64,000 nt of DNA from Ignisphaera sp. (GTDB taxonomy: Archaea; Thermoproteota; Thermoprotei_A; Sulfolobales; Ignisphaeraceae): contig JAWAHS010000007.1 of NCBI GenBank assembly GCA_038889075.1, positions 11,387 to 75,386 of the forward strand, in the 5' to 3' direction. Both the position numbers and the translations under genes were made by a program. The notes under the pieces were generated by a model. The model searched no databases. It was given only the letters and a program-made list of their open reading frames with translations, and was not told the origin of the DNA. Shown here in pieces: positions 1 through 64,000 of this stretch. How positions within the stretch are numbered: the stretch's first letter is position 1; each line of letters starts with the position of its first letter.

Positions 1-124
1 AATATAGAAGGATAGAAACTGAAATATAGGCATCAGGCCTAGATTCACCCACAATTACTAGAAAAACCGTGAATATCACAATTATTATCGTTAATATAGT
101 GAGACCTGTATCAATTTTAGCCAT
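1..124 (-). CDS. Small membrane protein, runs off the window edge (MAKIDTGLTILTIIIVIFTVFLVIVGESRPDAYISVSILLY...)
   Basis: Read by hand on the minus strand. ATG at 124 overlaps the stop of 117..806, and the frame is open and hydrophobic to the edge. Confidence 0.6.
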   Translation of the reverse strand, partial: MAKIDTGLTILTIIIVIFTVFLVIVGESRPDAYISVSILLY

Positions 125-806
125 ATTTGGTACCTTCAAGTCTTAATGTAACTTTGTAACTCTCTTGCGATACTATTTCAGTAACTATTTCTACATTTTG
201 CTCAAAGTGATGCGCTATAACAGCTAAAACATATAGCCTCAATGGATTTACAGGCATTTTTATATAGTTGAAACCTATATTTGTTAAATCTATAAACTCT
301 ATAGAGATTAAACTATCTTCTCTAGTTACACTAATACCTCTACACACCATAGCCGTTTCTATAAAGATATTTCTGAGCTTGTCTATTAAATCGCCTACCC
401 CAACGCTATGCATTACAAATTTCAGTATATTTTCAGCAGATATTCCTACATATGGAATGTTTTTCGCAGTGCCTATCCCTACAACGATGTTATTGCATTC
501 AATATCCTTTGAGGAGAAGTAGAATGTTTTCTTTTCATAGCAAAGTTTTAGTTTATGCTTACTAGGAATACCCATATCCTCTATGAGCCTTACTAAAACT
601 GCATCTAGGTCTTCAATATAGTGTTTAAGCATATCTTCAGTTGGTTCACTGTAGCCAAATCCAGCAATTATAAATACAATGCCAATTACACTAACCGATA
701 ATGCTGTACCAACAATTCTATCACTTGCAACTACAATACCATACACCATGAATGTGACAGCCAAAGCTATGACAACTAGTCCTACTAATACATACCTTCT
801 CTCCAT
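117..806 (-). CDS. Hypothetical membrane protein (two N-terminal TM helices plus a soluble domain)
   Basis: 229-aa ORF directly downstream of moxR on the same strand. Confidence 0.75.
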   Translation of the reverse strand: MERRYVLVGLVVIALAVTFMVYGIVVASDRIVGTALSVSVIGIVFIIAGFGYSEPTEDMLKHYIEDLDAVLVRLIEDMGIPSKHKLKLCYEKKTFYFSSKDIECNNIVVGIGTAKNIPYVGISAENILKFVMHSVGVGDLIDKLRNIFIETAMVCRGISVTREDSLISIEFIDLTNIGFNYIKMPVNPLRLYVLAVIAHHFEQNVEIVTEIVSQESYKVTLRLEGTKYG

Positions 807-839
807 CTAAAATCACTTTTTACTGGAGCTATTTCCTAG

Positions 840-1802
840 CTATTCCTTTGGAACCTTAACTTTACTTAAAGCCTCTTTAACAATGTCCTCGGGCTTCAAG
901 CCCTCAGCTATAGCTTCATCTGTTAAAATAATTCTATGGCTGAGTGTCTCTATAGCTATTTCTTTAATATCGTCTGGAATTACATAGTCTCTCTTATTCA
1001 TTAAAGCTACAGCTTTAGCTATTCTGTACATAAATATCGATCCTCTATGGCTCATACCAACTTTAACATTTCTGTTACTCCTTATGTAATTCACTAATTC
1101 AGCTATATAATGTACTATTCTATCATCAACATAAATGCCTTGGGATAAAAATTCCTGTAGCCTTAGATAATCATCTAATTCAATAGATTTCTCAATGGCA
1201 GATACATCAACGGTATAAAGTCTATCGGCTATCCTAATAATCTCTATTTCCTCTTCCATAGGGTTGTATTCGGAAAAACATCTTACCCAAAATCTATCTC
1301 GAAGAGTAAGAGTTAGTGGATATACACCTATTTCTTGCTCTATAGGGATCTCTGTAGCAATTACATGAAAAGGTCTTGGAAGATCGTGGTCAACACCTTC
1401 GATAGAAACCCTGTACTCCGCCATTGCTTGCAGAAGTGCTGATTGTACACGCGGCGGAGTTCTGTTCAATTCATCAAACATTAGGATATTAGAGAATACA
1501 GGTCCTTTTACAAATCTCCTAGACCCATCTAATCCATATATATAGTACCCTGTAAGATCTGTAGGAAGAATATCAGGATTACCTTGAACACGAGCAAAAC
1601 TACCACCAATAACTCTAGCTATAGACTTAGCAATCAATGTCTTAGCAGTTCCAGGCGGACCCTCTAAGAGAACATGACCTCCTCCAATAAAAGTAGCTAA
1701 GATAATATGTAATAAACGCGTTTTCCCTATAATACCTTTAGATACAGATCTTACAATCCCATCAATAACCTCGTAAGCTTTATCAAAATCCATAGCTAGC
1801 AC
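840..1802 (-). CDS. moxR: MoxR family AAA+ ATPase
   Basis: Walker A GPPGTAKT, RVQGNPDILPTDLTG, Walker B MFDELNRTPPRVQSALL, and LRDRF. Confidence 0.95.
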   Translation of the reverse strand: MLAMDFDKAYEVIDGIVRSVSKGIIGKTRLLHIILATFIGGGHVLLEGPPGTAKTLIAKSIARVIGGSFARVQGNPDILPTDLTGYYIYGLDGSRRFVKGPVFSNILMFDELNRTPPRVQSALLQAMAEYRVSIEGVDHDLPRPFHVIATEIPIEQEIGVYPLTLTLRDRFWVRCFSEYNPMEEEIEIIRIADRLYTVDVSAIEKSIELDDYLRLQEFLSQGIYVDDRIVHYIAELVNYIRSNRNVKVGMSHRGSIFMYRIAKAVALMNKRDYVIPDDIKEIAIETLSHRIILTDEAIAEGLKPEDIVKEALSKVKVPKE

Positions 1803-1887
1803 CGTAAATCTCTCTACTTTTAATAAAATCCTAAGCTAAATAAGCTTAGCTAACCTGATTAAATTTAAATAGCTAGTTAAACGCGCG

Positions 1888-1920
1888 ACCTCCTCCCATC
1901 CTAAAGGGTGGGGATACTGT
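1888..1920. mobile_element. IS200/IS605-like terminal hairpin remnant
   Basis: CTCCT-CCCATCC-TAAA-GGGTGGG-GATAC, a GC-rich hairpin with a TAAA loop in AT-rich intergenic DNA. Confidence 0.45.
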
Positions 1921-2413
1921 TGTAGCTTAAACAATACATCATCTATTTCAATACAATAATAGCTAAATCCACATTAGCTATCTCAGGACTACTTTCTCAA
2001 ACAGGACATACAATAATTTCACTATAATAAAGCATATCATATGCGGGTAAGTACTTTAGAAACATATGAAGTGAGCAAAACAATTACAATAATTATCAAT
2101 CTATTGCTACCCTAGTAGCTGTAGAGTTCATAGTAAAAACATCGTTATAGACTATGCTAGGTTAGAGAAGCTGAAAAATATTATTGCATTTATTTACCGA
2201 AATGAACCTTCTTATAAGCACTATATTACTCCTTAATTTAATGCTCGATTTTTACAAAGTTTAATGTTTATAGCGATGGAAGAAGCCTCCTATATTTGCT
2301 TACAGTGTTAATGCTATCCCTAAGTTAAATACCAATTATTATTCTTAGTGGATAATTCAGATAAAGCCTTTTCTTTAATCAATATACTGCTTAATTTTCT
2401 ATTCTCTCTACTT

Positions 2414-3076
2414 TTAAATCATATTTAATACTCCATCCTTTAAGATGTATTCCTCATCATTATCGTAGTATGTATGAAGATCTACCGTGGTTATTATTGT
2501 TGCAATATTGCTTTTCTTAACAATCTTCTTCACGTAATTATGAATTATTTCTGTAGTTTTATCGTCTAGGTTTGAGTAGGGTTCATCGGCTATGAGTAGT
2601 TTTGGTTTCTTAGCTAGTGCTCGGGCTATAGCGACTCTTTGCCTTTGTCCTCCTGATAGCTGATCGGGGTAGTGATCTTCTAAGCCATTTATCTCGAAAG
2701 TTTCAATGAGTTCAACGATTATCTTTCTTCTTTCTTCTTTATCTACACCTAGTATTTTTAGTGGTAATTCTATGTTTTCCCAAACAGTAAGCTCTGGGAG
2801 TAGAGTATAGCTTTGGTCAATGTATCCTATTTCCTTGAGTTTTATTGATGCCCTACGCGATTCGCTTAATCTCCAAACATCATTGTCTCTATAGATTACT
2901 GAACCCATGTTTGGTTTCATAAGTAGACACGCTATTTTTGCTAACGTTGATTTTCCTACACCACTTCTACCACGAATAAGAACAACCTTACCTTCGCTAA
3001 CCTCTAAATGGATACCTTTAAGAATATATTCACCGCTGTATTTTTTCCATATATTCACGAGCTTAAGCAAGGACAT
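2414..3076 (-). CDS. ABC transporter ATP-binding protein (LolD/MacB-type)
   Basis: GRSGVGKST, LSGGQRQRVAIARAL and ADEPYSNLD. Confidence 0.92.
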   Translation of the reverse strand: MSLLKLVNIWKKYSGEYILKGIHLEVSEGKVVLIRGRSGVGKSTLAKIACLLMKPNMGSVIYRDNDVWRLSESRRASIKLKEIGYIDQSYTLLPELTVWENIELPLKILGVDKEERRKIIVELIETFEINGLEDHYPDQLSGGQRQRVAIARALAKKPKLLIADEPYSNLDDKTTEIIHNYVKKIVKKSNIATIITTVDLHTYYDNDEEYILKDGVLNMI

Positions 3077-4541
3077 ACAAATACCCTACATTGAATACTA
3101 CACTTCTATCCTTAAACAAATCACAGGAAAACTTATATAAATCAACTGAAGTTATAGGTATTCCATAGACTAAGTTATCCATAGATAAAACAAGAAAATC
3201 TGGCAGTTTACAGAATCCTTTGACTACAGCGATAGGCATACCCACAATCTTTGGGATCATATAGCTGTACTTAGGATCCCCATAGATATTAGCACTTAAA
3301 GTATGTGCCTCGATAAAGTTTTTAAAAACGCTATCGTATTCCCCATACCTCCAGTAAAAAGTGTAAGGGTTGTGGTTAAGAGTCGATGCTAAACTGCATA
3401 TAATCGTTGTTAATACCAGTGTTAGAAAGATTGCAGCGCCTACTTTTCTACCGTTTCTAGCTATATCAATAGCCATGGGTATGAAGGCGTACATAAGGTA
3501 GTTAACTATCCTATGGATTATACCTAGGGCTTCCACCATGTATGTAGATATGTATAGGAATAGAACTGCTATAGGCAATAATACTGCCACTCTAATTCTA
3601 CCTAGAGACCTCTCTCTAACCCTATAGGCTATAGAGATTACCGGTGGAATTACGTAGAATAACGATAACGGGTTGTCTATAGGTGCAGTAATGGTATAGA
3701 TGATCGATATTGATGCTAGAAGTGAAGCTATTGCTATAAGAGGTGCTGAGGCTACCCCACCTAGGAATAGATAAGCTAAGTAGACAGCTATAGCATAGAT
3801 GCCAAGAATAGCCAAATCCATTAGAGAGAAATGTATTAGAGGTTCAGCAATATATGTTGTATATAGCGTGTAAGCTATTGCTAGAGATAAAATCGCAGCA
3901 ATATGTTGAGATCTCACCTTGAACTTCTCCCTACCTCTAAGAGAGTCTACGAGGTTTACATAGAGATAACTACATAGTATTGCTATACACATAGCGCTCG
4001 CTAAAGGATGACTTAATACAAGGGCTATCGAAAAGAGTATGGGCAATATAGGTAGTCTTGATCTAGATTCGTGAATAGCTAGGTAAAGCAATATAGGTGT
4101 TAGTACATAACCATAGAATTCTTTTAGATATGCAGATGTAAATAGGGTAAACGAAGGTAGAAGAGATACTGCAAGTGGGGCAATTAAGCAACACCTGTAT
4201 TTATAGCTATACCTTCTTGCTAGTAGATATACAGATAGAGACACGGCTATTGAAAGTATTGTTACACCAGCGAACTTAAAGAAGTAGTCTGAAGACATAC
4301 CAGTTACATGGATATACATAATGCTCTCTACTGAAGAGAGTGGCCAGAACACGTGATGCCCGTAGATTTCAGATAGAGAATATATATCCACTCTTGGATT
4401 CTTGAGCACATACTCTGTTAAACGCTTAAGTGGCCAAACATCGTTAGAAAATAGATTGTTTGTATATAAACTGGGCATTAATCTAATTAAAACAGTAAAC
4501 AGTAAAACTACCACAAATAACACTAGATTGTTAACCTTCAT
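3063..4541 (-). CDS. Polytopic membrane protein, possibly a GT-C-fold glycosyltransferase
   Basis: About 12 TM segments, an acidic NDVW motif in the first external loop, KE and HP motifs, and a C-terminal soluble domain. Confidence 0.6.
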   Translation of the reverse strand: MKVNNLVLFVVVLLFTVLIRLMPSLYTNNLFSNDVWPLKRLTEYVLKNPRVDIYSLSEIYGHHVFWPLSSVESIMYIHVTGMSSDYFFKFAGVTILSIAVSLSVYLLARRYSYKYRCCLIAPLAVSLLPSFTLFTSAYLKEFYGYVLTPILLYLAIHESRSRLPILPILFSIALVLSHPLASAMCIAILCSYLYVNLVDSLRGREKFKVRSQHIAAILSLAIAYTLYTTYIAEPLIHFSLMDLAILGIYAIAVYLAYLFLGGVASAPLIAIASLLASISIIYTITAPIDNPLSLFYVIPPVISIAYRVRERSLGRIRVAVLLPIAVLFLYISTYMVEALGIIHRIVNYLMYAFIPMAIDIARNGRKVGAAIFLTLVLTTIICSLASTLNHNPYTFYWRYGEYDSVFKNFIEAHTLSANIYGDPKYSYMIPKIVGMPIAVVKGFCKLPDFLVLSMDNLVYGIPITSVDLYKFSCDLFKDRSVVFNVGYLYVLA

Positions 4542-5631
4542 AATTCTTCAACTCATTAACAATTCCAGCTATACATAGAGTGAATTGTGCAGAGCCTATA
4601 TAGATCACATCACTGCTATCTATGTTTAAAGGTATTCTGTAACCTAGAAGACTAGTCAAAGGTTTAATGTCTAGGTGTACAACAGCTATCATCGATGCTA
4701 TGCTGGATAGAGCTATTGATATGCTGAGAAGAACTATGAAAGTCGCCAAAAGCGATTTTCTAGTTATCCCAAGGGATAAAAATATTTCTAAATCTCTACG
4801 AAGATACCTAACTGTTCCCATACCCAGAAGAGGTAGACCTATTAGTGCGGTTAAAGCTATTGAGTAAGCTAGATACACTATGTAATCTCTATATATACCA
4901 AATTTAGCTAAATATACCTCAGTAGGGTTTTGAAACTCCCTAAATTCTATAATTTTATCTCCTCTAATTGCAACAAGCATGACCCTTCTAACTAACTTCT
5001 CTACAGCTGATTCATCTACTCTTAACGCTAAAGCTTCGTAAACCTTGCTAAGAGTATCCATATCGTCTACTTCAACTATCACAAAGCTATAGTAATTGGA
5101 TGGAACACCTCTGATCCTAGCAATAGTGTTATGATCTACACCAATACCTGGTTTCTCACCAACACCGCATATTCTAAGGAATAGAGTTTCTTGGGTAAAT
5201 ACAGACTGGACGGGTATGAAACCATTCCATAAAACTTCTGTTCTCTTCAACAATTCTTGATCAGGGTAGGCACATGTATCCTTAACATCTTTTATTTCAT
5301 ATATCACTACAGGTTCTACACCTACGAATCCTATGGTTACAAATACAGATTGCAGATAGACATTCTCAAATCCCTTCAGTTTCTCCTCTATGTACTTTAA
5401 ATCTACGATAGATGTAAACGGCGATACAGCATCACTAGATATGATGATTTTAAACCTACTACTGCTATTTATTGGGTAGAAAGCATCGTATACCCCGTAC
5501 AACGATTTTATAGACCCTATAGCTGATAAAGCTAGTATAGATAAAGCTGTAGAGCTCAAGGCTATGAATAGTACTACCCCTATTTTCTTACTAAGTATAT
5601 GCATTAAAACAACTACTGTATATCTAGCCAT
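4531..5631 (-). CDS. FtsX/MacB-like ABC permease
   Basis: TM1, a large loop, then three TMs with the motif RRDLEIFLSLGITRK. In an operon with the LolD-type ATPase. Confidence 0.7.
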   Translation of the reverse strand: MARYTVVVLMHILSKKIGVVLFIALSSTALSILALSAIGSIKSLYGVYDAFYPINSSSRFKIIISSDAVSPFTSIVDLKYIEEKLKGFENVYLQSVFVTIGFVGVEPVVIYEIKDVKDTCAYPDQELLKRTEVLWNGFIPVQSVFTQETLFLRICGVGEKPGIGVDHNTIARIRGVPSNYYSFVIVEVDDMDTLSKVYEALALRVDESAVEKLVRRVMLVAIRGDKIIEFREFQNPTEVYLAKFGIYRDYIVYLAYSIALTALIGLPLLGMGTVRYLRRDLEIFLSLGITRKSLLATFIVLLSISIALSSIASMIAVVHLDIKPLTSLLGYRIPLNIDSSDVIYIGSAQFTLCIAGIVNELKNYEG

Positions 5632-6547
5632 ACTCTATCCTCCTCAATCCGAGAGCCAAAGAGATAGCTATAGTTAGACATAGAACTATCAAGGCTATAG
5701 GTAAGATTAGTAGTCGCGGAGACGGTTGTAGAGAAAACCAGTATAAGTTAGCAACCTTGTGTAGAGTATTGAGTGCTACTATGGATATCGATATAAGAAA
5801 CATTAAAATTATAGAAGATATGCTAGTTATGGCTATTGCAACCCCTAAGATAATCTTCCTTCTATCTATGCCAAGATATAGGAACACCTCAATTTCATCT
5901 TCAAGTGCGGTAAATACCCTCGACAAAGCTATATACATAAGAGGTGCATGGGCTATTAACAATGCTGTTATCCAGGCCAAAGAAGCCTCAACTACACCTT
6001 TCTCCAAGAACTTAAAGGCATACCTCAATACCTCCAACGAATTTATCCTACACAGCTTAACCCTACTATCAATAGAATTGTTAACCAACACTATAACGGC
6101 GTAGAAACCTGTATGAGTATGGGAAACGCATCTCTTGACATCATCTATAGCTATGCCGCCATCTAAGTACCTCCTGTAAATATCCATTGGGACTGATACG
6201 AACCCACAATCTTTTGCTACCTCCTTAAAATTTACGATGTTCTTAAGCAAAATATCTACAGAAGCAATAATCAGAGGTAGCTCAAATTCATTTAATCGAA
6301 CTACCCCAGCTACTTCTACAGAAGAACACAGGTCGGATGTAACATGAGCATCCTGAGCTACAAACAAATTCACGGTGTTAATGACGGTGCCCTGCAGCAT
6401 GGTATCTGCAAACCTGGATATATTTGGTATTGATAGGAGAATAGTAGCTAATACAATAGGCGCTGCAAAGGATACTATCAACGATCTATAGGCCCTTTTT
6501 CTGAGAATAGATAAAATTATAGCTTTTATGATCTCTATAAAAACCAT
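5624..6547 (-). CDS. FtsX/MacB-like ABC permease
   Basis: Same topology as the neighbour, with EDEIEVFLYLGIDRRK and an overlapping stop/start. Confidence 0.7.
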   Translation of the reverse strand: MVFIEIIKAIILSILRKRAYRSLIVSFAAPIVLATILLSIPNISRFADTMLQGTVINTVNLFVAQDAHVTSDLCSSVEVAGVVRLNEFELPLIIASVDILLKNIVNFKEVAKDCGFVSVPMDIYRRYLDGGIAIDDVKRCVSHTHTGFYAVIVLVNNSIDSRVKLCRINSLEVLRYAFKFLEKGVVEASLAWITALLIAHAPLMYIALSRVFTALEDEIEVFLYLGIDRRKIILGVAIAITSISSIILMFLISISIVALNTLHKVANLYWFSLQPSPRLLILPIALIVLCLTIAISLALGLRRIEYG

Positions 6548-7076
6548 AGCTCTTCATCTACATGTTTTACAATTTGTAGGCGTTCTCCAAGGATAGTACT
6601 ACATATTATAAAAAGATTTTTACTGCTATATATTCTTTTCAAAGTCAATCAGACCTTCTGTAATAAGTATAGGGTTGAAAGCCGTGTACCAACGTATAGC
6701 TGTAGCTAGTAAAGCTTAAGCCCAATATTCCCAGGGGGTATGCTAAGCTTATAGTGCATACCCGACATATGCACCATTTTTACCAAAGGCTAAAGGCCTT
6801 AGATGAAGCTATAACGCTTGCTGTATCCTATGATAGTCTTCAGTCTAGAGATTTCTCGTACAATCCTTACCTTCTAACTATATTCTTCAGTAAAGAAAGA
6901 GTAAAGATTCTAATACAACTAATCCCATCCCTCTAGCCCCTAAACAGTTTATCCTCTAAAGTCTCATCATAGATCCTCCTAGTGGTATGGTGCACAATGG
7001 TGTCTGCAAAAAGTTGAGGTATATCTATGAGGTGTTGTGTACGGCTTTGGATGTAGAGAAGAATATGGCTATAGAC

Positions 7077-7316
7077 TTAATTTCTGGTGATGGCTCTAGC
7101 AGATGTAGATTGATATCCCTTTTCTTTTGCATAGTTCTCTACTTCTCTACCTATCCATACTCCCGCTAGAATCCCTATAACCTCTTTCTCTGGATAGCAT
7201 CTCTTCACTATATCGAGTTTACTCAAGAGATTACCTACATCTCCATGCCTAGGCTTAACATTAACTTCAACAAAATATACAGATCTATCGCTCTCTATAA
7301 GAAGCTCTATAGGCAA
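7077..7316 (-). pseudogene. C-terminal fragment of a PD-(D/E)XK coiled-coil nuclease family gene
   Basis: IELLIESDRSVYFVEV...IGREVENYAKEKG aligns with the C-terminus of 34535..35281 (VDLFIETDRAAYVIEVK...IGREVESYAKSKG). The N-terminal part is missing. Confidence 0.75.
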
Positions 7317-7660
7317 CTACCGCCATTGGTTCAATCCATGCTGTGGCTTAGGAAGCTTCAGAGTCTCCCTAAACCTAATACATATGCTACACATATCTAG
7401 CTCCAGCTCACTGGCAATATCATTTGCAAATTCATCTATCACTCTACTCATCTCGTCACTCCTCAGTATCCTCTTAAGCCTATCCATTTTTCTTCTCCCT
7501 TGTATAATAATATAGTTTAACAGTGGTTGCGGTATTCTAGTACTCAATTTAAACACCAATAACAGTATTATATAACGGAGAATATAGATTCTATTAAGAT
7601 GAGCGAAACCGTAAGATAGCAATCAAATTCTCTCGAACGTCGCTATAGCTAAGCTAGTCT
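7317..7660 (-). pseudogene. Deletion scar of a second isc operon: iscU promoter and first codons fused in frame to the 3' half of the HTH-CxxC regulator
   Basis: 7530-7655 resembles 19797-19926. The encoded PQPLLNY..GRR..ELDMCSIC.RF..L.LPKPQ matches 17221..17559. Confidence 0.85.
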
Positions 7661-7845
7661 ATGTAGATATATGGGAGCTTTACTAGTATAGAAAGCATCT
7701 AGAGCTCCATACAATCACTCCAATCTTAGAAAATACATTGAATAGCATCCCATCCACTCTAAATCCATCGATTGTCTACAGGATAAAAAATTTAAAACTG
7801 TTCCTAACGTACAAAATAACACATCTACCCACCGCCTATTTGGGA

Positions 7846-8082
7846 ATGGACATGCCTTTAGAACTAAAAAATGTTATTCCAACTGCTGTATATAGATGCG
7901 AAGTTTGTGGTAAAACTACATCTACTCCAATTCTCTATAAGACTTGCTGTATGAATAAACCTGTTGCCTTATGTAGTCGTGAATGTCTGAATAGGTGGAT
8001 CAGTGAATGGATTAAAAACCAAGAACAGATTCTAAGGAATAGAGAGGGTGCTAGAAAACCCCTTAGAAAACTCTATGCATAG
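7846..8082 (+). CDS. Small Cys-rich metal-binding protein (TRASH/zinc-finger-like)
   Basis: RCEVCGK...TCCMNKPVALCSRECL. Probable start is ATG 7846 or 7852. Confidence 0.7.
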   Translation: MDMPLELKNVIPTAVYRCEVCGKTTSTPILYKTCCMNKPVALCSRECLNRWISEWIKNQEQILRNREGARKPLRKLYA

Positions 8083-8432
8083 CCCAATTCTATGCTATTC
8101 ACGATACTTCTATAGATACTTAGTGGACAATCGCTACACCTTTTATAATTGCCTTTCCATTACCAAAAACATAATCGTAGTATCATCTATACTGACTGGG
8201 ATCAAGACTCTTGGTTTAAACTACTCCTCATTTCGAGTATCTTTATCCCAACTCGGCTACTCTTTTACCAATTTTCCCACACTATCTGATAGATTCTCCA
8301 GCTGTATTCATCGAACTATTCAAACCCTTTTTTAATCGAAATAATGCATGACAAGATATTTAAACTCTTCATCCTCTCTCAATGAGGTGGCCCTGGCCAG
8401 GTATCCCAATGCTGGTGTGGAGAGGCCCTCAG

Positions 8433-8465
8433 ACTCCCTACCCATTACAATGGGTAGGGTTTTCT
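8433..8465. repeat. Perfect hairpin CCCTACCCAT-TACA-ATGGGTAGGG followed by TTTTC
   Basis: 10-bp inverted repeat (8436-8445 and 8450-8459), similar in layout to the 1888 hairpin. Could be an IS605-type end or a terminator. Confidence 0.55.
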
Positions 8466-8703
8466 ATGCTGTTGGTGAGTGCTGCACACCTGCTCTAGTG
8501 GTTCTGTGAACCGGTCTAGCCACAACTTCTTATATCAAGGGTTAGCCCACTAGGTTGCAGGAAAGCTGGAAACAACAAAATCTCATAGACTATTCTGATC
8601 TGAGGAATGATAGATACAGGGTTGAAAGATGGTCACATTATTGCTGATGGTCCCGGAGCTATCGGTAGTGTGTTAGTGTATGACGCAGCAATAGAATACA
8701 CAA

Positions 8704-8997
8704 TCATAGTACCTCATCTAAACATTTAACTATCATGAAATCGCTATAGATATTCTTTGGTCTATCCTCCACTATTGTGAGTGAGTTTATTTCATAAATT
8801 TTATTTAGAGAGATCTTTTCTTTAAACTTCTCTATACAAGCATCGTCACCTTCGGCATAGATCTCTACACATGGAACGCCAATTAAGTTCTCTACATAAC
8901 CTTTTAGATCGAGTGCCTTTGCAATTCTCCATACAAATCTTCTGTATCCAACGCCTTTAACATCACCACATGCAGTAATTTTAACAGCCCTAACCAT
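8704..8997 (-). CDS. acyP: Acylphosphatase
   Basis: GDVKGVGYRRF phosphate loop (canonical VQGVGFR) and GYVENL; 97 aa. Confidence 0.9.
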   Translation of the reverse strand: MVRAVKITACGDVKGVGYRRFVWRIAKALDLKGYVENLIGVPCVEIYAEGDDACIEKFKEKISLNKIYEINSLTIVEDRPKNIYSDFMIVKCLDEVL

Positions 8998-9011
8998 CCT
9001 ATCGTCGCCTC

Positions 9012-10430
9012 CTAGACAAGCTTAAATTCCATTAAAATTCTGTGATCAGCAATGTATTTCTTAAGTTTAGCTGGAGCAATAACCTCCGAATCTCCCTTAC
9101 CGATAACTTCACCAATTATTGATGCATTTAATCCTTTGGCTTTAAGATCCTTTACAACATCGTGTGCTATGGCATCGGGAGCCACTATTATAAATGGTCC
9201 ATTTGTACCGCTTGTCGCATTAGGTATTATATAGAGTTTGGTGGCTAGCTCTGATATTTGTGGAAATAGCAGTGGTACGTCATAGAGCTTTATGGTGGTA
9301 TTGCTACGTTCAGCAAGCTCCTTAACCACTAGAACTCCAGGTCCAGTAACATCCGTAGTTATCGATATATGTTCATCAGGTTTGAATTCTTCTCTGTAAT
9401 ACGGTAGATACTTGTATATTACTTGTGCAGCCTCTATATTTGGTGTTGATATTCTTTCAACAGCCTCATCCTTAGCCTTCTCCACCTCTCTAAGCTGTAT
9501 CCCTAGCTCCTCGATATCCTTAACTATACTCTCATCTACTATACAGGATAGGAAGAGGTTTATAGGGGCCAGCTCTCCCATGGGCCTTGTTATCACTAGC
9601 TTTGATCCAATCTCGACCCTATCTTCAAATAGTGGTGGAGCTCTGTCGCTATAGCCTATGGTTGTTGCCCCCATTAGGAGCCTCCCTCTCTCTAGCTGTG
9701 AGCTCCTCTCAAAGCCAACATCGTACTTCTTTGAGTAAATCTCTATGTTGCTCCAGAGCCTCTCAATAAGCTCCTCAGATGGTGCATTAATTACCGGGTA
9801 TACCCTAAGGTTTCTGTGTACACCTAAAACAAAGATATCGTTTAAAGCATTACTTAGTGCACCACTAACCTGTCTAAAGTCGCCAGGTTCTTGTGTAGGG
9901 TCTACGATATGTATAGTGTCGTTATTTACAGCTGTGAATCCCTCACCTATAGACTCTGGCAAAAAATCAAATAGTATAAATTCATCTTCTGCAAAAGGTG
10001 TTATTATTGAGTGCCCCTTACCGAGATATATTGGTAAATTCAGCTCTGCTAACTTTAAGTAAACGGGGGCTATCTTATCTAGAAATGCTTCTGGTGTATC
10101 TGCATACCTTTGATAGATCTGTACAACAGTTACTGCATACAGCTTTCTACCCCTTGAAACCGTCCTTATATCAGTTAGATCTATTTTAGCTTGAGAGTTC
10201 AAGTGATAGACTCTCCTATGAACCTCACTAGCATCGCCACTAATAATAAGGGCATCCTCCCTTGGAGCTATAGCAAACCTCGATCTATTCAGCTTTTCCT
10301 TTAAATTTCTTATAGCCGGATATACAACTCTAAGGAGGTCAACCTTAACGGCACATCCAGTTGCAAGTGCTAGCGGATTTAATCCAAGCTTTTTATAGTA
10401 TTGAATTCTCTCGATAAGCTCTTCAAACAC
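9012..10430 (-). CDS. SelD-like (selenophosphate synthetase-related) protein, putative sulfur metabolism enzyme
   Basis: N-terminal TGCAVK (Cys and Lys of SelD), DTIHIVD, NALNDIF and TDVTGPG PurM/SelD-fold motifs. No in-frame UGA. Confidence 0.88.
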   Translation of the reverse strand: MFEELIERIQYYKKLGLNPLALATGCAVKVDLLRVVYPAIRNLKEKLNRSRFAIAPREDALIISGDASEVHRRVYHLNSQAKIDLTDIRTVSRGRKLYAVTVVQIYQRYADTPEAFLDKIAPVYLKLAELNLPIYLGKGHSIITPFAEDEFILFDFLPESIGEGFTAVNNDTIHIVDPTQEPGDFRQVSGALSNALNDIFVLGVHRNLRVYPVINAPSEELIERLWSNIEIYSKKYDVGFERSSQLERGRLLMGATTIGYSDRAPPLFEDRVEIGSKLVITRPMGELAPINLFLSCIVDESIVKDIEELGIQLREVEKAKDEAVERISTPNIEAAQVIYKYLPYYREEFKPDEHISITTDVTGPGVLVVKELAERSNTTIKLYDVPLLFPQISELATKLYIIPNATSGTNGPFIIVAPDAIAHDVVKDLKAKGLNASIIGEVIGKGDSEVIAPAKLKKYIADHRILMEFKLV

Positions 10431-10432
10431 CT

Positions 10433-10690
10433 CTACCTACCCCTCTTAACTACAACTATCCTCCACACACCACGTCCAACGTTATCCACGGAGAGAACGT
10501 CATGGCCATCATCACGCATGGCTCTAGGAACATTTTCACATGATGGTGGATTGTCTGTTACAATCTCCAGTACATCGCCTTCCCCAATCTGTGATAGAGC
10601 CTTTCTAGCATATATAACGGGGTAGGGACATACATACCCTCTTACATCCAAGAGATACCTCCTCTTATCAATTCTACTAAACTCAACCAT
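10433..10690 (-). CDS. TusA/SirA/YeeD family sulfur carrier
   Basis: LDVRGYVCPYP motif; 85 aa. Confidence 0.93.
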   Translation of the reverse strand: MVEFSRIDKRRYLLDVRGYVCPYPVIYARKALSQIGEGDVLEIVTDNPPSCENVPRAMRDDGHDVLSVDNVGRGVWRIVVVKRGR

Positions 10691-10743
10691 TTAAGACCAC
10701 TATAGTATAGTGTGTGCAACCAGCTATTTAAAATTCTTTCGCA

Positions 10744-10758
10744 AATAACAGTGTTATT
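10744..10758. promoter_or_regulatory. Palindromic operator AATAACA-G-TGTTATT
   Basis: Perfect 7-1-7 palindrome about 10 bp from the tusA TATA-like box, in the divergent tusA/yeeE region. Confidence 0.75.
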
Positions 10759-10792
10759 AAAATCGAGGAAAATGTTTATGCGGCAACTCTTA

Positions 10793-10809
10793 AAATAACA
10801 ATGTTATTT
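10793..10809. promoter_or_regulatory. Palindromic operator AAATAACA-A-TGTTATTT
   Basis: Perfect 8-1-8 palindrome abutting the TATA-like TCTTAAAA upstream of yeeE. Confidence 0.78.
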
Positions 10810-10828
10810 GATTAAGAATATAGGGTAG

Positions 10829-12043
10829 ATGCACATGCCTACATCCATGGGCTATATAGGCTATATAAGAGATAGGTTTAGGACAGCAGTATTTAGTAAT
10901 AGTGGATGGTCTCCGGTTATTGCAGGGGTTTTGATAGGTTTGATACAGATTATATCATATGTGTGGGTAAATAAGCCATTTACAGTGTACGCAGGTTTTC
11001 TAAATTGGGGGCAGCATATCTATAGCAGTTTAGGGATTAAAATATTCGGAGTTCCAAAACAGTTGCCACTATTTGAGCCTACTTCGACAGGTGACATAGG
11101 GGTTATTATAGGAGCTTCACTAGCTGCAGCACTATCAGGCGAACTAGCATTAAGAAGAGTTGGTAGAGCTATCGATGTTATTGAGGCAGTTGTAGGCGGT
11201 ATTTTAATGGCGTTAGGTGTATCGCTGGCCTTCGGCTGCAACTGGGGCGGTTTCATTTCAGCAATAACGTCATGGAGTCTGCATGGCTTTGCCTTCCTTA
11301 TAGGTGCTGTTATTGGTGGACTGCTAGGTCTACGCTATACTATTTATAGAATAGAGAGTGAATGGAGAAAGAGCCTATCTATGGTCTATGAAAAACGGGC
11401 GCTACTTAATAGTGACAGTAGTAGCAGAGATGCAAGTTACATGCTACTGATACCATTAATAGCGCTAGGTATCCTAGTGGCTTACTATGCTATAGTGGGT
11501 AGCTATATGGTTGGGGGAATGCTCATGGGCACTATTGTTGGTATTGTTTTGCAGAGGTCGAGGTTATGCTTTGCAACAGCATTTAGAGATCTATTCAATG
11601 GACCTGAAAATAGAAGAGCTCTAGATATCCATAAGGGCATAGCGGTAGCTATTCTAGTGGGGTCTGTGGGAGTCTTTGCACTAAAGTATATGGGGATCAG
11701 AGACCCAATGATATCGGTATCGCCAGTTCATGTTACAAATGTTTTAGGGGGGCTGATCTTCACTTTTGGTTCAATAGTGGCTGGAGGATGTGCCTCAGGA
11801 GTACTATGGAGGGCTGGGGAAGGCCATATGAAGTCCTGGATTGCCATATTATCAACTGTATTAGCATACCCTATATTCGCATCACTACTACGACCGCTAA
11901 CCTCATCTTTTCCAAGAGTATTTTTACCAGCTGTGGTAGGATGGATAGGAAGCTTTGTAGCGATGCTGATCTTTATCGCAGCATACACTACAGTGATATA
12001 CTACCTAGAATATAGATACGTAGGTAAACAACGTTTGCATTAG
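10829..12043 (+). CDS. YeeE/YedE (TsuA) family thiosulfate/sulfur-compound transporter
   Basis: Two-repeat membrane protein with the conserved Cys motifs FGCN, QRSRLCF and GGCASGVLWR. Confidence 0.92.
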   Translation: MHMPTSMGYIGYIRDRFRTAVFSNSGWSPVIAGVLIGLIQIISYVWVNKPFTVYAGFLNWGQHIYSSLGIKIFGVPKQLPLFEPTSTGDIGVIIGASLAAALSGELALRRVGRAIDVIEAVVGGILMALGVSLAFGCNWGGFISAITSWSLHGFAFLIGAVIGGLLGLRYTIYRIESEWRKSLSMVYEKRALLNSDSSSRDASYMLLIPLIALGILVAYYAIVGSYMVGGMLMGTIVGIVLQRSRLCFATAFRDLFNGPENRRALDIHKGIAVAILVGSVGVFALKYMGIRDPMISVSPVHVTNVLGGLIFTFGSIVAGGCASGVLWRAGEGHMKSWIAILSTVLAYPIFASLLRPLTSSFPRVFLPAVVGWIGSFVAMLIFIAAYTTVIYYLEYRYVGKQRLH

Positions 12044-12117
12044 GTCGTTAAATGGCTCCTAGGTCTTTAGGTAAAGCCATTTTTTAGGTTATGTAGGGTA
12101 AGACTTTTAAGTGTATT

Positions 12118-12134
12118 AAATAACATTGTTATTT
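12118..12134. promoter_or_regulatory. Palindromic operator AAATAACA-T-TGTTATTT
   Basis: Perfect 8-1-8 palindrome between the TATA-like TTTTAAG and the thiF ATG (12144). Confidence 0.78.
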
Positions 12135-12143
12135 GTGATCTAA

Positions 12144-13193
12144 ATGAAAGTTTATCCAGAGGCTTTTGCGGATTATATTGAGAGGTATTCAAGGCAGATA
12201 ATGGTTTTAGGTGTTCAGAATCAGTTGAAACTCTCAAAGGCTAGAGTAGCAATAATCGGCTGTGGGGCCACCGGAAGCAGTGTCGCAGAGGTTCTGGCTA
12301 GAGCTGGTGTGGGCTTTATAAGAATTGTTGATATGGATTTTACTGAGATTAGCAATCTCCATAGAGTTCACCTCTATACAGAGGCGGATGCAAGAAACAG
12401 TATTTTGAAGGCTTTTGCATGTAGGAGGCACCTAGTTGAGATTAACAGCTCTATTGAGGTTGAATCAATTGCAACTGCTGTGGATTCGTCAAATATAGAG
12501 GAGCTTGTAGGAGATGTAGATCTTGTTATAGATGGTACTGATAATATCGAGATCAGACTTCTAATAAATGAGGCATGTGTGAAGCTCAGTAAGCCATGGA
12601 TCATGATTGGTGTTGAGGGGTGGTATGGGATGGTGAAATTTATAGACGCAGCAAAAACTGCGTGCCTCAGATGCTTTATTACAAGTACACCTAGGAGGAG
12701 ACAGAATGCATGTAATATTATAGGTGTTGTCAATACGGCTGTATTTATTACAACAGCAATAGCATCTACGCTAGCATTAAAGCACCTTCTTGGATGTGAT
12801 GTAGATGAAGAGCTGTTTATAATCGATAGCTATAGCCTACACATAAAGAGGGTCAAGGTGCTCAAGAATTCGAGATGCCCCGTCTGTGGATTAAATATAT
12901 TTGAACACCTATCAAAGTCCGATGAATCTAATATAAGGATATGCGGAGGCAACTCCGTAGAAATACGGCCGCAGAGAAAAGTTGAGATAATGCTAGAGAA
13001 GCTAAAGAAGGAGATGTTTAGACGTGAAAATATTATCATTGAGGATCACATAGCCTACATACATAGAGATGGTGTACAGATGGCACTCTTTAGAGATGGA
13101 AGAGCACTCATCAAGGGGATTACAGATGTTGAGGAGGCTAAAAAGCTTTACCACAGTATATTGGATGAATTGAGGAAATACGTCGCAGATTAA
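12144..13193 (+). CDS. ThiF/MoeB/HesA family E1-like adenylyltransferase
   Basis: RYSRQ, GCGATG, SNLHR, DGTDN, Zn-binding CLRC and CPVC, and the candidate catalytic Cys in NAC. Confidence 0.93.
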   Translation: MKVYPEAFADYIERYSRQIMVLGVQNQLKLSKARVAIIGCGATGSSVAEVLARAGVGFIRIVDMDFTEISNLHRVHLYTEADARNSILKAFACRRHLVEINSSIEVESIATAVDSSNIEELVGDVDLVIDGTDNIEIRLLINEACVKLSKPWIMIGVEGWYGMVKFIDAAKTACLRCFITSTPRRRQNACNIIGVVNTAVFITTAIASTLALKHLLGCDVDEELFIIDSYSLHIKRVKVLKNSRCPVCGLNIFEHLSKSDESNIRICGGNSVEIRPQRKVEIMLEKLKKEMFRRENIIIEDHIAYIHRDGVQMALFRDGRALIKGITDVEEAKKLYHSILDELRKYVAD

Positions 13194-13419
13194 TAGCTAA
13201 ATAAAGTTTTCCCTTAACGTCCCCCTGAAGTTCAATATACCAGGGATTCGGATACTGTTTTCCAATAATATAAAGGAAAATAGAAGATTATTTGTAAGGG
13301 GGATTCTGTTATAGACTGGCAAATAGCAATATTTAACGTGCTTCTCATTATCTCTTTACGAATTCTAAAGCTCCCGACTTTTCTTCAATGGGCATAACGC
13401 CAACATCTACTAAAGTCCT

Positions 13420-13810
13420 CTATGCATACATTAACTCTACACCTAAGATGGTTCAAGTCCTTCAGAACTATTACCGCACCGTATCTATACACTCTCTGCT
13501 ATCCTGCCACTTAGCTTATGTGCATAGTCCCACAAGACATTTTTAATTCTTTCACAATATCTCTCAATATCTCTCCTAGCTCCCTTGACGAATCTCCGCG
13601 ACTTGGGATGGCGCTTCTGATCCTCTCAATCTATATTCTGTGGGTTAGGAGTCCTCCTGTAGGTGTCTTGAACCTTTCTAATCCAAGTAGTGTGCTACTG
13701 ATATCAACAAACCGCTAGAGTTACGTTGTTGAAGTTCACATCCACAGTTATGACAGCTCTGCGTTGTTTCCTTAACTTAGCAGCTTCCTGAAGTATGTGG
13801 AAATACATCT
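13420..13810 (-). pseudogene. tnpB: Degenerate IS200/IS605 tnpB (RNA-guided endonuclease) fragment
   Basis: Hand translation across frameshifts gives VITVDVNFNNVTLAV (RuvC-I), RFKTP..LTHRI*IERI, KNVLWDYAHKL and IVLKDL (RuvC-II, E replaced by K). Confidence 0.85.
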
Positions 13811-14223
13811 AATTGCAAGTCAAAGATATGATTGGATATGCTCTATATGAGTGGAGAGCTTATGGTAAGTCTCCTATTCCTATATATTGTTGAGCTCTTC
13901 TAGGTTTATGTGTAGTGAGGGTACTGTGTAACCGTAGTAGGAGTGTCTGGTTGTTTTTGGTGGAAATACGTTCTTCTCTATGAGTACTTTCCTTAGTATT
14001 GCAATCTGATGGGTTAAGGTTCGAGATATCGAGATTCCCGATTCTACTATGCCACGAGATTTGGTTGGGTAATGTACGGCTTTTCCAGCGCAGTTCAATA
14101 TGTAATAGTATGTAGAGTATTGTAGCATTTATAGATGTTTTTACCATACTTATATGAATAAATATTTAAAAAGATTAAACTATGAAATAGTGGTAGCTAC
14201 CTGTATCCAGGTGCTGATGAGCA

Positions 14224-16125
14224 ATGCATGGTGCTAGATCTGCTAATGATATGGAGAATCTGGTGCTGTATTTAGATAGGGTCCTCTCACCTAAAATGTA
14301 CGAAAGGCTTATGAGGATTAGGGATCCTTCGCTACACAGATGGATAGCAAGAATAATTAGCATAGCTAGACCCTCATCGGTATATATACTCACTAGTGAT
14401 GAAGATGATGCTGTATATGTAAGGAGAGCTGCTATTGAGAGAAGAGAAGAGTTGCCCACCAAATACCCTATGCATACCGTACACTTTGATGGTATTAACG
14501 ATCTTGCTAGAGATAGGAAGAACACCAGAATACTGCTTCCTCACAATAGAAGCATTCCCTTCTTAAACACATACGATAGGGAGATGGGTATTGCAGAGAT
14601 CTTTAGGCTAGCTGAAGGCATTATGGAGGGTAAGGAGATGTTTGTAGCTTTTTACTGTTTCGGTCCCAGAAATTCGGATTTCACTATGTACGCTGTGCAG
14701 GTAACCGATTCAGCATATGTCATCCACTCTGAAAATATTCTATATAGACCCTGCTACGATGTTTTTGTCGAGAAGGCACCGCATATAGAGTATGTAAAGT
14801 TCTTCCACTCAGCTGGGGAGCTAGATGAAAATAATTGGTCTAAGAATGTAAATATGAGAAGGATATACATAGATGTTGTCGATAGTGCTGCCTACAGCAT
14901 AAATACCCAGTATGCTGGAAATAGCGTTGGTCTTAAGAAACTCATGCTTAGAATGTGTATCTATAGAGGATGTAGAGAGGGATGGTTATGCGAACACATG
15001 TTTATTGTTGGAGTTAGAGGGAATGGTGATAGGATAACGTATTTCACAGGTGCTTTTCCCGCTGGATGTGGTAAAACTTCAACTGTTTTTGCAGCTGATA
15101 CAATTGTTGGAGACGATATAGCTATAATCAAAGCTATAGATGGTGTAGCTAGAGCAGTAAATCCTGAGGTAGGGATGTTTGGTATCATAGATGATATCAA
15201 CCCGGCAGATGATCCTGCACTCTACCAGCTACTAACATCACCAGAGACGGAGGTTATATTTACAAACGTACTTCTAATGGATGATGGAGAGGTATGGTGG
15301 AGAGGAAAGCCAGAGCCACCTAAACCAGGCATCAACTATGCTGGAAGGTGCTGGCCTGGAAAAGGTGATGGAGGGGATAACGAAGTTCCGCTTTCCCATC
15401 CAAATGCTAGATTCACTATGTCCATAAGGTATCTAAATAATCTAGATCCAAGGATAGACGACCCCAATGGCGTTCCCATACAAGGTATGATCTTCGGTGG
15501 AAGAGACTACCACACACTACCATCAGTTGTAGAAGCCTTTAACTGGATCCACGGCATAATTACCATGGGCGGTGCTCTAGAGTCAGAGAAAACAGCTGCT
15601 ATACTCGATGGAACCAGTGAAATGGAATTTAATCCGTTTGCCGTACTAGACTTCCTACCAATATCTATTGGAAGGTTTCTAGAGCTTCACCTAGATTTTA
15701 GTAGAAAGCTTTCTTCCAAACCCAGGATATTCAATGTCAACTACTTTTTAAAAGATGAAAATGGTAGATTCATAGCAGGTAAAAGTGATAAGAGGGTCTG
15801 GCTTAAATGGATGGAGCTTAGGGTACACGGAGACATAGATGCGGTAGAGACCCCCATAGGATACATACCTATCTACAGCGATCTCGCCAAACTATTTGAC
15901 CGATACCTTGGCAAAGAGTACAGTGAGGCTAGATACGAGAAGGAATTCACAATCATGATAGCCAGTCTAATCAGTAAGATAGAGAGGCTGTGGAACATAT
16001 ACTCTGCAATACCCGATACACCACCGATACTCTTTGAGACGCTAAGAATCCAGAAGAAAAAGTTAGAAGAAGCAAGGTCTAGCTACGGGGATAAGGTAAA
16101 GCCATTCAAATTCAGCAAGATTTAA
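14224..16125 (+). CDS. pckG: Phosphoenolpyruvate carboxykinase (GTP)
   Basis: GWLCEHM, GAFPAGCGKTS, VGDDIA, NPEVGMFG, HPNARF and FGGRD. Confidence 0.96.
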   Translation: MHGARSANDMENLVLYLDRVLSPKMYERLMRIRDPSLHRWIARIISIARPSSVYILTSDEDDAVYVRRAAIERREELPTKYPMHTVHFDGINDLARDRKNTRILLPHNRSIPFLNTYDREMGIAEIFRLAEGIMEGKEMFVAFYCFGPRNSDFTMYAVQVTDSAYVIHSENILYRPCYDVFVEKAPHIEYVKFFHSAGELDENNWSKNVNMRRIYIDVVDSAAYSINTQYAGNSVGLKKLMLRMCIYRGCREGWLCEHMFIVGVRGNGDRITYFTGAFPAGCGKTSTVFAADTIVGDDIAIIKAIDGVARAVNPEVGMFGIIDDINPADDPALYQLLTSPETEVIFTNVLLMDDGEVWWRGKPEPPKPGINYAGRCWPGKGDGGDNEVPLSHPNARFTMSIRYLNNLDPRIDDPNGVPIQGMIFGGRDYHTLPSVVEAFNWIHGIITMGGALESEKTAAILDGTSEMEFNPFAVLDFLPISIGRFLELHLDFSRKLSSKPRIFNVNYFLKDENGRFIAGKSDKRVWLKWMELRVHGDIDAVETPIGYIPIYSDLAKLFDRYLGKEYSEARYEKEFTIMIASLISKIERLWNIYSAIPDTPPILFETLRIQKKKLEEARSSYGDKVKPFKFSKI

Positions 16126-16648
16126 TGTAAAAGTTGCCACCACAATGCTCTTCTACAAGGATTTTACTAATGTACTCTATTAAATCCTTCAATCTATGTA
16201 GAAGAAGTCGAATAAAGAAAATACGGTGATCCTGTAGCTAAAATCATTTTGATAGAGAGATAACGGGCTTCGATTAAATCTGTAGTTTAACAGCACCTCT
16301 AATGCAATGTTAATACCTTTGGAACCCATTTCCCTTGAAGAGAAAAGGGTGTTTTTCTAGTCTACCCAGAATTGCTAAGGAAACGATAGAATTGCTAAGC
16401 ACGGATTCCGCTATGGATGGTGCAAGCAATTCGATATGGGAATGGTATTCGGTATGCAACCTAGACTCAGAAAATCATTTAATATACATATAGCAGAGCT
16501 GATATTTGTTTAAAACAGTAATTGGTTTTCCTCTGATCATACAATTCCAAACATATCAAGGAAAGTATCTATGCTAGCGATTCGTAATAGTAGAGAGGTA
16601 TACATAGGTTCTGGTACACCTAAAATAGATCCTATAGTTGAAAATGTA

Positions 16649-17182
16649 CTATTTCTTTATGTACTTCTGCACAATATTTTTAATAGTATCATCTATACCA
16701 AGTTCTTTAGATGCTCTTTCAATTTCCTTCTCCACACCATCAATGATGTCAGCTACATCGAATCCTAGAGACTTGTATTCCAAACCCTTAACATATGTTG
16801 CTATATAGTTACATAGTTTTGCCACTTTGGACTCCACATCATCTTGATTAGTGTAGCTAATGTAGAGTTTTTTGATGGTATCACTATCTATGCCTTCCTC
16901 TACAAGCCGAAGCTCGATAACCTTCTTACGATCACCTACTTCAGAGCTGAATACCTTAACGATATCACCGGTAAAAGCCTCGCCAATATCATGAACAATT
17001 GTATAGAGAATAAGTTTTCCAAGATCAACGCCAATTCTACTTCCAATATCCAAGCATATGTATGAGGATAGGAAACTGTGCTCAGCTATGCTTTCTGCTA
17101 AATATCTCGGTACACCTCTTAGCATCCAGCCACTTCTAGCTGTAGAGATTAGAGACTTTGCAATACTTACGGTATTCTTCAT
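16649..17182 (-). CDS. HD-domain hydrolase (YfbR/5'-deoxynucleotidase-like)
   Basis: RSGW, ESIAEHS and HDIGEAFTGDI. Last gene of the isc operon. Confidence 0.88.
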   Translation of the reverse strand: MKNTVSIAKSLISTARSGWMLRGVPRYLAESIAEHSFLSSYICLDIGSRIGVDLGKLILYTIVHDIGEAFTGDIVKVFSSEVGDRKKVIELRLVEEGIDSDTIKKLYISYTNQDDVESKVAKLCNYIATYVKGLEYKSLGFDVADIIDGVEKEIERASKELGIDDTIKNIVQKYIKK

Positions 17183-17220
17183 ATATTCCTACCTCGATGT
17201 TCTGTAGGTAGCTATTGCCA

Positions 17221-17559
17221 CTATTTTAATCTGTACTGTGGTTTGGGAAGATCTAGATGTTCTCTAAATCTAGTGCATATACTGCACATATCTAGCTCTA
17301 GTCCACTGGCAATCTCATCTGTAAGCTCATCGACTATTCTACTTACTCTACCATCTCCTAATACCCTTTCTAGATTGTGTAATCTTCTCCTCCCCTTTAT
17401 AACATAGTTTAGTAGTGGTTGTGGTAGACCAACAGCTTTTGCAGCCTGTAGTTGGGAAAAGCTATACCTCTCTATAAGATTCAATGCTATAGCTACCCTT
17501 ATAGGCGTTGAATAGATTTTTATAAATAGTTCACAAAACGATTTCCTAATCATATCCAC
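17221..17559 (-). CDS. HTH transcriptional regulator with N-terminal CE and C-terminal CxxC (COG2522-like)
   Basis: FCE..., the HTH SQLQAAKAVGLPQPLLNYVIKGRR, and MCSIC. Confidence 0.85.
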   Translation of the reverse strand: MDMIRKSFCELFIKIYSTPIRVAIALNLIERYSFSQLQAAKAVGLPQPLLNYVIKGRRRLHNLERVLGDGRVSRIVDELTDEIASGLELDMCSICTRFREHLDLPKPQYRLK

Positions 17560-17571
17560 AACCCTAAAAAT

Positions 17572-17790
17572 CTACATTCTAACAATATGTATCTCGAAAT
17601 ACCCACCTCTAACAATAACCTCTATACTACCTATACTAAAAGCTTTTACCGTCTCCACAATCACATCTACACACATCTTCGATGATGTTAACACAACTAG
17701 TTTGGTGTTCTTATCCATCTTAGATAGCTCTCTAACAGTTTTTACCAAAGGCCCTGGACATTCCTCGCCTCTAAAATCCAGCAGATGCAT
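17572..17790 (-). CDS. TusA family sulfur carrier
   Basis: LDFRGEECPGP motif. Confidence 0.9.
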   Translation of the reverse strand: MHLLDFRGEECPGPLVKTVRELSKMDKNTKLVVLTSSKMCVDVIVETVKAFSIGSIEVIVRGGYFEIHIVRM

Positions 17791-17803
17791 GTAGATTCCT
17801 CTA

Positions 17804-19042
17804 TCAACTTGGTTTCAAAGAACTTATACTCCTAAGTCTTTCAACAGCCTTTGGCGTAACATCTAGTGTATAGTCTATATCCTCTTCTCTATGGTAGTGC
17901 GATAATTTGAATAGTATACTTCCATGGGCCTCCTCATGCTTCCTGCCAATAGCTAGCAGTACATGGCTTGGCTCTAAAACTCTACTAGTACACGCACTAC
18001 CGCTGGAAACATATATTCCATTGAGACTAAGCTCTACTGTTACAGCTTCCCCCTCGATATACAGAAAGCTTAGATTTGCATTATTCGCTACCCTGTACCT
18101 CACATGCTCATCCCAGGGCCCATTTACAATAACTGAGGGGATCTTCTCAACTAGTCCGTTGATGAGCTTATCCCTAAGTCTTTCAACATAGCTGACCCTA
18201 TAGTCAAAGTCTCTGAAAGTTATTTCCACAGCTTTTTTAAAACCCGCTATGAGGGGGGTGTTTTCAACCCCTGGCCAAATTTTTTCAACACTTAACTGCC
18301 CTCTTATAGGGGGCTCCAGCTCCACATCCCTTTTAACATAGAGGACCCCTACACCCCTAGGGCCGTGAATCTTATGGCTACTTATAGTCATCATGTCGAC
18401 GCCAAGCCTTCTAACATCTATGGGTATCCATCCATAGCCATCAGCGGCATCAGTATGAAATACAGCATCCGGATTCATATCCTTAACAACATCTATAAGC
18501 TCCTTTAATCTCTGTATAGTGCCAATCTCATGGTTTACAGCCTGGATGCTTACTAGAACAGTATCCTTATCAATATACATTTTGAGTAGCTCTGGATCCA
18601 CAAGACCATTTCTATCAACAGGGATGAGCTGCACCTTAAATCCAAGTAGCTCTGAAGCAAATTGCGCTGGAAATATAGTGCTCAGATGCTCTATGGCTGA
18701 TAGAACAACCCTACCTCCCCTACCTCTATTCTTTAGAAGATAGCCAAGTATAGCAAGATTGTTTGCCTCTGTACCACTGTGTGTAAACACAATCTCTTCA
18801 GGATCTACACCCCCTATAGTTTTTGCAACCAGCTCTTTTGTTTCATAGATAACCTCTAGGGCTTCCCAACCAACTCTATGTGTTATGGATGGATGTCCAT
18901 AGCCCACCCTATTAAAGTAGGGTATCATAGCCTCAACAACTTCCTGGGGGACAAAACCACTGTTCTCTAAATCGTAGTAAACCTCTCTAGAGGGCTTTCC
19001 ATGCACCTCTAGAAACTCCCTTATCTTCCCAGACATGGACAT
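17804..19042 (-). CDS. iscS: Cysteine desulfurase, IscS/NifS group I (atypical)
   Basis: SGTEANN, EH, the PLP-binding Lys in SSHKIHGPRG, and the catalytic Cys in SSGSACTS..EPSHVL. Confidence 0.92.
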   Translation of the reverse strand: MSMSGKIREFLEVHGKPSREVYYDLENSGFVPQEVVEAMIPYFNRVGYGHPSITHRVGWEALEVIYETKELVAKTIGGVDPEEIVFTHSGTEANNLAILGYLLKNRGRGGRVVLSAIEHLSTIFPAQFASELLGFKVQLIPVDRNGLVDPELLKMYIDKDTVLVSIQAVNHEIGTIQRLKELIDVVKDMNPDAVFHTDAADGYGWIPIDVRRLGVDMMTISSHKIHGPRGVGVLYVKRDVELEPPIRGQLSVEKIWPGVENTPLIAGFKKAVEITFRDFDYRVSYVERLRDKLINGLVEKIPSVIVNGPWDEHVRYRVANNANLSFLYIEGEAVTVELSLNGIYVSSGSACTSRVLEPSHVLLAIGRKHEEAHGSILFKLSHYHREEDIDYTLDVTPKAVERLRSISSLKPS

Positions 19043-19044
19043 GT

Positions 19045-19296
19045 CTATTCAGTACCTCTTCTAGCTATAATAAAAACCGACTTACCATCTATATTCTTCA
19101 ACTCTTTAATATAGTAGTTGTATCTAGACAGGAAGAACTCCATGGCGTTTATAGGTATATCATCTAAGTTAATGTATATCCTAATCTCATCAACATTCCT
19201 TCTACTAATCTCTGATAATTTGTTGGATAGTACAACAACTGGGTGTGATGTACATGTACTTGGAATATTTCTGAGATCCATTTCCTCGACTTTCAA
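19045..19296 (-). CDS. Divergent TusA-like small protein
   Basis: DLRNIPSTCTSHP resembles DxRGxxCPxP; size and predicted secondary-structure pattern fit TusA. Confidence 0.65.
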   Translation of the reverse strand: MKVEEMDLRNIPSTCTSHPVVVLSNKLSEISRRNVDEIRIYINLDDIPINAMEFFLSRYNYYIKELKNIDGKSVFIIARRGTE

Positions 19297-19808
19297 CGGC
19301 TTTCACCCGAGGTTAGAGCCTTTAAAGATCTATAGTATCTCTCCACCATCTCCTCCTCTTCAAAAACCTGCTTCTCCTCAACAGTAAGATCTTTTGGAAG
19401 CCACGAAGGGCTCTCACCAACCCTCCTATAGTAGGCCCTTATACCTCTCTTCAAAGCACCTACAGCCAAAATGCTGCAGTGGTACTTAATTGGTGGGAGG
19501 CCCCCCAGCACATCGGATATCTCCCTCCACGTTATTTTCCACGCATCTTCAAGCTTTCTACCAGTTATCATCTCAGTTATAATACTTGCAGCAGCGATAT
19601 TAGCTGCACATCCATAACTTTCAAAACCAGCCCTTTCCACATAATCACCATCACCCCTCCTGCTAATCTTAAGATAGAGTTTTATCATATCGCCACATGC
19701 AGGGCTACCGGCACTTTCAACAACAGTCGCATCGCTTAAAGGCCCTAGATTCCTAGGGTTTCTAAATAGCTCTAGAATTTTTGGGCTATAGGGTAGCGGT
19801 ATTCTCAT
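19293..19808 (-). CDS. iscU: Fe-S cluster scaffold IscU/NifU-N
   Basis: NPRN, GSPACGD, YGCAA and PPIKYHCS (three Cys). Start is ATG 19808, or TTG up to 19826. Confidence 0.95.
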   Translation of the reverse strand: MRIPLPYSPKILELFRNPRNLGPLSDATVVESAGSPACGDMIKLYLKISRRGDGDYVERAGFESYGCAANIAAASIITEMITGRKLEDAWKITWREISDVLGGLPPIKYHCSILAVGALKRGIRAYYRRVGESPSWLPKDLTVEEKQVFEEEEMVERYYRSLKALTSGESR

Positions 19809-19824
19809 ACTCAATCCAACCACC

Positions 19825-19839
19825 AATAACAGTATTATA
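19825..19839. promoter_or_regulatory. Degenerate operator AATAACA-G-TATTATA upstream of iscU
   Basis: Matches the palindrome at 13 of 15 positions and lies between the TATA-like box and the start. An identical copy survives at about 7558-7572. Confidence 0.6.
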
Positions 19840-20461
19840 TATGTATCAATATATTAAACTTTACCGATATGAATAGAACCATAGTGTGGTAATCAAATTC
19901 TTCTGGGCACCACTATATAGCTAAGTATTTAAAGCGGGCTTCCCCCACACCACTGCTCTATCTAGCATATAATTCAGTACCTATTCGAGGTTTAGGTATG
20001 CCTCTGAGTTTCTAGATACTCTGTTTTATTTGGCCTGACTTCTCTAAATGCTTTTCTTCTTAGCTTTCACATGTATCACCATGTTTCTCAAGCCCCTTGT
20101 AGCAACTCCATGTTTCATACACTAAACCGCCTTACTGTATCACGCTAATAGCTACAGCTATACCTCTGAAGACCTGTAGCCAGGCATTAAGAATGATACA
20201 GCTCCGCCAATTAACGCTATAATAGCTGTATCGACTAATATAAGTATAATGCCGATAGAATTTAACACGGATGCTGTAGTAGTTTTCCGCCGTACTTCAA
20301 CCCCACCTCCATTATCTACTTAGAGTATCTAAGTTTATTTATGGTATAAGGGTTGAATGGTTGGTTTTTTGTATTGTTTAAAGTAGATTGGTTACAGCTT
20401 AAGAGCTTAAATAAAGTTTAAATTATTAAGCTGTTTAAGATGATCGTAGTTAGCTGGAGAA

Positions 20462-21259
20462 TTGGTTGTAGGCATTGTTCAAGCTTATTTCAACAAATCA
20501 CCCACGGATAATCTAGCTAAAGCTAGCTCTATTATTATGAAGAGGTTTAGAGAAGCTGATATCGTTATTCTACCTGAGTACAGCATGGTAAACCCTTTTA
20601 TTTTTCTGGATTCAGCTGAAGTCTACGGGTTATCCGAGGATATATCCTCTAGCAGGTATTTAATATATTTAGAGAAAATAGCCTCGAAACTCAACACCAT
20701 AATAGTTGCACACTTTATAGAGAGAACAAATATCCCACCTCTAACTAAAAATACATCAGTTCTTGTATCGGCAAACAAAAATATACCTGTTTACAGTAAA
20801 ATGCATCTTTTTGATGTGTACAGCTACAGAGAATCCGATTTCTTCAAATCAAGTGCTGCTCCGGGAGACAGTTACTATAAAAATTTTAAACTTAGTTTCA
20901 CAATATGCTATGATCTTCGTTTCCCAGAGCTGTTTCGGTTCTACGCAGCTAAAGGAACTGATACAGTAATTGTTCAAGCAGGATGGGTTAAAGGGCCCCT
21001 TAAAGAGGAAATACTAGATGTACTAGCTTCAGCTAGAGCACATGAAAGCACGGTATGCATTGTTTTAGCGAATCAAACCGGGGATATGTTTACCGGTAGA
21101 AGCGGGGTATTTAACCCCTGGGGTTATAAGGAGTTGGATATGGATTTTGATGAGAGGTACGCTGAGTATACGCTAAACATAGAAGAAGTTGAGAAAGCAA
21201 GATCGGCTCTCCCTGTAGTGCATCAAGCGGTTGAAAGGTGGGAGGTGAAAATAAGATAG
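20462..21259 (+). CDS. Carbon-nitrogen hydrolase (nitrilase/Nit family)
   Basis: Catalytic triad motifs LPEY, YSKMHLFD and ICYDLRFPE. Confidence 0.93.
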   Translation: MVVGIVQAYFNKSPTDNLAKASSIIMKRFREADIVILPEYSMVNPFIFLDSAEVYGLSEDISSSRYLIYLEKIASKLNTIIVAHFIERTNIPPLTKNTSVLVSANKNIPVYSKMHLFDVYSYRESDFFKSSAAPGDSYYKNFKLSFTICYDLRFPELFRFYAAKGTDTVIVQAGWVKGPLKEEILDVLASARAHESTVCIVLANQTGDMFTGRSGVFNPWGYKELDMDFDERYAEYTLNIEEVEKARSALPVVHQAVERWEVKIR

Positions 21260-21514
21260 CTTAAACCTTCAAAAGGTAAATATGATTGCTCAACTATCTC
21301 ACCAATACAAAGACTACCTCTTCTGAAGGCTTACACCTGTAAATACCTTTAAATCTCAGGAATTTTTGTAGAGCGATTACTAGTGTAAGTATAGATGCTA
21401 ATGCCTCCCCAATAACACCCAACACGAACTGTTCTGGGTTTCATATCTGTTTGTAGTGGCTGTTAGAGGTGGAGATGCTCATAGGCGCCCCTATGTGTTG
21501 GTGTGTGGAGGCTA

Positions 21515-21668
21515 TCCGGTGTGGGAGTGGGACCCTGTAGAGTGTGCTCCCCCGAGGTGCCCCTAAACACCCCCAAGGGCGATGCAGATCCAAGACCGAT
21601 GCAGAGGAAAAGAGATGAGGCGATGAAAACATCCCACATAAACCAGCATAGGAGCCGAATCCCCAACT
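21515..21668 (+). mobile_element. tnpB 3' end / omega-RNA-like remnant (type A)
   Basis: GC-rich, reads as a TnpB-like tail (RGAPKHPQGDADPRPMQRKRDEAMK) and aligns with 58090-58206. Confidence 0.65.
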
Positions 21669-22012
21669 CACTTCTCTAGCCACCCCCACCTATGTGCAGT
21701 AGCCCCAGTGGGGTAGGAGTAGAGGCATCTGTTTACATGTAGATTGGTTTCCGCTACAATTCTTCTAGGGAACCCAAACACCCTAATACCCGATCCTCAT
21801 CTACAGTACCCTCTAAACAGAAAGGGCCTACCACTCCTAGAGGTAGACTCCTCCTACAGCGAGTTTAACCCATACTCTAGGATTTTAGGTAGAGGACTCC
21901 CCTACTACAAAGTGGTGTATTCCCGACGACAGCGGGGATAGACTCTAAATCTAGTTCAGCGGCAGTATTTGGCGGTAGTCTCTGCAGCCCGTCAACCTTC
22001 TGGGGTATGGGT

Positions 22013-23098
22013 CTATGTATTGGCTAAATACTTCTGTAGCTGCTCAATGTACTTATATCCATGGTCGGGGAACACCAGTATATAGTCACCTTCATCAAGT
22101 TCGCCACTCTCCACAAGCTTTCTATAGCCTGTATAGACAGCACCGCTACTCAGTCCCACAAATATACCCTCTCTTCTAACCATATATAGAACAGACTGTA
22201 GCGCTTCCTCAGGTGAGGCCTCCACTATACCATCTATATCAGCGTAGTGTAGCCACTTCATACCAGACTCAATACGCCTTATACCCTGTATAGCAGTTCC
22301 TTCCTTAGGTACCACACCATAGATTCTGACACCCCTGAACCTACTCTTAAAGTATATCGCTATAGCCGATAGGTGGCCGGAAGTCCCTAGACCACCCACT
22401 ATAGCTTTAGGGAATATGCCAGCTTCTCTAATTTGCAGCTCTAGTTCTTTTGCTGTATACCTAAGGTGTACGGCAAAGTTGGCATCGTTGTAGAACTGAT
22501 TGAGGTGTACAGCACCCTCTCTTTTAGCAACATCTTCAACATCATCTATAAGCTCTATCGTAAGTGGCTTAGAGGACCTTACAACCTCAACACCAAATAT
22601 CTTCAGTAGATGTTCTCCCGATTGTGAAACTGTAGATGGTATATATGCCCTAAGCCTTGAGTTGTACATGTTTGCCATGGCAGCTATCGCCAACCCTGTG
22701 TTTGTTGAAGTTGATTCAACTAGGAATCCGAGCTCCCTCCTACCATAGGTTTCAATAGCCCTTCTATACATATACCACCCAATTCTATCCTTAACACTCA
22801 TACTCCATGGATTAAACCCCTCCAGTTTAGCCCAAACAATTCTATTCCTTATAGAAGCCCTACTAAGCCTCACTAGCGGTGTTGGCCAATTCCTATACAG
22901 AAGCTCCTCAGTATCCCTAAAGACTCTATATGTGCTTGGCTGTATATCTTCAAAGAAGCCTAGAACCTCTAGAGGTACAAATATTTTCTCCACATCGAGA
23001 GACACCGGAACCCTCCTAACACCAAGTCTTTTAAGTACCTGAAGAAGCTTACAGCCCTCAACAACCCTACCCCCACTAACAGCTACGGTCCTATCCAC
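22013..23098 (-). CDS. PLP-dependent cysteine synthase (CysM/O-phosphoserine sulfhydrylase-like) with a degenerate N-terminal ParB-like domain
   Basis: PTPLV, KLEGFNPWSMSVKDR, STSTNTG, NQFYN, GLGTSG and FPDHGYKY. The frame stays open upstream to 23239. Confidence 0.9.
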   Translation of the reverse strand: MDRTVAVSGGRVVEGCKLLQVLKRLGVRRVPVSLDVEKIFVPLEVLGFFEDIQPSTYRVFRDTEELLYRNWPTPLVRLSRASIRNRIVWAKLEGFNPWSMSVKDRIGWYMYRRAIETYGRRELGFLVESTSTNTGLAIAAMANMYNSRLRAYIPSTVSQSGEHLLKIFGVEVVRSSKPLTIELIDDVEDVAKREGAVHLNQFYNDANFAVHLRYTAKELELQIREAGIFPKAIVGGLGTSGHLSAIAIYFKSRFRGVRIYGVVPKEGTAIQGIRRIESGMKWLHYADIDGIVEASPEEALQSVLYMVRREGIFVGLSSGAVYTGYRKLVESGELDEGDYILVFPDHGYKYIEQLQKYLANT

Positions 23099-23317
23099 AC
23101 CCCCTTTACCTAAAACCTCCTTAGCTAAGCTAATGAATTCTGAAGTACTAACCTCCTCCTCACAGTACAGATTCTCGATATCCTGAAGATGCAGATAACG
23201 ACCACCTTCGCTAGCTAGCTGCAGACAGCATTTAAGTTTTTATCTTATAACCCACAATATGCAGAGCGGTACTGTCTGTATTGAGAGGCATAGATATTAG
23301 GTAAAAGTATGGGTTTA

Positions 23318-23456
23318 CCGTTTCCCGTCCTAGGTCTCCGTAGTTTTCCTGGGGTGGGCCATCACGGTTTCCCTGAGCCCCCTCCCCACGGTCTGCCGTG
23401 GGTCTCGGAAACCCAGGGTCACCAAGATGTTTATTGAGCTTCAGATGTTTATAAGC
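23318..23456 (-). mobile_element. Miniature IS200/IS605-derived element / structured ncRNA with TATA box (type B)
   Basis: CTTATAAA-N29-CCCTGGGT, a nested hairpin CCCACGG-CAGA-CCGTGGG, and a 3' stem ending in AAACGG. Confidence 0.6.
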
Positions 23457-23853
23457 CTTGCCCACACCTAATCGCATTAAAAGCTTTGAAAACCCTAGAG
23501 AAACCTACCGAAACCTATAGACAAGAAACAGCTTCCTAATCCTTACATCTCCAGCCTATAGAGTGATGCATACATAATTGCAATAGGGGTGTTGATAACC
23601 TATAGAAGCCAGGTTTCTATAGGCTATCTAGGGGTGGTGAATTTAGAGATAGCCCCATATCGCCAGAGGTGTATCTTTATCCATCCGAGCAAATAGTTTC
23701 AATCATATCGCCAAATTACAGCTATACACAATTTTACCGCCAGACCTGCGATATATGACTCATCCACCGACCTATCCATATCCTCTCAATTTTGGTGCCA
23801 TACTATCGCTACAGGCTTTGCACTGATCAGTCCTCTTACCCCTTATACAGGTA

Positions 23854-24099
23854 TTGCCTGCAGCGGTATGCAGGCTACAGCAAAAAGCGCCCAGTAGGGC
23901 TATCTTAATCGCTCTATCTATAGCTGTTCAGGATGTGCCGGAGGGTTTGGCTGTTGCGCTACCTGTATACATGGTGAGTAGAAGTGGTGTAAAGGGCTTT
24001 TCAATAGGTGTTGTAAGTGCAGCTGTAGAGTACATATCATCATTCATAGCGCTAATAGGGGTTGTAGAGGTGCTATCTTCAGCTAGACTAGATCTGTAA
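23854..24099 (+). pseudogene. ZIP/ZupT metal transporter fragment
   Basis: IAVQDVPEGLAVALP corresponds to the ZIP TM4-5 signature, but only 81 aa remain. Confidence 0.7.
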
Positions 24100-24574
24100 A
24101 CCGCTGGATACCAGCCAATACGTGGTGTAACAAGATATGGTATAGTCTAGACTTTCTGGATGTGTAGCCAAAAAGAGTTCACCAAGCAGCCAGCCATAGA
24201 TAGGTATAAAAGAAGATAAAGTTTACAGCTAAATTTTCTTACTTACAATTAGTACCACAACAAGAAAAATACTAACCTTAACAACTAGCGTAGAGACTGC
24301 AATATAGCCCGGTAAAACACTATGGATTCCTAGACCAGCAAAACATGACGCAGTAAGGAAAAGAGGCTGCAGTCTATCAAGTAAAAAGCCCTCTGATACC
24401 AATCCCCAACTCCACCAATCTCCAAGGAACTCCCTCATCAAAAAACATTCACTACCCTCTACACAAGGATAACCCTGATTCACAGCTCTACCCGGTCTAT
24501 CTACATAGAGAATTCTACGCCTTGATTTATCTACATTCATAATGGTTTAGTATGCATGGTTGTCTTTCCCCTAT

Positions 24575-26170
24575 TCATCTATGTATGTAGTAGGCATATA
24601 CTCTTGTAGCTTCATGATTTCCAACATTATCTATTGCCAGTATATAGAACTCGATCTTTCTAGATTCTTCAGATACTTTGATTCTTATATTGTATGGAAG
24701 TGGTGTTTCTCCAAAGCCGTAACCCCCTATGGGCTCCATAACATATCTTATCGAAATATACATGGGTTGGTAACTCCAGTTTAGTCCATTAAAACTATAG
24801 ACGAGGTAGACTCCACGGAGACCACTTTCTCTATCGTAAACTGATGCATTTATTAAAAGTTCTCCATCATCTAATCCAGCATTTACACTATATATAACAG
24901 GCTTGCTAAGGTCTATGAATTTGTATAGTGTGGTTGGATCTACAACATATATCTCGCCATAGGCTGCACTAACTCTAGGTATCCAAATCTCTTCTTCAAG
25001 TTTGAATTCATAAAGCTTAAAGAGTCCTCTCCATAAGAAGTACAATTTACTGTACTTATTGGGGTATAGAACTGGCAGAATCACAACATCATTTGATGTT
25101 AGGGGTCTTCCACCATATTCGTTATCTTCTATAGTGAAGTTCCCTAAAATATTTCCATTGAGATCAAGTTTAAAGAGATTTAGCGGTTTCTCTCCTAAAC
25201 CTCTAACAGCGTATATGTATTGATCATCAACTGCGGCATATGGGTTGGTATTAATGTCTCCCGATACCCCCAGGAATCTTCTCCACAACAATGTTCCATT
25301 CCAAGAGATGGCCAAAATACTACCTATAGAGTCGGAGAGTACAACCCTATCCTTCTTATATATAGGGGTGCCCAGGGTGCTGCTGTGTTCAAAAATCCAT
25401 AGAATTTCTCCTGTTTTTGGATTTAGAGCATAAAGTTTTGTTGATGGTTCTGAAGTTACATAGAGAACATCATGTCCATAGGTTAAACCTCTAACATTTG
25501 CCCCAACTTTACTACGCCACTGAAGAACACCATCTTCTGTTATACAGAAAACATATCCCTCATCTCTAACGCTTCCAACAAAAATTCTTCCTCCAACAAC
25601 TATAAGATTTGATGTTACTGAAACTTTAGATGATGCATTGATTTCAGATTCAAGCTTAATTTTCCAAACAACTTCACCACTATCTTTATTGAAGGCAATG
25701 AGATAGGCATCATCTTCAGGTGTTGAAGAGGTTCCAACATAGAGGTACTTCCCTATTCCATAAGCTTCAACAAATCTCCATAGGCCCAAGGCTCTCCATC
25801 TAGATACTGGTTGAGGATATGATACAGCTCTTCCTTCAATGCTATCAGAGTAGATCTCAACACCCCATACCAAGCTTCCATCTTCCCTATTAAGGGCATA
25901 AACACCCTGATGATCTGCTAAGAAGATTTTGTCTCTTTCCACAAGAGCCTCAGCCAATACCCCACCAATATTGGCTGAAATACTGATCTTGAAGGCCAGT
26001 TCTGGAACCCTAGGCAAACTAGAAGCATAATACATGTCGGCCTCCTCGTCGCCTTTCTCCATAACCCATGGAAGTTTTTGTGGATAGAATTCCGCTGGAA
26101 CCTTTTCAGGTTCCTTAGATGGAGCTATTTCCTCTAAACTTACTCTTTTCATAAAATGGGTAGCATACAT
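24575..26170 (-). CDS. PQQ-like (BamB-type) beta-propeller surface protein
   Basis: Repeated YALNxxxGxxxW blades plus a C-terminal Ig-like AIDNVGN segment. The frame extends upstream (to about 26236) with a hydrophobic signal/anchor. Confidence 0.85.
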   Translation of the reverse strand: MYATHFMKRVSLEEIAPSKEPEKVPAEFYPQKLPWVMEKGDEEADMYYASSLPRVPELAFKISISANIGGVLAEALVERDKIFLADHQGVYALNREDGSLVWGVEIYSDSIEGRAVSYPQPVSRWRALGLWRFVEAYGIGKYLYVGTSSTPEDDAYLIAFNKDSGEVVWKIKLESEINASSKVSVTSNLIVVGGRIFVGSVRDEGYVFCITEDGVLQWRSKVGANVRGLTYGHDVLYVTSEPSTKLYALNPKTGEILWIFEHSSTLGTPIYKKDRVVLSDSIGSILAISWNGTLLWRRFLGVSGDINTNPYAAVDDQYIYAVRGLGEKPLNLFKLDLNGNILGNFTIEDNEYGGRPLTSNDVVILPVLYPNKYSKLYFLWRGLFKLYEFKLEEEIWIPRVSAAYGEIYVVDPTTLYKFIDLSKPVIYSVNAGLDDGELLINASVYDRESGLRGVYLVYSFNGLNWSYQPMYISIRYVMEPIGGYGFGETPLPYNIRIKVSEESRKIEFYILAIDNVGNHEATRVYAYYIHR

Positions 26171-26246
26171 GGCAAAAACTGATAAAGAAATTATGAAAAA
26201 AGCTATTAAAACAAAAACTATTTTCTGTTTAACGATCCACCACCAT

Positions 26247-27434
26247 TTAAGCTCCTTGGTATAATACCTCTATTTCTGTATAGGTTTTTGCTGAGATTGT
26301 TAGCTGAAGTGTTGCCCCTTCTTTAATGCAGAAGAAGGTTTTTCCTTCTTCTACGGACTGCTCCATCATAATTTGCCAATTATTTGATGTTAGATAGTTT
26401 ATATACCACGACGCTACACTGTCTACACTATCGTAAGTTCCATAGGTTATTGTTATCGTTTTCACTCCGCTAATCACCATCGAGGAATACTTAAGCATTA
26501 TAGAACCGGGATATCTCTCAATCGGTTCTATTCCAGACACAAGATCTTTAGAAGGAAGCCTATATGAACCATAGTGGATAGATATTAAGGTGTATCTTCT
26601 TTCGCTTGTAGGAGCATTAATTATAACTCCAACTTCATCTTGAGCTTTTAAGAGATGTAGACTTATTTTTTCTGAAGTTTTTCTCTCCTCCTTGATTGTC
26701 CATCCTCTGAGTTGAAGCTCGTTTTTATACCATTCTGCTACCGTATCAATATCAGCTGCTGTTCCATATTCTATCAATATAATTGTTGGAAATCCTTCAT
26801 CTCTACGGTATGAAAGCATTACAGAACCTGGGTACCTCTGAATAGGTTCTTCTCCACTAACCTGATCTGAATATGGTAATCCTTCAGAAGTTGGAGTAGT
26901 TGTGGTTTTCTCGCTAATTAATTTCTCGATATCACCTACGACTACACAATAGACTGCACCTTGTTTACCATCAACTTTTGTTGGAGTTCCACTCAAAGCC
27001 CAAATCCCAATCCCATCCCCATCTTTTTTAAATACTATTGCTCCCCACTCGATAGAACCTTCAGGTGTTGATATAGTGGTGATTCCGTATTCTGCAACGA
27101 CTTTATAACCAACTAGATTACTTTTATACCAATCCAGAATCTCTTTTGCAGTAACATCTCCAACGAAATAAACTTTAGTGACAACTCCTTCACTCGGTAT
27201 ATGCAATGCTTGATAGTAATAGTTAGCTAGGAAATGTTCTCTAGATCCGCTATAAACTAGAACACCCGCCATCGGAGTACTTGTTGGTGTAGTTATAGCT
27301 GTTGGTGTAGTTGTAACTAGAGTGGTAGTTGTAGGACTTGGGGAATATCTAGGGGATCCAGCAATGAACAAAACTGCAGCAGCAACAATACAGGCTATAA
27401 CTATCGTTATATATAGGTATTTTCGTGAAAACAT
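26247..27434 (-). CDS. Exported protein with a Thr/Pro linker and three ~100-aa repeats
   Basis: N-terminal TM, a PTTTT linker, and the repeats D(Q/L)VSG.EPI.RYPGS.ML...YGT...VA.WY...L...W. Confidence 0.8.
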   Translation of the reverse strand: MFSRKYLYITIVIACIVAAAVLFIAGSPRYSPSPTTTTLVTTTPTAITTPTSTPMAGVLVYSGSREHFLANYYYQALHIPSEGVVTKVYFVGDVTAKEILDWYKSNLVGYKVVAEYGITTISTPEGSIEWGAIVFKKDGDGIGIWALSGTPTKVDGKQGAVYCVVVGDIEKLISEKTTTTPTSEGLPYSDQVSGEEPIQRYPGSVMLSYRRDEGFPTIILIEYGTAADIDTVAEWYKNELQLRGWTIKEERKTSEKISLHLLKAQDEVGVIINAPTSERRYTLISIHYGSYRLPSKDLVSGIEPIERYPGSIMLKYSSMVISGVKTITITYGTYDSVDSVASWYINYLTSNNWQIMMEQSVEEGKTFFCIKEGATLQLTISAKTYTEIEVLYQGA

Positions 27435-28244
27435 GTATCACCATCTAGTAATTTGAGTTGGATATATTAAAATTGCTCTAAGAGATTTATAAATTTTTTG
27501 AGATCTGCATGAAGAATATGAATATGAATCGTTTATCTATCAATATAGTCAGGAACGTATTAATCTACTTAATACTTTTAGTATATTGCAAGACTGGTAC
27601 TGGAAGCAGCTCTAGTAGCTGCTGGATATATCTCTAAAAGATATTTACCAAATCTAATACAGAACTTTGGAGTTGTTTGATAGTGTTTAATAGACCTATT
27701 AGGATTTGGACCCTTGACCTGCTCTTTTTCAGTTTCTCTAAACTAGTAGTAAACAATTATCTTTAGAACTTTATTCAGTAAAAATAACTATCAACTCTTT
27801 ACCTAAAGCTTTACCTAAACCTAAAGTACTTACTTTCTTTAGCTTAATCAACTATAGGCGCTTTCCTTTAGATGATCCTAATATTACTCTAGAGTGGCAT
27901 AGGTGAGCTAGTTGGAATAGTCTTGGGGAGTCTGGCCATGGGGTATAGATTTACTATAGAGAGAATTGGGGATCCCGCAGAGAAAGGGTGGAGGGAAGAC
28001 CAGCATGATTGGTGGTGGATCCCAGGAAGTTTGCTTCATTAACCAGCTTACAGCTGGTTTAAGTTAGAATTGTTGCAGTAGGGTCTGGGAGACCATCTCT
28101 ATATCCTTATGCAGTTGGCCAGCCCGGGCTACACTAGATTACTGAAAGGTGTGAGGGAGTATGTAGGAGAACCTATTTTAGGTTAGGATATCTGGGTCCA
28201 GCTATACAGGGGGTATGGTGGTATCTCCGAATCGCTGTACAGCT

Positions 28245-29141
28245 CTATGGGTATAGGAGGTGGTCTATTCTAATAAATTTCTTTGGTATTTCAGCCCTTA
28301 CACCTTTTACAGGGTCTACAACCTGATTTACTCTGATATCAACTATTAAGCTTGAGAGCATGTATGCCTCCTCAAAGCCTGTGTTAAGAGCTCTTGAAAG
28401 TATAGAGACAGCTTCTTCAGAAGCTCTATAGACTGCCTCATCTAGATCTACCCCAAATGTAATTACAGCATATCTATCTGGGGTTTCAATTACTGGGTAC
28501 CGGGGCCTTCTCCCCTTTATCAAATCGAGCTTCACCTGAACCTCCCCAGAGACTTCAGCTGCAGCTACACAGAGTTCCCCATCAGCCTGAACCGCATGTA
28601 GGTCTCCTATAGCTAGAAGAGCACCTTCAACAAAGACCGGTAGGTAGACTCTGGCCCCAGCGGACAACAGCTTTACATCCATATTACCCCCATGGTATCC
28701 AGAGGTACCCGTAGGGATATCGCCATCCTCAGGTGCTACACCAATCACACCCACCATAGGCCTTACACCAATCTCCACACCGTTAAAGAGAAGCACACCA
28801 TTTCTAATCTCTACAATTTTAGCCCTAGATCTAAAGCTCTTATCATAGAGAGCACCAAAGCCGGGCACCACCAATATAACCCCACGGTCTGAGACCTCTA
28901 TAGACTCAATTTCAACAACAAGTGTATCACCTGGTTCAGCACCCTCTACGTATAGGGGGCCTGTAGCTGGATTGACCCTACTCCAGTCTATAGACTCCAG
29001 AGACACACCCTCATCAATAATCTGACCACCTAAAGCATCAAGAGTTTCAAAGACTATACGATCACCAGGTCTAGCCCTATATCTAGCAGTATACCTTCTA
29101 GAGAAGCTGTATATAATATAGTCCCTCGGAATTCTAATCAT
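28245..29141 (-). CDS. Acetamidase/formamidase family protein
   Basis: NPATGPLYVEGAEPGD, HGGNMD and GDLHAVQADGE. Probable start is ATG 29141. Confidence 0.93.
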   Translation of the reverse strand: MIRIPRDYIIYSFSRRYTARYRARPGDRIVFETLDALGGQIIDEGVSLESIDWSRVNPATGPLYVEGAEPGDTLVVEIESIEVSDRGVILVVPGFGALYDKSFRSRAKIVEIRNGVLLFNGVEIGVRPMVGVIGVAPEDGDIPTGTSGYHGGNMDVKLLSAGARVYLPVFVEGALLAIGDLHAVQADGELCVAAAEVSGEVQVKLDLIKGRRPRYPVIETPDRYAVITFGVDLDEAVYRASEEAVSILSRALNTGFEEAYMLSSLIVDIRVNQVVDPVKGVRAEIPKKFIRIDHLLYP

Positions 29142-29709
29142 TTCCACCAGCCTCAAAATAATGCTATAGAGAGCTGCACTTAAAAACCAATCAGGGGGAA
29201 GCCGCTTAGCGTAGTAGGCCTTACACAGCCCCAATACACCTTCCGAACAAATTGGAGAGGCTAGAGCTAGCCCACGAGGGCTCTGGATATAGAGATACAC
29301 CTAGGTGCAATAGTGTGCAGCCCGACCCCTCTACTAGAACTCTATTGTGATACTGTTTAGCCCACAGTAGATAGAGGAGCTGAAAATACTGTCCATCTAT
29401 AATGCTCTAGTGGAGGGAAATCAATTCTAAAGAGGCTAACAGCTAGAGTGTACATATATCGCTATAGAACTAGAATTCCATGGGGTCAGGGTCTAGCTAC
29501 AGCCATTGATAAGCTATTGATATAGGTAGTTAGGACGGGCTTTTACACTATTTAGCCTATGGAATTTCATAGCACTGCGGATTCTCCAGCAGTACTGAAT
29601 TTAAATACTATGTATAATTGGTTAGAAAAACAAAATATTCTATGAAGAGTTTTATTCATATGAGTAAAATTTATAAACCGGTTCTTATAGAGTATCTACT
29701 GGTGGTTGT

Positions 29710-30405
29710 ATGCCTGGGCAAATCCCTCTAATAGGTGAGAAGTTCCCTGAAATGACTGTAGTTACAACACATGGTCTTAAGAAGCTACCTGACGACTATG
29801 CTGGTAAGTGGCTTGTGTTATTCAGCCATCCAGCCGACTTTACACCTGTGTGCACCACTGAGTTTGTAGCATTTGCAAAGAGGTATGAGGACTTTAGAAA
29901 GCTTAATGTAGAGCTGCTGGGGCATAGTGTTGACAGCAGCTTTAGCCACATTAAGTGGCTTGAGTGGATTGAAAAGAATCTAGGGGTAAAGATACCATTT
30001 CCAGTTATTGCCGACCCTGGTGCTGAGGTGGCAAAGAAGCTTGGCTTTCTCCACGCTCAGAGTGCAACCCATACTGTTAGAGCAGTATTTATAGTGGATC
30101 CAAATGGCGTTATAAGGGTAGTGCTGTACTATCCACAGGAGCTTGGAAGAAATATCGATGAGATTTTAAGGATTATAGTAGGGCTTCAGGTTAGTGAAAA
30201 ACTAGCTGCAGCTATACCAGCCAACTGGCCAAATAATGAACTGGTGGGGGATAGAGTGATAGTACCTCCAGCAAGAACAGTTGATGAAGCAGCAGAGAGA
30301 GTTAAGAAGTATACATGCTATGACTGGTGGCTGTGCCACAAGGAGGGTATAGCGGAATGTGCTGAGATGGCTAGAGCTTTCCTAAAGAGGATAGCTGGAG
30401 TCTAG
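29710..30405 (+). CDS. Peroxiredoxin (archaeal Prx6/TPx type)
   Basis: [18 protein letters not shown] and CYDWWLC. Confidence 0.96.
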
Positions 30406-30529
30406 TCCAGATAGCCAAAGGCCTCTCCACCAAAAACAGCTTTTTTAACAACCTAGTATGGCTGTCTCTACTCTGCTTACTGTTCCTGACATCCATGCTG
30501 GTTGATCGGCTCTATGGTGTGTTTAGTCT

Positions 30530-31516
30530 CTATAGTTTGGCTGGTTTGTACTCCCTAAGATGCACTATATCTCCAGCTACTACCCTCTTCACCTCTCCAC
30601 TTCCAACTCTTATGAGAAGTGCCCCATCTTCATCCAGACCCACTGCTACACCCTCTATCTCCTCATCGGGTGTCAATGCCCTTACCCTCCTACCTATTGT
30701 TGAACTGTATAGAGTCCACTCACCCAATATATCCGCTAGACTACCCTCTGTGATCCTCCTATATGCAGAGTCTATCTCTCTAATTATACTCTTTAGTAGT
30801 GGTGCCCTTGGTACCTCCACCCCTACAACACTCTTTAGTGCTATAGCGCTATCCTGTAGCTCTGGTGGAAGACTGTTATTTACATTAACCCCAATGCCGA
30901 GCATTATATGGTGTACCCTATCTGCCTCAGCTCTAGCCTCTATCAGAATTCCACACACCTTCTTTTCACCAATCAGGACATCGTTTGGCCACTTAACCCT
31001 TGCATCTATATTGAGGAGACCTCTAATTGATTTAGCGACGGCGACGCCACTTGCTAGTGAGAATAGCTGAAGTGATTTTATGGAGGGGGGTCTGAGTAGA
31101 ACTGTAAGCCATAGACCGCCCTCATCTGCTTCCCATCTCCTCCCAAGCCTGCCCCTGCCCCTGGAGAGCCTCTCACACACAACAGTAGTGCCCTCTGGTG
31201 CTCCCTCTCTAGCCAGTGCATCCACCACATCCTGGGTCGAACTACACTCCCTCATATACTCAACCCTGTAGGTGGTAAACCCCCTATATATCTCCCTACC
31301 ACCAACCCTCTCCAAGTCGTTGTGGACAACAATTCTATAGCCTAGCCTTGGGTGGCTCTCTACAACAAACCCCATATCCTCGAGTTCCCTAATCAACCTA
31401 TTTACAGTAGCCCTAGAGACACCGAGTAGCTGAGCTATCTTTGAACCACTAACAAAACCCTCAGACGACATCAGTATCCTAACCAGCTCTACTCTAAATC
31501 CACCAGCCATACACAT
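30530..31516 (-). CDS. birA: Bifunctional biotin-protein ligase/repressor
   Basis: N-terminal HTH, SSTQD, GRGRLGRRW, KWPND, KVCGIL and a C-terminal SH3-like domain. Confidence 0.95.
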   Translation of the reverse strand: MCMAGGFRVELVRILMSSEGFVSGSKIAQLLGVSRATVNRLIRELEDMGFVVESHPRLGYRIVVHNDLERVGGREIYRGFTTYRVEYMRECSSTQDVVDALAREGAPEGTTVVCERLSRGRGRLGRRWEADEGGLWLTVLLRPPSIKSLQLFSLASGVAVAKSIRGLLNIDARVKWPNDVLIGEKKVCGILIEARAEADRVHHIMLGIGVNVNNSLPPELQDSAIALKSVVGVEVPRAPLLKSIIREIDSAYRRITEGSLADILGEWTLYSSTIGRRVRALTPDEEIEGVAVGLDEDGALLIRVGSGEVKRVVAGDIVHLREYKPAKL

Positions 31517-31651
31517 CCAATATAGTGTAGCCTAATCTACACCTAAATACTTTGAGGTCTACAGATATGTTGAAGGTGGTACCTCTTCTCCAGCAACACC
31601 TATACCATCTATAGAAATATTTATTAAATTCTGTGGACAGCAGCTATCTGG

Positions 31652-32557
31652 GTGCCCCCTGTGGCAAAGATAAGATTTGGGTTAAATCTTAGTTGGGCTG
31701 TTAAGAGGTGGCCTATGCCTGAAGACTGGAGTGAAATCGTGGCAAGACTTGATGTAAAGTATGTGCAGTTTTCATTTGATCTCCTCGACCCTAGAGCCCT
31801 AAGCCATGTAGTCGAGCATATGGCTGGGCTTCTAGTTGATGCCGTAAGAAAGTATGGAATAACAGTACACTCGACCTTTACAGGCCTAGGGGCATACTCA
31901 TTTAACATGCTTTCACATCCAGATCCCCTAATGAGGCAGGACGCCCTCGACTGGTATATGCATGCAGTAGACTTTACATCTAAGATAGGGGTAAGAGCAA
32001 CAGGTGGACATATAGCAGCTAAGAGTGTGAGAGACTTTACCAATCCCCAGAGGAGAGAGTATCTAGATGCTGTGCTTATAGACTATATAAGGGCTCTGAG
32101 GAGGTATGCACAGTATAAAGGGCTTGAGATGATTCTATGGGAGCCCATGCCGGTTGCGAGAGAGCCTCCGTGGACAATGGACGAGACTAAGGCAGTCCTC
32201 TCAAAGGCAAACGTTGGTGGAGGTGCTCAAGTAAAACTCAATATAGACGTGGGTCACCAGTGTACATTGAAGGGAACCGATGCAGATCCCTATGAGTGGC
32301 TAAGGAGATTCGCACCCGAGTCTCCCTCTATACATATCCAGCAGACGGATGGTAAGGGCGATAGACACTGGCCATTTACAGAAGAATACAATAGGATAGG
32401 GATAATACAGCCTGAAAAGCTTATTGAAGCAATAGATGCCTCCGGTGCTAGAGAAGTATATCTTCTACTAGAGTACATACCTCCATTTGAGGCACCGGAT
32501 GATGAGGTACTAAGAAATCTAGAGGTATCAGTAAGATATCTACAGCAGTACTTTTAA
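31652..32557 (+). CDS. Sugar-phosphate isomerase/epimerase (xylose isomerase-like TIM barrel)
   Basis: Metal ligands in WEPM, DVGH, HIQQTDG..DRHWP and LLE. Confidence 0.85.
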   Translation: MPPVAKIRFGLNLSWAVKRWPMPEDWSEIVARLDVKYVQFSFDLLDPRALSHVVEHMAGLLVDAVRKYGITVHSTFTGLGAYSFNMLSHPDPLMRQDALDWYMHAVDFTSKIGVRATGGHIAAKSVRDFTNPQRREYLDAVLIDYIRALRRYAQYKGLEMILWEPMPVAREPPWTMDETKAVLSKANVGGGAQVKLNIDVGHQCTLKGTDADPYEWLRRFAPESPSIHIQQTDGKGDRHWPFTEEYNRIGIIQPEKLIEAIDASGAREVYLLLEYIPPFEAPDDEVLRNLEVSVRYLQQYF

Positions 32558-32626
32558 ATAAAAATAAAAATAGCTGGAAAGACCCAACCTTTTACTTTTT
32601 AACATAATATTTTGTGTAGGCTATGT

Positions 32627-34138
32627 TTAGCTGAAGTGTTTCGCCATTTCCTCATTTCCAGGCATCTTCAGTATAGCATCTATAGTATCCTCAACCTGTT
32701 TGGTGCTCTTTGTTCTAACATCGACAATTAGCCAGTTGAATAGCGTATCCCTACCACCCTTTAGGTTCGCCTCCAGTGCCCATTCCATCCTCATCAATCT
32801 TGGAAGGATGGCGTATCTATATACCTTGCTAGGTAGGCTACCCACCTGTTTTGCATGGATACCCTTTCCATCAACTCTAGCTGGGATTTCAACCACTACA
32901 TTGTTTGGTATCTCCGGTATCGCTCCACTGTTCACTATATTGATGTATATTGGTGCGTACAAGGGTTTTGGTCCTGGAACTGGAAGTGGATATCTATCGG
33001 TAGGTTTATCGTTATATATAGAGTCTATGAGTGTTGCAATCACTTCACCACTGGGTTTTGGAGGTATTGAGCTTGTAATAGGCTTTGATGTATCGTAGAC
33101 TATTCTAGCCATCTCATCAACATTTCTTCTAACAATCAGCACTCTGAATGCATATCCGATCTCCGAATCCGGTCCTCCATATGGACCGTACCAGTACTGT
33201 TTTGTTTTTAGATCCCAGTGGTACTTCCATGTACCACCCCTAACGCTATCGCCAATCGGTAGGTATCCGTATGTCTTATACATATCTATAGCGGCTGGAC
33301 ACAGATCCAGGTCCCATGGGTTTACGGTACTCTCTCTCCAGATCCTCCAATACTCCTCCGCATCCTCCTTAATCCACTCATCTAGGTATCTATAGGCGTT
33401 CTCCCCCCTGTACCTAAACTTGGTTAGCCATATAACGTGGTTAAGACCTGCCATCTCGAATTCCAGCTCATTGAAATCGATAAGCTTTATTATGCTTTCT
33501 ATGCATTCATATTGATGTGCTGCACATGCAGGTGTTATGCTCTTTTTGAGAACCTCCTTTGCAAGCCTCATAGCTAGAATCTCGATGGCTGCTCTAAATC
33601 CTAGAAATCCATGGCATATACCAGCAACCTTTACCTTAGTCTCCCGGCTGATCATTGTGGATAGTTCTAGCACTGGATTGGAGACTATAAAGAACCATGC
33701 ATTTGGTGCAAGCTCCTCAATATCTCTTGCAATACTTAGGTGTTCCTTGAACTGGTAGTAGCCCCATATTGTGTGGTAATCTCCAACATAATTCCATTCA
33801 ACACTATTGATACCATATCTATAGCCGTGCTCCTCAGAAATGCTCCTCATAGTTTCATAGTATGTGTATCCCTTTACAAGAACTGTTGAGATGATAAAGT
33901 CAGCATCCCTTATAGCCTCCCTTCTATCCTTAGTTGCATAGACTTTTGTTGGAAGCTTAAGCTCCTCGACATACCTCTTAGCAAAGGTTGCAATAATGTC
34001 GAGTCTACGGTCGTCAATATCCATAAGCCATATTTCAGAGTTCTGAAGATCCTTATTAGTAAATATATCAATCAATATCCTACTTGTCCATCTAGCACTA
34101 CCCGCACCTATGAAAGATACTTTCGGTCCTCTAGCCAT
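32627..34138 (-). CDS. Family 4 glycoside hydrolase (alpha-glucosidase/galactosidase/glucuronidase-like)
   Basis: IGAGS NAD-binding motif, SNP, GICHG and AGLNHVIW. Confidence 0.93.
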   Translation of the reverse strand: MARGPKVSFIGAGSARWTSRILIDIFTNKDLQNSEIWLMDIDDRRLDIIATFAKRYVEELKLPTKVYATKDRREAIRDADFIISTVLVKGYTYYETMRSISEEHGYRYGINSVEWNYVGDYHTIWGYYQFKEHLSIARDIEELAPNAWFFIVSNPVLELSTMISRETKVKVAGICHGFLGFRAAIEILAMRLAKEVLKKSITPACAAHQYECIESIIKLIDFNELEFEMAGLNHVIWLTKFRYRGENAYRYLDEWIKEDAEEYWRIWRESTVNPWDLDLCPAAIDMYKTYGYLPIGDSVRGGTWKYHWDLKTKQYWYGPYGGPDSEIGYAFRVLIVRRNVDEMARIVYDTSKPITSSIPPKPSGEVIATLIDSIYNDKPTDRYPLPVPGPKPLYAPIYINIVNSGAIPEIPNNVVVEIPARVDGKGIHAKQVGSLPSKVYRYAILPRLMRMEWALEANLKGGRDTLFNWLIVDVRTKSTKQVEDTIDAILKMPGNEEMAKHFS

Positions 34139-34534
34139 GCATCCAGCACCGATAAGCTTTCGAGTGAGCTACCTATATAAATCCTTATCTGTACACATGA
34201 TTTAGGTATCCCCTATGATTTATCAGGAATACTAAACAGTTGCATGTTATGCTAACGGGCTTCTTACCTACATAGGATTCGCTGGAAATTTAATTAATTA
34301 ACTAGAGCTAGGCAGCTAGATGCTATGAATTTCCCAGACGTTTTCTAAAGGTAAAGGTGTATTATTTACAGAAGCATTGCATATCCAATGAGATATCCAT
34401 ATTAGCAGGACTTTTTCCAGTGTAATACAATGAAATAGCATTCATATCAATTGGCCAACTCTATATATCTGCAATACGGTGTTCAGAGAAAAATGCCTAT
34501 CTCTACATCCCACTATAGCATCTATATTTCAAGT

Positions 34535-35281
34535 TTAGTACCTGTATATCGCTACTCCCTTGCTTTTTGCATAGGATTCCACCTCTCTACCTATCATCAC
34601 CCCAGTTACGATTGGCACCACTGGTTTTCCCACCCTCTGCTGGACTATGTCAGCTTTTACTAAGACCACACCGATATCCTCTATTGAGGGTTTTGTCTTT
34701 ACTTCAATAACGTAAGCAGCTCTATCTGTTTCTATGAATAGATCTACCTCTACACCATCGAAATCGGCATTCCTCTGCTTAGATACTATTTTCTCACCTC
34801 TAACCGAAATCTCCTCCCTGAGGTCTTCCAAAACATACCTACTATAAACTGTTTCTGAAAGAGCTCCCAACTCCATCTCTATACGGGAAAACCTTCTATT
34901 AGCCTCATCCCACCTCTTCTCTTCAAGTTTAACAAATTCTAGAAAGTCTTCTCTAAGTTTCTTCAACTCAAGCTCTATAGCCTCAAACCTCTTATAAGCC
35001 TCCTCCCATCTTCTATTGTTTTCTTCCCATCTCTTGTTGTTCTCCTCCCATCTTTTGAAGTTCTCCTCCCACTTTCTATCATTCTCCTCCCATCTTCTAT
35101 TGTTTTCTTCCCAACGCTTCTCCTGTTCTTTGATATATAGTAGGAAATCGCTTCTAAGATTCCTCAGTTCAGAAATTACTGTATCTAGGCCTAGAAGTCC
35201 GGCAACAGCATATCTAAACTCGGCATCCTCCTCCAAAGCTTTCAAAAACCTAACCTTCTCATCGCTACTAAGAGTAGCCAT
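34535..35281 (-). CDS. Coiled-coil plus PD-(D/E)XK nuclease-domain protein (DUF3782-like)
   Basis: EDAEFRYAVAGLLG, heptad repeats and EVDLFIE..IEVK. Probable start is ATG 35281. Confidence 0.85.
   Translation of the reverse strand: MATLSSDEKVRFLKALEEDAEFRYAVAGLLGLDTVISELRNLRSDFLLYIKEQEKRWEENNRRWEENDRKWEENFKRWEENNKRWEENNRRWEEAYKRFEAIELELKKLREDFLEFVKLEEKRWDEANRRFSRIEMELGALSETVYSRYVLEDLREEISVRGEKIVSKQRNADFDGVEVDLFIETDRAAYVIEVKTKPSIEDIGVVLVKADIVQQRVGKPVVPIVTGVMIGREVESYAKSKGVAIYRY
34994..35119 (-). repeat. Six tandem 21-bp repeats encoding (K/R)(R/K)WEE(N/A)x heptads
   Basis: KRWEENN RRWEEND RKWEENF KRWEENN KRWEENN RRWEEAY. Confidence 0.9.
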
Positions 35282-36213
35282 AGATATAGACCGTGAGAGT
35301 TTAGTGAAGAGAAGCTTATAAGCATTAAGTCTGTGCATACTTTTAGTGTACAGTATATTGAAGAAATTATTCTGTGTTTAGACCTCCTTCCAATTTTGAA
35401 GGTAGCGTTCCTTCCAAGAGTTCGCTAGTCCGGAGCTATATACCCCTGTCTCTGCCGGTTTTTAGACCTGTTTTCAATCCTAGACATATTTTTACTACTT
35501 CATGTAGTATGGAGCTCGAGGACCGGGTTTCGCATCTGCTATTGCATGTTCCTACTAGGTCTATACTAAATACTTTGTTTTGACTGTGGAATTTAGGAAT
35601 ACTCTGTATTTTTTCCTATGGCTACATATTTTGATGTCTTTCCCTACCTCTATACTCAAAACAGCTATACTATATCCCTCCACAACCTCTCTAATTTCCT
35701 ATTTAGCAGCTATCCGTATGTCCACATTCGAATAACCTTGAAATTAATAGAGTTTTCTCTATTCTGTAAAATGTACTTTAGGCAACCTACAACTACCTTC
35801 GAAACACTAAGCATGTGAAGATTGACGGTATAGACCTCAATGAAATGGAGCCTTGAAGTTTGTGAGGCTAAGGGTGTAAGAGCAGTTTGATACCGATGGA
35901 TAAATAACTGCAACGAAATCCAAATTCCTACTTTTTGCAATTTTAAGGTATATATACTTCCTTTTGTATCCAGTGAATGTAAACTCCTACACAAATGTAG
36001 TATACAAAGATAGAATAGGTGGTGGCTCTCACTACAGTGCTACTTCTTCTATAAGTAATAGTGTTGGTAGAGTTTTGTTTTGCTATATCATGCTTCGGTT
36101 TGCTGATGTATAAAGGAAATCACGGGAAGGTGATGAAGGGGTTTGCCAAAAAATATTTGGTTTTCTCCACCCTGTATATTCCATGGATTGATATCCAAGT
36201 TCGTGTCTCTACT

Positions 36214-38295
36214 CTATTTAACTGAAAGTATCTTTACATCGTGTGCTCTTAGTGGTAGCTCTATTTTACCTGGTTCTATCTTTTTATCCGTTAGTAGATC
36301 GGTAACCTCAGTTATATTTTTTAATTCGAATTTCGCCTTTCTATCCGTAGCTCCGTGGTTGATTATGAATATCAGTTTCCCTGTACCCATAACTCTAGCG
36401 TAGTACTCTATACTAGGATCGTAATCATCTTCATGGATTATAGGGGCTATGTTTTTGAATACTAGTATCTCTTTTACAAGGTTTGTGAGGACGTCCTGTG
36501 GTAGAACCGTGCCTATTGCTATCGTTTCACCTTTACCATATGTATTTAGTGTTACTATGGGTTCGTCCGATAGCCAGCTCCATTTTGTATAGGCAATGGG
36601 GTTTGCCGTTACTAGTTCGTATACCTCTAGCCATGAGCTTCCACGTACTGTCATACCATGCATTATTGGGCTCCACTCTGTGAATTTAACTAGTGCCTCT
36701 GAATCTGCTGGTAGACGTGTGTACTCTTTGATTTTTACCCCAGTGAGCTCCTGGATTTTAGTATCATCTATCCTAACCCTATTGTATTCGTCTTTTGTAA
36801 AAGCTCTTGGGGTAAGAAGTAGTACTCCACCTCTGTATACAAACTCCCTCAACCTATCTACGAGACCTCCATCTGCTAGGTATAGGAATGGTGCTACTAT
36901 TACACCGTAGCTTTCAAATGTTGAATTGGGTGGTATAACATCTACTTCAACTCTATTTAGCCAGAGTGCTTTGTATGCCTTGATTAGTTCGCCTACATAA
37001 CTGTGGCTATAGTAGCCCCTTTCAATAACATCTGCAGCCCAGAGTGAGTCATAGGATAGCAGTACTGCTGTCTTAGCCTCTACGGATGTTCCATCCACTG
37101 CTTTGCCAATCCTATACAGCTCGCTAAAGACCTTCTCTACCTCGTTGAATCTTCTACGCGGTATACCATCGTGATCTAGAATACCGTGCCAGAATTGCTC
37201 CTTCCCTATACAGTTTGTACGCCAATTCCAAAACAGAACCCCCTCTGCTCCATGTGCTACTGCTTGATATACCCATTTCCTAATCTCCCCTGGTTCTGGG
37301 GATACCCCAAGTTTAAATACACCTATACCTTCAGGTGATACATATCCGTAGCCATCTGTTGCACCTGCTTGAAGCTCCATAACTATAAACCTTCTATTTC
37401 TAGACATATTTCGCGTAGCATCATAGATTAGAGCAATGAATGCAGGATCGTAGGTATCTGCTCCAAACTTTGGATATACATCCGTTGAACATACATCCAA
37501 ATCTCTGCAGAGTTCATAGTAGTCTATCTCTGGATAAAGCCCCATTAGATTGGTTGTAACGAATTTATCTGGAGCTACCTCCTTTAGAATACTAGCTTGA
37601 AACCTTACATACTCCACCCAAGATAGCGATCTAAATCGAAGCCACTCAATTGTTAGAGATCTATTGTATAGATCGAATGGAGGTTTCGGAGGGGTAATTT
37701 CATCAAAATCGGTAAACCTATGACTCCATACAAGTGTACCCATAGCCTTATTCAGAGTATCTATATCTCCATATCTAGCCCTGAGATACTCCCTAAACCT
37801 AGCTATACAATAGGGACAGTAGCAGTATCTCCATGAACTCGCCTCACCCCAGTGAACCTCATTATCAATCTGGAAACCTATCACATTTCCATCGTCTCTA
37901 AATTCACTAGCAAGTCTACGTACAATCCTCTCCGTCAAAGTTCTATAGACAGGATTATTCGGACAGTACTCCCTCCTCACACCATACCGTGCAGGAACAC
38001 CATTAAAATCAACCGGCAGTACATCAGGATACTTCTTAACAAGCCACGGAGGTGGGGTAGCCGTAGGAGTACCCAATACAACCCTAATACCGTTTCTACC
38101 ATAGGAATCCACAAGCTCATGAAGCCACACAAAATCGTATCTACCCTCTATAGGTTCAAGTAAAGACCACGTAAATTCTGCAACTCTCACAACATTTAAT
38201 CCGATCCTCTTCATCAACTCCAGATCCTTAGCAAACACCTCAGAAGTCCACAGCTCAGGATAATGGGCAGCCCCAAGTAACAACACTCCCCTCAC
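36214..38295 (-). CDS. GH42 beta-galactosidase
   Basis: HYPELW, RVAEFTWSLLEP, TPTATPPPW, QIDNE, MELQAG and EQFWHGILDHDG. Confidence 0.95.
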   Translation of the reverse strand: MRGVLLLGAAHYPELWTSEVFAKDLELMKRIGLNVVRVAEFTWSLLEPIEGRYDFVWLHELVDSYGRNGIRVVLGTPTATPPPWLVKKYPDVLPVDFNGVPARYGVRREYCPNNPVYRTLTERIVRRLASEFRDDGNVIGFQIDNEVHWGEASSWRYCYCPYCIARFREYLRARYGDIDTLNKAMGTLVWSHRFTDFDEITPPKPPFDLYNRSLTIEWLRFRSLSWVEYVRFQASILKEVAPDKFVTTNLMGLYPEIDYYELCRDLDVCSTDVYPKFGADTYDPAFIALIYDATRNMSRNRRFIVMELQAGATDGYGYVSPEGIGVFKLGVSPEPGEIRKWVYQAVAHGAEGVLFWNWRTNCIGKEQFWHGILDHDGIPRRRFNEVEKVFSELYRIGKAVDGTSVEAKTAVLLSYDSLWAADVIERGYYSHSYVGELIKAYKALWLNRVEVDVIPPNSTFESYGVIVAPFLYLADGGLVDRLREFVYRGGVLLLTPRAFTKDEYNRVRIDDTKIQELTGVKIKEYTRLPADSEALVKFTEWSPIMHGMTVRGSSWLEVYELVTANPIAYTKWSWLSDEPIVTLNTYGKGETIAIGTVLPQDVLTNLVKEILVFKNIAPIIHEDDYDPSIEYYARVMGTGKLIFIINHGATDRKAKFELKNITEVTDLLTDKKIEPGKIELPLRAHDVKILSVK

Positions 38296-38538
38296 CTATA
38301 CATTGCTATACCATAAGACTCGGATCTTAAAAATTTTTACATAAATACAGAATTAGCAGATCCTGGGCAATTGAAATACAGGCTATATTGAGATTGAAAA
38401 ATGAAACTTATATGGCATCGTTAGTTAAACTCTTTATATACTGCCATTCTCTCTCATTTTAGGAGTTTAACTGGTATCTTTAAATTGTGTGGATCAATGG
38501 TAAGTAATGTATTAGAGGTCTGATTATTAGGTGAGATA

Positions 38539-39570
38539 GTGAATTCCTCGTTATTAAGGAACCCATTTTTGATATTTGCATTGAAAAGAGCAAGTGTAAT
38601 GGCACTAACGTTCTTTATTGTGCTGTTTCTAATATTTCTCTTGCCGAGAATGATACCCGGCAATCCCCTCTGGGTAATAATTGGTAATCTAATGCAGCAA
38701 GCTGTAACGGATCCAGAACAGCTTAAGGGTGTGGAGAAGATGCTTCTAGAATCGTTTGGATTTCACAAACCTCTTTACATCCAATTTATCGAATTTTTAG
38801 GCAATGTGTTTAAAGGTGATTTAGGAATGTCCGTACTATTCTACCCAACAAGAGTAACCACACTCATTGCGACATACCTTCCATGGACAATCGCGCTTGT
38901 GACCCCTGCTGTAGCACTAGCATGGTTTGTTGGAAACAACATTGGTGTTATGGCTGCTATGAATAGAAATAGGTTTATCGATAAGGTTCTGCTAACAGTA
39001 CTTGTAGTACTCCAAGGTACACCCTCGTATATCTTTGGAATGTATCTAATTATGCTACTTGCTGTATACCTTCCAGTATTCCCAACTGGTGGTAGCTACC
39101 CACCTGGGATGGTACCAAGACTCTCACCAGATTTTATACTAGCATATTTGAGGCACTATATACTACCCTTTATAGCAATATTCCTAACATCGCTTGGAGG
39201 ATGGGGATTGAGTATGAGAAGTATAGCTGTACAAGAGCTATCCTCAGACTACATGGATTATCTGAGAGTAATAGGGGTATCCCAGAGAAGGGTATCGAGA
39301 TACCTATTTAAGTGCTCAGCACTTCCGCAGATAGTGGGGCTAGCTATAGTTCTTGGATGGAGTGTTGCAGGCTCTGTCATAACTGAGATAGTTTTTAGCT
39401 ACCAAGGTATAGGCCTAATCCTCTGGAGAGGGGTACAGTCACTAGACTATCCATTAATTCAGGGGATATTTATAATAATCATTGGCACATTGCTACTAGC
39501 CAACTACATATCTGAACTTCTCTTTGCATACATAGATCCGAGAATCAGATATGCGTATGTTGGTAGATAG
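38539..39570 (+). CDS. ABC permease DppB/OppB-like (sugar importer 1)
   Basis: PGNP, GDLGMS, DYPLIQG and IDPRIR. Confidence 0.92.
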   Translation: MNSSLLRNPFLIFALKRASVMALTFFIVLFLIFLLPRMIPGNPLWVIIGNLMQQAVTDPEQLKGVEKMLLESFGFHKPLYIQFIEFLGNVFKGDLGMSVLFYPTRVTTLIATYLPWTIALVTPAVALAWFVGNNIGVMAAMNRNRFIDKVLLTVLVVLQGTPSYIFGMYLIMLLAVYLPVFPTGGSYPPGMVPRLSPDFILAYLRHYILPFIAIFLTSLGGWGLSMRSIAVQELSSDYMDYLRVIGVSQRRVSRYLFKCSALPQIVGLAIVLGWSVAGSVITEIVFSYQGIGLILWRGVQSLDYPLIQGIFIIIIGTLLLANYISELLFAYIDPRIRYAYVGR

Positions 39571-39573
39571 CAC

Positions 39574-40404
39574 ATGGTAGAATCCTTAATACTTAGAATT
39601 TTCAGAATTAAGAAAATGGCTATCGGGCTAGCCATATTTCTGGCAATAGTTATCATAGGAATTGTAGGGCCGTTAATCTACAACGTACCTCCTACAAAAA
39701 CCATAGGGAGAAGATATACACCCCCTGGGGATGCGCATCCCTTTGGAACCGATGCACTTGGAAGGGATGTACTGGCACAGATTCTATGGGGTATCAGAGG
39801 CTCACTTTACATTGGGGTAATAGCAGCTGGTATAGCACTATCCTTAGCGTTATTCCTAGGAACGATGGCTGCGGTTTTCGGTGGTCTAGTAGATAGAATA
39901 ATCATGACCGCTTCCGAAATAATGCTCCTCATACCGTCTATATTATTAATGATGCTATTAGCAGCCTATCTTCCTGAGAGAAGTCTATGGATTGTAGGAG
40001 TAGTTATAGGCGTTACTTCCTGGGCTGGATGGTGCCGAGGATTTAGATCACGTACACTAAGCATCCTTTCCTCAGACTTTATCAGTATGGCTACGCTATC
40101 CGGGGCCTCTAAGGTAAGTATAATACTGAGAGATATTGTACCCATTATAATACCCTATATATTAGCGGCATTTGCAATGCTTTTCTCTAACAGTATTATG
40201 GCTGAGGTAGGTTTAACACTAATAGGTGTTGGTATGACAAAGGATGTAACACTGGGTCTAATGCTATACATTGCACAACTCTATGCCAATATTAGCCAAG
40301 GTATTTGGTGGACCGTGATACCGCCCGCCATAATAATAACAATGATATTTCTATCACTCTATTCAATAGCAACTTCTATAGATGAGTTAGTGAGATCCTG
40401 GTGA
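39574..40404 (+). CDS. ABC permease DppC/OppC-like
   Basis: HPFGTDALGRDV and WWTVIPP. Confidence 0.92.
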   Translation: MVESLILRIFRIKKMAIGLAIFLAIVIIGIVGPLIYNVPPTKTIGRRYTPPGDAHPFGTDALGRDVLAQILWGIRGSLYIGVIAAGIALSLALFLGTMAAVFGGLVDRIIMTASEIMLLIPSILLMMLLAAYLPERSLWIVGVVIGVTSWAGWCRGFRSRTLSILSSDFISMATLSGASKVSIILRDIVPIIIPYILAAFAMLFSNSIMAEVGLTLIGVGMTKDVTLGLMLYIAQLYANISQGIWWTVIPPAIIITMIFLSLYSIATSIDELVRSW

Positions 40405-41390
40405 TACAAATGGATATTCTTGAGGTTAAGAACCTTAGAGCGTACTACTTTACAAGAGGAGGAATAGTAAAAGCTGTTGATGGAGTTGATCTATATATCG
40501 ATAGAAAGGTGATTATTGGTATTGTTGGTGAGAGTGGCTGTGGCAAGTCAACACTTGCAAGGGTGCTGTCTATGGATATAGAACCGCCACTGAAATTAGT
40601 AAGCGGTGATATAGCTATTGAAGGTATTAAAGTAAGCGATATGTCCCTTAGCGAAATTAAAAGGAAAATCGCTGGAATTAAAATAGCATTAGTGCCGCAA
40701 TCAGCTATGAACGCCTTGGTTCCCACGGTTAGAATAAAGGATTTTATAAGGGATGTAGTGAAGGAGAAGCTAAACTATTCTGTAAAGGAGATTCTAAAAT
40801 TAGCTAAAGAGAGGTTTGAAGAACTCAATCTCCCTCTGACAGCCCTAGACATGTATCCATTCGAACTCTCTGGCGGTATGAGACAGAGAGCATTGATTGC
40901 GATAGCCACACTACTCAATCCAACAATATTGATAGCAGACGAACCCACCTCGGCACTTGATGTCTCGACACAGAAGATGGTTCTAGAAACTCTATTTAAC
41001 ATCTATAAGAGAAACCTCGTAAAATCAATCCTATTCATCTCACATGATATTGCTACAGTCAGACAGATAGCTGAGATGATCACTGTCATGTACGCTGGAA
41101 AAATTGTTGAAATAGGTTCGACTGGACAATTAATAAATGAACCCCTCCATCCATACTCGAGGGGGTTACTATTCTCAATATTAACCCCTGAACCACAGAT
41201 AAGGGAACGTGTTGAAAAAGTTGAAACATTTATACTTAAAGGAGAACCGCCAAGTTTGATTAGTCCCCCTTCTGGCTGCAGATTCCATCCAAGATGCCCC
41301 TATGCAATGGATATCTGCAGGAGGAAGGAGCCGCCCTTAATAGAGGTTGAAAAACATCGTTTTGTTTCATGCTGGCTATATATGCAATAG
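40401..41390 (+). CDS. ABC ATPase DppD/OppD-like
   Basis: GESGCGKST, LSGGMRQR and the C-terminal CRFHPRCPYAMDIC. Confidence 0.94.
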   Translation: MIQMDILEVKNLRAYYFTRGGIVKAVDGVDLYIDRKVIIGIVGESGCGKSTLARVLSMDIEPPLKLVSGDIAIEGIKVSDMSLSEIKRKIAGIKIALVPQSAMNALVPTVRIKDFIRDVVKEKLNYSVKEILKLAKERFEELNLPLTALDMYPFELSGGMRQRALIAIATLLNPTILIADEPTSALDVSTQKMVLETLFNIYKRNLVKSILFISHDIATVRQIAEMITVMYAGKIVEIGSTGQLINEPLHPYSRGLLFSILTPEPQIRERVEKVETFILKGEPPSLISPPSGCRFHPRCPYAMDICRRKEPPLIEVEKHRFVSCWLYMQ

Positions 41391-41405
41391 AGAGGTTGAT
41401 AATGG

Positions 41406-42215
41406 GTGTCTGAAAACATTCTCGAAATTAAAAATCTCACGAAAATCTATAGAATAGGTTTAATCCGTCAAAAAGAAATTTTAGCAGTAGATAAAGTTAG
41501 TTTTAATCTTAAAAAAGGTGAGATAATTTCACTTGTTGGAGAAAGTGGTTCTGGAAAAACAACCGTAGCTAAAATGATCCTGAGACTTTTAAAACCCTCA
41601 TCAGGATCCATAATATTTCAGGGAAAAGATATATGGAAAGATTTTAGAAATAAAGATGATTTGAGATGGTATTGGAGAAATGTTAATGGCATTTTTCAGG
41701 ATCCATATTCATCAATTAATCCCACCCATACCATTAGATATATGATGGTAAGAACATTTAAACTCTTTGATGAGCAACTTGACTATGATTCTAAGATAGA
41801 GAGAGTTAAAGAAGCTCTTAAGACGGTTGGGCTTATCCCTGAGGAAATTCTTGATAGAAGACCATTCGAACTCTCTGGCGGTATGAGACAGAGGATACTG
41901 ATAGCTAGGATATTTCTAATAAAACCTCAGCTTATAGTGGCTGATGAACCTACAAGCATGGTCGATGCTACACTAAGATTGGGACTACTTAAGCTGTTCT
42001 CCAAATTGAGGGATGAATTGCATACCTCAATAATATTTATAACCCATGACCTTGGTCTGGCTACATATATAAGCGATAGAATACTGATTATGTATAGGGG
42101 TACTATTGTTGAAGAGGGAACCCCTGGAGAGATATTAAATAATCCAATGCACTCCTATACAAAGAGATTGTTAGAGTCTGTACCTAAACTATATTCTACA
42201 TGGTTTTCTGGATAA
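41406..42215 (+). CDS. ABC ATPase DppF/OppF-like
   Basis: GESGSGKTT, LSGGMRQR and DEPTSMVD. Confidence 0.94.
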   Translation: MSENILEIKNLTKIYRIGLIRQKEILAVDKVSFNLKKGEIISLVGESGSGKTTVAKMILRLLKPSSGSIIFQGKDIWKDFRNKDDLRWYWRNVNGIFQDPYSSINPTHTIRYMMVRTFKLFDEQLDYDSKIERVKEALKTVGLIPEEILDRRPFELSGGMRQRILIARIFLIKPQLIVADEPTSMVDATLRLGLLKLFSKLRDELHTSIIFITHDLGLATYISDRILIMYRGTIVEEGTPGEILNNPMHSYTKRLLESVPKLYSTWFSG

Positions 42216-42330
42216 TTGGGTACTATTTTTATATAAAAATAATACCCAATCTAATATAATTCCAAAAAGATAATTATCATAAGGTTTAAAAATCAGCCAT
42301 TTACTATTCTATAAATTAGGTATAAGTGGG

Positions 42331-44538
42331 GTGTATGTAATGGTGGATATATACCCAAGGAATGCAAAGAAATTCACGACCCCACTAGTACTTCTGTTAG
42401 TAAGTGCGATGGTTGTTAGTTTCATACCAATACCAGTTGTATGGACACAAGTCCCAGAGCTTCCAAGGGAACAAACAGCCATAATTTCTCAATCGTGGGC
42501 TGTACCAAAGGGTTTCAATCCATTTCCAGCTGTGATCGCCTGGGGAGCGACATTCATGCAATATCCATACCTATTTGTATACAGTGTATATACAGATGAC
42601 TATGTTCCATACCTTGCTAATTCATTTAGGTGGGTTGATCCCTATACTATTGAAATAAAGCTTAAGCCCGATGCATATTGGTGGGATAAAAAGCCTATAA
42701 CAGCTGATGATGTGAAATTTACATTTGAGATACATAAAAACTGTACCACCACCTTAAGTTACCTCTGGATGTATTTAGAGCGTGTAGAAGCAGCTGATCC
42801 TATTACTGTTATTATACATCTTAATAAAACGTCTCTCAACTACTATAGAGCTATAGAGGTTCTACAATTTATGGTTGTACCGAGACATAGATGGGAGCCC
42901 CTAATTAAGCAAATGGGTTGTAAGGCTATTACTGAGTTCGAGGATAGGGAACCTAAGGAAATAATAGGTGGAGGTCCATATAGAGCGCTATTCCTAGCCG
43001 GAGATACATGGGCATATGAAAGAGTTGATGATTGGTGGGGTGTAAAATACTTTGGGCTTCCAGAGCCAAAATATGTTATGCATATAGTTCCGAAGAGCGA
43101 TGAACAGGTGAGAATGGAGTGGTTAGCAGGTAATAGAGACCATATGTCACACTTTGTAGACAGGTTATGGGAGATAATAAAGGCCGACCCTAGGTTTGGC
43201 ACCTTTGATAATGTAAACTGTCCCCCATGCTACTTCCGACATCAAGTTGCATTCTTCGTAATGAATATGAAGAGGAAACCCTTTGATGACATAAGGGTTA
43301 GAAAAGCAATATACTATGCTCTACTAGCAGACAATATGAAGGCAATAAAAATGGGTTCTGAGATGGGATTCTCAGGATATCTACTGGGTCCTGTACTATA
43401 TCCCGTACCTATAGTACCGGGTCACATAAGATCTGAGAAATATCTTGCAAGAGACCTTATGGACGCCTTTATGAAGGGGGCTACCATCGAAAATGCGAGA
43501 AGGTTGCTAGATGAAGCAGGTATTATTGATAGGAATGGCGATGGCATTAGAGAGCTTCCGGATGGTAGACCGTTCAAGTTCTCGATACTATGTGTAACTG
43601 GATGGGTACCAACCATAGGCTCTGCCCAGATATGGGCAGACTACCTCAGGGAGACCTTAGGCATAGATGTTACAGTTGTAACAAAGGACTATACTGTTGT
43701 GTTTAATGATGTAGTCGAAGGTAATTTTGATGCAGTTTGGTGGTTTATGAATAGTGCAATAACACCTGCATCACCATGGATAAACTTCGCCTCAACCATG
43801 GATCCAAGACTTCCACCAACCGTTGTTAGCGCAGCACGGGCACGCTATAATAATACTGCCGTAATTCCGATTCTAGAAGAAATTGCAAAAACATGGGAAG
43901 AATCGAGAAGAGTTGAACTATATAGAAAACTCCAGGAGATATGGTATCAAGATCTACCAATGCTAGCTCTGGGACAGGGTATTCACTGGTATGAGTATCA
44001 GGAGATTTACTGGGTTGGATGGCCAAATAAAGAAAGAATCGAAAAATATGGAGCGTTCTATGCAACAAACTGGGAACCAGGGTTTGTATTTGTATTATTC
44101 CAGATTAAACCAGCTACAAAAGCCAAACCTGATACAGATACCGTCCCAGAATTTCTAAAACCACACAACAGAATCCCTGCAATGAAATTCTTTGAAGATC
44201 TAGAAAAAATTGCATTAAAGCCTACACCTACACCGTCTCCAACACCAACACCATCTCCTACTCCAAGGCCAACCCCGACACCTACTCCATCTCCTACACC
44301 TACCCCGACTCCAACACCCACTCCTACACCTACTCCTGTGCCTGGTGCTGTAACAGTTACAGTTGTTAAGACAGAAACAGCAACAGTAACATCAACAGCA
44401 GTAGTAACATCTACAGCAGTATCAACAACAACAGCAACAAAAACAGAGACAGTAACAGAATGGACAACAACAACAGCACTAGCAATAGCACTACTAATAA
44501 TAGGAATAGCAATAGGATGGTTTATAAAAAGAAAATAG
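42331..44538 (+). CDS. ABC substrate-binding protein (family 5) with a PT linker and C-terminal membrane anchor
   Basis: Signal peptide, WWDKKPITADDVKFTF, DRNGDG, and a (PT)n/Thr-rich tail ending in TM plus KRK. Confidence 0.92.
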   Translation: MYVMVDIYPRNAKKFTTPLVLLLVSAMVVSFIPIPVVWTQVPELPREQTAIISQSWAVPKGFNPFPAVIAWGATFMQYPYLFVYSVYTDDYVPYLANSFRWVDPYTIEIKLKPDAYWWDKKPITADDVKFTFEIHKNCTTTLSYLWMYLERVEAADPITVIIHLNKTSLNYYRAIEVLQFMVVPRHRWEPLIKQMGCKAITEFEDREPKEIIGGGPYRALFLAGDTWAYERVDDWWGVKYFGLPEPKYVMHIVPKSDEQVRMEWLAGNRDHMSHFVDRLWEIIKADPRFGTFDNVNCPPCYFRHQVAFFVMNMKRKPFDDIRVRKAIYYALLADNMKAIKMGSEMGFSGYLLGPVLYPVPIVPGHIRSEKYLARDLMDAFMKGATIENARRLLDEAGIIDRNGDGIRELPDGRPFKFSILCVTGWVPTIGSAQIWADYLRETLGIDVTVVTKDYTVVFNDVVEGNFDAVWWFMNSAITPASPWINFASTMDPRLPPTVVSAARARYNNTAVIPILEEIAKTWEESRRVELYRKLQEIWYQDLPMLALGQGIHWYEYQEIYWVGWPNKERIEKYGAFYATNWEPGFVFVLFQIKPATKAKPDTDTVPEFLKPHNRIPAMKFFEDLEKIALKPTPTPSPTPTPSPTPRPTPTPTPSPTPTPTPTPTPTPTPVPGAVTVTVVKTETATVTSTAVVTSTAVSTTTATKTETVTEWTTTTALAIALLIIGIAIGWFIKRK

Positions 44539-44551
44539 AATAAAAAGAAAT
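44296..44551 (+). repeat. 256-bp direct repeat, copy 1 (SBP linker-anchor cassette)
   Basis: Identical to 54936..55191 except for one T/C change (44523 vs 55163). Confidence 0.95.
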
Positions 44552-44969
44552 ACACAACCATCAATAAATACAACAAACCATTTTTATTTTTTAAATGATT
44601 CTATTTGAATTATAATCTTCGGTATATCTCTTCCCCATACATTCATTCTACATCTTCCTATAACATAGTACTGTTCCATCTCTTGGAGCTATATACCATT
44701 GTAAATCGCTGTCGGTATTAGATATGCTATGTAGAGGATAGGGATGGGTTAGGTATTGGGATGCTTTAGAACTCCTAGATTAGATATACCTCCTCTAGAT
44801 ATATTGCTATGGAAGGTTCCGACATTTTCCTAGACTCACCATCGCTATACAGGTCCCTATTGGTTTAAGGTTTATGGTGGTGTTGAACCTATGATGCCTC
44901 CTATCCTAGAGCTCTACATGTAACACCAATCAATTATATGGTTTGTAAAAAGTAGAGTTTTACTCTACA

Positions 44970-47249
44970 TTAGTGCGTTTCGATATTTGTAAAGTACAGT
45001 CTTTTTTCATTAACAATGGCTGTTTCTCCAACTACTTTAAATCTCCCCTCGAGTAGTATTTCCTCTGAGTTTCTCCCTACCATAACTCTGTACTCCCCAG
45101 GCTCTATGACTAGCCTCATGTATCTATCGTAGAATGCTAGTGTTTCTATGGGTAGTGTAAATACTATTCTTTTTCTCTCTCCAGGTTTAAGGTATACTTT
45201 TTTGAATCCTTTCAACTCTTTTACTGGTCTCGTTACAGATGAATATTCTTTTGATATGTATAGCTGTACTGTTTCTTCGCCATCTACCTTGCCGATATTC
45301 TCCACATCTACACCTATCCTTACATATCCAAACTGTTTTACCTCCACTGGCTCTACTGTTAAGTTGCTGTATCTATACTCCGTATAGCTCAATCCGTATC
45401 CAAATGGGTACAGCGGCTTGGCAGAGTACTCAACATATTCTCTAAAGGACGATGGTTTTCTGGAGTAGTATACCGGTATCTGCCCAACATCGTATGGTAT
45501 TGAAACCGGTAGTCTTCCACTGGGGTTGTAGTCACCGAAGATTATATCGGCTATCGCATTTCCACCCTCCTCACCTGGGAACCACGCTTCTAGGACGGCA
45601 TTGACATATGGTAGAATAGATGCTATGGAGAGGGGCCTACCATTTATAAGTACAAGGATTATTGGCTTACCAGTTCTGTGCAGCTCTCTGATAAGCTCTT
45701 CCTGAACCCCGGGTAGTCTAAGTGATATTCTATCGACACCTTCACCAGAGGTGTACTGCGTTTCTTCAAATGTTTTTCCAAAGAATCTCGGACTTAAACC
45801 AGATTTTTCACCCATAACAGCTATAACGACATCCGCCTCTCTTGCAATCCTTAGAGCTTCGTCAAAGCCGCTCCTATCCTGGGAAGCGATATCACAACCC
45901 TTTGCGTAGACTACCTCTGTCTCTCTAGATACTCTACTCTTTATACCCTCTAAAACAGTCACCACCTTTACTGTAACTACATCTCCATCTCTGATTATAT
46001 GTGCATCGTAGTGGTAGTCTCCAAGCATATTCCTAGGGCTATCTGCATTAGGACCTACAACCGCTATTCTCCTCACATTCTTTGGTAGAGGCAGTATGCC
46101 GTCGTTTTTAAGAAGCACTATTGATTTTCTAGCAGCCTCTAGGGCAAGCTTTCTATAGCTTTCGTTATCTAGAGTCTCCGGAACCCTAGACTCATCAGTA
46201 AATGGATTGTCGAAGAGCCCAAGCATGTACTTTAGCTTTAGAACTCTCTCAACAGCTCTATCGATTAGGGATTCCGAAACAGTGCCTTCCTTAACAGCCT
46301 CAACCAACTCGTTAAAGCATATTACATCAGGGAAGTTCACATCAACACCAGCCTCTAGAGCAATTCTAAATGCCTCTATACAGTCTCTAGCAACTCTATG
46401 GATTGTACTGAGCTGCATAATTGCTCCATAGTCAGATACCACAATTCCTCTAAACCCCCATGTCTGTCTCAGAATATCGGTTAGAAGTTCTCTATTTGCA
46501 TGACAGGGAACCCCATCGATTTCATGGTATGCAGGCATGACGGAGAGGGCGCCGCCAACCCTTATAGCAACTTCGAATGGATAGAGATGCTGCTCCCTAA
46601 ACTCTCTAGCACCTAAATGAACCTGTGCAATATTTCTCCCTCCCTCTGAGAATCCGTGTCCAGCAAAGTGCTTTGTTGTAGCTACAACACCTCTTGAAAT
46701 ATCGCTTCCCTGAAGACCTGCAACATAGGCTAGCCCTATGGATGAGACGAGGTACTGATCCTCACCATATGTCTCCTCACATCTACCCCACCTAGGATCT
46801 CTGCAGAGGTCTAGAACTGGAGAGAGACAGTGCCTCGATCCTATAGATAGAACCTGCTCCCTAATAGCTAGAGCAACCCTGTAAACCAAATCAGGGTCCC
46901 ATGTAGATGCCAGTGCTATCGCCTGTGGAAAAGCTGTAGCTGTTGGAGCCATTAGGCCAGCTAGACACTCCTCATGAACTATAGCCGGTATACCAAGCCT
47001 AGTCTTCTCAACAAGAAACCTCTGAATTCTATTTATAGTCCTGGCAGCATCCCTAGGCCTAAGACCAACCCTAGAGCCACCAACCCTAGTAATCTCACCT
47101 ATACCATACCTCAGCAGATCCCTGGCCTTCTCCTCTGAAAACTCCTTTCCATCTAAAAGCCTATCCACCGGAATAGACTGTAGCTGTGCGATCTTCTCCT
47201 CGATACTCATTCTCCTCAGCAGCTCCCTCACCTTTAACTCAACAACCAA
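44970..47249 (-). CDS. GH3 beta-glucosidase/beta-xylosidase
   Basis: EEKIAQL, RDPRWGR, KHF, VSDY, VLLKN, YPFGYGLSYT and an Fn3 domain. Probable TTG start at 47249 (ORF open to 47294). Confidence 0.95.
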   Translation of the reverse strand: MVVELKVRELLRRMSIEEKIAQLQSIPVDRLLDGKEFSEEKARDLLRYGIGEITRVGGSRVGLRPRDAARTINRIQRFLVEKTRLGIPAIVHEECLAGLMAPTATAFPQAIALASTWDPDLVYRVALAIREQVLSIGSRHCLSPVLDLCRDPRWGRCEETYGEDQYLVSSIGLAYVAGLQGSDISRGVVATTKHFAGHGFSEGGRNIAQVHLGAREFREQHLYPFEVAIRVGGALSVMPAYHEIDGVPCHANRELLTDILRQTWGFRGIVVSDYGAIMQLSTIHRVARDCIEAFRIALEAGVDVNFPDVICFNELVEAVKEGTVSESLIDRAVERVLKLKYMLGLFDNPFTDESRVPETLDNESYRKLALEAARKSIVLLKNDGILPLPKNVRRIAVVGPNADSPRNMLGDYHYDAHIIRDGDVVTVKVVTVLEGIKSRVSRETEVVYAKGCDIASQDRSGFDEALRIAREADVVIAVMGEKSGLSPRFFGKTFEETQYTSGEGVDRISLRLPGVQEELIRELHRTGKPIILVLINGRPLSIASILPYVNAVLEAWFPGEEGGNAIADIIFGDYNPSGRLPVSIPYDVGQIPVYYSRKPSSFREYVEYSAKPLYPFGYGLSYTEYRYSNLTVEPVEVKQFGYVRIGVDVENIGKVDGEETVQLYISKEYSSVTRPVKELKGFKKVYLKPGERKRIVFTLPIETLAFYDRYMRLVIEPGEYRVMVGRNSEEILLEGRFKVVGETAIVNEKRLYFTNIETH

Positions 47250-47789
47250 CGGAGATCCCCATCTATACCAGGCTAAACCAAAAAATATAAGCATACATCA
47301 ATTATCCACATAGAAATCTCTTCCCAACCGCTAAAACACCTTTCATCAGCAGCATATAGTAGAGCAGGCCCAGCCTAAAAAGTAAGCTTCAGAGAACCCA
47401 CCACGACTAGAGGCTCTAGAAAACAGATACAGCATCTCGCTACAGCACTAGATCTCCCGCCCCACTACATATATATGCACCGAATTTCCAACCAACATAG
47501 TATTGGAGTAGCTAGAGAGATTTTAAAGTCCACTAAAAAGCCGTGTGTCTGGAGCCTGACACGCCACCTACAAGTAAAGCTAAACTCGCTAAAATAATAG
47601 AAAATCCATCCATAATCAGACTTCTTCTGTAGAGATGAAGTTTAGTTACACCTAGTCAGAGCCCCATAATATGATGGGGCATAGAACATTCGACGTTGGC
47701 TATAGGTGCTGGTGGTATCACACAATGGGTACACACACCCTCATTGAAGCTATTACATATAGAGTTAGCATAGGAGTCCTGTTTCGAGT

Positions 47790-48250
47790 AGTATTGAAAA
47801 GGGCTAAAGAAGTGGCATGTAGATGCAGTGTTCCAGAGGCTGTTGATAACTAGAAGACATTAATTTTAGGAGGGATGTAGATGCAGTTGTTATTGCTATA
47901 CCCAACTATATCCATAAGGTGATAGCTGTCAAAGCAATTAAGGCTGGTAAACACGCATTTCTTGAAATGCCTATTTGCGCTAGGTACAGAAGATGGCCTA
48001 GAAATAGTTAGGACTGAGGATAGCAATGTGAAGCTCATGGTTAGACGCTACCCTTAGATTTTGACCTGGGTATAAAGCAGTTGGAGATGCTATTATTTCT
48101 AATGCTATTGAAGAGCCGAGGATTGCCAGAGCCTATAAGCTTATACTCTTTTCAAAGCTAGGTACATCGGTATGGATTTAAAGAGCTTATCGGTAGTACT
48201 GTGATGGATCTTGTGATTCACGATCGTGATTTTCTTAGATGGACTTTTAA
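47790..48250 (+). pseudogene. Gfo/Idh/MocA oxidoreductase remnant
   Basis: DVDAVVIAIPNYIHKVIAVKAIKAGKHAFLEMP and MDLVIHDRDFLRW, broken by stops and frameshifts. Confidence 0.8.
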
Positions 48251-48450
48251 AGAAGTTGAGGTGGGTAGCTGAAAGAGCTAGAGGTGAGGGTATTGAGTAT
48301 ATCTATATAGGTAATGTGGGTGATCCACAGCTTGAATCAACAAAATGCCCAAGATACAACTACAGCATACTAATAAAAGGAAGATATATACCGTGGAAAA
48401 ATATGTTCAGAAGATCTGCATATGCTCTACTAGAAGTGATAGATGTCTAG
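48250..48450 (+). pseudogene. C-terminal fragment of an AmmeMemoRadiSam-type radical SAM gene
   Basis: AERARGEGIEYIYIGNVGDPQLESTKCP resembles that family's C-terminus. Confidence 0.6.
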
Positions 48451-48752
48451 CGAGAGGATAGGAATAGCCGTAGATGATATTAAGAATATCATTTATGTGA
48501 GAACAGTCTAGCACTGTATAATCATTAACGACATCACTATAAAGATATTAAAGCACTTTGCCACAGATGTTCTATACATTATGTATACAGATTCTTATAG
48601 TACAATTTTTCACTGATATGCTCAAACTGAAAACAGGAGGCTTAGCAGGTACCTTTTCCAGAATACCCCATTTGGCGAAGTCTTAAATTCTATATATAAA
48701 TTCCTGAATTAGGTAGTCGATAAAAAAATAGAAATCAATAAACTTTATTAAG

Positions 48753-49778
48753 TTGTATAATGTTAAAGCTATGTATGGGTCAAGTATGCACTGGATAGCT
48801 AAGAAAATACTTTTTGCTACTATTACATGGTTTCTGGCCATATCTATATCAATTATAGTTATTGTGTTAAGCCCTGGCGATCCTGCTAAAATGCTGCTTG
48901 CCTCCTTTCTACAACAGGGAATGCCATATGAACAGGCTGTGAGAATGGTTCAAGCCTACCTAGGTTTTTCACCGGAAGAGCCTTGGTGGAGTAAGTGGCT
49001 GCGTTACTTTCAAGGAGTGGTTACAGGGAATCTGGGGACATCGATTTCATACAGATTTTCTGTTACTCATGTAATAGCCAATGCTATACCTTGGTCTGCG
49101 TTTTTTGTGAGCTACTCTTTGAGCATTACCTTAATACTGGGCGTTCTAATGGGTCTCACAATGACTTACTACAGGGAGAGGGTCTTGTTTGTACGAAGTA
49201 TATCCTCAATTTTAACTATACTTAATAGTGTACCGAATTGGATCTTGGCTGCAGTATTTTTTGTATATCTTGGTGTGAGATGGAGGCTATTTCCATATAG
49301 TGGACCTTATTCTCCAGATATTCAGCCAGAACCTTCTCTACAATTTATACTAAGCGTATTACATCACTATACACTTCCAGTAATGGTAATGGTTCTAGCG
49401 TCTTTACCTGGCTGGGCTTTTGCCTTAAGTGCTATGGCTTCAGCTGTCATTAAAGAAGACTATGTAATAGCTGCCAAGGCACGTGGATTGAAAAGTGGAA
49501 GAATAATTACAGCATATATTGCTAAGAACTCTATACTTCCAATATATGCAAACATAGCTCTCACATTTGCATGGTTATTGGTCGGTACTGTATGGATTGA
49601 AACACAATTTAATTTACCAGGTTTAGGTTCCCTACTATCTGTCACTACGGGAGCGAGAGACTATCCTGTAATGATAGGTGTATACGTAATCATTATAACG
49701 GTTATAGTACTTGGAAATCTACTTACGGATATAACATATGGACTAATAGATCCTCGTGCTAGGGTGGGAGAAGCATGA
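48753..49778 (+). CDS. ABC permease DppB-like (sugar importer 2)
   Basis: PGDP, GNLGTS, EDYVIAAKARGL, RDYP and IDPR. Confidence 0.92.
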   Translation: MYNVKAMYGSSMHWIAKKILFATITWFLAISISIIVIVLSPGDPAKMLLASFLQQGMPYEQAVRMVQAYLGFSPEEPWWSKWLRYFQGVVTGNLGTSISYRFSVTHVIANAIPWSAFFVSYSLSITLILGVLMGLTMTYYRERVLFVRSISSILTILNSVPNWILAAVFFVYLGVRWRLFPYSGPYSPDIQPEPSLQFILSVLHHYTLPVMVMVLASLPGWAFALSAMASAVIKEDYVIAAKARGLKSGRIITAYIAKNSILPIYANIALTFAWLLVGTVWIETQFNLPGLGSLLSVTTGARDYPVMIGVYVIIITVIVLGNLLTDITYGLIDPRARVGEA

Positions 49779-50692
49779 GCTTAAGCACTACCCTATCAAT
49801 GCTTAGGCTGGTTTCTAGAATCTACACTAAGAGTCCATCTACGATATTCAGCTTAATAGTGATAACTCTATATACCGTGGGAGCTTTAGCGACCGTTTTA
49901 GGTCTTGTTCCCCCACTTCCTCCTGCCAAAGGAGGATGGGAATATATATACCAGCCTCCCTCCGCACGAGACTTCCCTTGGTACATATTAGGAACAGACT
50001 TTACTGGCAGGCCATTACTACTAGCAATAGTAAGAGGCATATCTACTACATTAGCAGTAGCGTTTCTATCTGCAGTAATAACAGTTACAATTGGTGTAGC
50101 ACTTGGCCTAATATCTGGATACCTAGGCGGAATAGTTGATGAAATATTTTCGATAATAATAAATGTTGCTTTAACTATACCAACATATCTTCTAGCATTA
50201 ATACTTGTCGCAACACTTCCAGCAGAGCTAAAAACTAACATACTTGTTTTAGCAGGAATACTTAGTATAACAGCTTGGGCTAGCCTTGCAAGAGCTGTAA
50301 GGGCACAAACGTTATCACTTAGAAAACGGGAGTTTATTGATGTTGCAAAAACTCTTGGATTTAGTGCATGGAAAATAATGTTTGACGAGATTTTAAGATT
50401 CATGGCACCATTCATAGCAATGAGTCTAACCCTCGCAATGTGTAATGCTGTCTATGGCTACACTGGGTTGGCATTTCTAGGATTAATGCCTATAAGTTCC
50501 GAAAACTGGGGTATCCAAATATATATGGCTATTAGGGCAGGAGGAGCCCTTTACTCAGATAGAGCGATACTTGCCTTATGGTCTCCAATAATAACAATAG
50601 TACTACTACAATATGCTCTTATAAATATAGCTAAAACCATGGAGGCCATCTTTAATCCTGCACTTAGGGTTAGCTACATCAAAGGTGAATAG
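49775..50692 (+). CDS. ABC permease DppC-like
   Basis: ILGTDFTGR and ARAVRAQTLSLRKREF. Confidence 0.92.
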   Translation: MSLSTTLSMLRLVSRIYTKSPSTIFSLIVITLYTVGALATVLGLVPPLPPAKGGWEYIYQPPSARDFPWYILGTDFTGRPLLLAIVRGISTTLAVAFLSAVITVTIGVALGLISGYLGGIVDEIFSIIINVALTIPTYLLALILVATLPAELKTNILVLAGILSITAWASLARAVRAQTLSLRKREFIDVAKTLGFSAWKIMFDEILRFMAPFIAMSLTLAMCNAVYGYTGLAFLGLMPISSENWGIQIYMAIRAGGALYSDRAILALWSPIITIVLLQYALINIAKTMEAIFNPALRVSYIKGE

Positions 50693-50695
50693 GGA

Positions 50696-51676
50696 GTGAA
50701 TACAATAAAACCATTGATAGAGGTTAGGAACCTCGGTGTCTCATATCTGAACATTAAAGTAATTTCAAATATAGATTTTACAGTATTTAAAGGTGAAGTT
50801 TTTGCACTTGTGGGTGAAAGTGGATGCGGAAAATCAACTGCGGCAAATGCAATTCTAAGAATATTACCTGAGATAGCCTCAATAGATCCTACATCCATTA
50901 TTACTTATCACAAAGATGATCTGAATTCTTTAAATTTACTTGCAATGGACGAACAAGTATTTTCAAGAGAAATTAGATGGAGAGAAATATCCATGGTTTT
51001 CCAAGGAGCCTTAAACTCGCTAAACCCGGTAATTAAGATTAGAGATCATTTTACTGAAACTGCAAGAGCTCATGGTATTAAGGATAGGAAATGGATTTTA
51101 GATAGAGCTAGAGAACTACTTGAAGCGGTTAAACTAGATCCTGATAGGGTATTGAATCTGTATCCCATTGAGATGAGCGGAGGTATGAAGCAGAGAACTT
51201 TAATTGCATTAGCTCTTCTTTTGAATCCAAAATTCGTTATTTTAGATGAACCGACAACAGCCCTTGATGTACTTATACAGCGTGAAATTATATCTCTTTT
51301 AAAAGATCTCAAAAATAAATTCAATTTAACATATATGCTAATAACACACGATATTGCACTAGTAGCTGATATAGCTGATCGTATTGCTATAATGTATGCA
51401 GGTAGGATTGTTGAAGAGGCAGATATTTATGACATATTCTACAAGCCCCTACACCCATATACACAAGGATTGTTAATGTCTGTACCAAAATTAGGTGAAT
51501 TCAAAGAAGAAATAGTGACTATACCTGGAATGCCACCAGACTACAGAAATCTACCTTCTGGATGCAAGTTTCATCCTAGATGCCCTTATGCTATGGATAT
51601 ATGTAGAAAAGAAGAACCACCAATAATAAAATTAGATAGAGAACGTAGAATTGCATGCTGGATTCATCTACGCTAA
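50696..51676 (+). CDS. ABC ATPase DppD-like
   Basis: GESGCGKST, MSGGMKQR and CKFHPRCPYAMDIC. Confidence 0.94.
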   Translation: MNTIKPLIEVRNLGVSYLNIKVISNIDFTVFKGEVFALVGESGCGKSTAANAILRILPEIASIDPTSIITYHKDDLNSLNLLAMDEQVFSREIRWREISMVFQGALNSLNPVIKIRDHFTETARAHGIKDRKWILDRARELLEAVKLDPDRVLNLYPIEMSGGMKQRTLIALALLLNPKFVILDEPTTALDVLIQREIISLLKDLKNKFNLTYMLITHDIALVADIADRIAIMYAGRIVEEADIYDIFYKPLHPYTQGLLMSVPKLGEFKEEIVTIPGMPPDYRNLPSGCKFHPRCPYAMDICRKEEPPIIKLDRERRIACWIHLR

Positions 51677-52673
51677 TAGTGAGGTGAAGATAGTGGATAA
51701 TAATGTTATAGAAGCTAAAAATATTAAAGTTGTGTTTAGTGTTAGAAAAGGATTGTTAAAAAGGATAAAATTTGCAGCAGTAGATAAGGTCAGTGTGTAT
51801 GTGCCAAGAGGTTCTGTTGTAGGTTTAATAGGTGAAAGTGGCTCTGGAAAAACAACATTAGGCAAAGTAACATTAGCGCTCATAAAGCCCACTAATGGAG
51901 AGGTGCTATTCCAAGGAAAGAATATTTTTAAGATGAGTGAAAAAGAATTTAGATATTATAGATTAAATGCTCAATATATTCCACAAGATCCCTACGCGAG
52001 TATACATCCTTTTAAGAAAATCGGAGATATATTAATTGATGTATTGAAATATCATAGGCTTGCAAACAGTTATAAAGAAGCCCTAGAAATAGTAAAAGAT
52101 GTTATGGGTAAAGCTGGACTAAATCCTCCTGAGAAATACTTAGATAAATATCCTTTCCAATTAAGTGGTGGTGAAAGACAGAGAGCCTCTATAGCAAGAG
52201 CCTTAATACTTAGACCAGCATATATAGTTGCAGACGAGCCTGTAACGATGTTAGATGCCTCTCTAAAAAGTAGTATTATAAAGACATTAAGAGATATGCT
52301 TTATGAAATACATTCGTCCCTTCTATTCATAACACACGAAATATCGCTTCTTCAATTTTTTGGACGAAATACTCTCATCAATGTAATGTACCTAGGAAAG
52401 ATTGTTGAATCTGGATGTATTAATGATATATTATCAGAGCCCTTGCATCCATATACTAAAGCATTGATAGCAGCTATTCCAATAGCAGATCCAAAAAGTA
52501 GAGAAACAAGGAAACTTATTCTAAAAGGTATTGCTCCTTCTCCATTAAATAGACCAGGTGGATGTGTGCTAAGCGATAGATGTCCTTATGCTATGGATAT
52601 ATGTAGAAAAGAAGAGCCTATACTTAAAGAAATAGAGTCGGGTCGTAGGGTCGCGTGTAACCTCTATGCATAG
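51651..52673 (+). CDS. ABC ATPase DppF-like
   Basis: GESGSGKTT and LSGGERQR. The true start is probably a few codons in. Confidence 0.93.
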   Translation: MHAGFIYANSEVKIVDNNVIEAKNIKVVFSVRKGLLKRIKFAAVDKVSVYVPRGSVVGLIGESGSGKTTLGKVTLALIKPTNGEVLFQGKNIFKMSEKEFRYYRLNAQYIPQDPYASIHPFKKIGDILIDVLKYHRLANSYKEALEIVKDVMGKAGLNPPEKYLDKYPFQLSGGERQRASIARALILRPAYIVADEPVTMLDASLKSSIIKTLRDMLYEIHSSLLFITHEISLLQFFGRNTLINVMYLGKIVESGCINDILSEPLHPYTKALIAAIPIADPKSRETRKLILKGIAPSPLNRPGGCVLSDRCPYAMDICRKEEPILKEIESGRRVACNLYA

Positions 52674-52796
52674 CATAGAATTTAGGAATTTAAAGTGTTT
52701 GGAACTGGTATGTAGTTGCTTACATCTATGTCAATTTATATCAATGTATTTCACGAAAATTTTTAAGTATATTAACTAAGACTGGAACAACTAGAG

Positions 52797-55178
52797 ATGG
52801 GTGTGTACTTGATGCACACCTTGAATAGATTTGGAGTAACTTTACTTCTAATAGTGTTACTATTACTGAACATAATATTGGTGCCCTCATCAATTGTGAG
52901 AGGTGAAAGAGCATCATTTAGTGTAATACTATGGGTCACCCTTCCACCGGTTATAAATTGGAATCCGTTTGCTCCAGGATCTATACTAACAGGTGGAGGA
53001 ATGCTTTCACAGGGGGGTGTACACAGCTTTTGTGTAGCACCGCTATTTGTTCTCATACCATATAAGGGGTATCAGGACGTTATACTTCCAATGCTTGGTA
53101 AAGATATTAGGATAAACCCTGCAGAAAATTATCTTGAAATTACTTTATGGAATGATGCCCACTGGTATGACGGAAAGTCTTTGTATCCATTTACAGCAAA
53201 GGATGTTTGGACCTACTTTACAGTTCAGTGGAAGATATTTAGAAACTTTATACCATTCTTATTAGATGTAAAAATAGTAGATGATTATACTGTGAGATTT
53301 TACTTCAATATAACAGTATTTAGAATTACAGCACCTTTATATGATTATAGATTGGGTAAAGTTGATGTATCACAGATGTTTAGATATAGTTTTATGCCGC
53401 GCATGAGATTTTCGGATCTAGTTTCGATATTTACATGGCATATGACAACACCATATCAAATCTTTGGTAAATACGCGGAAATGGTTGCAGATGTTCCTGT
53501 TAATGAGGTTCCGAAAAGGTTTAATTTGACAAAGTTGCAAGACGAGGTAAGAAATATCCAGATGGATAAACCGTGGTGTAACGGACCGTTCTGGGCTGAT
53601 CCTGCGACACTGACAACGACAGGTGTTAAGCTTGTAAAGAATCCTGGATATAGATGGGCAAAATATGTTCAGTATGATGAGGGTGAGATACTATTTGCAA
53701 GGGCAGAAGAGCATATGGTTGCATGGATGATAGAGGGCAGAAACCTAGATACATGGCATGGAATATCGCCACTTACTTTGGTAGAGATAAACAAAGCACC
53801 TGGAGGTGTAAGAATAGCTTGGGTGCAATCTCGTGAACTATGGGGTATATGGTTTAACCTTAATAAATACCCATTTAATATAACATACGTCAGACAAGCA
53901 ATAACAATGCTTATAAATAGTACAGAAGCAGCACTGGCCTACCCACCTCAAGTACTGCCATTCAAAGATTACATAACAAGCCTAATGACTACTGAGGGCA
54001 TTCCTGAATGGATTAAGAAGAACTTATATGAATGGACATATAACCCTCAGAAAGCATATCAGCTTCTTGAAGGTGTTGGATTTAGAAGAGGTCCTGATGG
54101 AAAGTGGTATACACCAAAGGGTGAACCATTTAGATTTACCATAATGTGTGTATCTCAATGGGCTGACTTTGTTGCATTAGCGGCCAACCTTGCATCCCAG
54201 CTTCAACAGCATGGAATAGAAGCTGAAATGGGCTGTGTTGATGTAGGAGTGTACTGGAGTATGTGGATGGAGTGGAGATTCGATATCACACTCTCATGGA
54301 CTGCAGGATCCTGGACCGTCCCGTTATCTATGGCAGGAATCAACGGCTTTATAAACTCATTTTATCCCGCTTGGGACTTCACTATAAGTAAGTTTAACTT
54401 AACATGGCCCGTTACTCTAAAGAATGGTACAGTAATATACGTAAATCCATACTTTGAACAAATGAAATTGATGTCAAGCTTACCTTACACAACAGAATAC
54501 TGGGATGCCCTAGCTAAACTTGCATGGTTCTGGAACTATCATCTACCCCATGCAGCTATGTGGCTAATTCTAAGACCTCGGCAAATAAGTATAAAACAAT
54601 CTAATCTACTTGAAATTCTAGGTGAACCTGAGGGTCTTGTAAATGTAGCTGGTACTACAATGCCAAGCTACACACTCAGTAGATCATGGATATTTGAAAC
54701 CATGGGTATGTTTGGCTCATTCCTATGGATGTCATACGGTGTACTAACACCACCTAAAGCACCCATAGACTATCCACCAAGAAAACCACCCACAGATCCT
54801 TTAATGCAATTACCATTAGAACTTAAACCTATTCAATTAGAGGAACTTGCAAAAATGTTTGTAATTCCATCTCCTACACCTACTCCAACTCCTACTCCAA
54901 CGCCCACCCCTACCCCGACTCCAAAGCCTACCCCAACACCTACCCCGACTCCAACACCCACTCCTACACCTACTCCTGTGCCTGGTGCTGTAACAGTTAC
55001 AGTTGTTAAGACAGAAACAGCAACAGTAACATCAACAGCAGTAGTAACATCTACAGCAGTATCAACAACAACAGCAACAAAAACAGAGACAGTAACAGAA
55101 TGGACAACAACAACAGCACTAGCAATAGCACTACTAATAATAGGAATAGCAATAGGATGGTTCATAAAAAGAAAATAG
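52797..55178 (+). CDS. ABC substrate-binding protein (family 5) with a PT linker and C-terminal anchor
   Basis: WNPF, WYDG..FTAKDV and a PT/Thr-rich tail identical to that of the first SBP. Confidence 0.9.
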   Translation: MGVYLMHTLNRFGVTLLLIVLLLLNIILVPSSIVRGERASFSVILWVTLPPVINWNPFAPGSILTGGGMLSQGGVHSFCVAPLFVLIPYKGYQDVILPMLGKDIRINPAENYLEITLWNDAHWYDGKSLYPFTAKDVWTYFTVQWKIFRNFIPFLLDVKIVDDYTVRFYFNITVFRITAPLYDYRLGKVDVSQMFRYSFMPRMRFSDLVSIFTWHMTTPYQIFGKYAEMVADVPVNEVPKRFNLTKLQDEVRNIQMDKPWCNGPFWADPATLTTTGVKLVKNPGYRWAKYVQYDEGEILFARAEEHMVAWMIEGRNLDTWHGISPLTLVEINKAPGGVRIAWVQSRELWGIWFNLNKYPFNITYVRQAITMLINSTEAALAYPPQVLPFKDYITSLMTTEGIPEWIKKNLYEWTYNPQKAYQLLEGVGFRRGPDGKWYTPKGEPFRFTIMCVSQWADFVALAANLASQLQQHGIEAEMGCVDVGVYWSMWMEWRFDITLSWTAGSWTVPLSMAGINGFINSFYPAWDFTISKFNLTWPVTLKNGTVIYVNPYFEQMKLMSSLPYTTEYWDALAKLAWFWNYHLPHAAMWLILRPRQISIKQSNLLEILGEPEGLVNVAGTTMPSYTLSRSWIFETMGMFGSFLWMSYGVLTPPKAPIDYPPRKPPTDPLMQLPLELKPIQLEELAKMFVIPSPTPTPTPTPTPTPTPTPKPTPTPTPTPTPTPTPTPVPGAVTVTVVKTETATVTSTAVVTSTAVSTTTATKTETVTEWTTTTALAIALLIIGIAIGWFIKRK

Positions 55179-55191
55179 AATAAAAAGAAAT
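54936..55191 (+). repeat. 256-bp direct repeat, copy 2
   Basis: Offset 10640 bp from copy 1, with one mismatch. Confidence 0.95.
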
Positions 55192-55194
55192 TTT

Positions 55195-55401
55195 TTAGTT
55201 GTTCTTATGTTTTGTATTTTTTGTTTGTTTTATAAGTAATATTGCTATAACTATCAGTGCCATACCTATGATCGTGGAGAATAACAGTAACACCATATGC
55301 GATGTATATATTACTTCTCCACTGCTTAAAATAATTGAAAATATAACTAAAACAATTATCATATATCCGCATGATAATAATATCTTTATTAAATCCTCCA
55401 T
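55195..55401 (-). CDS. Possible small two-TM protein
   Basis: 68-aa ORF with two hydrophobic segments. Very AT-rich and could be spurious. Confidence 0.35.
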   Translation of the reverse strand: MEDLIKILLSCGYMIIVLVIFSIILSSGEVIYTSHMVLLLFSTIIGMALIVIAILLIKQTKNTKHKNN

Positions 55402-56109
55402 ATGTTATCCACATTTATAGCTATGCTAGAACTGATTTTTACTTTATCAGAGAACATTATCTATCGATACCGCTATTTAGGAGAGTCATAGCAAATCTGC
55501 ATAATATATAAAGTATAGAAATGTGGATCTCCTTAGCACCTAGTTATAATTGTTGCATAGATTGAAAAATAGGTAATCAAAGTATAGAAATAGCTGCAAA
55601 CTAATTATAGTGCTAAACAGAGTCTCTGCTGACATACGTCAAAAAGCTGGTAATAACAAAGAAACAGTTAGAGATTAACCTAGGAAGAAGCTATTTTCCT
55701 TGAAATCCCTCGTACACCATTTATAATACTTATATACACCATTACTTAACTTATGATGCTCTAACTTCTTTTAAAGAAACTTGTATAGTGTATTTCATAG
55801 ATTAAGGTTTGAACTAGAGAATATAATGTTCCACTAAATCTAGGAGGAATACATAATTCATTAACAATATAGTGTCCATATCATTCACTATACTCCAGTT
55901 TGTGTAGCCAGTATAGTAATTCTACAAAATTCGAGTAGGCGACACTTAAAGGAAGTAGATCTAGATCAACCTCTGTAAATAGATCATTTAGATGCAATGG
56001 CACAAGGTCCTATACCTAGATGTAGGGACTATCGCCTCTGACGCATATTCTCCAGTTTGCATATACAAATTCAATATTCATGCATCTACCATCTATCCAT
56101 CCTCTGAAC

Positions 56110-56285
56110 CCTCAGCTCAAGAATTGATGTTAAAGTTCTTGCAGCTGTGCTGTTAAGATCTGTAACCCTGGTTGCCTCATGTATTAGATCCACAACATTT
56201 TTAGCTGGTTTATAGCCTGTAGGTGTAAAACGATCCACACTTGTTCCGAAACCATCCATCAATATTATATATATCAGAGAAAACT
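56110..56285 (-). pseudogene. Possible N-terminal fragment of a xylose-isomerase-like gene
   Basis: YIILMDGFGTSVDRFTPTGYKPAKNVVDLIHEATRV resembles the FGxxxDRFxxxGY N-terminus of that family. Confidence 0.35.
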
Positions 56286-56667
56286 TTATCCCTATACCTT
56301 TTATCCATTATTTAGTATGTGCTACGAGCTGCTGTAGAGATGTACTTCCAATAAATCATAGAAATAAGGCTGGCCAGTGCATATCTAAAATGAATACTTT
56401 CGGTCTCCTTTGATTACCTCAAGGAATTAGGGCATCTGATTGCTATTGAATTATTCAATAAAAGAAGCATCAAAAAGAGTAAGTATTGGAGAATGTAGAG
56501 GTGATAATAAGACTGAGGATGAGTTTTTGAAGTATCTAATTATGTGTTTTAGGTAAAAAGGTTATAATCTTGTCTAGGAATTTATAAAGTATTGCTAAAG
56601 GTATTTGTATCTAAATTTGAGGCATGTCTTACAACTATTTGAAAGAAGTAGGGTATGGGTTTTACAT

Positions 56668-56892
56668 ATGTTGAGGGCTAGAATCCGTGAAGAAGATATT
56701 GAGGAGGCGAAGAAGTTGAGGAGGGAGAAGGCTAATTGGAGTTTTATAGAGAAACAGCCCCCTAAAATAAGAGCAGCCCTTAAATACTATATAGAAACAG
56801 GGGATCTATATGTTGCTTCTCGGATAGCTGGTTTAACTGTTGAGGAGTTTAACGAGCTTAGGAAGGAGGCAGGTATTCCAAATGTCTCATAA
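56668..56892 (+). CDS. Putative antitoxin (UPF0175-like HTH) 1
   Basis: GDLYVASRIAGLTVEEFNELRKEAGI; overlaps the start of the PIN gene. Confidence 0.8.
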   Translation: MLRARIREEDIEEAKKLRREKANWSFIEKQPPKIRAALKYYIETGDLYVASRIAGLTVEEFNELRKEAGIPNVS

Positions 56893-57460
56893 CCTATTTG
56901 CTATTGCTGATACCTGTTTCTTAATTGATTGGGCTAGGTTTAGGTTTAGAGACTATCTATTCAAATTATTTAGAACGGTATTTGTATCTGAATCTGTTCT
57001 TAGGGAGGTTAAGAGTGGGGATACTATAGAGTGGATAGCAGATGGTATGAGCAGGGGCTATCTCTCCCTCTATACCGAGACATTTGATGAAGTTGAGGAG
57101 GCTAGAAGAATAGTTGAGTATTCACGTAGAATCCCTAGATTGATATCTGTTGATCTTCCCGAAGCACTATGTATTGCCATAGGTAGGAGAAGAGGATATA
57201 TCGTTCTAACTGAGAATAGAGGAGCGATAATGTTCATCGATATTGTTAAGGAGTACAGTAATGTTGTTGTTTGGCGATCCTTCGAGGTACTGCTATCTCT
57301 ACAGATTAAGAAGCTGATCAATATAGATTGCAACAATGCTTTAGAGCTATTTAAGGCGTATGAAGAGGATACAAAGCATATATTCCCTAGAAGAGATATA
57401 GAGGAAGCAGAGAACGTGATAGATAATGAGCTTTGCAGAAGTCAGCCACGAAAAAATTAA
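56882..57460 (+). CDS. PIN-domain (VapC/DUF3368-like) toxin
   Basis: IADTCFLI, SVLREV, DLPEALCI and VLTEN acidic PIN motifs. Confidence 0.85.
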   Translation: MSHNLFAIADTCFLIDWARFRFRDYLFKLFRTVFVSESVLREVKSGDTIEWIADGMSRGYLSLYTETFDEVEEARRIVEYSRRIPRLISVDLPEALCIAIGRRRGYIVLTENRGAIMFIDIVKEYSNVVVWRSFEVLLSLQIKKLINIDCNNALELFKAYEEDTKHIFPRRDIEEAENVIDNELCRSQPRKN

Positions 57461-57671
57461 GAAATGGATAGAACTTGAAGAAGAGGCGAAGAAGTTGAGG
57501 AGGGAGAAGGCTAATTGGAGTTTTATAGAGAAACAGCCCCCTAAAATAAGAGCAGCCCTTAAATACTATATAGAAACAGGGGATATCAGAAGGGCTGTAT
57601 ATATATCTGGAGTAGATTTAGAGGATTTTAGAGAACTGCTAAGAAAAGCAAACATACCCATCGTTGTATAG
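57426..57671 (+). CDS. Putative antitoxin (UPF0175-like HTH) 2
   Basis: Shares an identical 34-aa core with antitoxin 1 but has a different C-terminal HTH (GDIRRAVYISGVDLEDFRELL). Confidence 0.8.
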   Translation: MSFAEVSHEKIKKWIELEEEAKKLRREKANWSFIEKQPPKIRAALKYYIETGDIRRAVYISGVDLEDFRELLRKANIPIVV

Positions 57672-58089
57672 CAATCTAATGTATGCTGCTGCCCACACTA
57701 GCCAGTGTTGTCTATATAAATTCCCAATCCTTTCAACACATCTTCTAATACTATTACCATTAGTTGTACTACTCCTATAAATCAAAAACCTTTAAACTAA
57801 GATCTACAAATTCCTATCAAACCCAATACAGCATAAGATATGCCAAGCAATTAATAATAGTGCTAGCAAGACTAAACCTTAACTAGTATTTCTATCAACG
57901 TGTCTATAGTAGTGCTAGTGGCAATAGCAATCGTATTGCTAAACCTAAAAACTCTGTCCCCAGCAAAGCTGTTAATAGACCGCTTAAAATCTATCAGTAG
58001 TGCTGGTTCAGTAATAGGCTAAAGAGTAACGGTAGCAGGGATAGGGAATTGGTTGTTTGAATGAAGCTCTATTTTAGCCAATCAATATG

Positions 58090-58206
58090 CGGAGGTCTTG
58101 GAGTGCTCCAAACACTCCAAGTCCGATGAAAACCTGAACAGAATGTAGGGAAACGAGAATGAGGTAATGATACCATTATGTAGACTTATATCAGAGCTGA
58201 ACCCCA
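58090..58206 (+). mobile_element. tnpB 3' end / omega-RNA-like remnant (type A)
   Basis: Aligns with 21550-21665 (GTGC..AAACAC..CGATG..ATG.AG..ATGAGG..ATGA..GAGC.GAA.CCCCA). Confidence 0.65.
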
Positions 58207-58246
58207 TAATCTTTATCTATAATTAGTAGTCTAGGTATGCTGTTTA

Positions 58247-58891
58247 CTATCCTTCTTTTCTATAGATGTTTCCTGCTCTAACTTCAATTCCCAGAGTTCT
58301 AGCTAGTTCTACAGCTCTCTCAGTTACCGATGCTCCTACAATTACCTTCTTTGCTTTTACTCCTACAGCCTCTTCATAGAGTTTAGCTATCCGTTCAAGC
58401 TCGCCTATATCGCCTTTATCTACATGAGCTTTGTATTCAATTAGGATATGCTCTTTATCTCTTACTAAGACATCTATCTCTATAGTTGATGAAGTTCCGT
58501 AGACTGCTCCTCTACTGTCATAGTAGACCCATCTCTCAACTTTGTATTCTTTAAGTAGATCTTCAACTAGATAGCTTATAGCACTCCTAAACGCTTCTTC
58601 GGTTACCACACCATATCTATTACCAACAGCATATATAGATGCCCTAAGCCCGACCATCTCTCCTTGCAGCTCCTTTATAGCTCTACTATGCTCAAGTACT
58701 GCTTTCTGCAACTCCCTTATATCCCTGCTATTGTCAAGTATAGCCTCTTTCAAACTCTTCAATTCACTTATAATTGTATTTAGTCCAATTAATCCTGCAA
58801 TAGCATATCTAAACTCTTCATCTTCTTTAAGAAGTCTTAGAATTTCCTGTTTCAATTCATTTACTCTTATATCGCTAGCCACTTTCTGCAC
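58247..58891 (-). CDS. Coiled-coil plus PD-(D/E)XK nuclease-domain protein (DUF3782/DUF1626-like)
   Basis: EDEEFRYAIAGLIG, RYGVVTEEAFR and EIDVLVR..IEYK. Confidence 0.88.
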   Translation of the reverse strand: MQKVASDIRVNELKQEILRLLKEDEEFRYAIAGLIGLNTIISELKSLKEAILDNSRDIRELQKAVLEHSRAIKELQGEMVGLRASIYAVGNRYGVVTEEAFRSAISYLVEDLLKEYKVERWVYYDSRGAVYGTSSTIEIDVLVRDKEHILIEYKAHVDKGDIGELERIAKLYEEAVGVKAKKVIVGASVTERAVELARTLGIEVRAGNIYRKEG

Positions 58892-58997
58892 CTACATCCC
58901 TATCACTTAAATACCTTAAAAAGTGTGTAGATCTAGATCCCCATATATCTAGCTTTAGTGATGTATATACCACATTACTCATTTTATAGTTTCGGAG

Positions 58998-59222
58998 CCG
59001 TTTGTCCCTGGATATTTATTTTTGTTTGTTCATGTTCTTTTGTATCCAGGGACTTCCACCCCACCCATACAGATATTGGTATCTGTATGGGTTCATGGGT
59101 GGCTGTTGAGCCCAATGGCACGGGGCTCCCATCTAGCTCAAGCCCTGGATGGCTCGGAGCATTGCTCCCATCACCACCCAGGGCTTCCAATAAACATAGA
59201 ACAAAAACAACGCTTATAAGCA
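58998..59222 (-). mobile_element. Internally deleted IS200/IS605 tnpB element (MITE-like) / structured ncRNA with promoter (type B)
   Basis: GAAATG-CTTATAAG-N29-CCCTGGGT. Stems are GCCCTGGGTGG/CCATCCAGGGC, CCCATACAGATA/TATCTGTATGGG and GTCCCTGGATA/TATCCAGGGAC, followed by AAACGG. Confidence 0.7.
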
Positions 59223-59713
59223 TTTCCTAAAAACATCAAGAAGAAAACAGCCCTAACAGGCAAATGATTTTCTACTAGACTTAACGCTCTTAAACATATG
59301 TAGATGAAGAAGCCTTCATCCAACACCTTTTGTCCCTTTACAGCAGCTTTAATCTACTCTTCATTATGCGATGAACTGCTGGTGATCATAGTAGTTAGAA
59401 AAGGGATAGAATTGGAAAACAAAGCTTGTATCGCCAGGATTCTTTGGAAACCCTTTAATAGTGGTAGTTGTATGTATAAATCTTAGGAAGAGTTAGAAAG
59501 GGTGTAGAGATGGTGAGGTAACAGCTGTCATGGGTGTACCTATGGCTGTCAAAATATGATGCTGATAGCCTATGCTCTAGGGATAGGCTCGTATTACATT
59601 GCATAATTTGGTAGAGTGGCAGTTGGAGAGCTACTGGATATACTTGAATATATTGTGCCTTTCAGAATTTCTGCCATAGAGCTTCTAGTACTTTTAATTG
59701 TGTGGAGGCTCTT

Positions 59714-60730
59714 CTACACCTCTATCTCAAATTTTAATGGTATGAGGCTCAGGACATCGTATATTCTTATAGCTATATTCTCATATGCATCGATTATCTT
59801 GAAGAGCGTGTGCTCCTTAATAGAGTTTCCCATAATGCTATTCTTAATTTCACCAAGATCCCTCTCCAGCTCTTCACATATTCTCATATCTTCGTACAGC
59901 TCTATTAAATCTATTGGTAGAGAGAGACTCCTTCTAATAATCCTCTCAAATATTTGATCCAAACCATGGACATCTCTTTTAAGTCTATGTATCTCCTCCT
60001 CCAGATCGCTACCTATCTGAATCAGCTGTACCACTCCCTTGGCAGCCTTTTTGGCCTCGTCACCTATTTCCTCAATAGCTTTTGCAATCATTCTAAAGTC
60101 TATAAGCTTTAGAAGTTCCCTCTGGTCTACTAAGAGAGAGCTTATTTTCTTTCTTATAGTTCTTGTTACGTAGAAGTACAGTCTATTTAGATCGAAATCT
60201 CTTAGGGGAATTGCTTCAGCAAGCTCTCTATCGCTATTCAATAGAGCATTTAGTGCATCTATATACATCGATCTCGCTATCTTTCCCATATTCTTTATAA
60301 GGCTTGGGACGTCGCTTTCAATAGTTGATAGAATCTGTAGTGTTACACTATTGCTATCCATATCAACAATTTCAAGCCCGAGTAGAACCTGTCTAGCATA
60401 GTCTAGAATTCTCTTAACCTCCCTCTCCATGGAGCTTCCGGTGAAATTCACTGTAATAAAGTCAAAGCCTCTTAGATACGATGTTATAATTGCACTGAAT
60501 GTACCCTTAATATCCTTCACATCAACGGTGACTCTAGAGGTTTGGTTTCTCCTAACTTTATCCTCAGCATCTATGGGTCTTATCCTAATAGATCCATCGG
60601 CATCTGTAACTATTTCAACTACAGAGCCTTTATCAAGGTTAAAGCTTCTCAGCCACTCCTTGGGTAAAGCTACATAGATTGAGCCGCCTATACTTTGAAG
60701 CCTATATGCTTTTCTCATACTGTATCCCAA
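59714..60730 (-). CDS. AbrB-PhoU family transcriptional regulator
   Basis: RLQSIGGSIYVALPKEW (AbrB domain), YLRGFD, and PhoU repeats (DFDLNRLY, EEIGD). Confidence 0.92.
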   Translation of the reverse strand: MGYSMRKAYRLQSIGGSIYVALPKEWLRSFNLDKGSVVEIVTDADGSIRIRPIDAEDKVRRNQTSRVTVDVKDIKGTFSAIITSYLRGFDFITVNFTGSSMEREVKRILDYARQVLLGLEIVDMDSNSVTLQILSTIESDVPSLIKNMGKIARSMYIDALNALLNSDRELAEAIPLRDFDLNRLYFYVTRTIRKKISSLLVDQRELLKLIDFRMIAKAIEEIGDEAKKAAKGVVQLIQIGSDLEEEIHRLKRDVHGLDQIFERIIRRSLSLPIDLIELYEDMRICEELERDLGEIKNSIMGNSIKEHTLFKIIDAYENIAIRIYDVLSLIPLKFEIEV

Positions 60731-60748
60731 GTAATAGTTGCTTTCAAA

Positions 60749-60802
60749 ATTTAAATAGTTTAAACATTATTAGAAGGCAATATTTAAATAGTTTAAACAT
60801 TA
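60749..60802. promoter_or_regulatory. Two identical 21-bp direct repeats ATTTAAATAGTTTAAACATTA with a 33-bp period
   Basis: At 60749-60769 and 60782-60802, between the divergent regulator and the ABC operon. Confidence 0.75.
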
Positions 60803-60833
60803 GTTCTCCAGATAGAATCTAGGGCGGCTATAC

Positions 60834-62378
60834 TTGGTAGGAAGGTTTAGATTCATAGCTGTGCTAGCTATAGTTATCGTACTTAGCTCCCTCATCTATA
60901 CTCTCTACTGGTCTAGAGGGCAGGAACTAATTAGGGAGCTTAGAGTGGCTATATCTACAGATATCTCAACACTGGATATCAGCTATGCAACAGGTGTTGC
61001 GGATTTCGAGATTCTTGGAAAGGTATACGAGAGTCTCTTTAGAATAGACTTTGACCCTAGGCTGAAGAAGCTCACCTATATCCCATGGCTGGTGGAGAGC
61101 TATAGATGCATCAACAATACGTACTGCCTCTTCATTCTTAGAAATGGTGTAAGTTTTCATAATGGCGAGAAGCTAACTGCATGGGACGTTAAGGCAAGTA
61201 TAGAGAGAGCTGTGGAGGTTAGTCCAATTGGGAAGATGCTTCTTAGGGATGGCTATGGAGATCCAGTTATAGAGAGCATCATTGTTTACAACAGCTCTTC
61301 GTTTGCTCTAAAGCTGAGGAGACCATTTGCTCCACTTATAGAGCACCTAGCACATCTAGCAGTTGCCATAATGCCTAGAACTGTTGTTGAGAAGTATGGA
61401 AGTGGTAGAATAGATAGTGCAGCTGATGTTATAGGCACGGGTCCCTATAGAGTGGTAGAGTATCTGAGAGGACAGTATGTAAGGCTTCAGCGATTCAATG
61501 GATATTGGCGTGGAGAGCCTCGTATAGAAAGTATAGTCTATACAATTGTACCAGATCCAAACGCTAGAATAGCAGCTATAGAGACAGGCCAGATCGATAT
61601 TGCTATAGGCATACCTCCAGAAGCTGTTAAACAGCTGGAGCTGAAGGGTCTTAGGATATATCGTGAAACTGGTGTTAGACTTGTCATAGTTGCTATAAAT
61701 ACACAGAGGATTCCCGACCTAAGGATTAGGCAGGCCATGAACTACGCCGTTGATAGGAGAGCTATTGTAGATACTATGATGATGGGCTTTGCAGCAGTGG
61801 CGAACAGTATAGTATCTCCAATCTTCCCAGGTGCAGCATCTCTAGACAGCTATAGCTATAGCCCAGAGAAAGCTAGACAGCTTATTGATGAGGCAGGTGG
61901 TGTAAATCGAAGGCTAGCACTTCTAGTCTCAACCCGTAGCCCCAAAGATCTGGAGCTAGCTCAGGTAGTGCAGAGCTTCCTATCTTCGGTAGGCATAGAT
62001 GTTGAGATTCAGGCAATGGAGCACACAGCATTTCTAAAGAAGGTCTTTACGGAACACGATTTCGATCTCGCAATCTACGGACCATCACCATCATCACTAT
62101 ACTATGCCCTAACCTACTGGCGATCTGGAGCAGCACTTAATGCACCCCTCTACAGCAATCCCGAGGTCGATAAACTTCTAGATGAGGTTACTAGGGAAAG
62201 CGATAGGGATAGACAGTACGAAATCTATAGAAGGATACAGGAGATCATATGGTTTGAATGCCCAGCTATATGGCTATACTATGAGGATATCATTGTAGCT
62301 ACGAGACCTGGTGTAGAGGATCTTAGAATCCTTCCCTTCCAGATGCTCATTCTAGATAGCATTACAATTAAGGGTTGA
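60834..62378 (+). CDS. ABC substrate-binding protein (DppA/OppA-like)
   Basis: FHNGEKLTAWDVKASI, IGTGPY and RIRQAMNYAVDR. Confidence 0.93.
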   Translation: MVGRFRFIAVLAIVIVLSSLIYTLYWSRGQELIRELRVAISTDISTLDISYATGVADFEILGKVYESLFRIDFDPRLKKLTYIPWLVESYRCINNTYCLFILRNGVSFHNGEKLTAWDVKASIERAVEVSPIGKMLLRDGYGDPVIESIIVYNSSSFALKLRRPFAPLIEHLAHLAVAIMPRTVVEKYGSGRIDSAADVIGTGPYRVVEYLRGQYVRLQRFNGYWRGEPRIESIVYTIVPDPNARIAAIETGQIDIAIGIPPEAVKQLELKGLRIYRETGVRLVIVAINTQRIPDLRIRQAMNYAVDRRAIVDTMMMGFAAVANSIVSPIFPGAASLDSYSYSPEKARQLIDEAGGVNRRLALLVSTRSPKDLELAQVVQSFLSSVGIDVEIQAMEHTAFLKKVFTEHDFDLAIYGPSPSSLYYALTYWRSGAALNAPLYSNPEVDKLLDEVTRESDRDRQYEIYRRIQEIIWFECPAIWLYYEDIIVATRPGVEDLRILPFQMLILDSITIKG

Positions 62379-63298
62379 AGCGATTGCCTCTGTGGAAAGC
62401 CATTTTGAAGAGAACCCTATTGTATACAGCCCTCTTTGTAGCCACAGTATCATTTATATATGTTTTAGCAAGGCTCATCCCAGGGGATCCGGTAACCGTT
62501 CTATACGGTGAAATGGCTGAGGATAGAGCTACCAGGGATATCCTTGAACAGCAGCTCGGTCTCGATAGACCCATCTATATACAGCTTCTAACATATATGG
62601 GAAACATCTTTACGGGAAGGTGGGGAAAATCTATATACACCGGAGAAGGTGTGGTATCGATAATTTCAAGAAGCTTTACAGCATCCCTTAAACTAGCATC
62701 CCTTTCAACGCTACTTGTACTAGCTATATGCAGTGCGGCACTCTATATAGAGTATGGATATGGGTTGAATGGCAGGCTACTTACCACGGTATCGTCGCTG
62801 CTCAGCTCGATGCCTACGGTTGTATGGGGTGCAGTACTTCTTCTAATTCTTACCCAACTTAGACAGCCGATAGTCCTTGGCGATACTGTACCTCCTCTAA
62901 TAGTTTTAACACTGGTTGCCACTGGGATCTTCTACAGGCTATTCAAATCAGCTATAGAATACAGCTACCAGCAACCATTTATAGAAACGTATGCTATGAT
63001 GGGGTACAGCAGGGTAGCTGTTTTTCTAAAGGCTCTGAGATACTCTCTACCAACAATTCTCTCTGCTCTACTATATAGAGCTGGACTTATTATAGCCGGA
63101 GCTATAGTTGTTGAAACAATGTTTCTATATCCAGGTATGGGACTGGTCTTCTATGTAGCACTAGCATCTAGAGACTATCCAGTTCTAATCGGATGGGGGG
63201 TAGCTGTATCGGCAACGCTAATCGGTATAAACCTTGCAGTTGACATCGTTCACAGTATAGCAGATCCTAGGGTGGTTCAGCAGTGGTCTCCAGATTAG
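62375..63298 (+). CDS. ABC permease DppB-like
   Basis: PGDP, LGLDRP, VETMFLYPGMG, RDYP and DPRV. Confidence 0.92.
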   Translation: MKRLPLWKAILKRTLLYTALFVATVSFIYVLARLIPGDPVTVLYGEMAEDRATRDILEQQLGLDRPIYIQLLTYMGNIFTGRWGKSIYTGEGVVSIISRSFTASLKLASLSTLLVLAICSAALYIEYGYGLNGRLLTTVSSLLSSMPTVVWGAVLLLILTQLRQPIVLGDTVPPLIVLTLVATGIFYRLFKSAIEYSYQQPFIETYAMMGYSRVAVFLKALRYSLPTILSALLYRAGLIIAGAIVVETMFLYPGMGLVFYVALASRDYPVLIGWGVAVSATLIGINLAVDIVHSIADPRVVQQWSPD

Positions 63299-64000
63299 CA
63301 ATGGCTGCCGTGGTTGCTATAGTGCTTCTCACACTTCTGCTAACTATCATCGATAGGATTACACCGTACAGATACGATGAGATTAATCTAGATGAGAGGC
63401 TGCAGCCGCCATCAATAAAGCACATATTCGGTACGGATTCGCTTGGAAGAGATGTGCTTACAAGGCTTCTATACGGCTTCAGACTCTCGCTAGCACTGTC
63501 AATTCTATCCATAGCTATATCCGCTACCGTAGGTTCATTTACAGGCATTCTATCGGCTCTATCCAAACAACTCCAAATGGTTACAGATCCTCTATTCAAC
63601 TCCCTCTACATAGTGCCATCGATATTCATAGCGGCGGTAATTGCTTTTACAGCCGGATTTGGAGTCCATATAGTTGTTATAGCCATAGTCCTCAGACTTC
63701 TTCCAGTCTTCTACAGAATTATGAGAACCGTAACGCTATCGGTAGTTGTACAGCCGTATATGGAGTCCGTTAGGGCAATGGGTGCATCAACGCTGCACAT
63801 ACTGCTACACTATGTAGCTAGAGAGGCTATGCATACAGTGGCAATTCTATCCATCTACAGCTTTCCAGAGGCACTCTCAATAGAGATTTCCCTCAACTTC
63901 ATAGGGCTGGGAATACAGCCACCAACACCATCCATAGGTAGCATGCTTGCCGAGGGTGTAAGGTATGTAGCAGTAGCACCACACATCATAGTACCACCAA
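63283..64000 (+). CDS. ABC permease DppC-like, truncated by the window end
   Basis: Hand translation from GTG 63283 / ATG 63301 gives RLQPPSIKHIFGTDSLGRDV. Confidence 0.88.
   Translation, partial: MVSRLAMAAVVAIVLLTLLLTIIDRITPYRYDEINLDERLQPPSIKHIFGTDSLGRDVLTRLLYGFRLSLALSILSIAISATVGSFTGILSALSKQLQMVTDPLFNSLYIVPSIFIAAVIAFTAGFGVHIVVIAIVLRLLPVFYRIMRTVTLSVVVQPYMESVRAMGASTLHILLHYVAREAMHTVAILSIYSFPEALSIEISLNFIGLGIQPPTPSIGSMLAEGVRYVAVAPHIIVPP

Follow-up and report, generated by a model that had tools for sequence, protein, structure and literature searches.

A family of SelD-like proteins, its acylphosphatase and SirA/TusA partners, and a thiophosphate hypothesis for its function were published in 2014 (Li et al., PMC4210487), and thus none of these is new here. 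What does appear to be new is an operator shared by the genes of such a module, together with a likely three-cysteine regulator. Both were found in a 64,000-nt stretch of DNA (the window) from Ignisphaera sp., a hot-spring archaeon.

Gene content and sulfur-handling proteins

The genes under study comprise a selD-like/yeeE cluster and an isc string, with a GTP-PEPCK gene between them.

7317-7547, minus strand: short paralogue of the candidate regulator, 76 codons
8704-8997, minus strand: acylphosphatase-like gene (acyP), 97 aa
9012-10430, minus strand: selD-like gene, 472-aa ATP enzyme of the PurM superfamily with an N-terminal Cys26-x-x-Lys29 loop
10433-10690, minus strand: first tusA, 85-aa TusA-type sulfur carrier with a CPYP motif, heading the tusA-selD-like-acyP unit
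10829-12043, plus strand: yeeE/yedE-like gene, 404-aa membrane protein, candidate importer of sulfur species
12144-13193, plus strand: thiF, 349-aa ThiF/MoeB-type E1-like adenylyltransferase, with its own operator copy
14224-16125: GTP-PEPCK
16649-17182, minus strand: HD hydrolase, 177 aa, at the end of the isc operon
17221-17553, minus strand: candidate regulator, 110-aa XRE-type helix-turn-helix (HTH) protein with CxxC
17572-17790, minus strand: second tusA, 72-aa TusA-type carrier with a CPGP motif and a second conserved Cys
17804-19042, minus strand: iscS/nifS-like gene, 412-aa IscS/NifS-type (MisS) cysteine desulfurase
19045-19296, minus strand: p83, 83-aa protein, second in the isc string
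19293-19814, minus strand: iscU, IscU/MisU-type Fe-S scaffold heading the isc operon, start codon TTG at 19814

The tusA, selD-like and acyP genes are separated by gaps of 2 and 14 nt and diverge from yeeE, which is followed on the plus strand by thiF. The isc string (iscU-p83-iscS-tusA-HTH-HD) is tightly packed, with gaps of at most 38 nt or overlaps; the iscU start was set by alignment with the orthologues in two related loci, L003 and L004. ORF positions and Pfam and NCBIfam families agree with the description of these genes in an earlier note on the same DNA, whose range ended short of the regulator paralogue.

Both TusA proteins match PF01206 (77.8 bits for the first, cut-off 28.6; 47.4 bits for the second) and align with each other by hhalign at a probability of 99.4%. 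Orthologues of the second belong to the isc operon of L003 and of L004; in L005 the orthologue separates acyP from thiF. The YeeE/YedE-like protein matches PF04143 (145.6 bits), and its only three cysteines (137, 247 and 321) are conserved in 18/18 orthologues. Among NCBIfam models it scored higher with YedE/FdhT (150 bits) than with TsuA (87-106 bits), all below cut-offs, and the first TusA likewise scored best with YedF (65.3 bits, cut-off 79) and lower with YeeD/TsuB (45.5 bits), both below cut-off. Importer and carrier are thus closer to the selenium-linked YedE/YedF models than to the thiosulfate pair TsuA/TsuB, with every score under its cut-off, and thiosulfate is no more than a candidate for the imported species.

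IscU matches PF01592 (125.5 bits). The desulfurase matches PF00266 (214.6 bits) and NifS at 365.7 bits, below the cut-off of 530.75, and its translation shows the loop SSGSACTS and the SSHK lysine. The product of p83, which had no Pfam or NCBIfam match, carries a conserved DLR..CTSHP motif and has orthologues at the equivalent position of L003 and L004. It aligns with TusA in register, weakly (hhalign E 0.035, probability 1.4%), and its best ESM Atlas cluster is annotated "putative TusA family" (score 0.90); it is possibly a divergent TusA-like carrier. ThiF matches PF00899 (206.6 bits) and reaches no equivalog cut-off; its gene adjoins a tusA gene in L005 and L007. Neither the window nor any of six loci (L001-L005 and L007) contains an ORF of 50-130 aa ending in GG that could encode a ubiquitin-like carrier for this E1. 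The HD hydrolase matches PF13023 (48.7 bits) and a YfbR-like model (26.9 bits), and an orthologue 54% identical to it lies beside yeeE in L005.

A palindrome shared by five promoters and by related loci

The palindrome AATAACAnTGTTATT is present in five copies in the window, each beside a start codon, between 7.5 and 19.9 kb.

7558-7572: copy 5, two mismatches, ending 10 nt before the short regulator paralogue
10744-10758: copy 1 (AATAACAGTGTTATT), perfect match, matrix score 22.5, on the tusA side of the tusA/yeeE divergent region
10794-10808: copy 2 (AATAACAATGTTATT), perfect match, matrix score 21.9, ending 20 nt before the yeeE ATG
12119-12133: copy 3 (AATAACATTGTTATT), perfect match, matrix score 22.2, ending 10 nt before the thiF ATG
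19825-19839: copy 4, matrix score 19.9, ending 10 nt before the iscU TTG, with two mismatches to the 15-mer and one to the 13-mer core

Every transcription unit to which the earlier note had ascribed this palindrome does carry a site; copy 5 falls outside the range it covered. Allowing at most two mismatches, AATAACANTGTTATT matched six times in 64 kb; 100 shuffles gave 0.78 matches on average and four at most, and none (0/100) reached six. The sixth match, at 40335, falls in the last part of an ABC permease gene and was taken as chance. When the window was scanned with a weight matrix derived from 19 sites, the five window sites, which are themselves among its training sites, scored 19.9-22.5 and the next best position 14.1.

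At most promoters with the motif a TATA-like box overlaps the palindrome or lies 5-12 nt upstream of it, and the start codon follows 9-30 nt downstream. Copies 2 and 3 overlap the A/T boxes CTTAAAATAA and TATTAAATAA, respectively, and copies 1 and 2 together form a larger inverted repeat of 26 nt. Archaeal repressors bound at such positions can block recruitment of TBP/TFB or of the polymerase. Between copy 1 and the tusA ATG there are 53 nt, and the best TATA-like box is downstream of this copy, so that simple occlusion is doubtful for the tusA unit; the placement of copy 1 also differs from that of the tusA sites in relatives.

The core ATAACAnTGTTAT occurs at orthologous yeeE, tusA, iscU and thiF promoters in related genomes. 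With at most one mismatch, the five nearest loci (66,924 nt) hold 16 matches against 0.8 expected from first-order Markov simulations (maximum 3 in 30), the 21 middle loci hold 7 against 1.2, and the 40 distant loci 1 against 4.2. All 16 matches in the nearest group are outside ORFs of at least 70 aa; 12 are at yeeE, tusA or iscU promoters (including site 851 of L002, before yeeE), three at other promoters of L004 and one at a contig end. Perfect cores precede iscU in L003 and L004, positioned as in the window, and a core is found before thiF in L007 and before yeeE in L012 and L024, while L006 and L008 have variant palindromes with an ACAnTGT centre in the same place.

It is hardly credible that the palindrome is no operator and simply reflects the A/T richness of promoters or a local duplication. 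Three sites do overlap A/T boxes, and copies 4 and 5 lie in one duplicated 50-nt segment and are therefore not independent, but shuffles and simulations that keep base composition give 0.8 matches where 16 were observed. Moreover, the G and C positions are the most conserved of the matrix core (C in 36/38 and G in 36/38 half-site readings), and orthologous promoters keep the motif across genomes whose SelD-like proteins are only 51-67% identical.

The partner genes reshuffle among one another's operons and yet stay together in L003, L004 and L005. The isc string directly adjoins yeeE in L003 and L004, whereas L005 has tusA-selD-like-acyP-tusA-thiF as one co-directional string and the HD gene beside yeeE. 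L004 extends this functional coupling to ThiI, to LarE and to an iron permease/thioredoxin reductase pair (details below). Across 66 SelD-like loci, a tusA gene lies directly upstream of selD-like on the same strand in 28, an acylphosphatase gene downstream in 28, and yeeE at most 3.5 kb away in 27; links beyond this core are narrow (thiF in 4/66, iscS in 2/66, HD in 1/66). The earlier proposal that one operator co-regulates all these units is supported by a motif far above chance, by its retention at orthologous promoters and by the exchange of genes between operons. As the same palindrome stands at five promoters, one switch probably controls them all.

The candidate regulator

We infer that the operator-binding protein is a repressor, for which the 110-aa XRE-type product of the isc operon is the most likely candidate, a nomination made here, the earlier note having proposed no regulator. 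Encoded within an operon that it would control, such a repressor would make the system autoregulated. Cys7, Glu8, Arg56, Cys90 and Cys93 are invariant in 49/49 sequences of this family, which has 72 representative relatives at E<=1e-3. HTH_3 is matched by 40/49 of the relatives; the window's own protein matched no Pfam or NCBIfam family and no PDB fold at E<=1e-3, and its AF2 model (pLDDT 92.3) has six helices.

The main alternative accepts the operator but assigns it to another transcription factor, encoded at a different place in the genome, such as a general regulator of redox state, oxygen or iron. In that case the HTH protein of the isc operon would act on other targets or in cluster handling, and the regulon would answer to stress or iron instead of controlling sulfur supply. 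In favour of such a factor, an FTR1 iron permease/thioredoxin reductase pair (TIGR01292, 352 bits, cut-off 343) and a hemerythrin-like gene in L004 also have the motif upstream. LarE (TIGR00268, 286 bits, cut-off 150) is preceded by it as well. A second paralogue type of the HTH family lies beside DUF438/hemerythrin-PAS genes in L004 and L012. Furthermore, a regulator orthologue was found in only 2/8 operator-bearing related loci (L003 and L004) and not in the examined DNA of the other six (L001, L002, L005, L007, L012 and L024), several of which are short contigs; in those six genomes the gene could lie outside the examined loci. Against another factor, the regulator gene is within the operator-controlled operon in 3/3 genomes showing the isc string (the window, L003 and L004), and the 8.7-19.9 kb region contains no other DNA-binding gene.

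A duplicated operator, in addition, drives a truncated copy of the regulator gene itself. In this short paralogue the opening codons of iscU run in frame into regulator residues ~45-110, and it retains the recognition helix and the CxxC helix without the Cys7 helix. Positions 7306-7534 match 17201-17426 at 74.4% of 223 nt, and 7525-7574 match 19792-19841 (the iscU promoter and 5' end) at 88% of 50 nt, the two alignments sharing 10 nt. A near-identical 56-aa ORF is present in another record (P0139). Taken together, we regard binding by a factor encoded elsewhere as doubtful and retain the operon-encoded protein as the candidate repressor.

The SelD-like enzyme and the proposed pathway

The SelD-like protein is a member of the NCBI-curated family NF038049 (573.1 bits, cut-off 250), with C26, K29, N194, D198 and D360 invariant in 25/25 sequences. 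Its AF2 model (pLDDT 90) is closest in the PDB to selenophosphate synthetases (E 6e-18 to 2.8e-15), with HypE and ThiL next. The acylphosphatase-like protein matches PF00708 (59.1 bits), and the phosphate-loop motif is present in 24/29 sequences.

It could be argued that the module handles selenium, with a YedE-like transporter, a YedF-like carrier, a NifS-type lyase and a SelD relative providing selenophosphate for an unrecognised selenium use. Selenium-using bacteria cluster these four families (PMC5322559), the NCBIfam scores favour YedE/FdhT and YedF over TsuA/TsuB, and Li et al. (PMC4210487) leave a selenium role possible. However, in no crenarchaeon did the same authors find a known selenium trait, and the window protein misses the SelD equivalog cut-offs by far (22.5 vs 125 and 41.1 vs 291). 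Members of the family are also present in MAGs of ammonia-oxidising Thaumarchaeota, and through the operator the genes are linked with Fe-S assembly and, in L004, with LarE and ThiI (PF02568, 190.9 bits), the latter encoded next after the regulator gene. The earlier note's remark that no Sec machinery is visible holds for the window only, in which there were 0 tRNA genes (hence no tRNA-Sec), 0 Rfam matches and, among 57 ORFs scanned, no Pfam match to SelA or SelB. We consider a selenium function very improbable.

Another possibility, which we judge unlikely, is that the SelD-like/acylphosphatase pair works like HypE/HypF. The acylphosphatase would handle carbamoyl phosphate or another acyl phosphate, and the SelD-like enzyme would use ATP to transform the protein thiol of its own Cys26 or of a cysteine in TusA, with no free thiophosphate. 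An acyl-phosphate model was also offered by Li et al. (PMC4210487). By sequence, the acylphosphatase-like protein matches the HypF N-terminal domain (E 4.1e-10), and its SelD-like partner matches HypE (E 3.2e-5). By fold, structures of HypE, among them the HypE-HypF complex 3vti, match strongly and rank just behind SelD (E 4.9e-14 to 2.5e-11), and acylphosphatases of the operator-bearing clade have a C-terminal Lys-Cys motif (6/29 sequences). On the other hand, the SelD-type N-terminal Cys-x-x-Lys loop is invariant, and the best fold and sequence matches are selenophosphate synthetases. HypE has its modified cysteine at the C-terminus, whereas the window SelD-like protein ends in FKLV, without a Cys at or near its C-terminus.

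The reading that we favour, with moderate confidence, is an autoregulated regulon for sulfur mobilisation and Fe-S/thio-cofactor supply, with the 110-aa HTH protein as regulator and a pathway through the SelD-like enzyme. A dimeric repressor would bind the 6-1-6 palindrome ATAACA-n-TGTTAT overlapping or directly following the TATA-like box of five promoters, those of iscU-p83-iscS-tusA-regulator-HD, tusA-selD-like-acylphosphatase, yeeE/yedE-like, thiF and the truncated regulator paralogue. As to the signal, we infer that the three invariant cysteines, together with Glu8 beside Cys7, sense the state of Fe-S clusters or of sulfane sulfur, although a three-cysteine protein can also bind zinc structurally. 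Loss of the signal would release the repressor from DNA and turn all units on together.

The YeeE/YedE-like protein would then import reduced sulfur species, and the TusA-type carriers would accept sulfur as persulfide both from this source and from the cysteine desulfurase. The SelD-related enzyme may use ATP to activate sulfur on its Cys-x-x-Lys loop, giving, as a working guess, thiophosphate or an enzyme-bound equivalent, and the acylphosphatase-like partner may act on the phospho-intermediate. The sulfur would end in Fe-S clusters assembled on IscU and in E1- and PP-loop-dependent thiolation.

A common palindrome in front of two gene clusters

The earlier note had read this region as a sulfur-relay regulon, and its gene list was borne out, in open reading frames as well as in families, by the translations and by Pfam and NCBIfam scores. 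The genes of the isc string (iscU-p83-iscS-tusA-regulator-HD, p83 being an 83-aa protein) are tightly packed on the minus strand.

Genes of the two clusters (window coordinates, strand where assigned, and description)
8704-8997, minus, acylphosphatase (PF00708, 59.1 bits)
9012-10430, minus, SelD-related protein, 472 aa (NF038049, 573.1 bits against a cut-off of 250)
10433-10690, minus, TusA, 85 aa, motif CPYP (PF01206, 77.8 bits against a cut-off of 28.6)
10829-12043, plus, diverging from the tusA unit, YeeE/YedE-family membrane protein, 404 aa (PF04143, 145.6 bits against 27)
12144-13193, ThiF/MoeB-type E1 enzyme, after a 100-nt gap behind yeeE (PF00899, 206.6 bits)
14224-16125, GTP-dependent PEPCK, between the two clusters, without an operator site
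16649-17182, minus, HD-domain hydrolase
17221-17553, minus, 110-aa CxxC protein, the candidate regulator
17572-17790, minus, second TusA, 72 aa, motif CPGP (PF01206, 47.4 bits against a cut-off of 28.6)
17804-19042, minus, IscS/NifS-type desulfurase (PF00266, 214.6 bits)
19045-19296, minus, p83, no family
19293-19814, minus, IscU (PF01592, 125.5 bits)

The remainder of the window holds glycosidases and ABC transporters, and neither tRNA genes nor Rfam matches were found in its 64 kb. The nearest named database entries are proteins from Ignisphaera sp. MAGs, one of which shares 99% identity with the regulator and others 65% with the SelD-like protein.

The palindrome common to these transcription units, on which the earlier note relied, is real and occurs above chance. 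With up to two mismatches, AATAACAnTGTTATT has six matches in the window against 0.78 expected, and none of 100 shuffles reached six. Five copies stand directly 5' of start codons: at 10744 and 10794 in the divergent tusA/yeeE region, at 12119 before thiF, at 19825 before iscU, and at 7558, which extends the set to a fifth copy. The last of these lies outside the range that the note had covered. In a weight matrix built from 19 sites of the window and its relatives, these five score 19.9-22.5 and the next-best window position 14.1; because the five are themselves part of the matrix, the scan measures their separation and is no independent test. Two other matches were discarded as operators: that at 40335 (one mismatch, score 11.7) lies in an operon, where it falls in the 3'-terminal part of an ABC permease gene, and that at 51697 (score 14.1) lies within an open reading frame.

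At most promoters the palindrome either overlaps a TATA-like box or has one 5-12 nt upstream, and the start codon follows 9-30 nt downstream. In archaeal promoters, a protein bound at such a position would block initiation. The tusA-side site of the window is an exception, being 53 nt from the ATG and 5' of the best TATA-like box.

Some features of the surroundings deserve mention. A cysteine-synthase-like PLP enzyme (22013-23098, minus strand) lies 2.2 kb past the iscU promoter; it scores 159.9 bits with the CysK/M subfamily, below the cut-off of 344, and the matrix scan gave no operator-like site near its gene. Two stretches, 19860-20460 (about 600 nt) and 13200-14220 (about 1000 nt), contain neither a convincing open reading frame nor an Rfam match.

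Conservation of the operator and of gene neighbourhoods

An alignment of 25 SelD-like proteins was used to retrieve 66 loci from one-genome-per-species contigs. The 13-nt core ATAACAnTGTTAT, allowing at most one mismatch, was counted in three groups of these loci and compared with composition-matched Markov simulations. The five nearest loci contain 16 copies (0.8 simulated), the 21 middle loci 7 (1.2 simulated) and the 40 distant loci 1 (4.2 simulated). All 16 matches of the near group fall outside open reading frames of at least 70 aa, and 12 of them precede yeeE, tusA or iscU orthologues; elsewhere the core precedes thiF in one locus (L007) and yeeE in two (L012 and L024). On this comparative evidence, co-regulation by one predicted operator, as the earlier note had claimed, is well supported, the core being kept at orthologous promoters of relatives.

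Other words occupy the operator position of yeeE in some loci. The ACAnTGT centre is retained in variant palindromes of L006 (ATGACAGTGTCAT) and L008 (TTAACACTGTTTAA), and a different repeated word (TTTAACGG...) was found when the 90 nt upstream of yeeE were compared in L009, L016 and L017. Several loci labelled Pyrodictiaceae or Thermoproteota carry a different repeated word at this promoter. The upstream words of L006, L008, L009, L016 and L017 may represent a diverged or replaced operator.

The tusA, acylphosphatase and yeeE partners recur across the 66 loci: a TusA gene adjoins the SelD-like gene in 43 and is its immediate, same-strand upstream neighbour in 28, an acylphosphatase is found downstream in 28, and yeeE lies within 3.5 kb in 27. 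Links to thiF (4 loci), iscS (2) and the HD gene (1) are so few that these wider connections must be regarded as clade-specific.

Within the operator-bearing clade, genes swap partners yet stay together. The string iscU-p83-iscS-tusA-regulator directly adjoins yeeE in L003 and L004, and in L005 (355-8215) HD and yeeE diverge from a co-directional string tusA-selD-like-acylphosphatase-tusA-thiF. Beyond the L005 string, in convergent orientation, come an AIR-synthase-related (ThiL-like) gene, the only one of these 3' open reading frames scanned with profiles, and two that resemble thiE and thiM as judged by eye. In L004, from Ignisphaera sp. RSNS13, a ThiI-domain gene (PF02568, 190.9 bits) takes the place after the regulator that the HD gene has in the window, and the isc string goes on with this gene and a hemerythrin. 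Further core copies of this locus lie between genes for an FTR1 iron permease and a thioredoxin reductase (352 bits against a cut-off of 343), before LarE (286 bits against 150) and before a hemerythrin-like gene (features at 4161-8282, 12413, 15927 and 20300). This motif-linked set speaks for the supply of iron, sulfur and thiols and contains no pointer to sulfur respiration. A Thi4 gene is also present in L004 (14153-14947).

The SelD-related enzyme and its possible sulfur chemistry

The SelD-like family, its acylphosphatase and SirA/TusA partners and the proposal that it makes thiophosphate were described by Li et al. (2014; PMC4210487), and its function is still called speculative in a 2026 review (PMC13188914). 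The window protein belongs to this family by its NF038049 score, by its Cys-x-x-Lys loop and Asn/Asp residues, and by its acylphosphatase and TusA neighbours. The match is full-length (residues 4-470 on profile positions 2-464 of 465), and all 25 SelD-like sequences retain C26-x-x-K29, N194, D198 and D360 without change, N194/D198 and D360 aligning with the SelD motifs NvLSDL and TDITGFG of human SPS1. The predicted structure (pLDDT 90, with a flexible Cys loop of low confidence at 23-27) has selenophosphate synthetases as its best fold matches (E 6e-18 to 2.8e-15), with HypE and ThiL next. Scores with the SelD equivalog models stay far below cut-off (TIGR00476, 22.5 against 125; NF010705, 41.1 against 291).

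The fold matches bear on what the enzyme might do. HypE is a strong match of the SelD-like protein and the acylphosphatase also matches the N-terminal domain of HypF, which makes HypE/HypF-like chemistry, instead of free thiophosphate, a serious rival; the closer fold matches of the SelD-like protein are the selenophosphate synthetases. A Lys-Cys motif was seen within the last 16 residues of 6 of the 29 acylphosphatase partners, and these six are exactly those of the window (8704-8750) and of the nearest operator-bearing loci, L001-L005.

According to Li et al. (2014), the family was confined to Sulfolobales and Thermoproteales and absent from Desulfurococcales, the order to which NCBI taxonomy assigns Ignisphaera, whereas here it is found in an Ignisphaera-like genome. 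It also occurs in records labelled Acidilobaceae, Pyrodictiaceae, Thaumarchaeota, Nitrososphaerales, Nitrosopumilales (MAGs), Hydrothermarchaeales and Methanoperedens, and in one Acidobacteriota MAG (all but the first two labels in L045, L046, L049-L060 and L065); in the Thaumarchaeota-, Nitrososphaerales- and Nitrosopumilales-labelled MAG loci it is often accompanied by tusA and yeeE. By MAG labels as given, the SelD-like family is spread far beyond the two orders of 2014. The company it keeps is also different: in PMC4210487 it is tied to dissimilatory sulfur genes, whereas its ties in the window are to yeeE, Fe-S assembly and thiF, and that paper describes neither a regulator nor an operator.

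Sulfur import was assigned by the earlier note to thiosulfate. Comparable systems are YeeE/YeeD (TsuA/TsuB), which takes up thiosulfate, and the YeeE-like SoxT proteins, which import sulfur and signal to a repressor (PMC11073785; PMC11582611). As in those systems, a YeeE-family protein is paired with a TusA-fold protein; all 18 sequences compared retain its three cysteines (Cys137, Cys247 and Cys321), and three conserved cysteines are typical of the YeeE family (PMC11582611). As in SoxT1B/SoxR, the importer is associated with a cysteine-bearing candidate repressor. The importer differs in length (404 aa against 330-350), and the regulator is of the XRE type rather than the ArsR type of the SoxT/SoxR system. 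The transporter falls below the TsuA cut-offs of NCBIfam (86.9 against 645 and 106 against 400) and the first TusA below that of TsuB (45.5 against 147.5). Thiosulfate import is only an analogy. The selenium-linked models YedE/FdhT (150.4 against 350) and YedF (65.3 against 79) score higher with these two proteins, also below cut-off.

Those scores raise the question of selenium. Neighbours in the window are a membrane protein of the YeeE/YedE family, a carrier with the TusA fold, a PLP enzyme of the NifS type and a member of the SelD family; these four families mirror the bacterial selenium neighbourhood of YedE, a SirA-like/YedF protein, Sec lyase and SelD (Lin et al. 2015; PMC5322559), which keeps the idea of a selenium-handling module alive. 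Unlike their bacterial counterparts, all four proteins lie below the selenium-specific NCBIfam cut-offs and appear to be co-regulated with IscU and ThiF, and no selenium trait is known in the phylum according to PMC4210487. A selenium-handling module has a low probability.

The translations show the active-site loop of IscS (SSGSACTS) and the cysteines of IscU (in GSPACGD, YGCA and YHCS); the NifS, IscS and IscU equivalog cut-offs are not reached. As in the archaeal MIS system (MisS/MisU), an IscS/IscU-type pair is present without chaperones or A-type carriers; unlike MIS, whose account in PMC13066941 has no further components, this pair shares its string with a candidate regulator, an HD hydrolase (replaced by ThiI in L004) and two TusA-type proteins. 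ThiF reaches no equivalog cut-off, and a search for its carrier gave no GG-ending open reading frame of 50-130 aa in the window, L001-L005 or L007. The earlier note had taken p83 for a further TusA, which holds only as a weak likeness. Its motif is CTSHP instead of CPxP and it has no Pfam or NCBIfam match; hhalign against TusA gave E 0.035 and a probability of 1.4% from an alignment of only 3 sequences, and its best ESM Atlas cluster, 'putative TusA family' (0.90), may be p83's own. The homologue search returned two near-identical Ignisphaera entries only, so that no useful profile could be built.

A candidate regulator and the meaning of the probable regulon

The 110-aa protein of the isc string has no Pfam or NCBIfam match of its own, including HTH_3 (PF01381) at E<=0.1. 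An exhaustive HMMER search collected relatives in 72 representative clusters (E<=1e-3), and HTH_3, an XRE-type model, matches 40 of the 49 aligned relatives. The family profile hits only XRE/Cro/HipB chains in the PDB (best E 7.7e-5). Cys7, Glu8, Arg56, Cys90 and Cys93 are invariant in the alignment (n=49). The AlphaFold model is all-helical (pLDDT 92.3); its first helix begins at Cys7 and its last at the CxxC. Foldseek found no PDB neighbour at E<=1e-3, IscR of T. potens appearing only at E 1.8. Language-model look-alikes are small-regulator clusters that are 90-100% archaeal and, by automatic labels, from several phyla.

The bacterial regulators IscR and SufR are small cysteine-bearing repressors encoded in the Fe-S assembly operon that they control, and their palindrome is common to other Fe-S promoters. 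A site of three cysteines plus a carboxylate in the repressor of an Fe-S operon likewise recalls IscR and NsrR. By analogy, the window regulator would follow the same logic, but it is archaeal and of XRE type by homology. Neither Pfam nor NCBIfam gives it an IscR/Rrf2 or SufR match, and these families are also absent among those examined for its 49 relatives (all 25 NCBIfam families and the first 25 of 70 Pfam families). Its candidate regulon differs in also comprising SelD-like, YeeE and ThiF genes. The conserved Cys/Glu...CxxC arrangement is a candidate sensor of Fe-S or persulfide status, as judged from the conservation of C7, E8, C90 and C93. Its CxxC recalls, again by analogy, the thiol switch of SurR, a regulator of sulfur genes in Thermococcales that is released from DNA on oxidation by sulfur (PMC7289023). 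SurR binds GTT-n3-AAC and controls hydrogenase and sulfur-reduction genes (PMC7289023), whereas the window motif is ATAACA-n-TGTTAT, the targets are biosynthetic, the CxxC starts the last helix and a third invariant cysteine stands at position 7; no search gave a sequence relationship between the two.

When all open reading frames of the loci were searched with the profile, the isc strings of L003 and L004 alone contained true orthologues of the regulator. L004 (18352-18741) and L012 (11586-11993) encode a second paralogue type that lacks the N-terminal Cys and has a Cys-rich C-terminus; in both it is directly downstream of a DUF438/hemerythrin/PAS-type gene (in L012 by eye only). The L012 protein was rejected as an orthologue for its missing N-terminal Cys and its DUF438-like neighbour.

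The fifth operator copy belongs to a short paralogue gene (7317-7547, minus strand). The region aligns with two stretches of the isc string: over 223 nt, positions 7306-7534 are 74.4% identical to the last two-thirds of the regulator gene (its 3' part), and over 50 nt, positions 7525-7574 are 88% identical to the promoter, operator and opening codons of iscU. An overlap of 10 nt between these alignments hints at a junction formed by microhomology. The reading frame is preserved across the fusion, whose product retains the recognition helix and the CxxC helix but lacks the Cys7 helix. A 56-aa open reading frame from another record (P0139) differs from it by one residue. The gene looks like a collapsed duplicate of the isc operon, and its product could be a decoy, an anti-repressor or a remnant. 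The likeness of the iscU promoter to this duplicate at 7.6 kb runs on to 19901. In a separate protein entry of 117 aa (P0152), about 75 C-terminal residues of a SelD-like protein follow the first 41 of a regulator-family protein, which reflects either a deletion or a chimeric assembly joining the two genes of some relative.

Taken at its fullest, the proposal is that imported sulfur would pass to TusA and be activated with ATP by the SelD-related enzyme, yielding a thiophosphate donor independently of cysteine, while Fe-S or persulfide status would be sensed at the Cys/Glu...CxxC site. Thiophosphate, the sulfur counterpart of selenophosphate, would then supply sulfur to Fe-S clusters and to the thiolation reactions of ThiI, LarE and E1-type enzymes, and the route would be governed by previously undescribed archaeal XRE-type regulators. 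Route and regulators together in this form seem to us rather unlikely; as deduced from the genes, the biochemical pathway is plausible and partly in print already. Our literature search, whose coverage is incomplete, with most subscription journals outside it so that it is no proof of absence, gave no description of the regulator or operator, of the three-Cys XRE-type family or of a link between SelD-like and MIS-type Fe-S/thiolation genes, and no paper joining TusA, YeeE and SelD.

Since its description in 2014 the archaeal SelD-like family has had no settled function. A conserved common operator groups the enzyme with MIS-type Fe-S assembly, thiolation enzymes, TusA carriers and sulfur import as one physiological unit, and the type species of the lineage, I. 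aggregans, is described as a fermentative heterotroph (PMC3035270); this argues for a biosynthetic role, against the dissimilatory one first proposed. Concrete experiments are opened by five operators, one 110-residue candidate regulator and a few purified proteins. According to PMC13066941, MIS has been studied less than any other Fe-S machinery, and no accessory factors of it are known. The regulator belongs to an uncharacterised, archaea-wide family of small three-cysteine HTH proteins that may be, by analogy, the archaeal answer to IscR or SufR.
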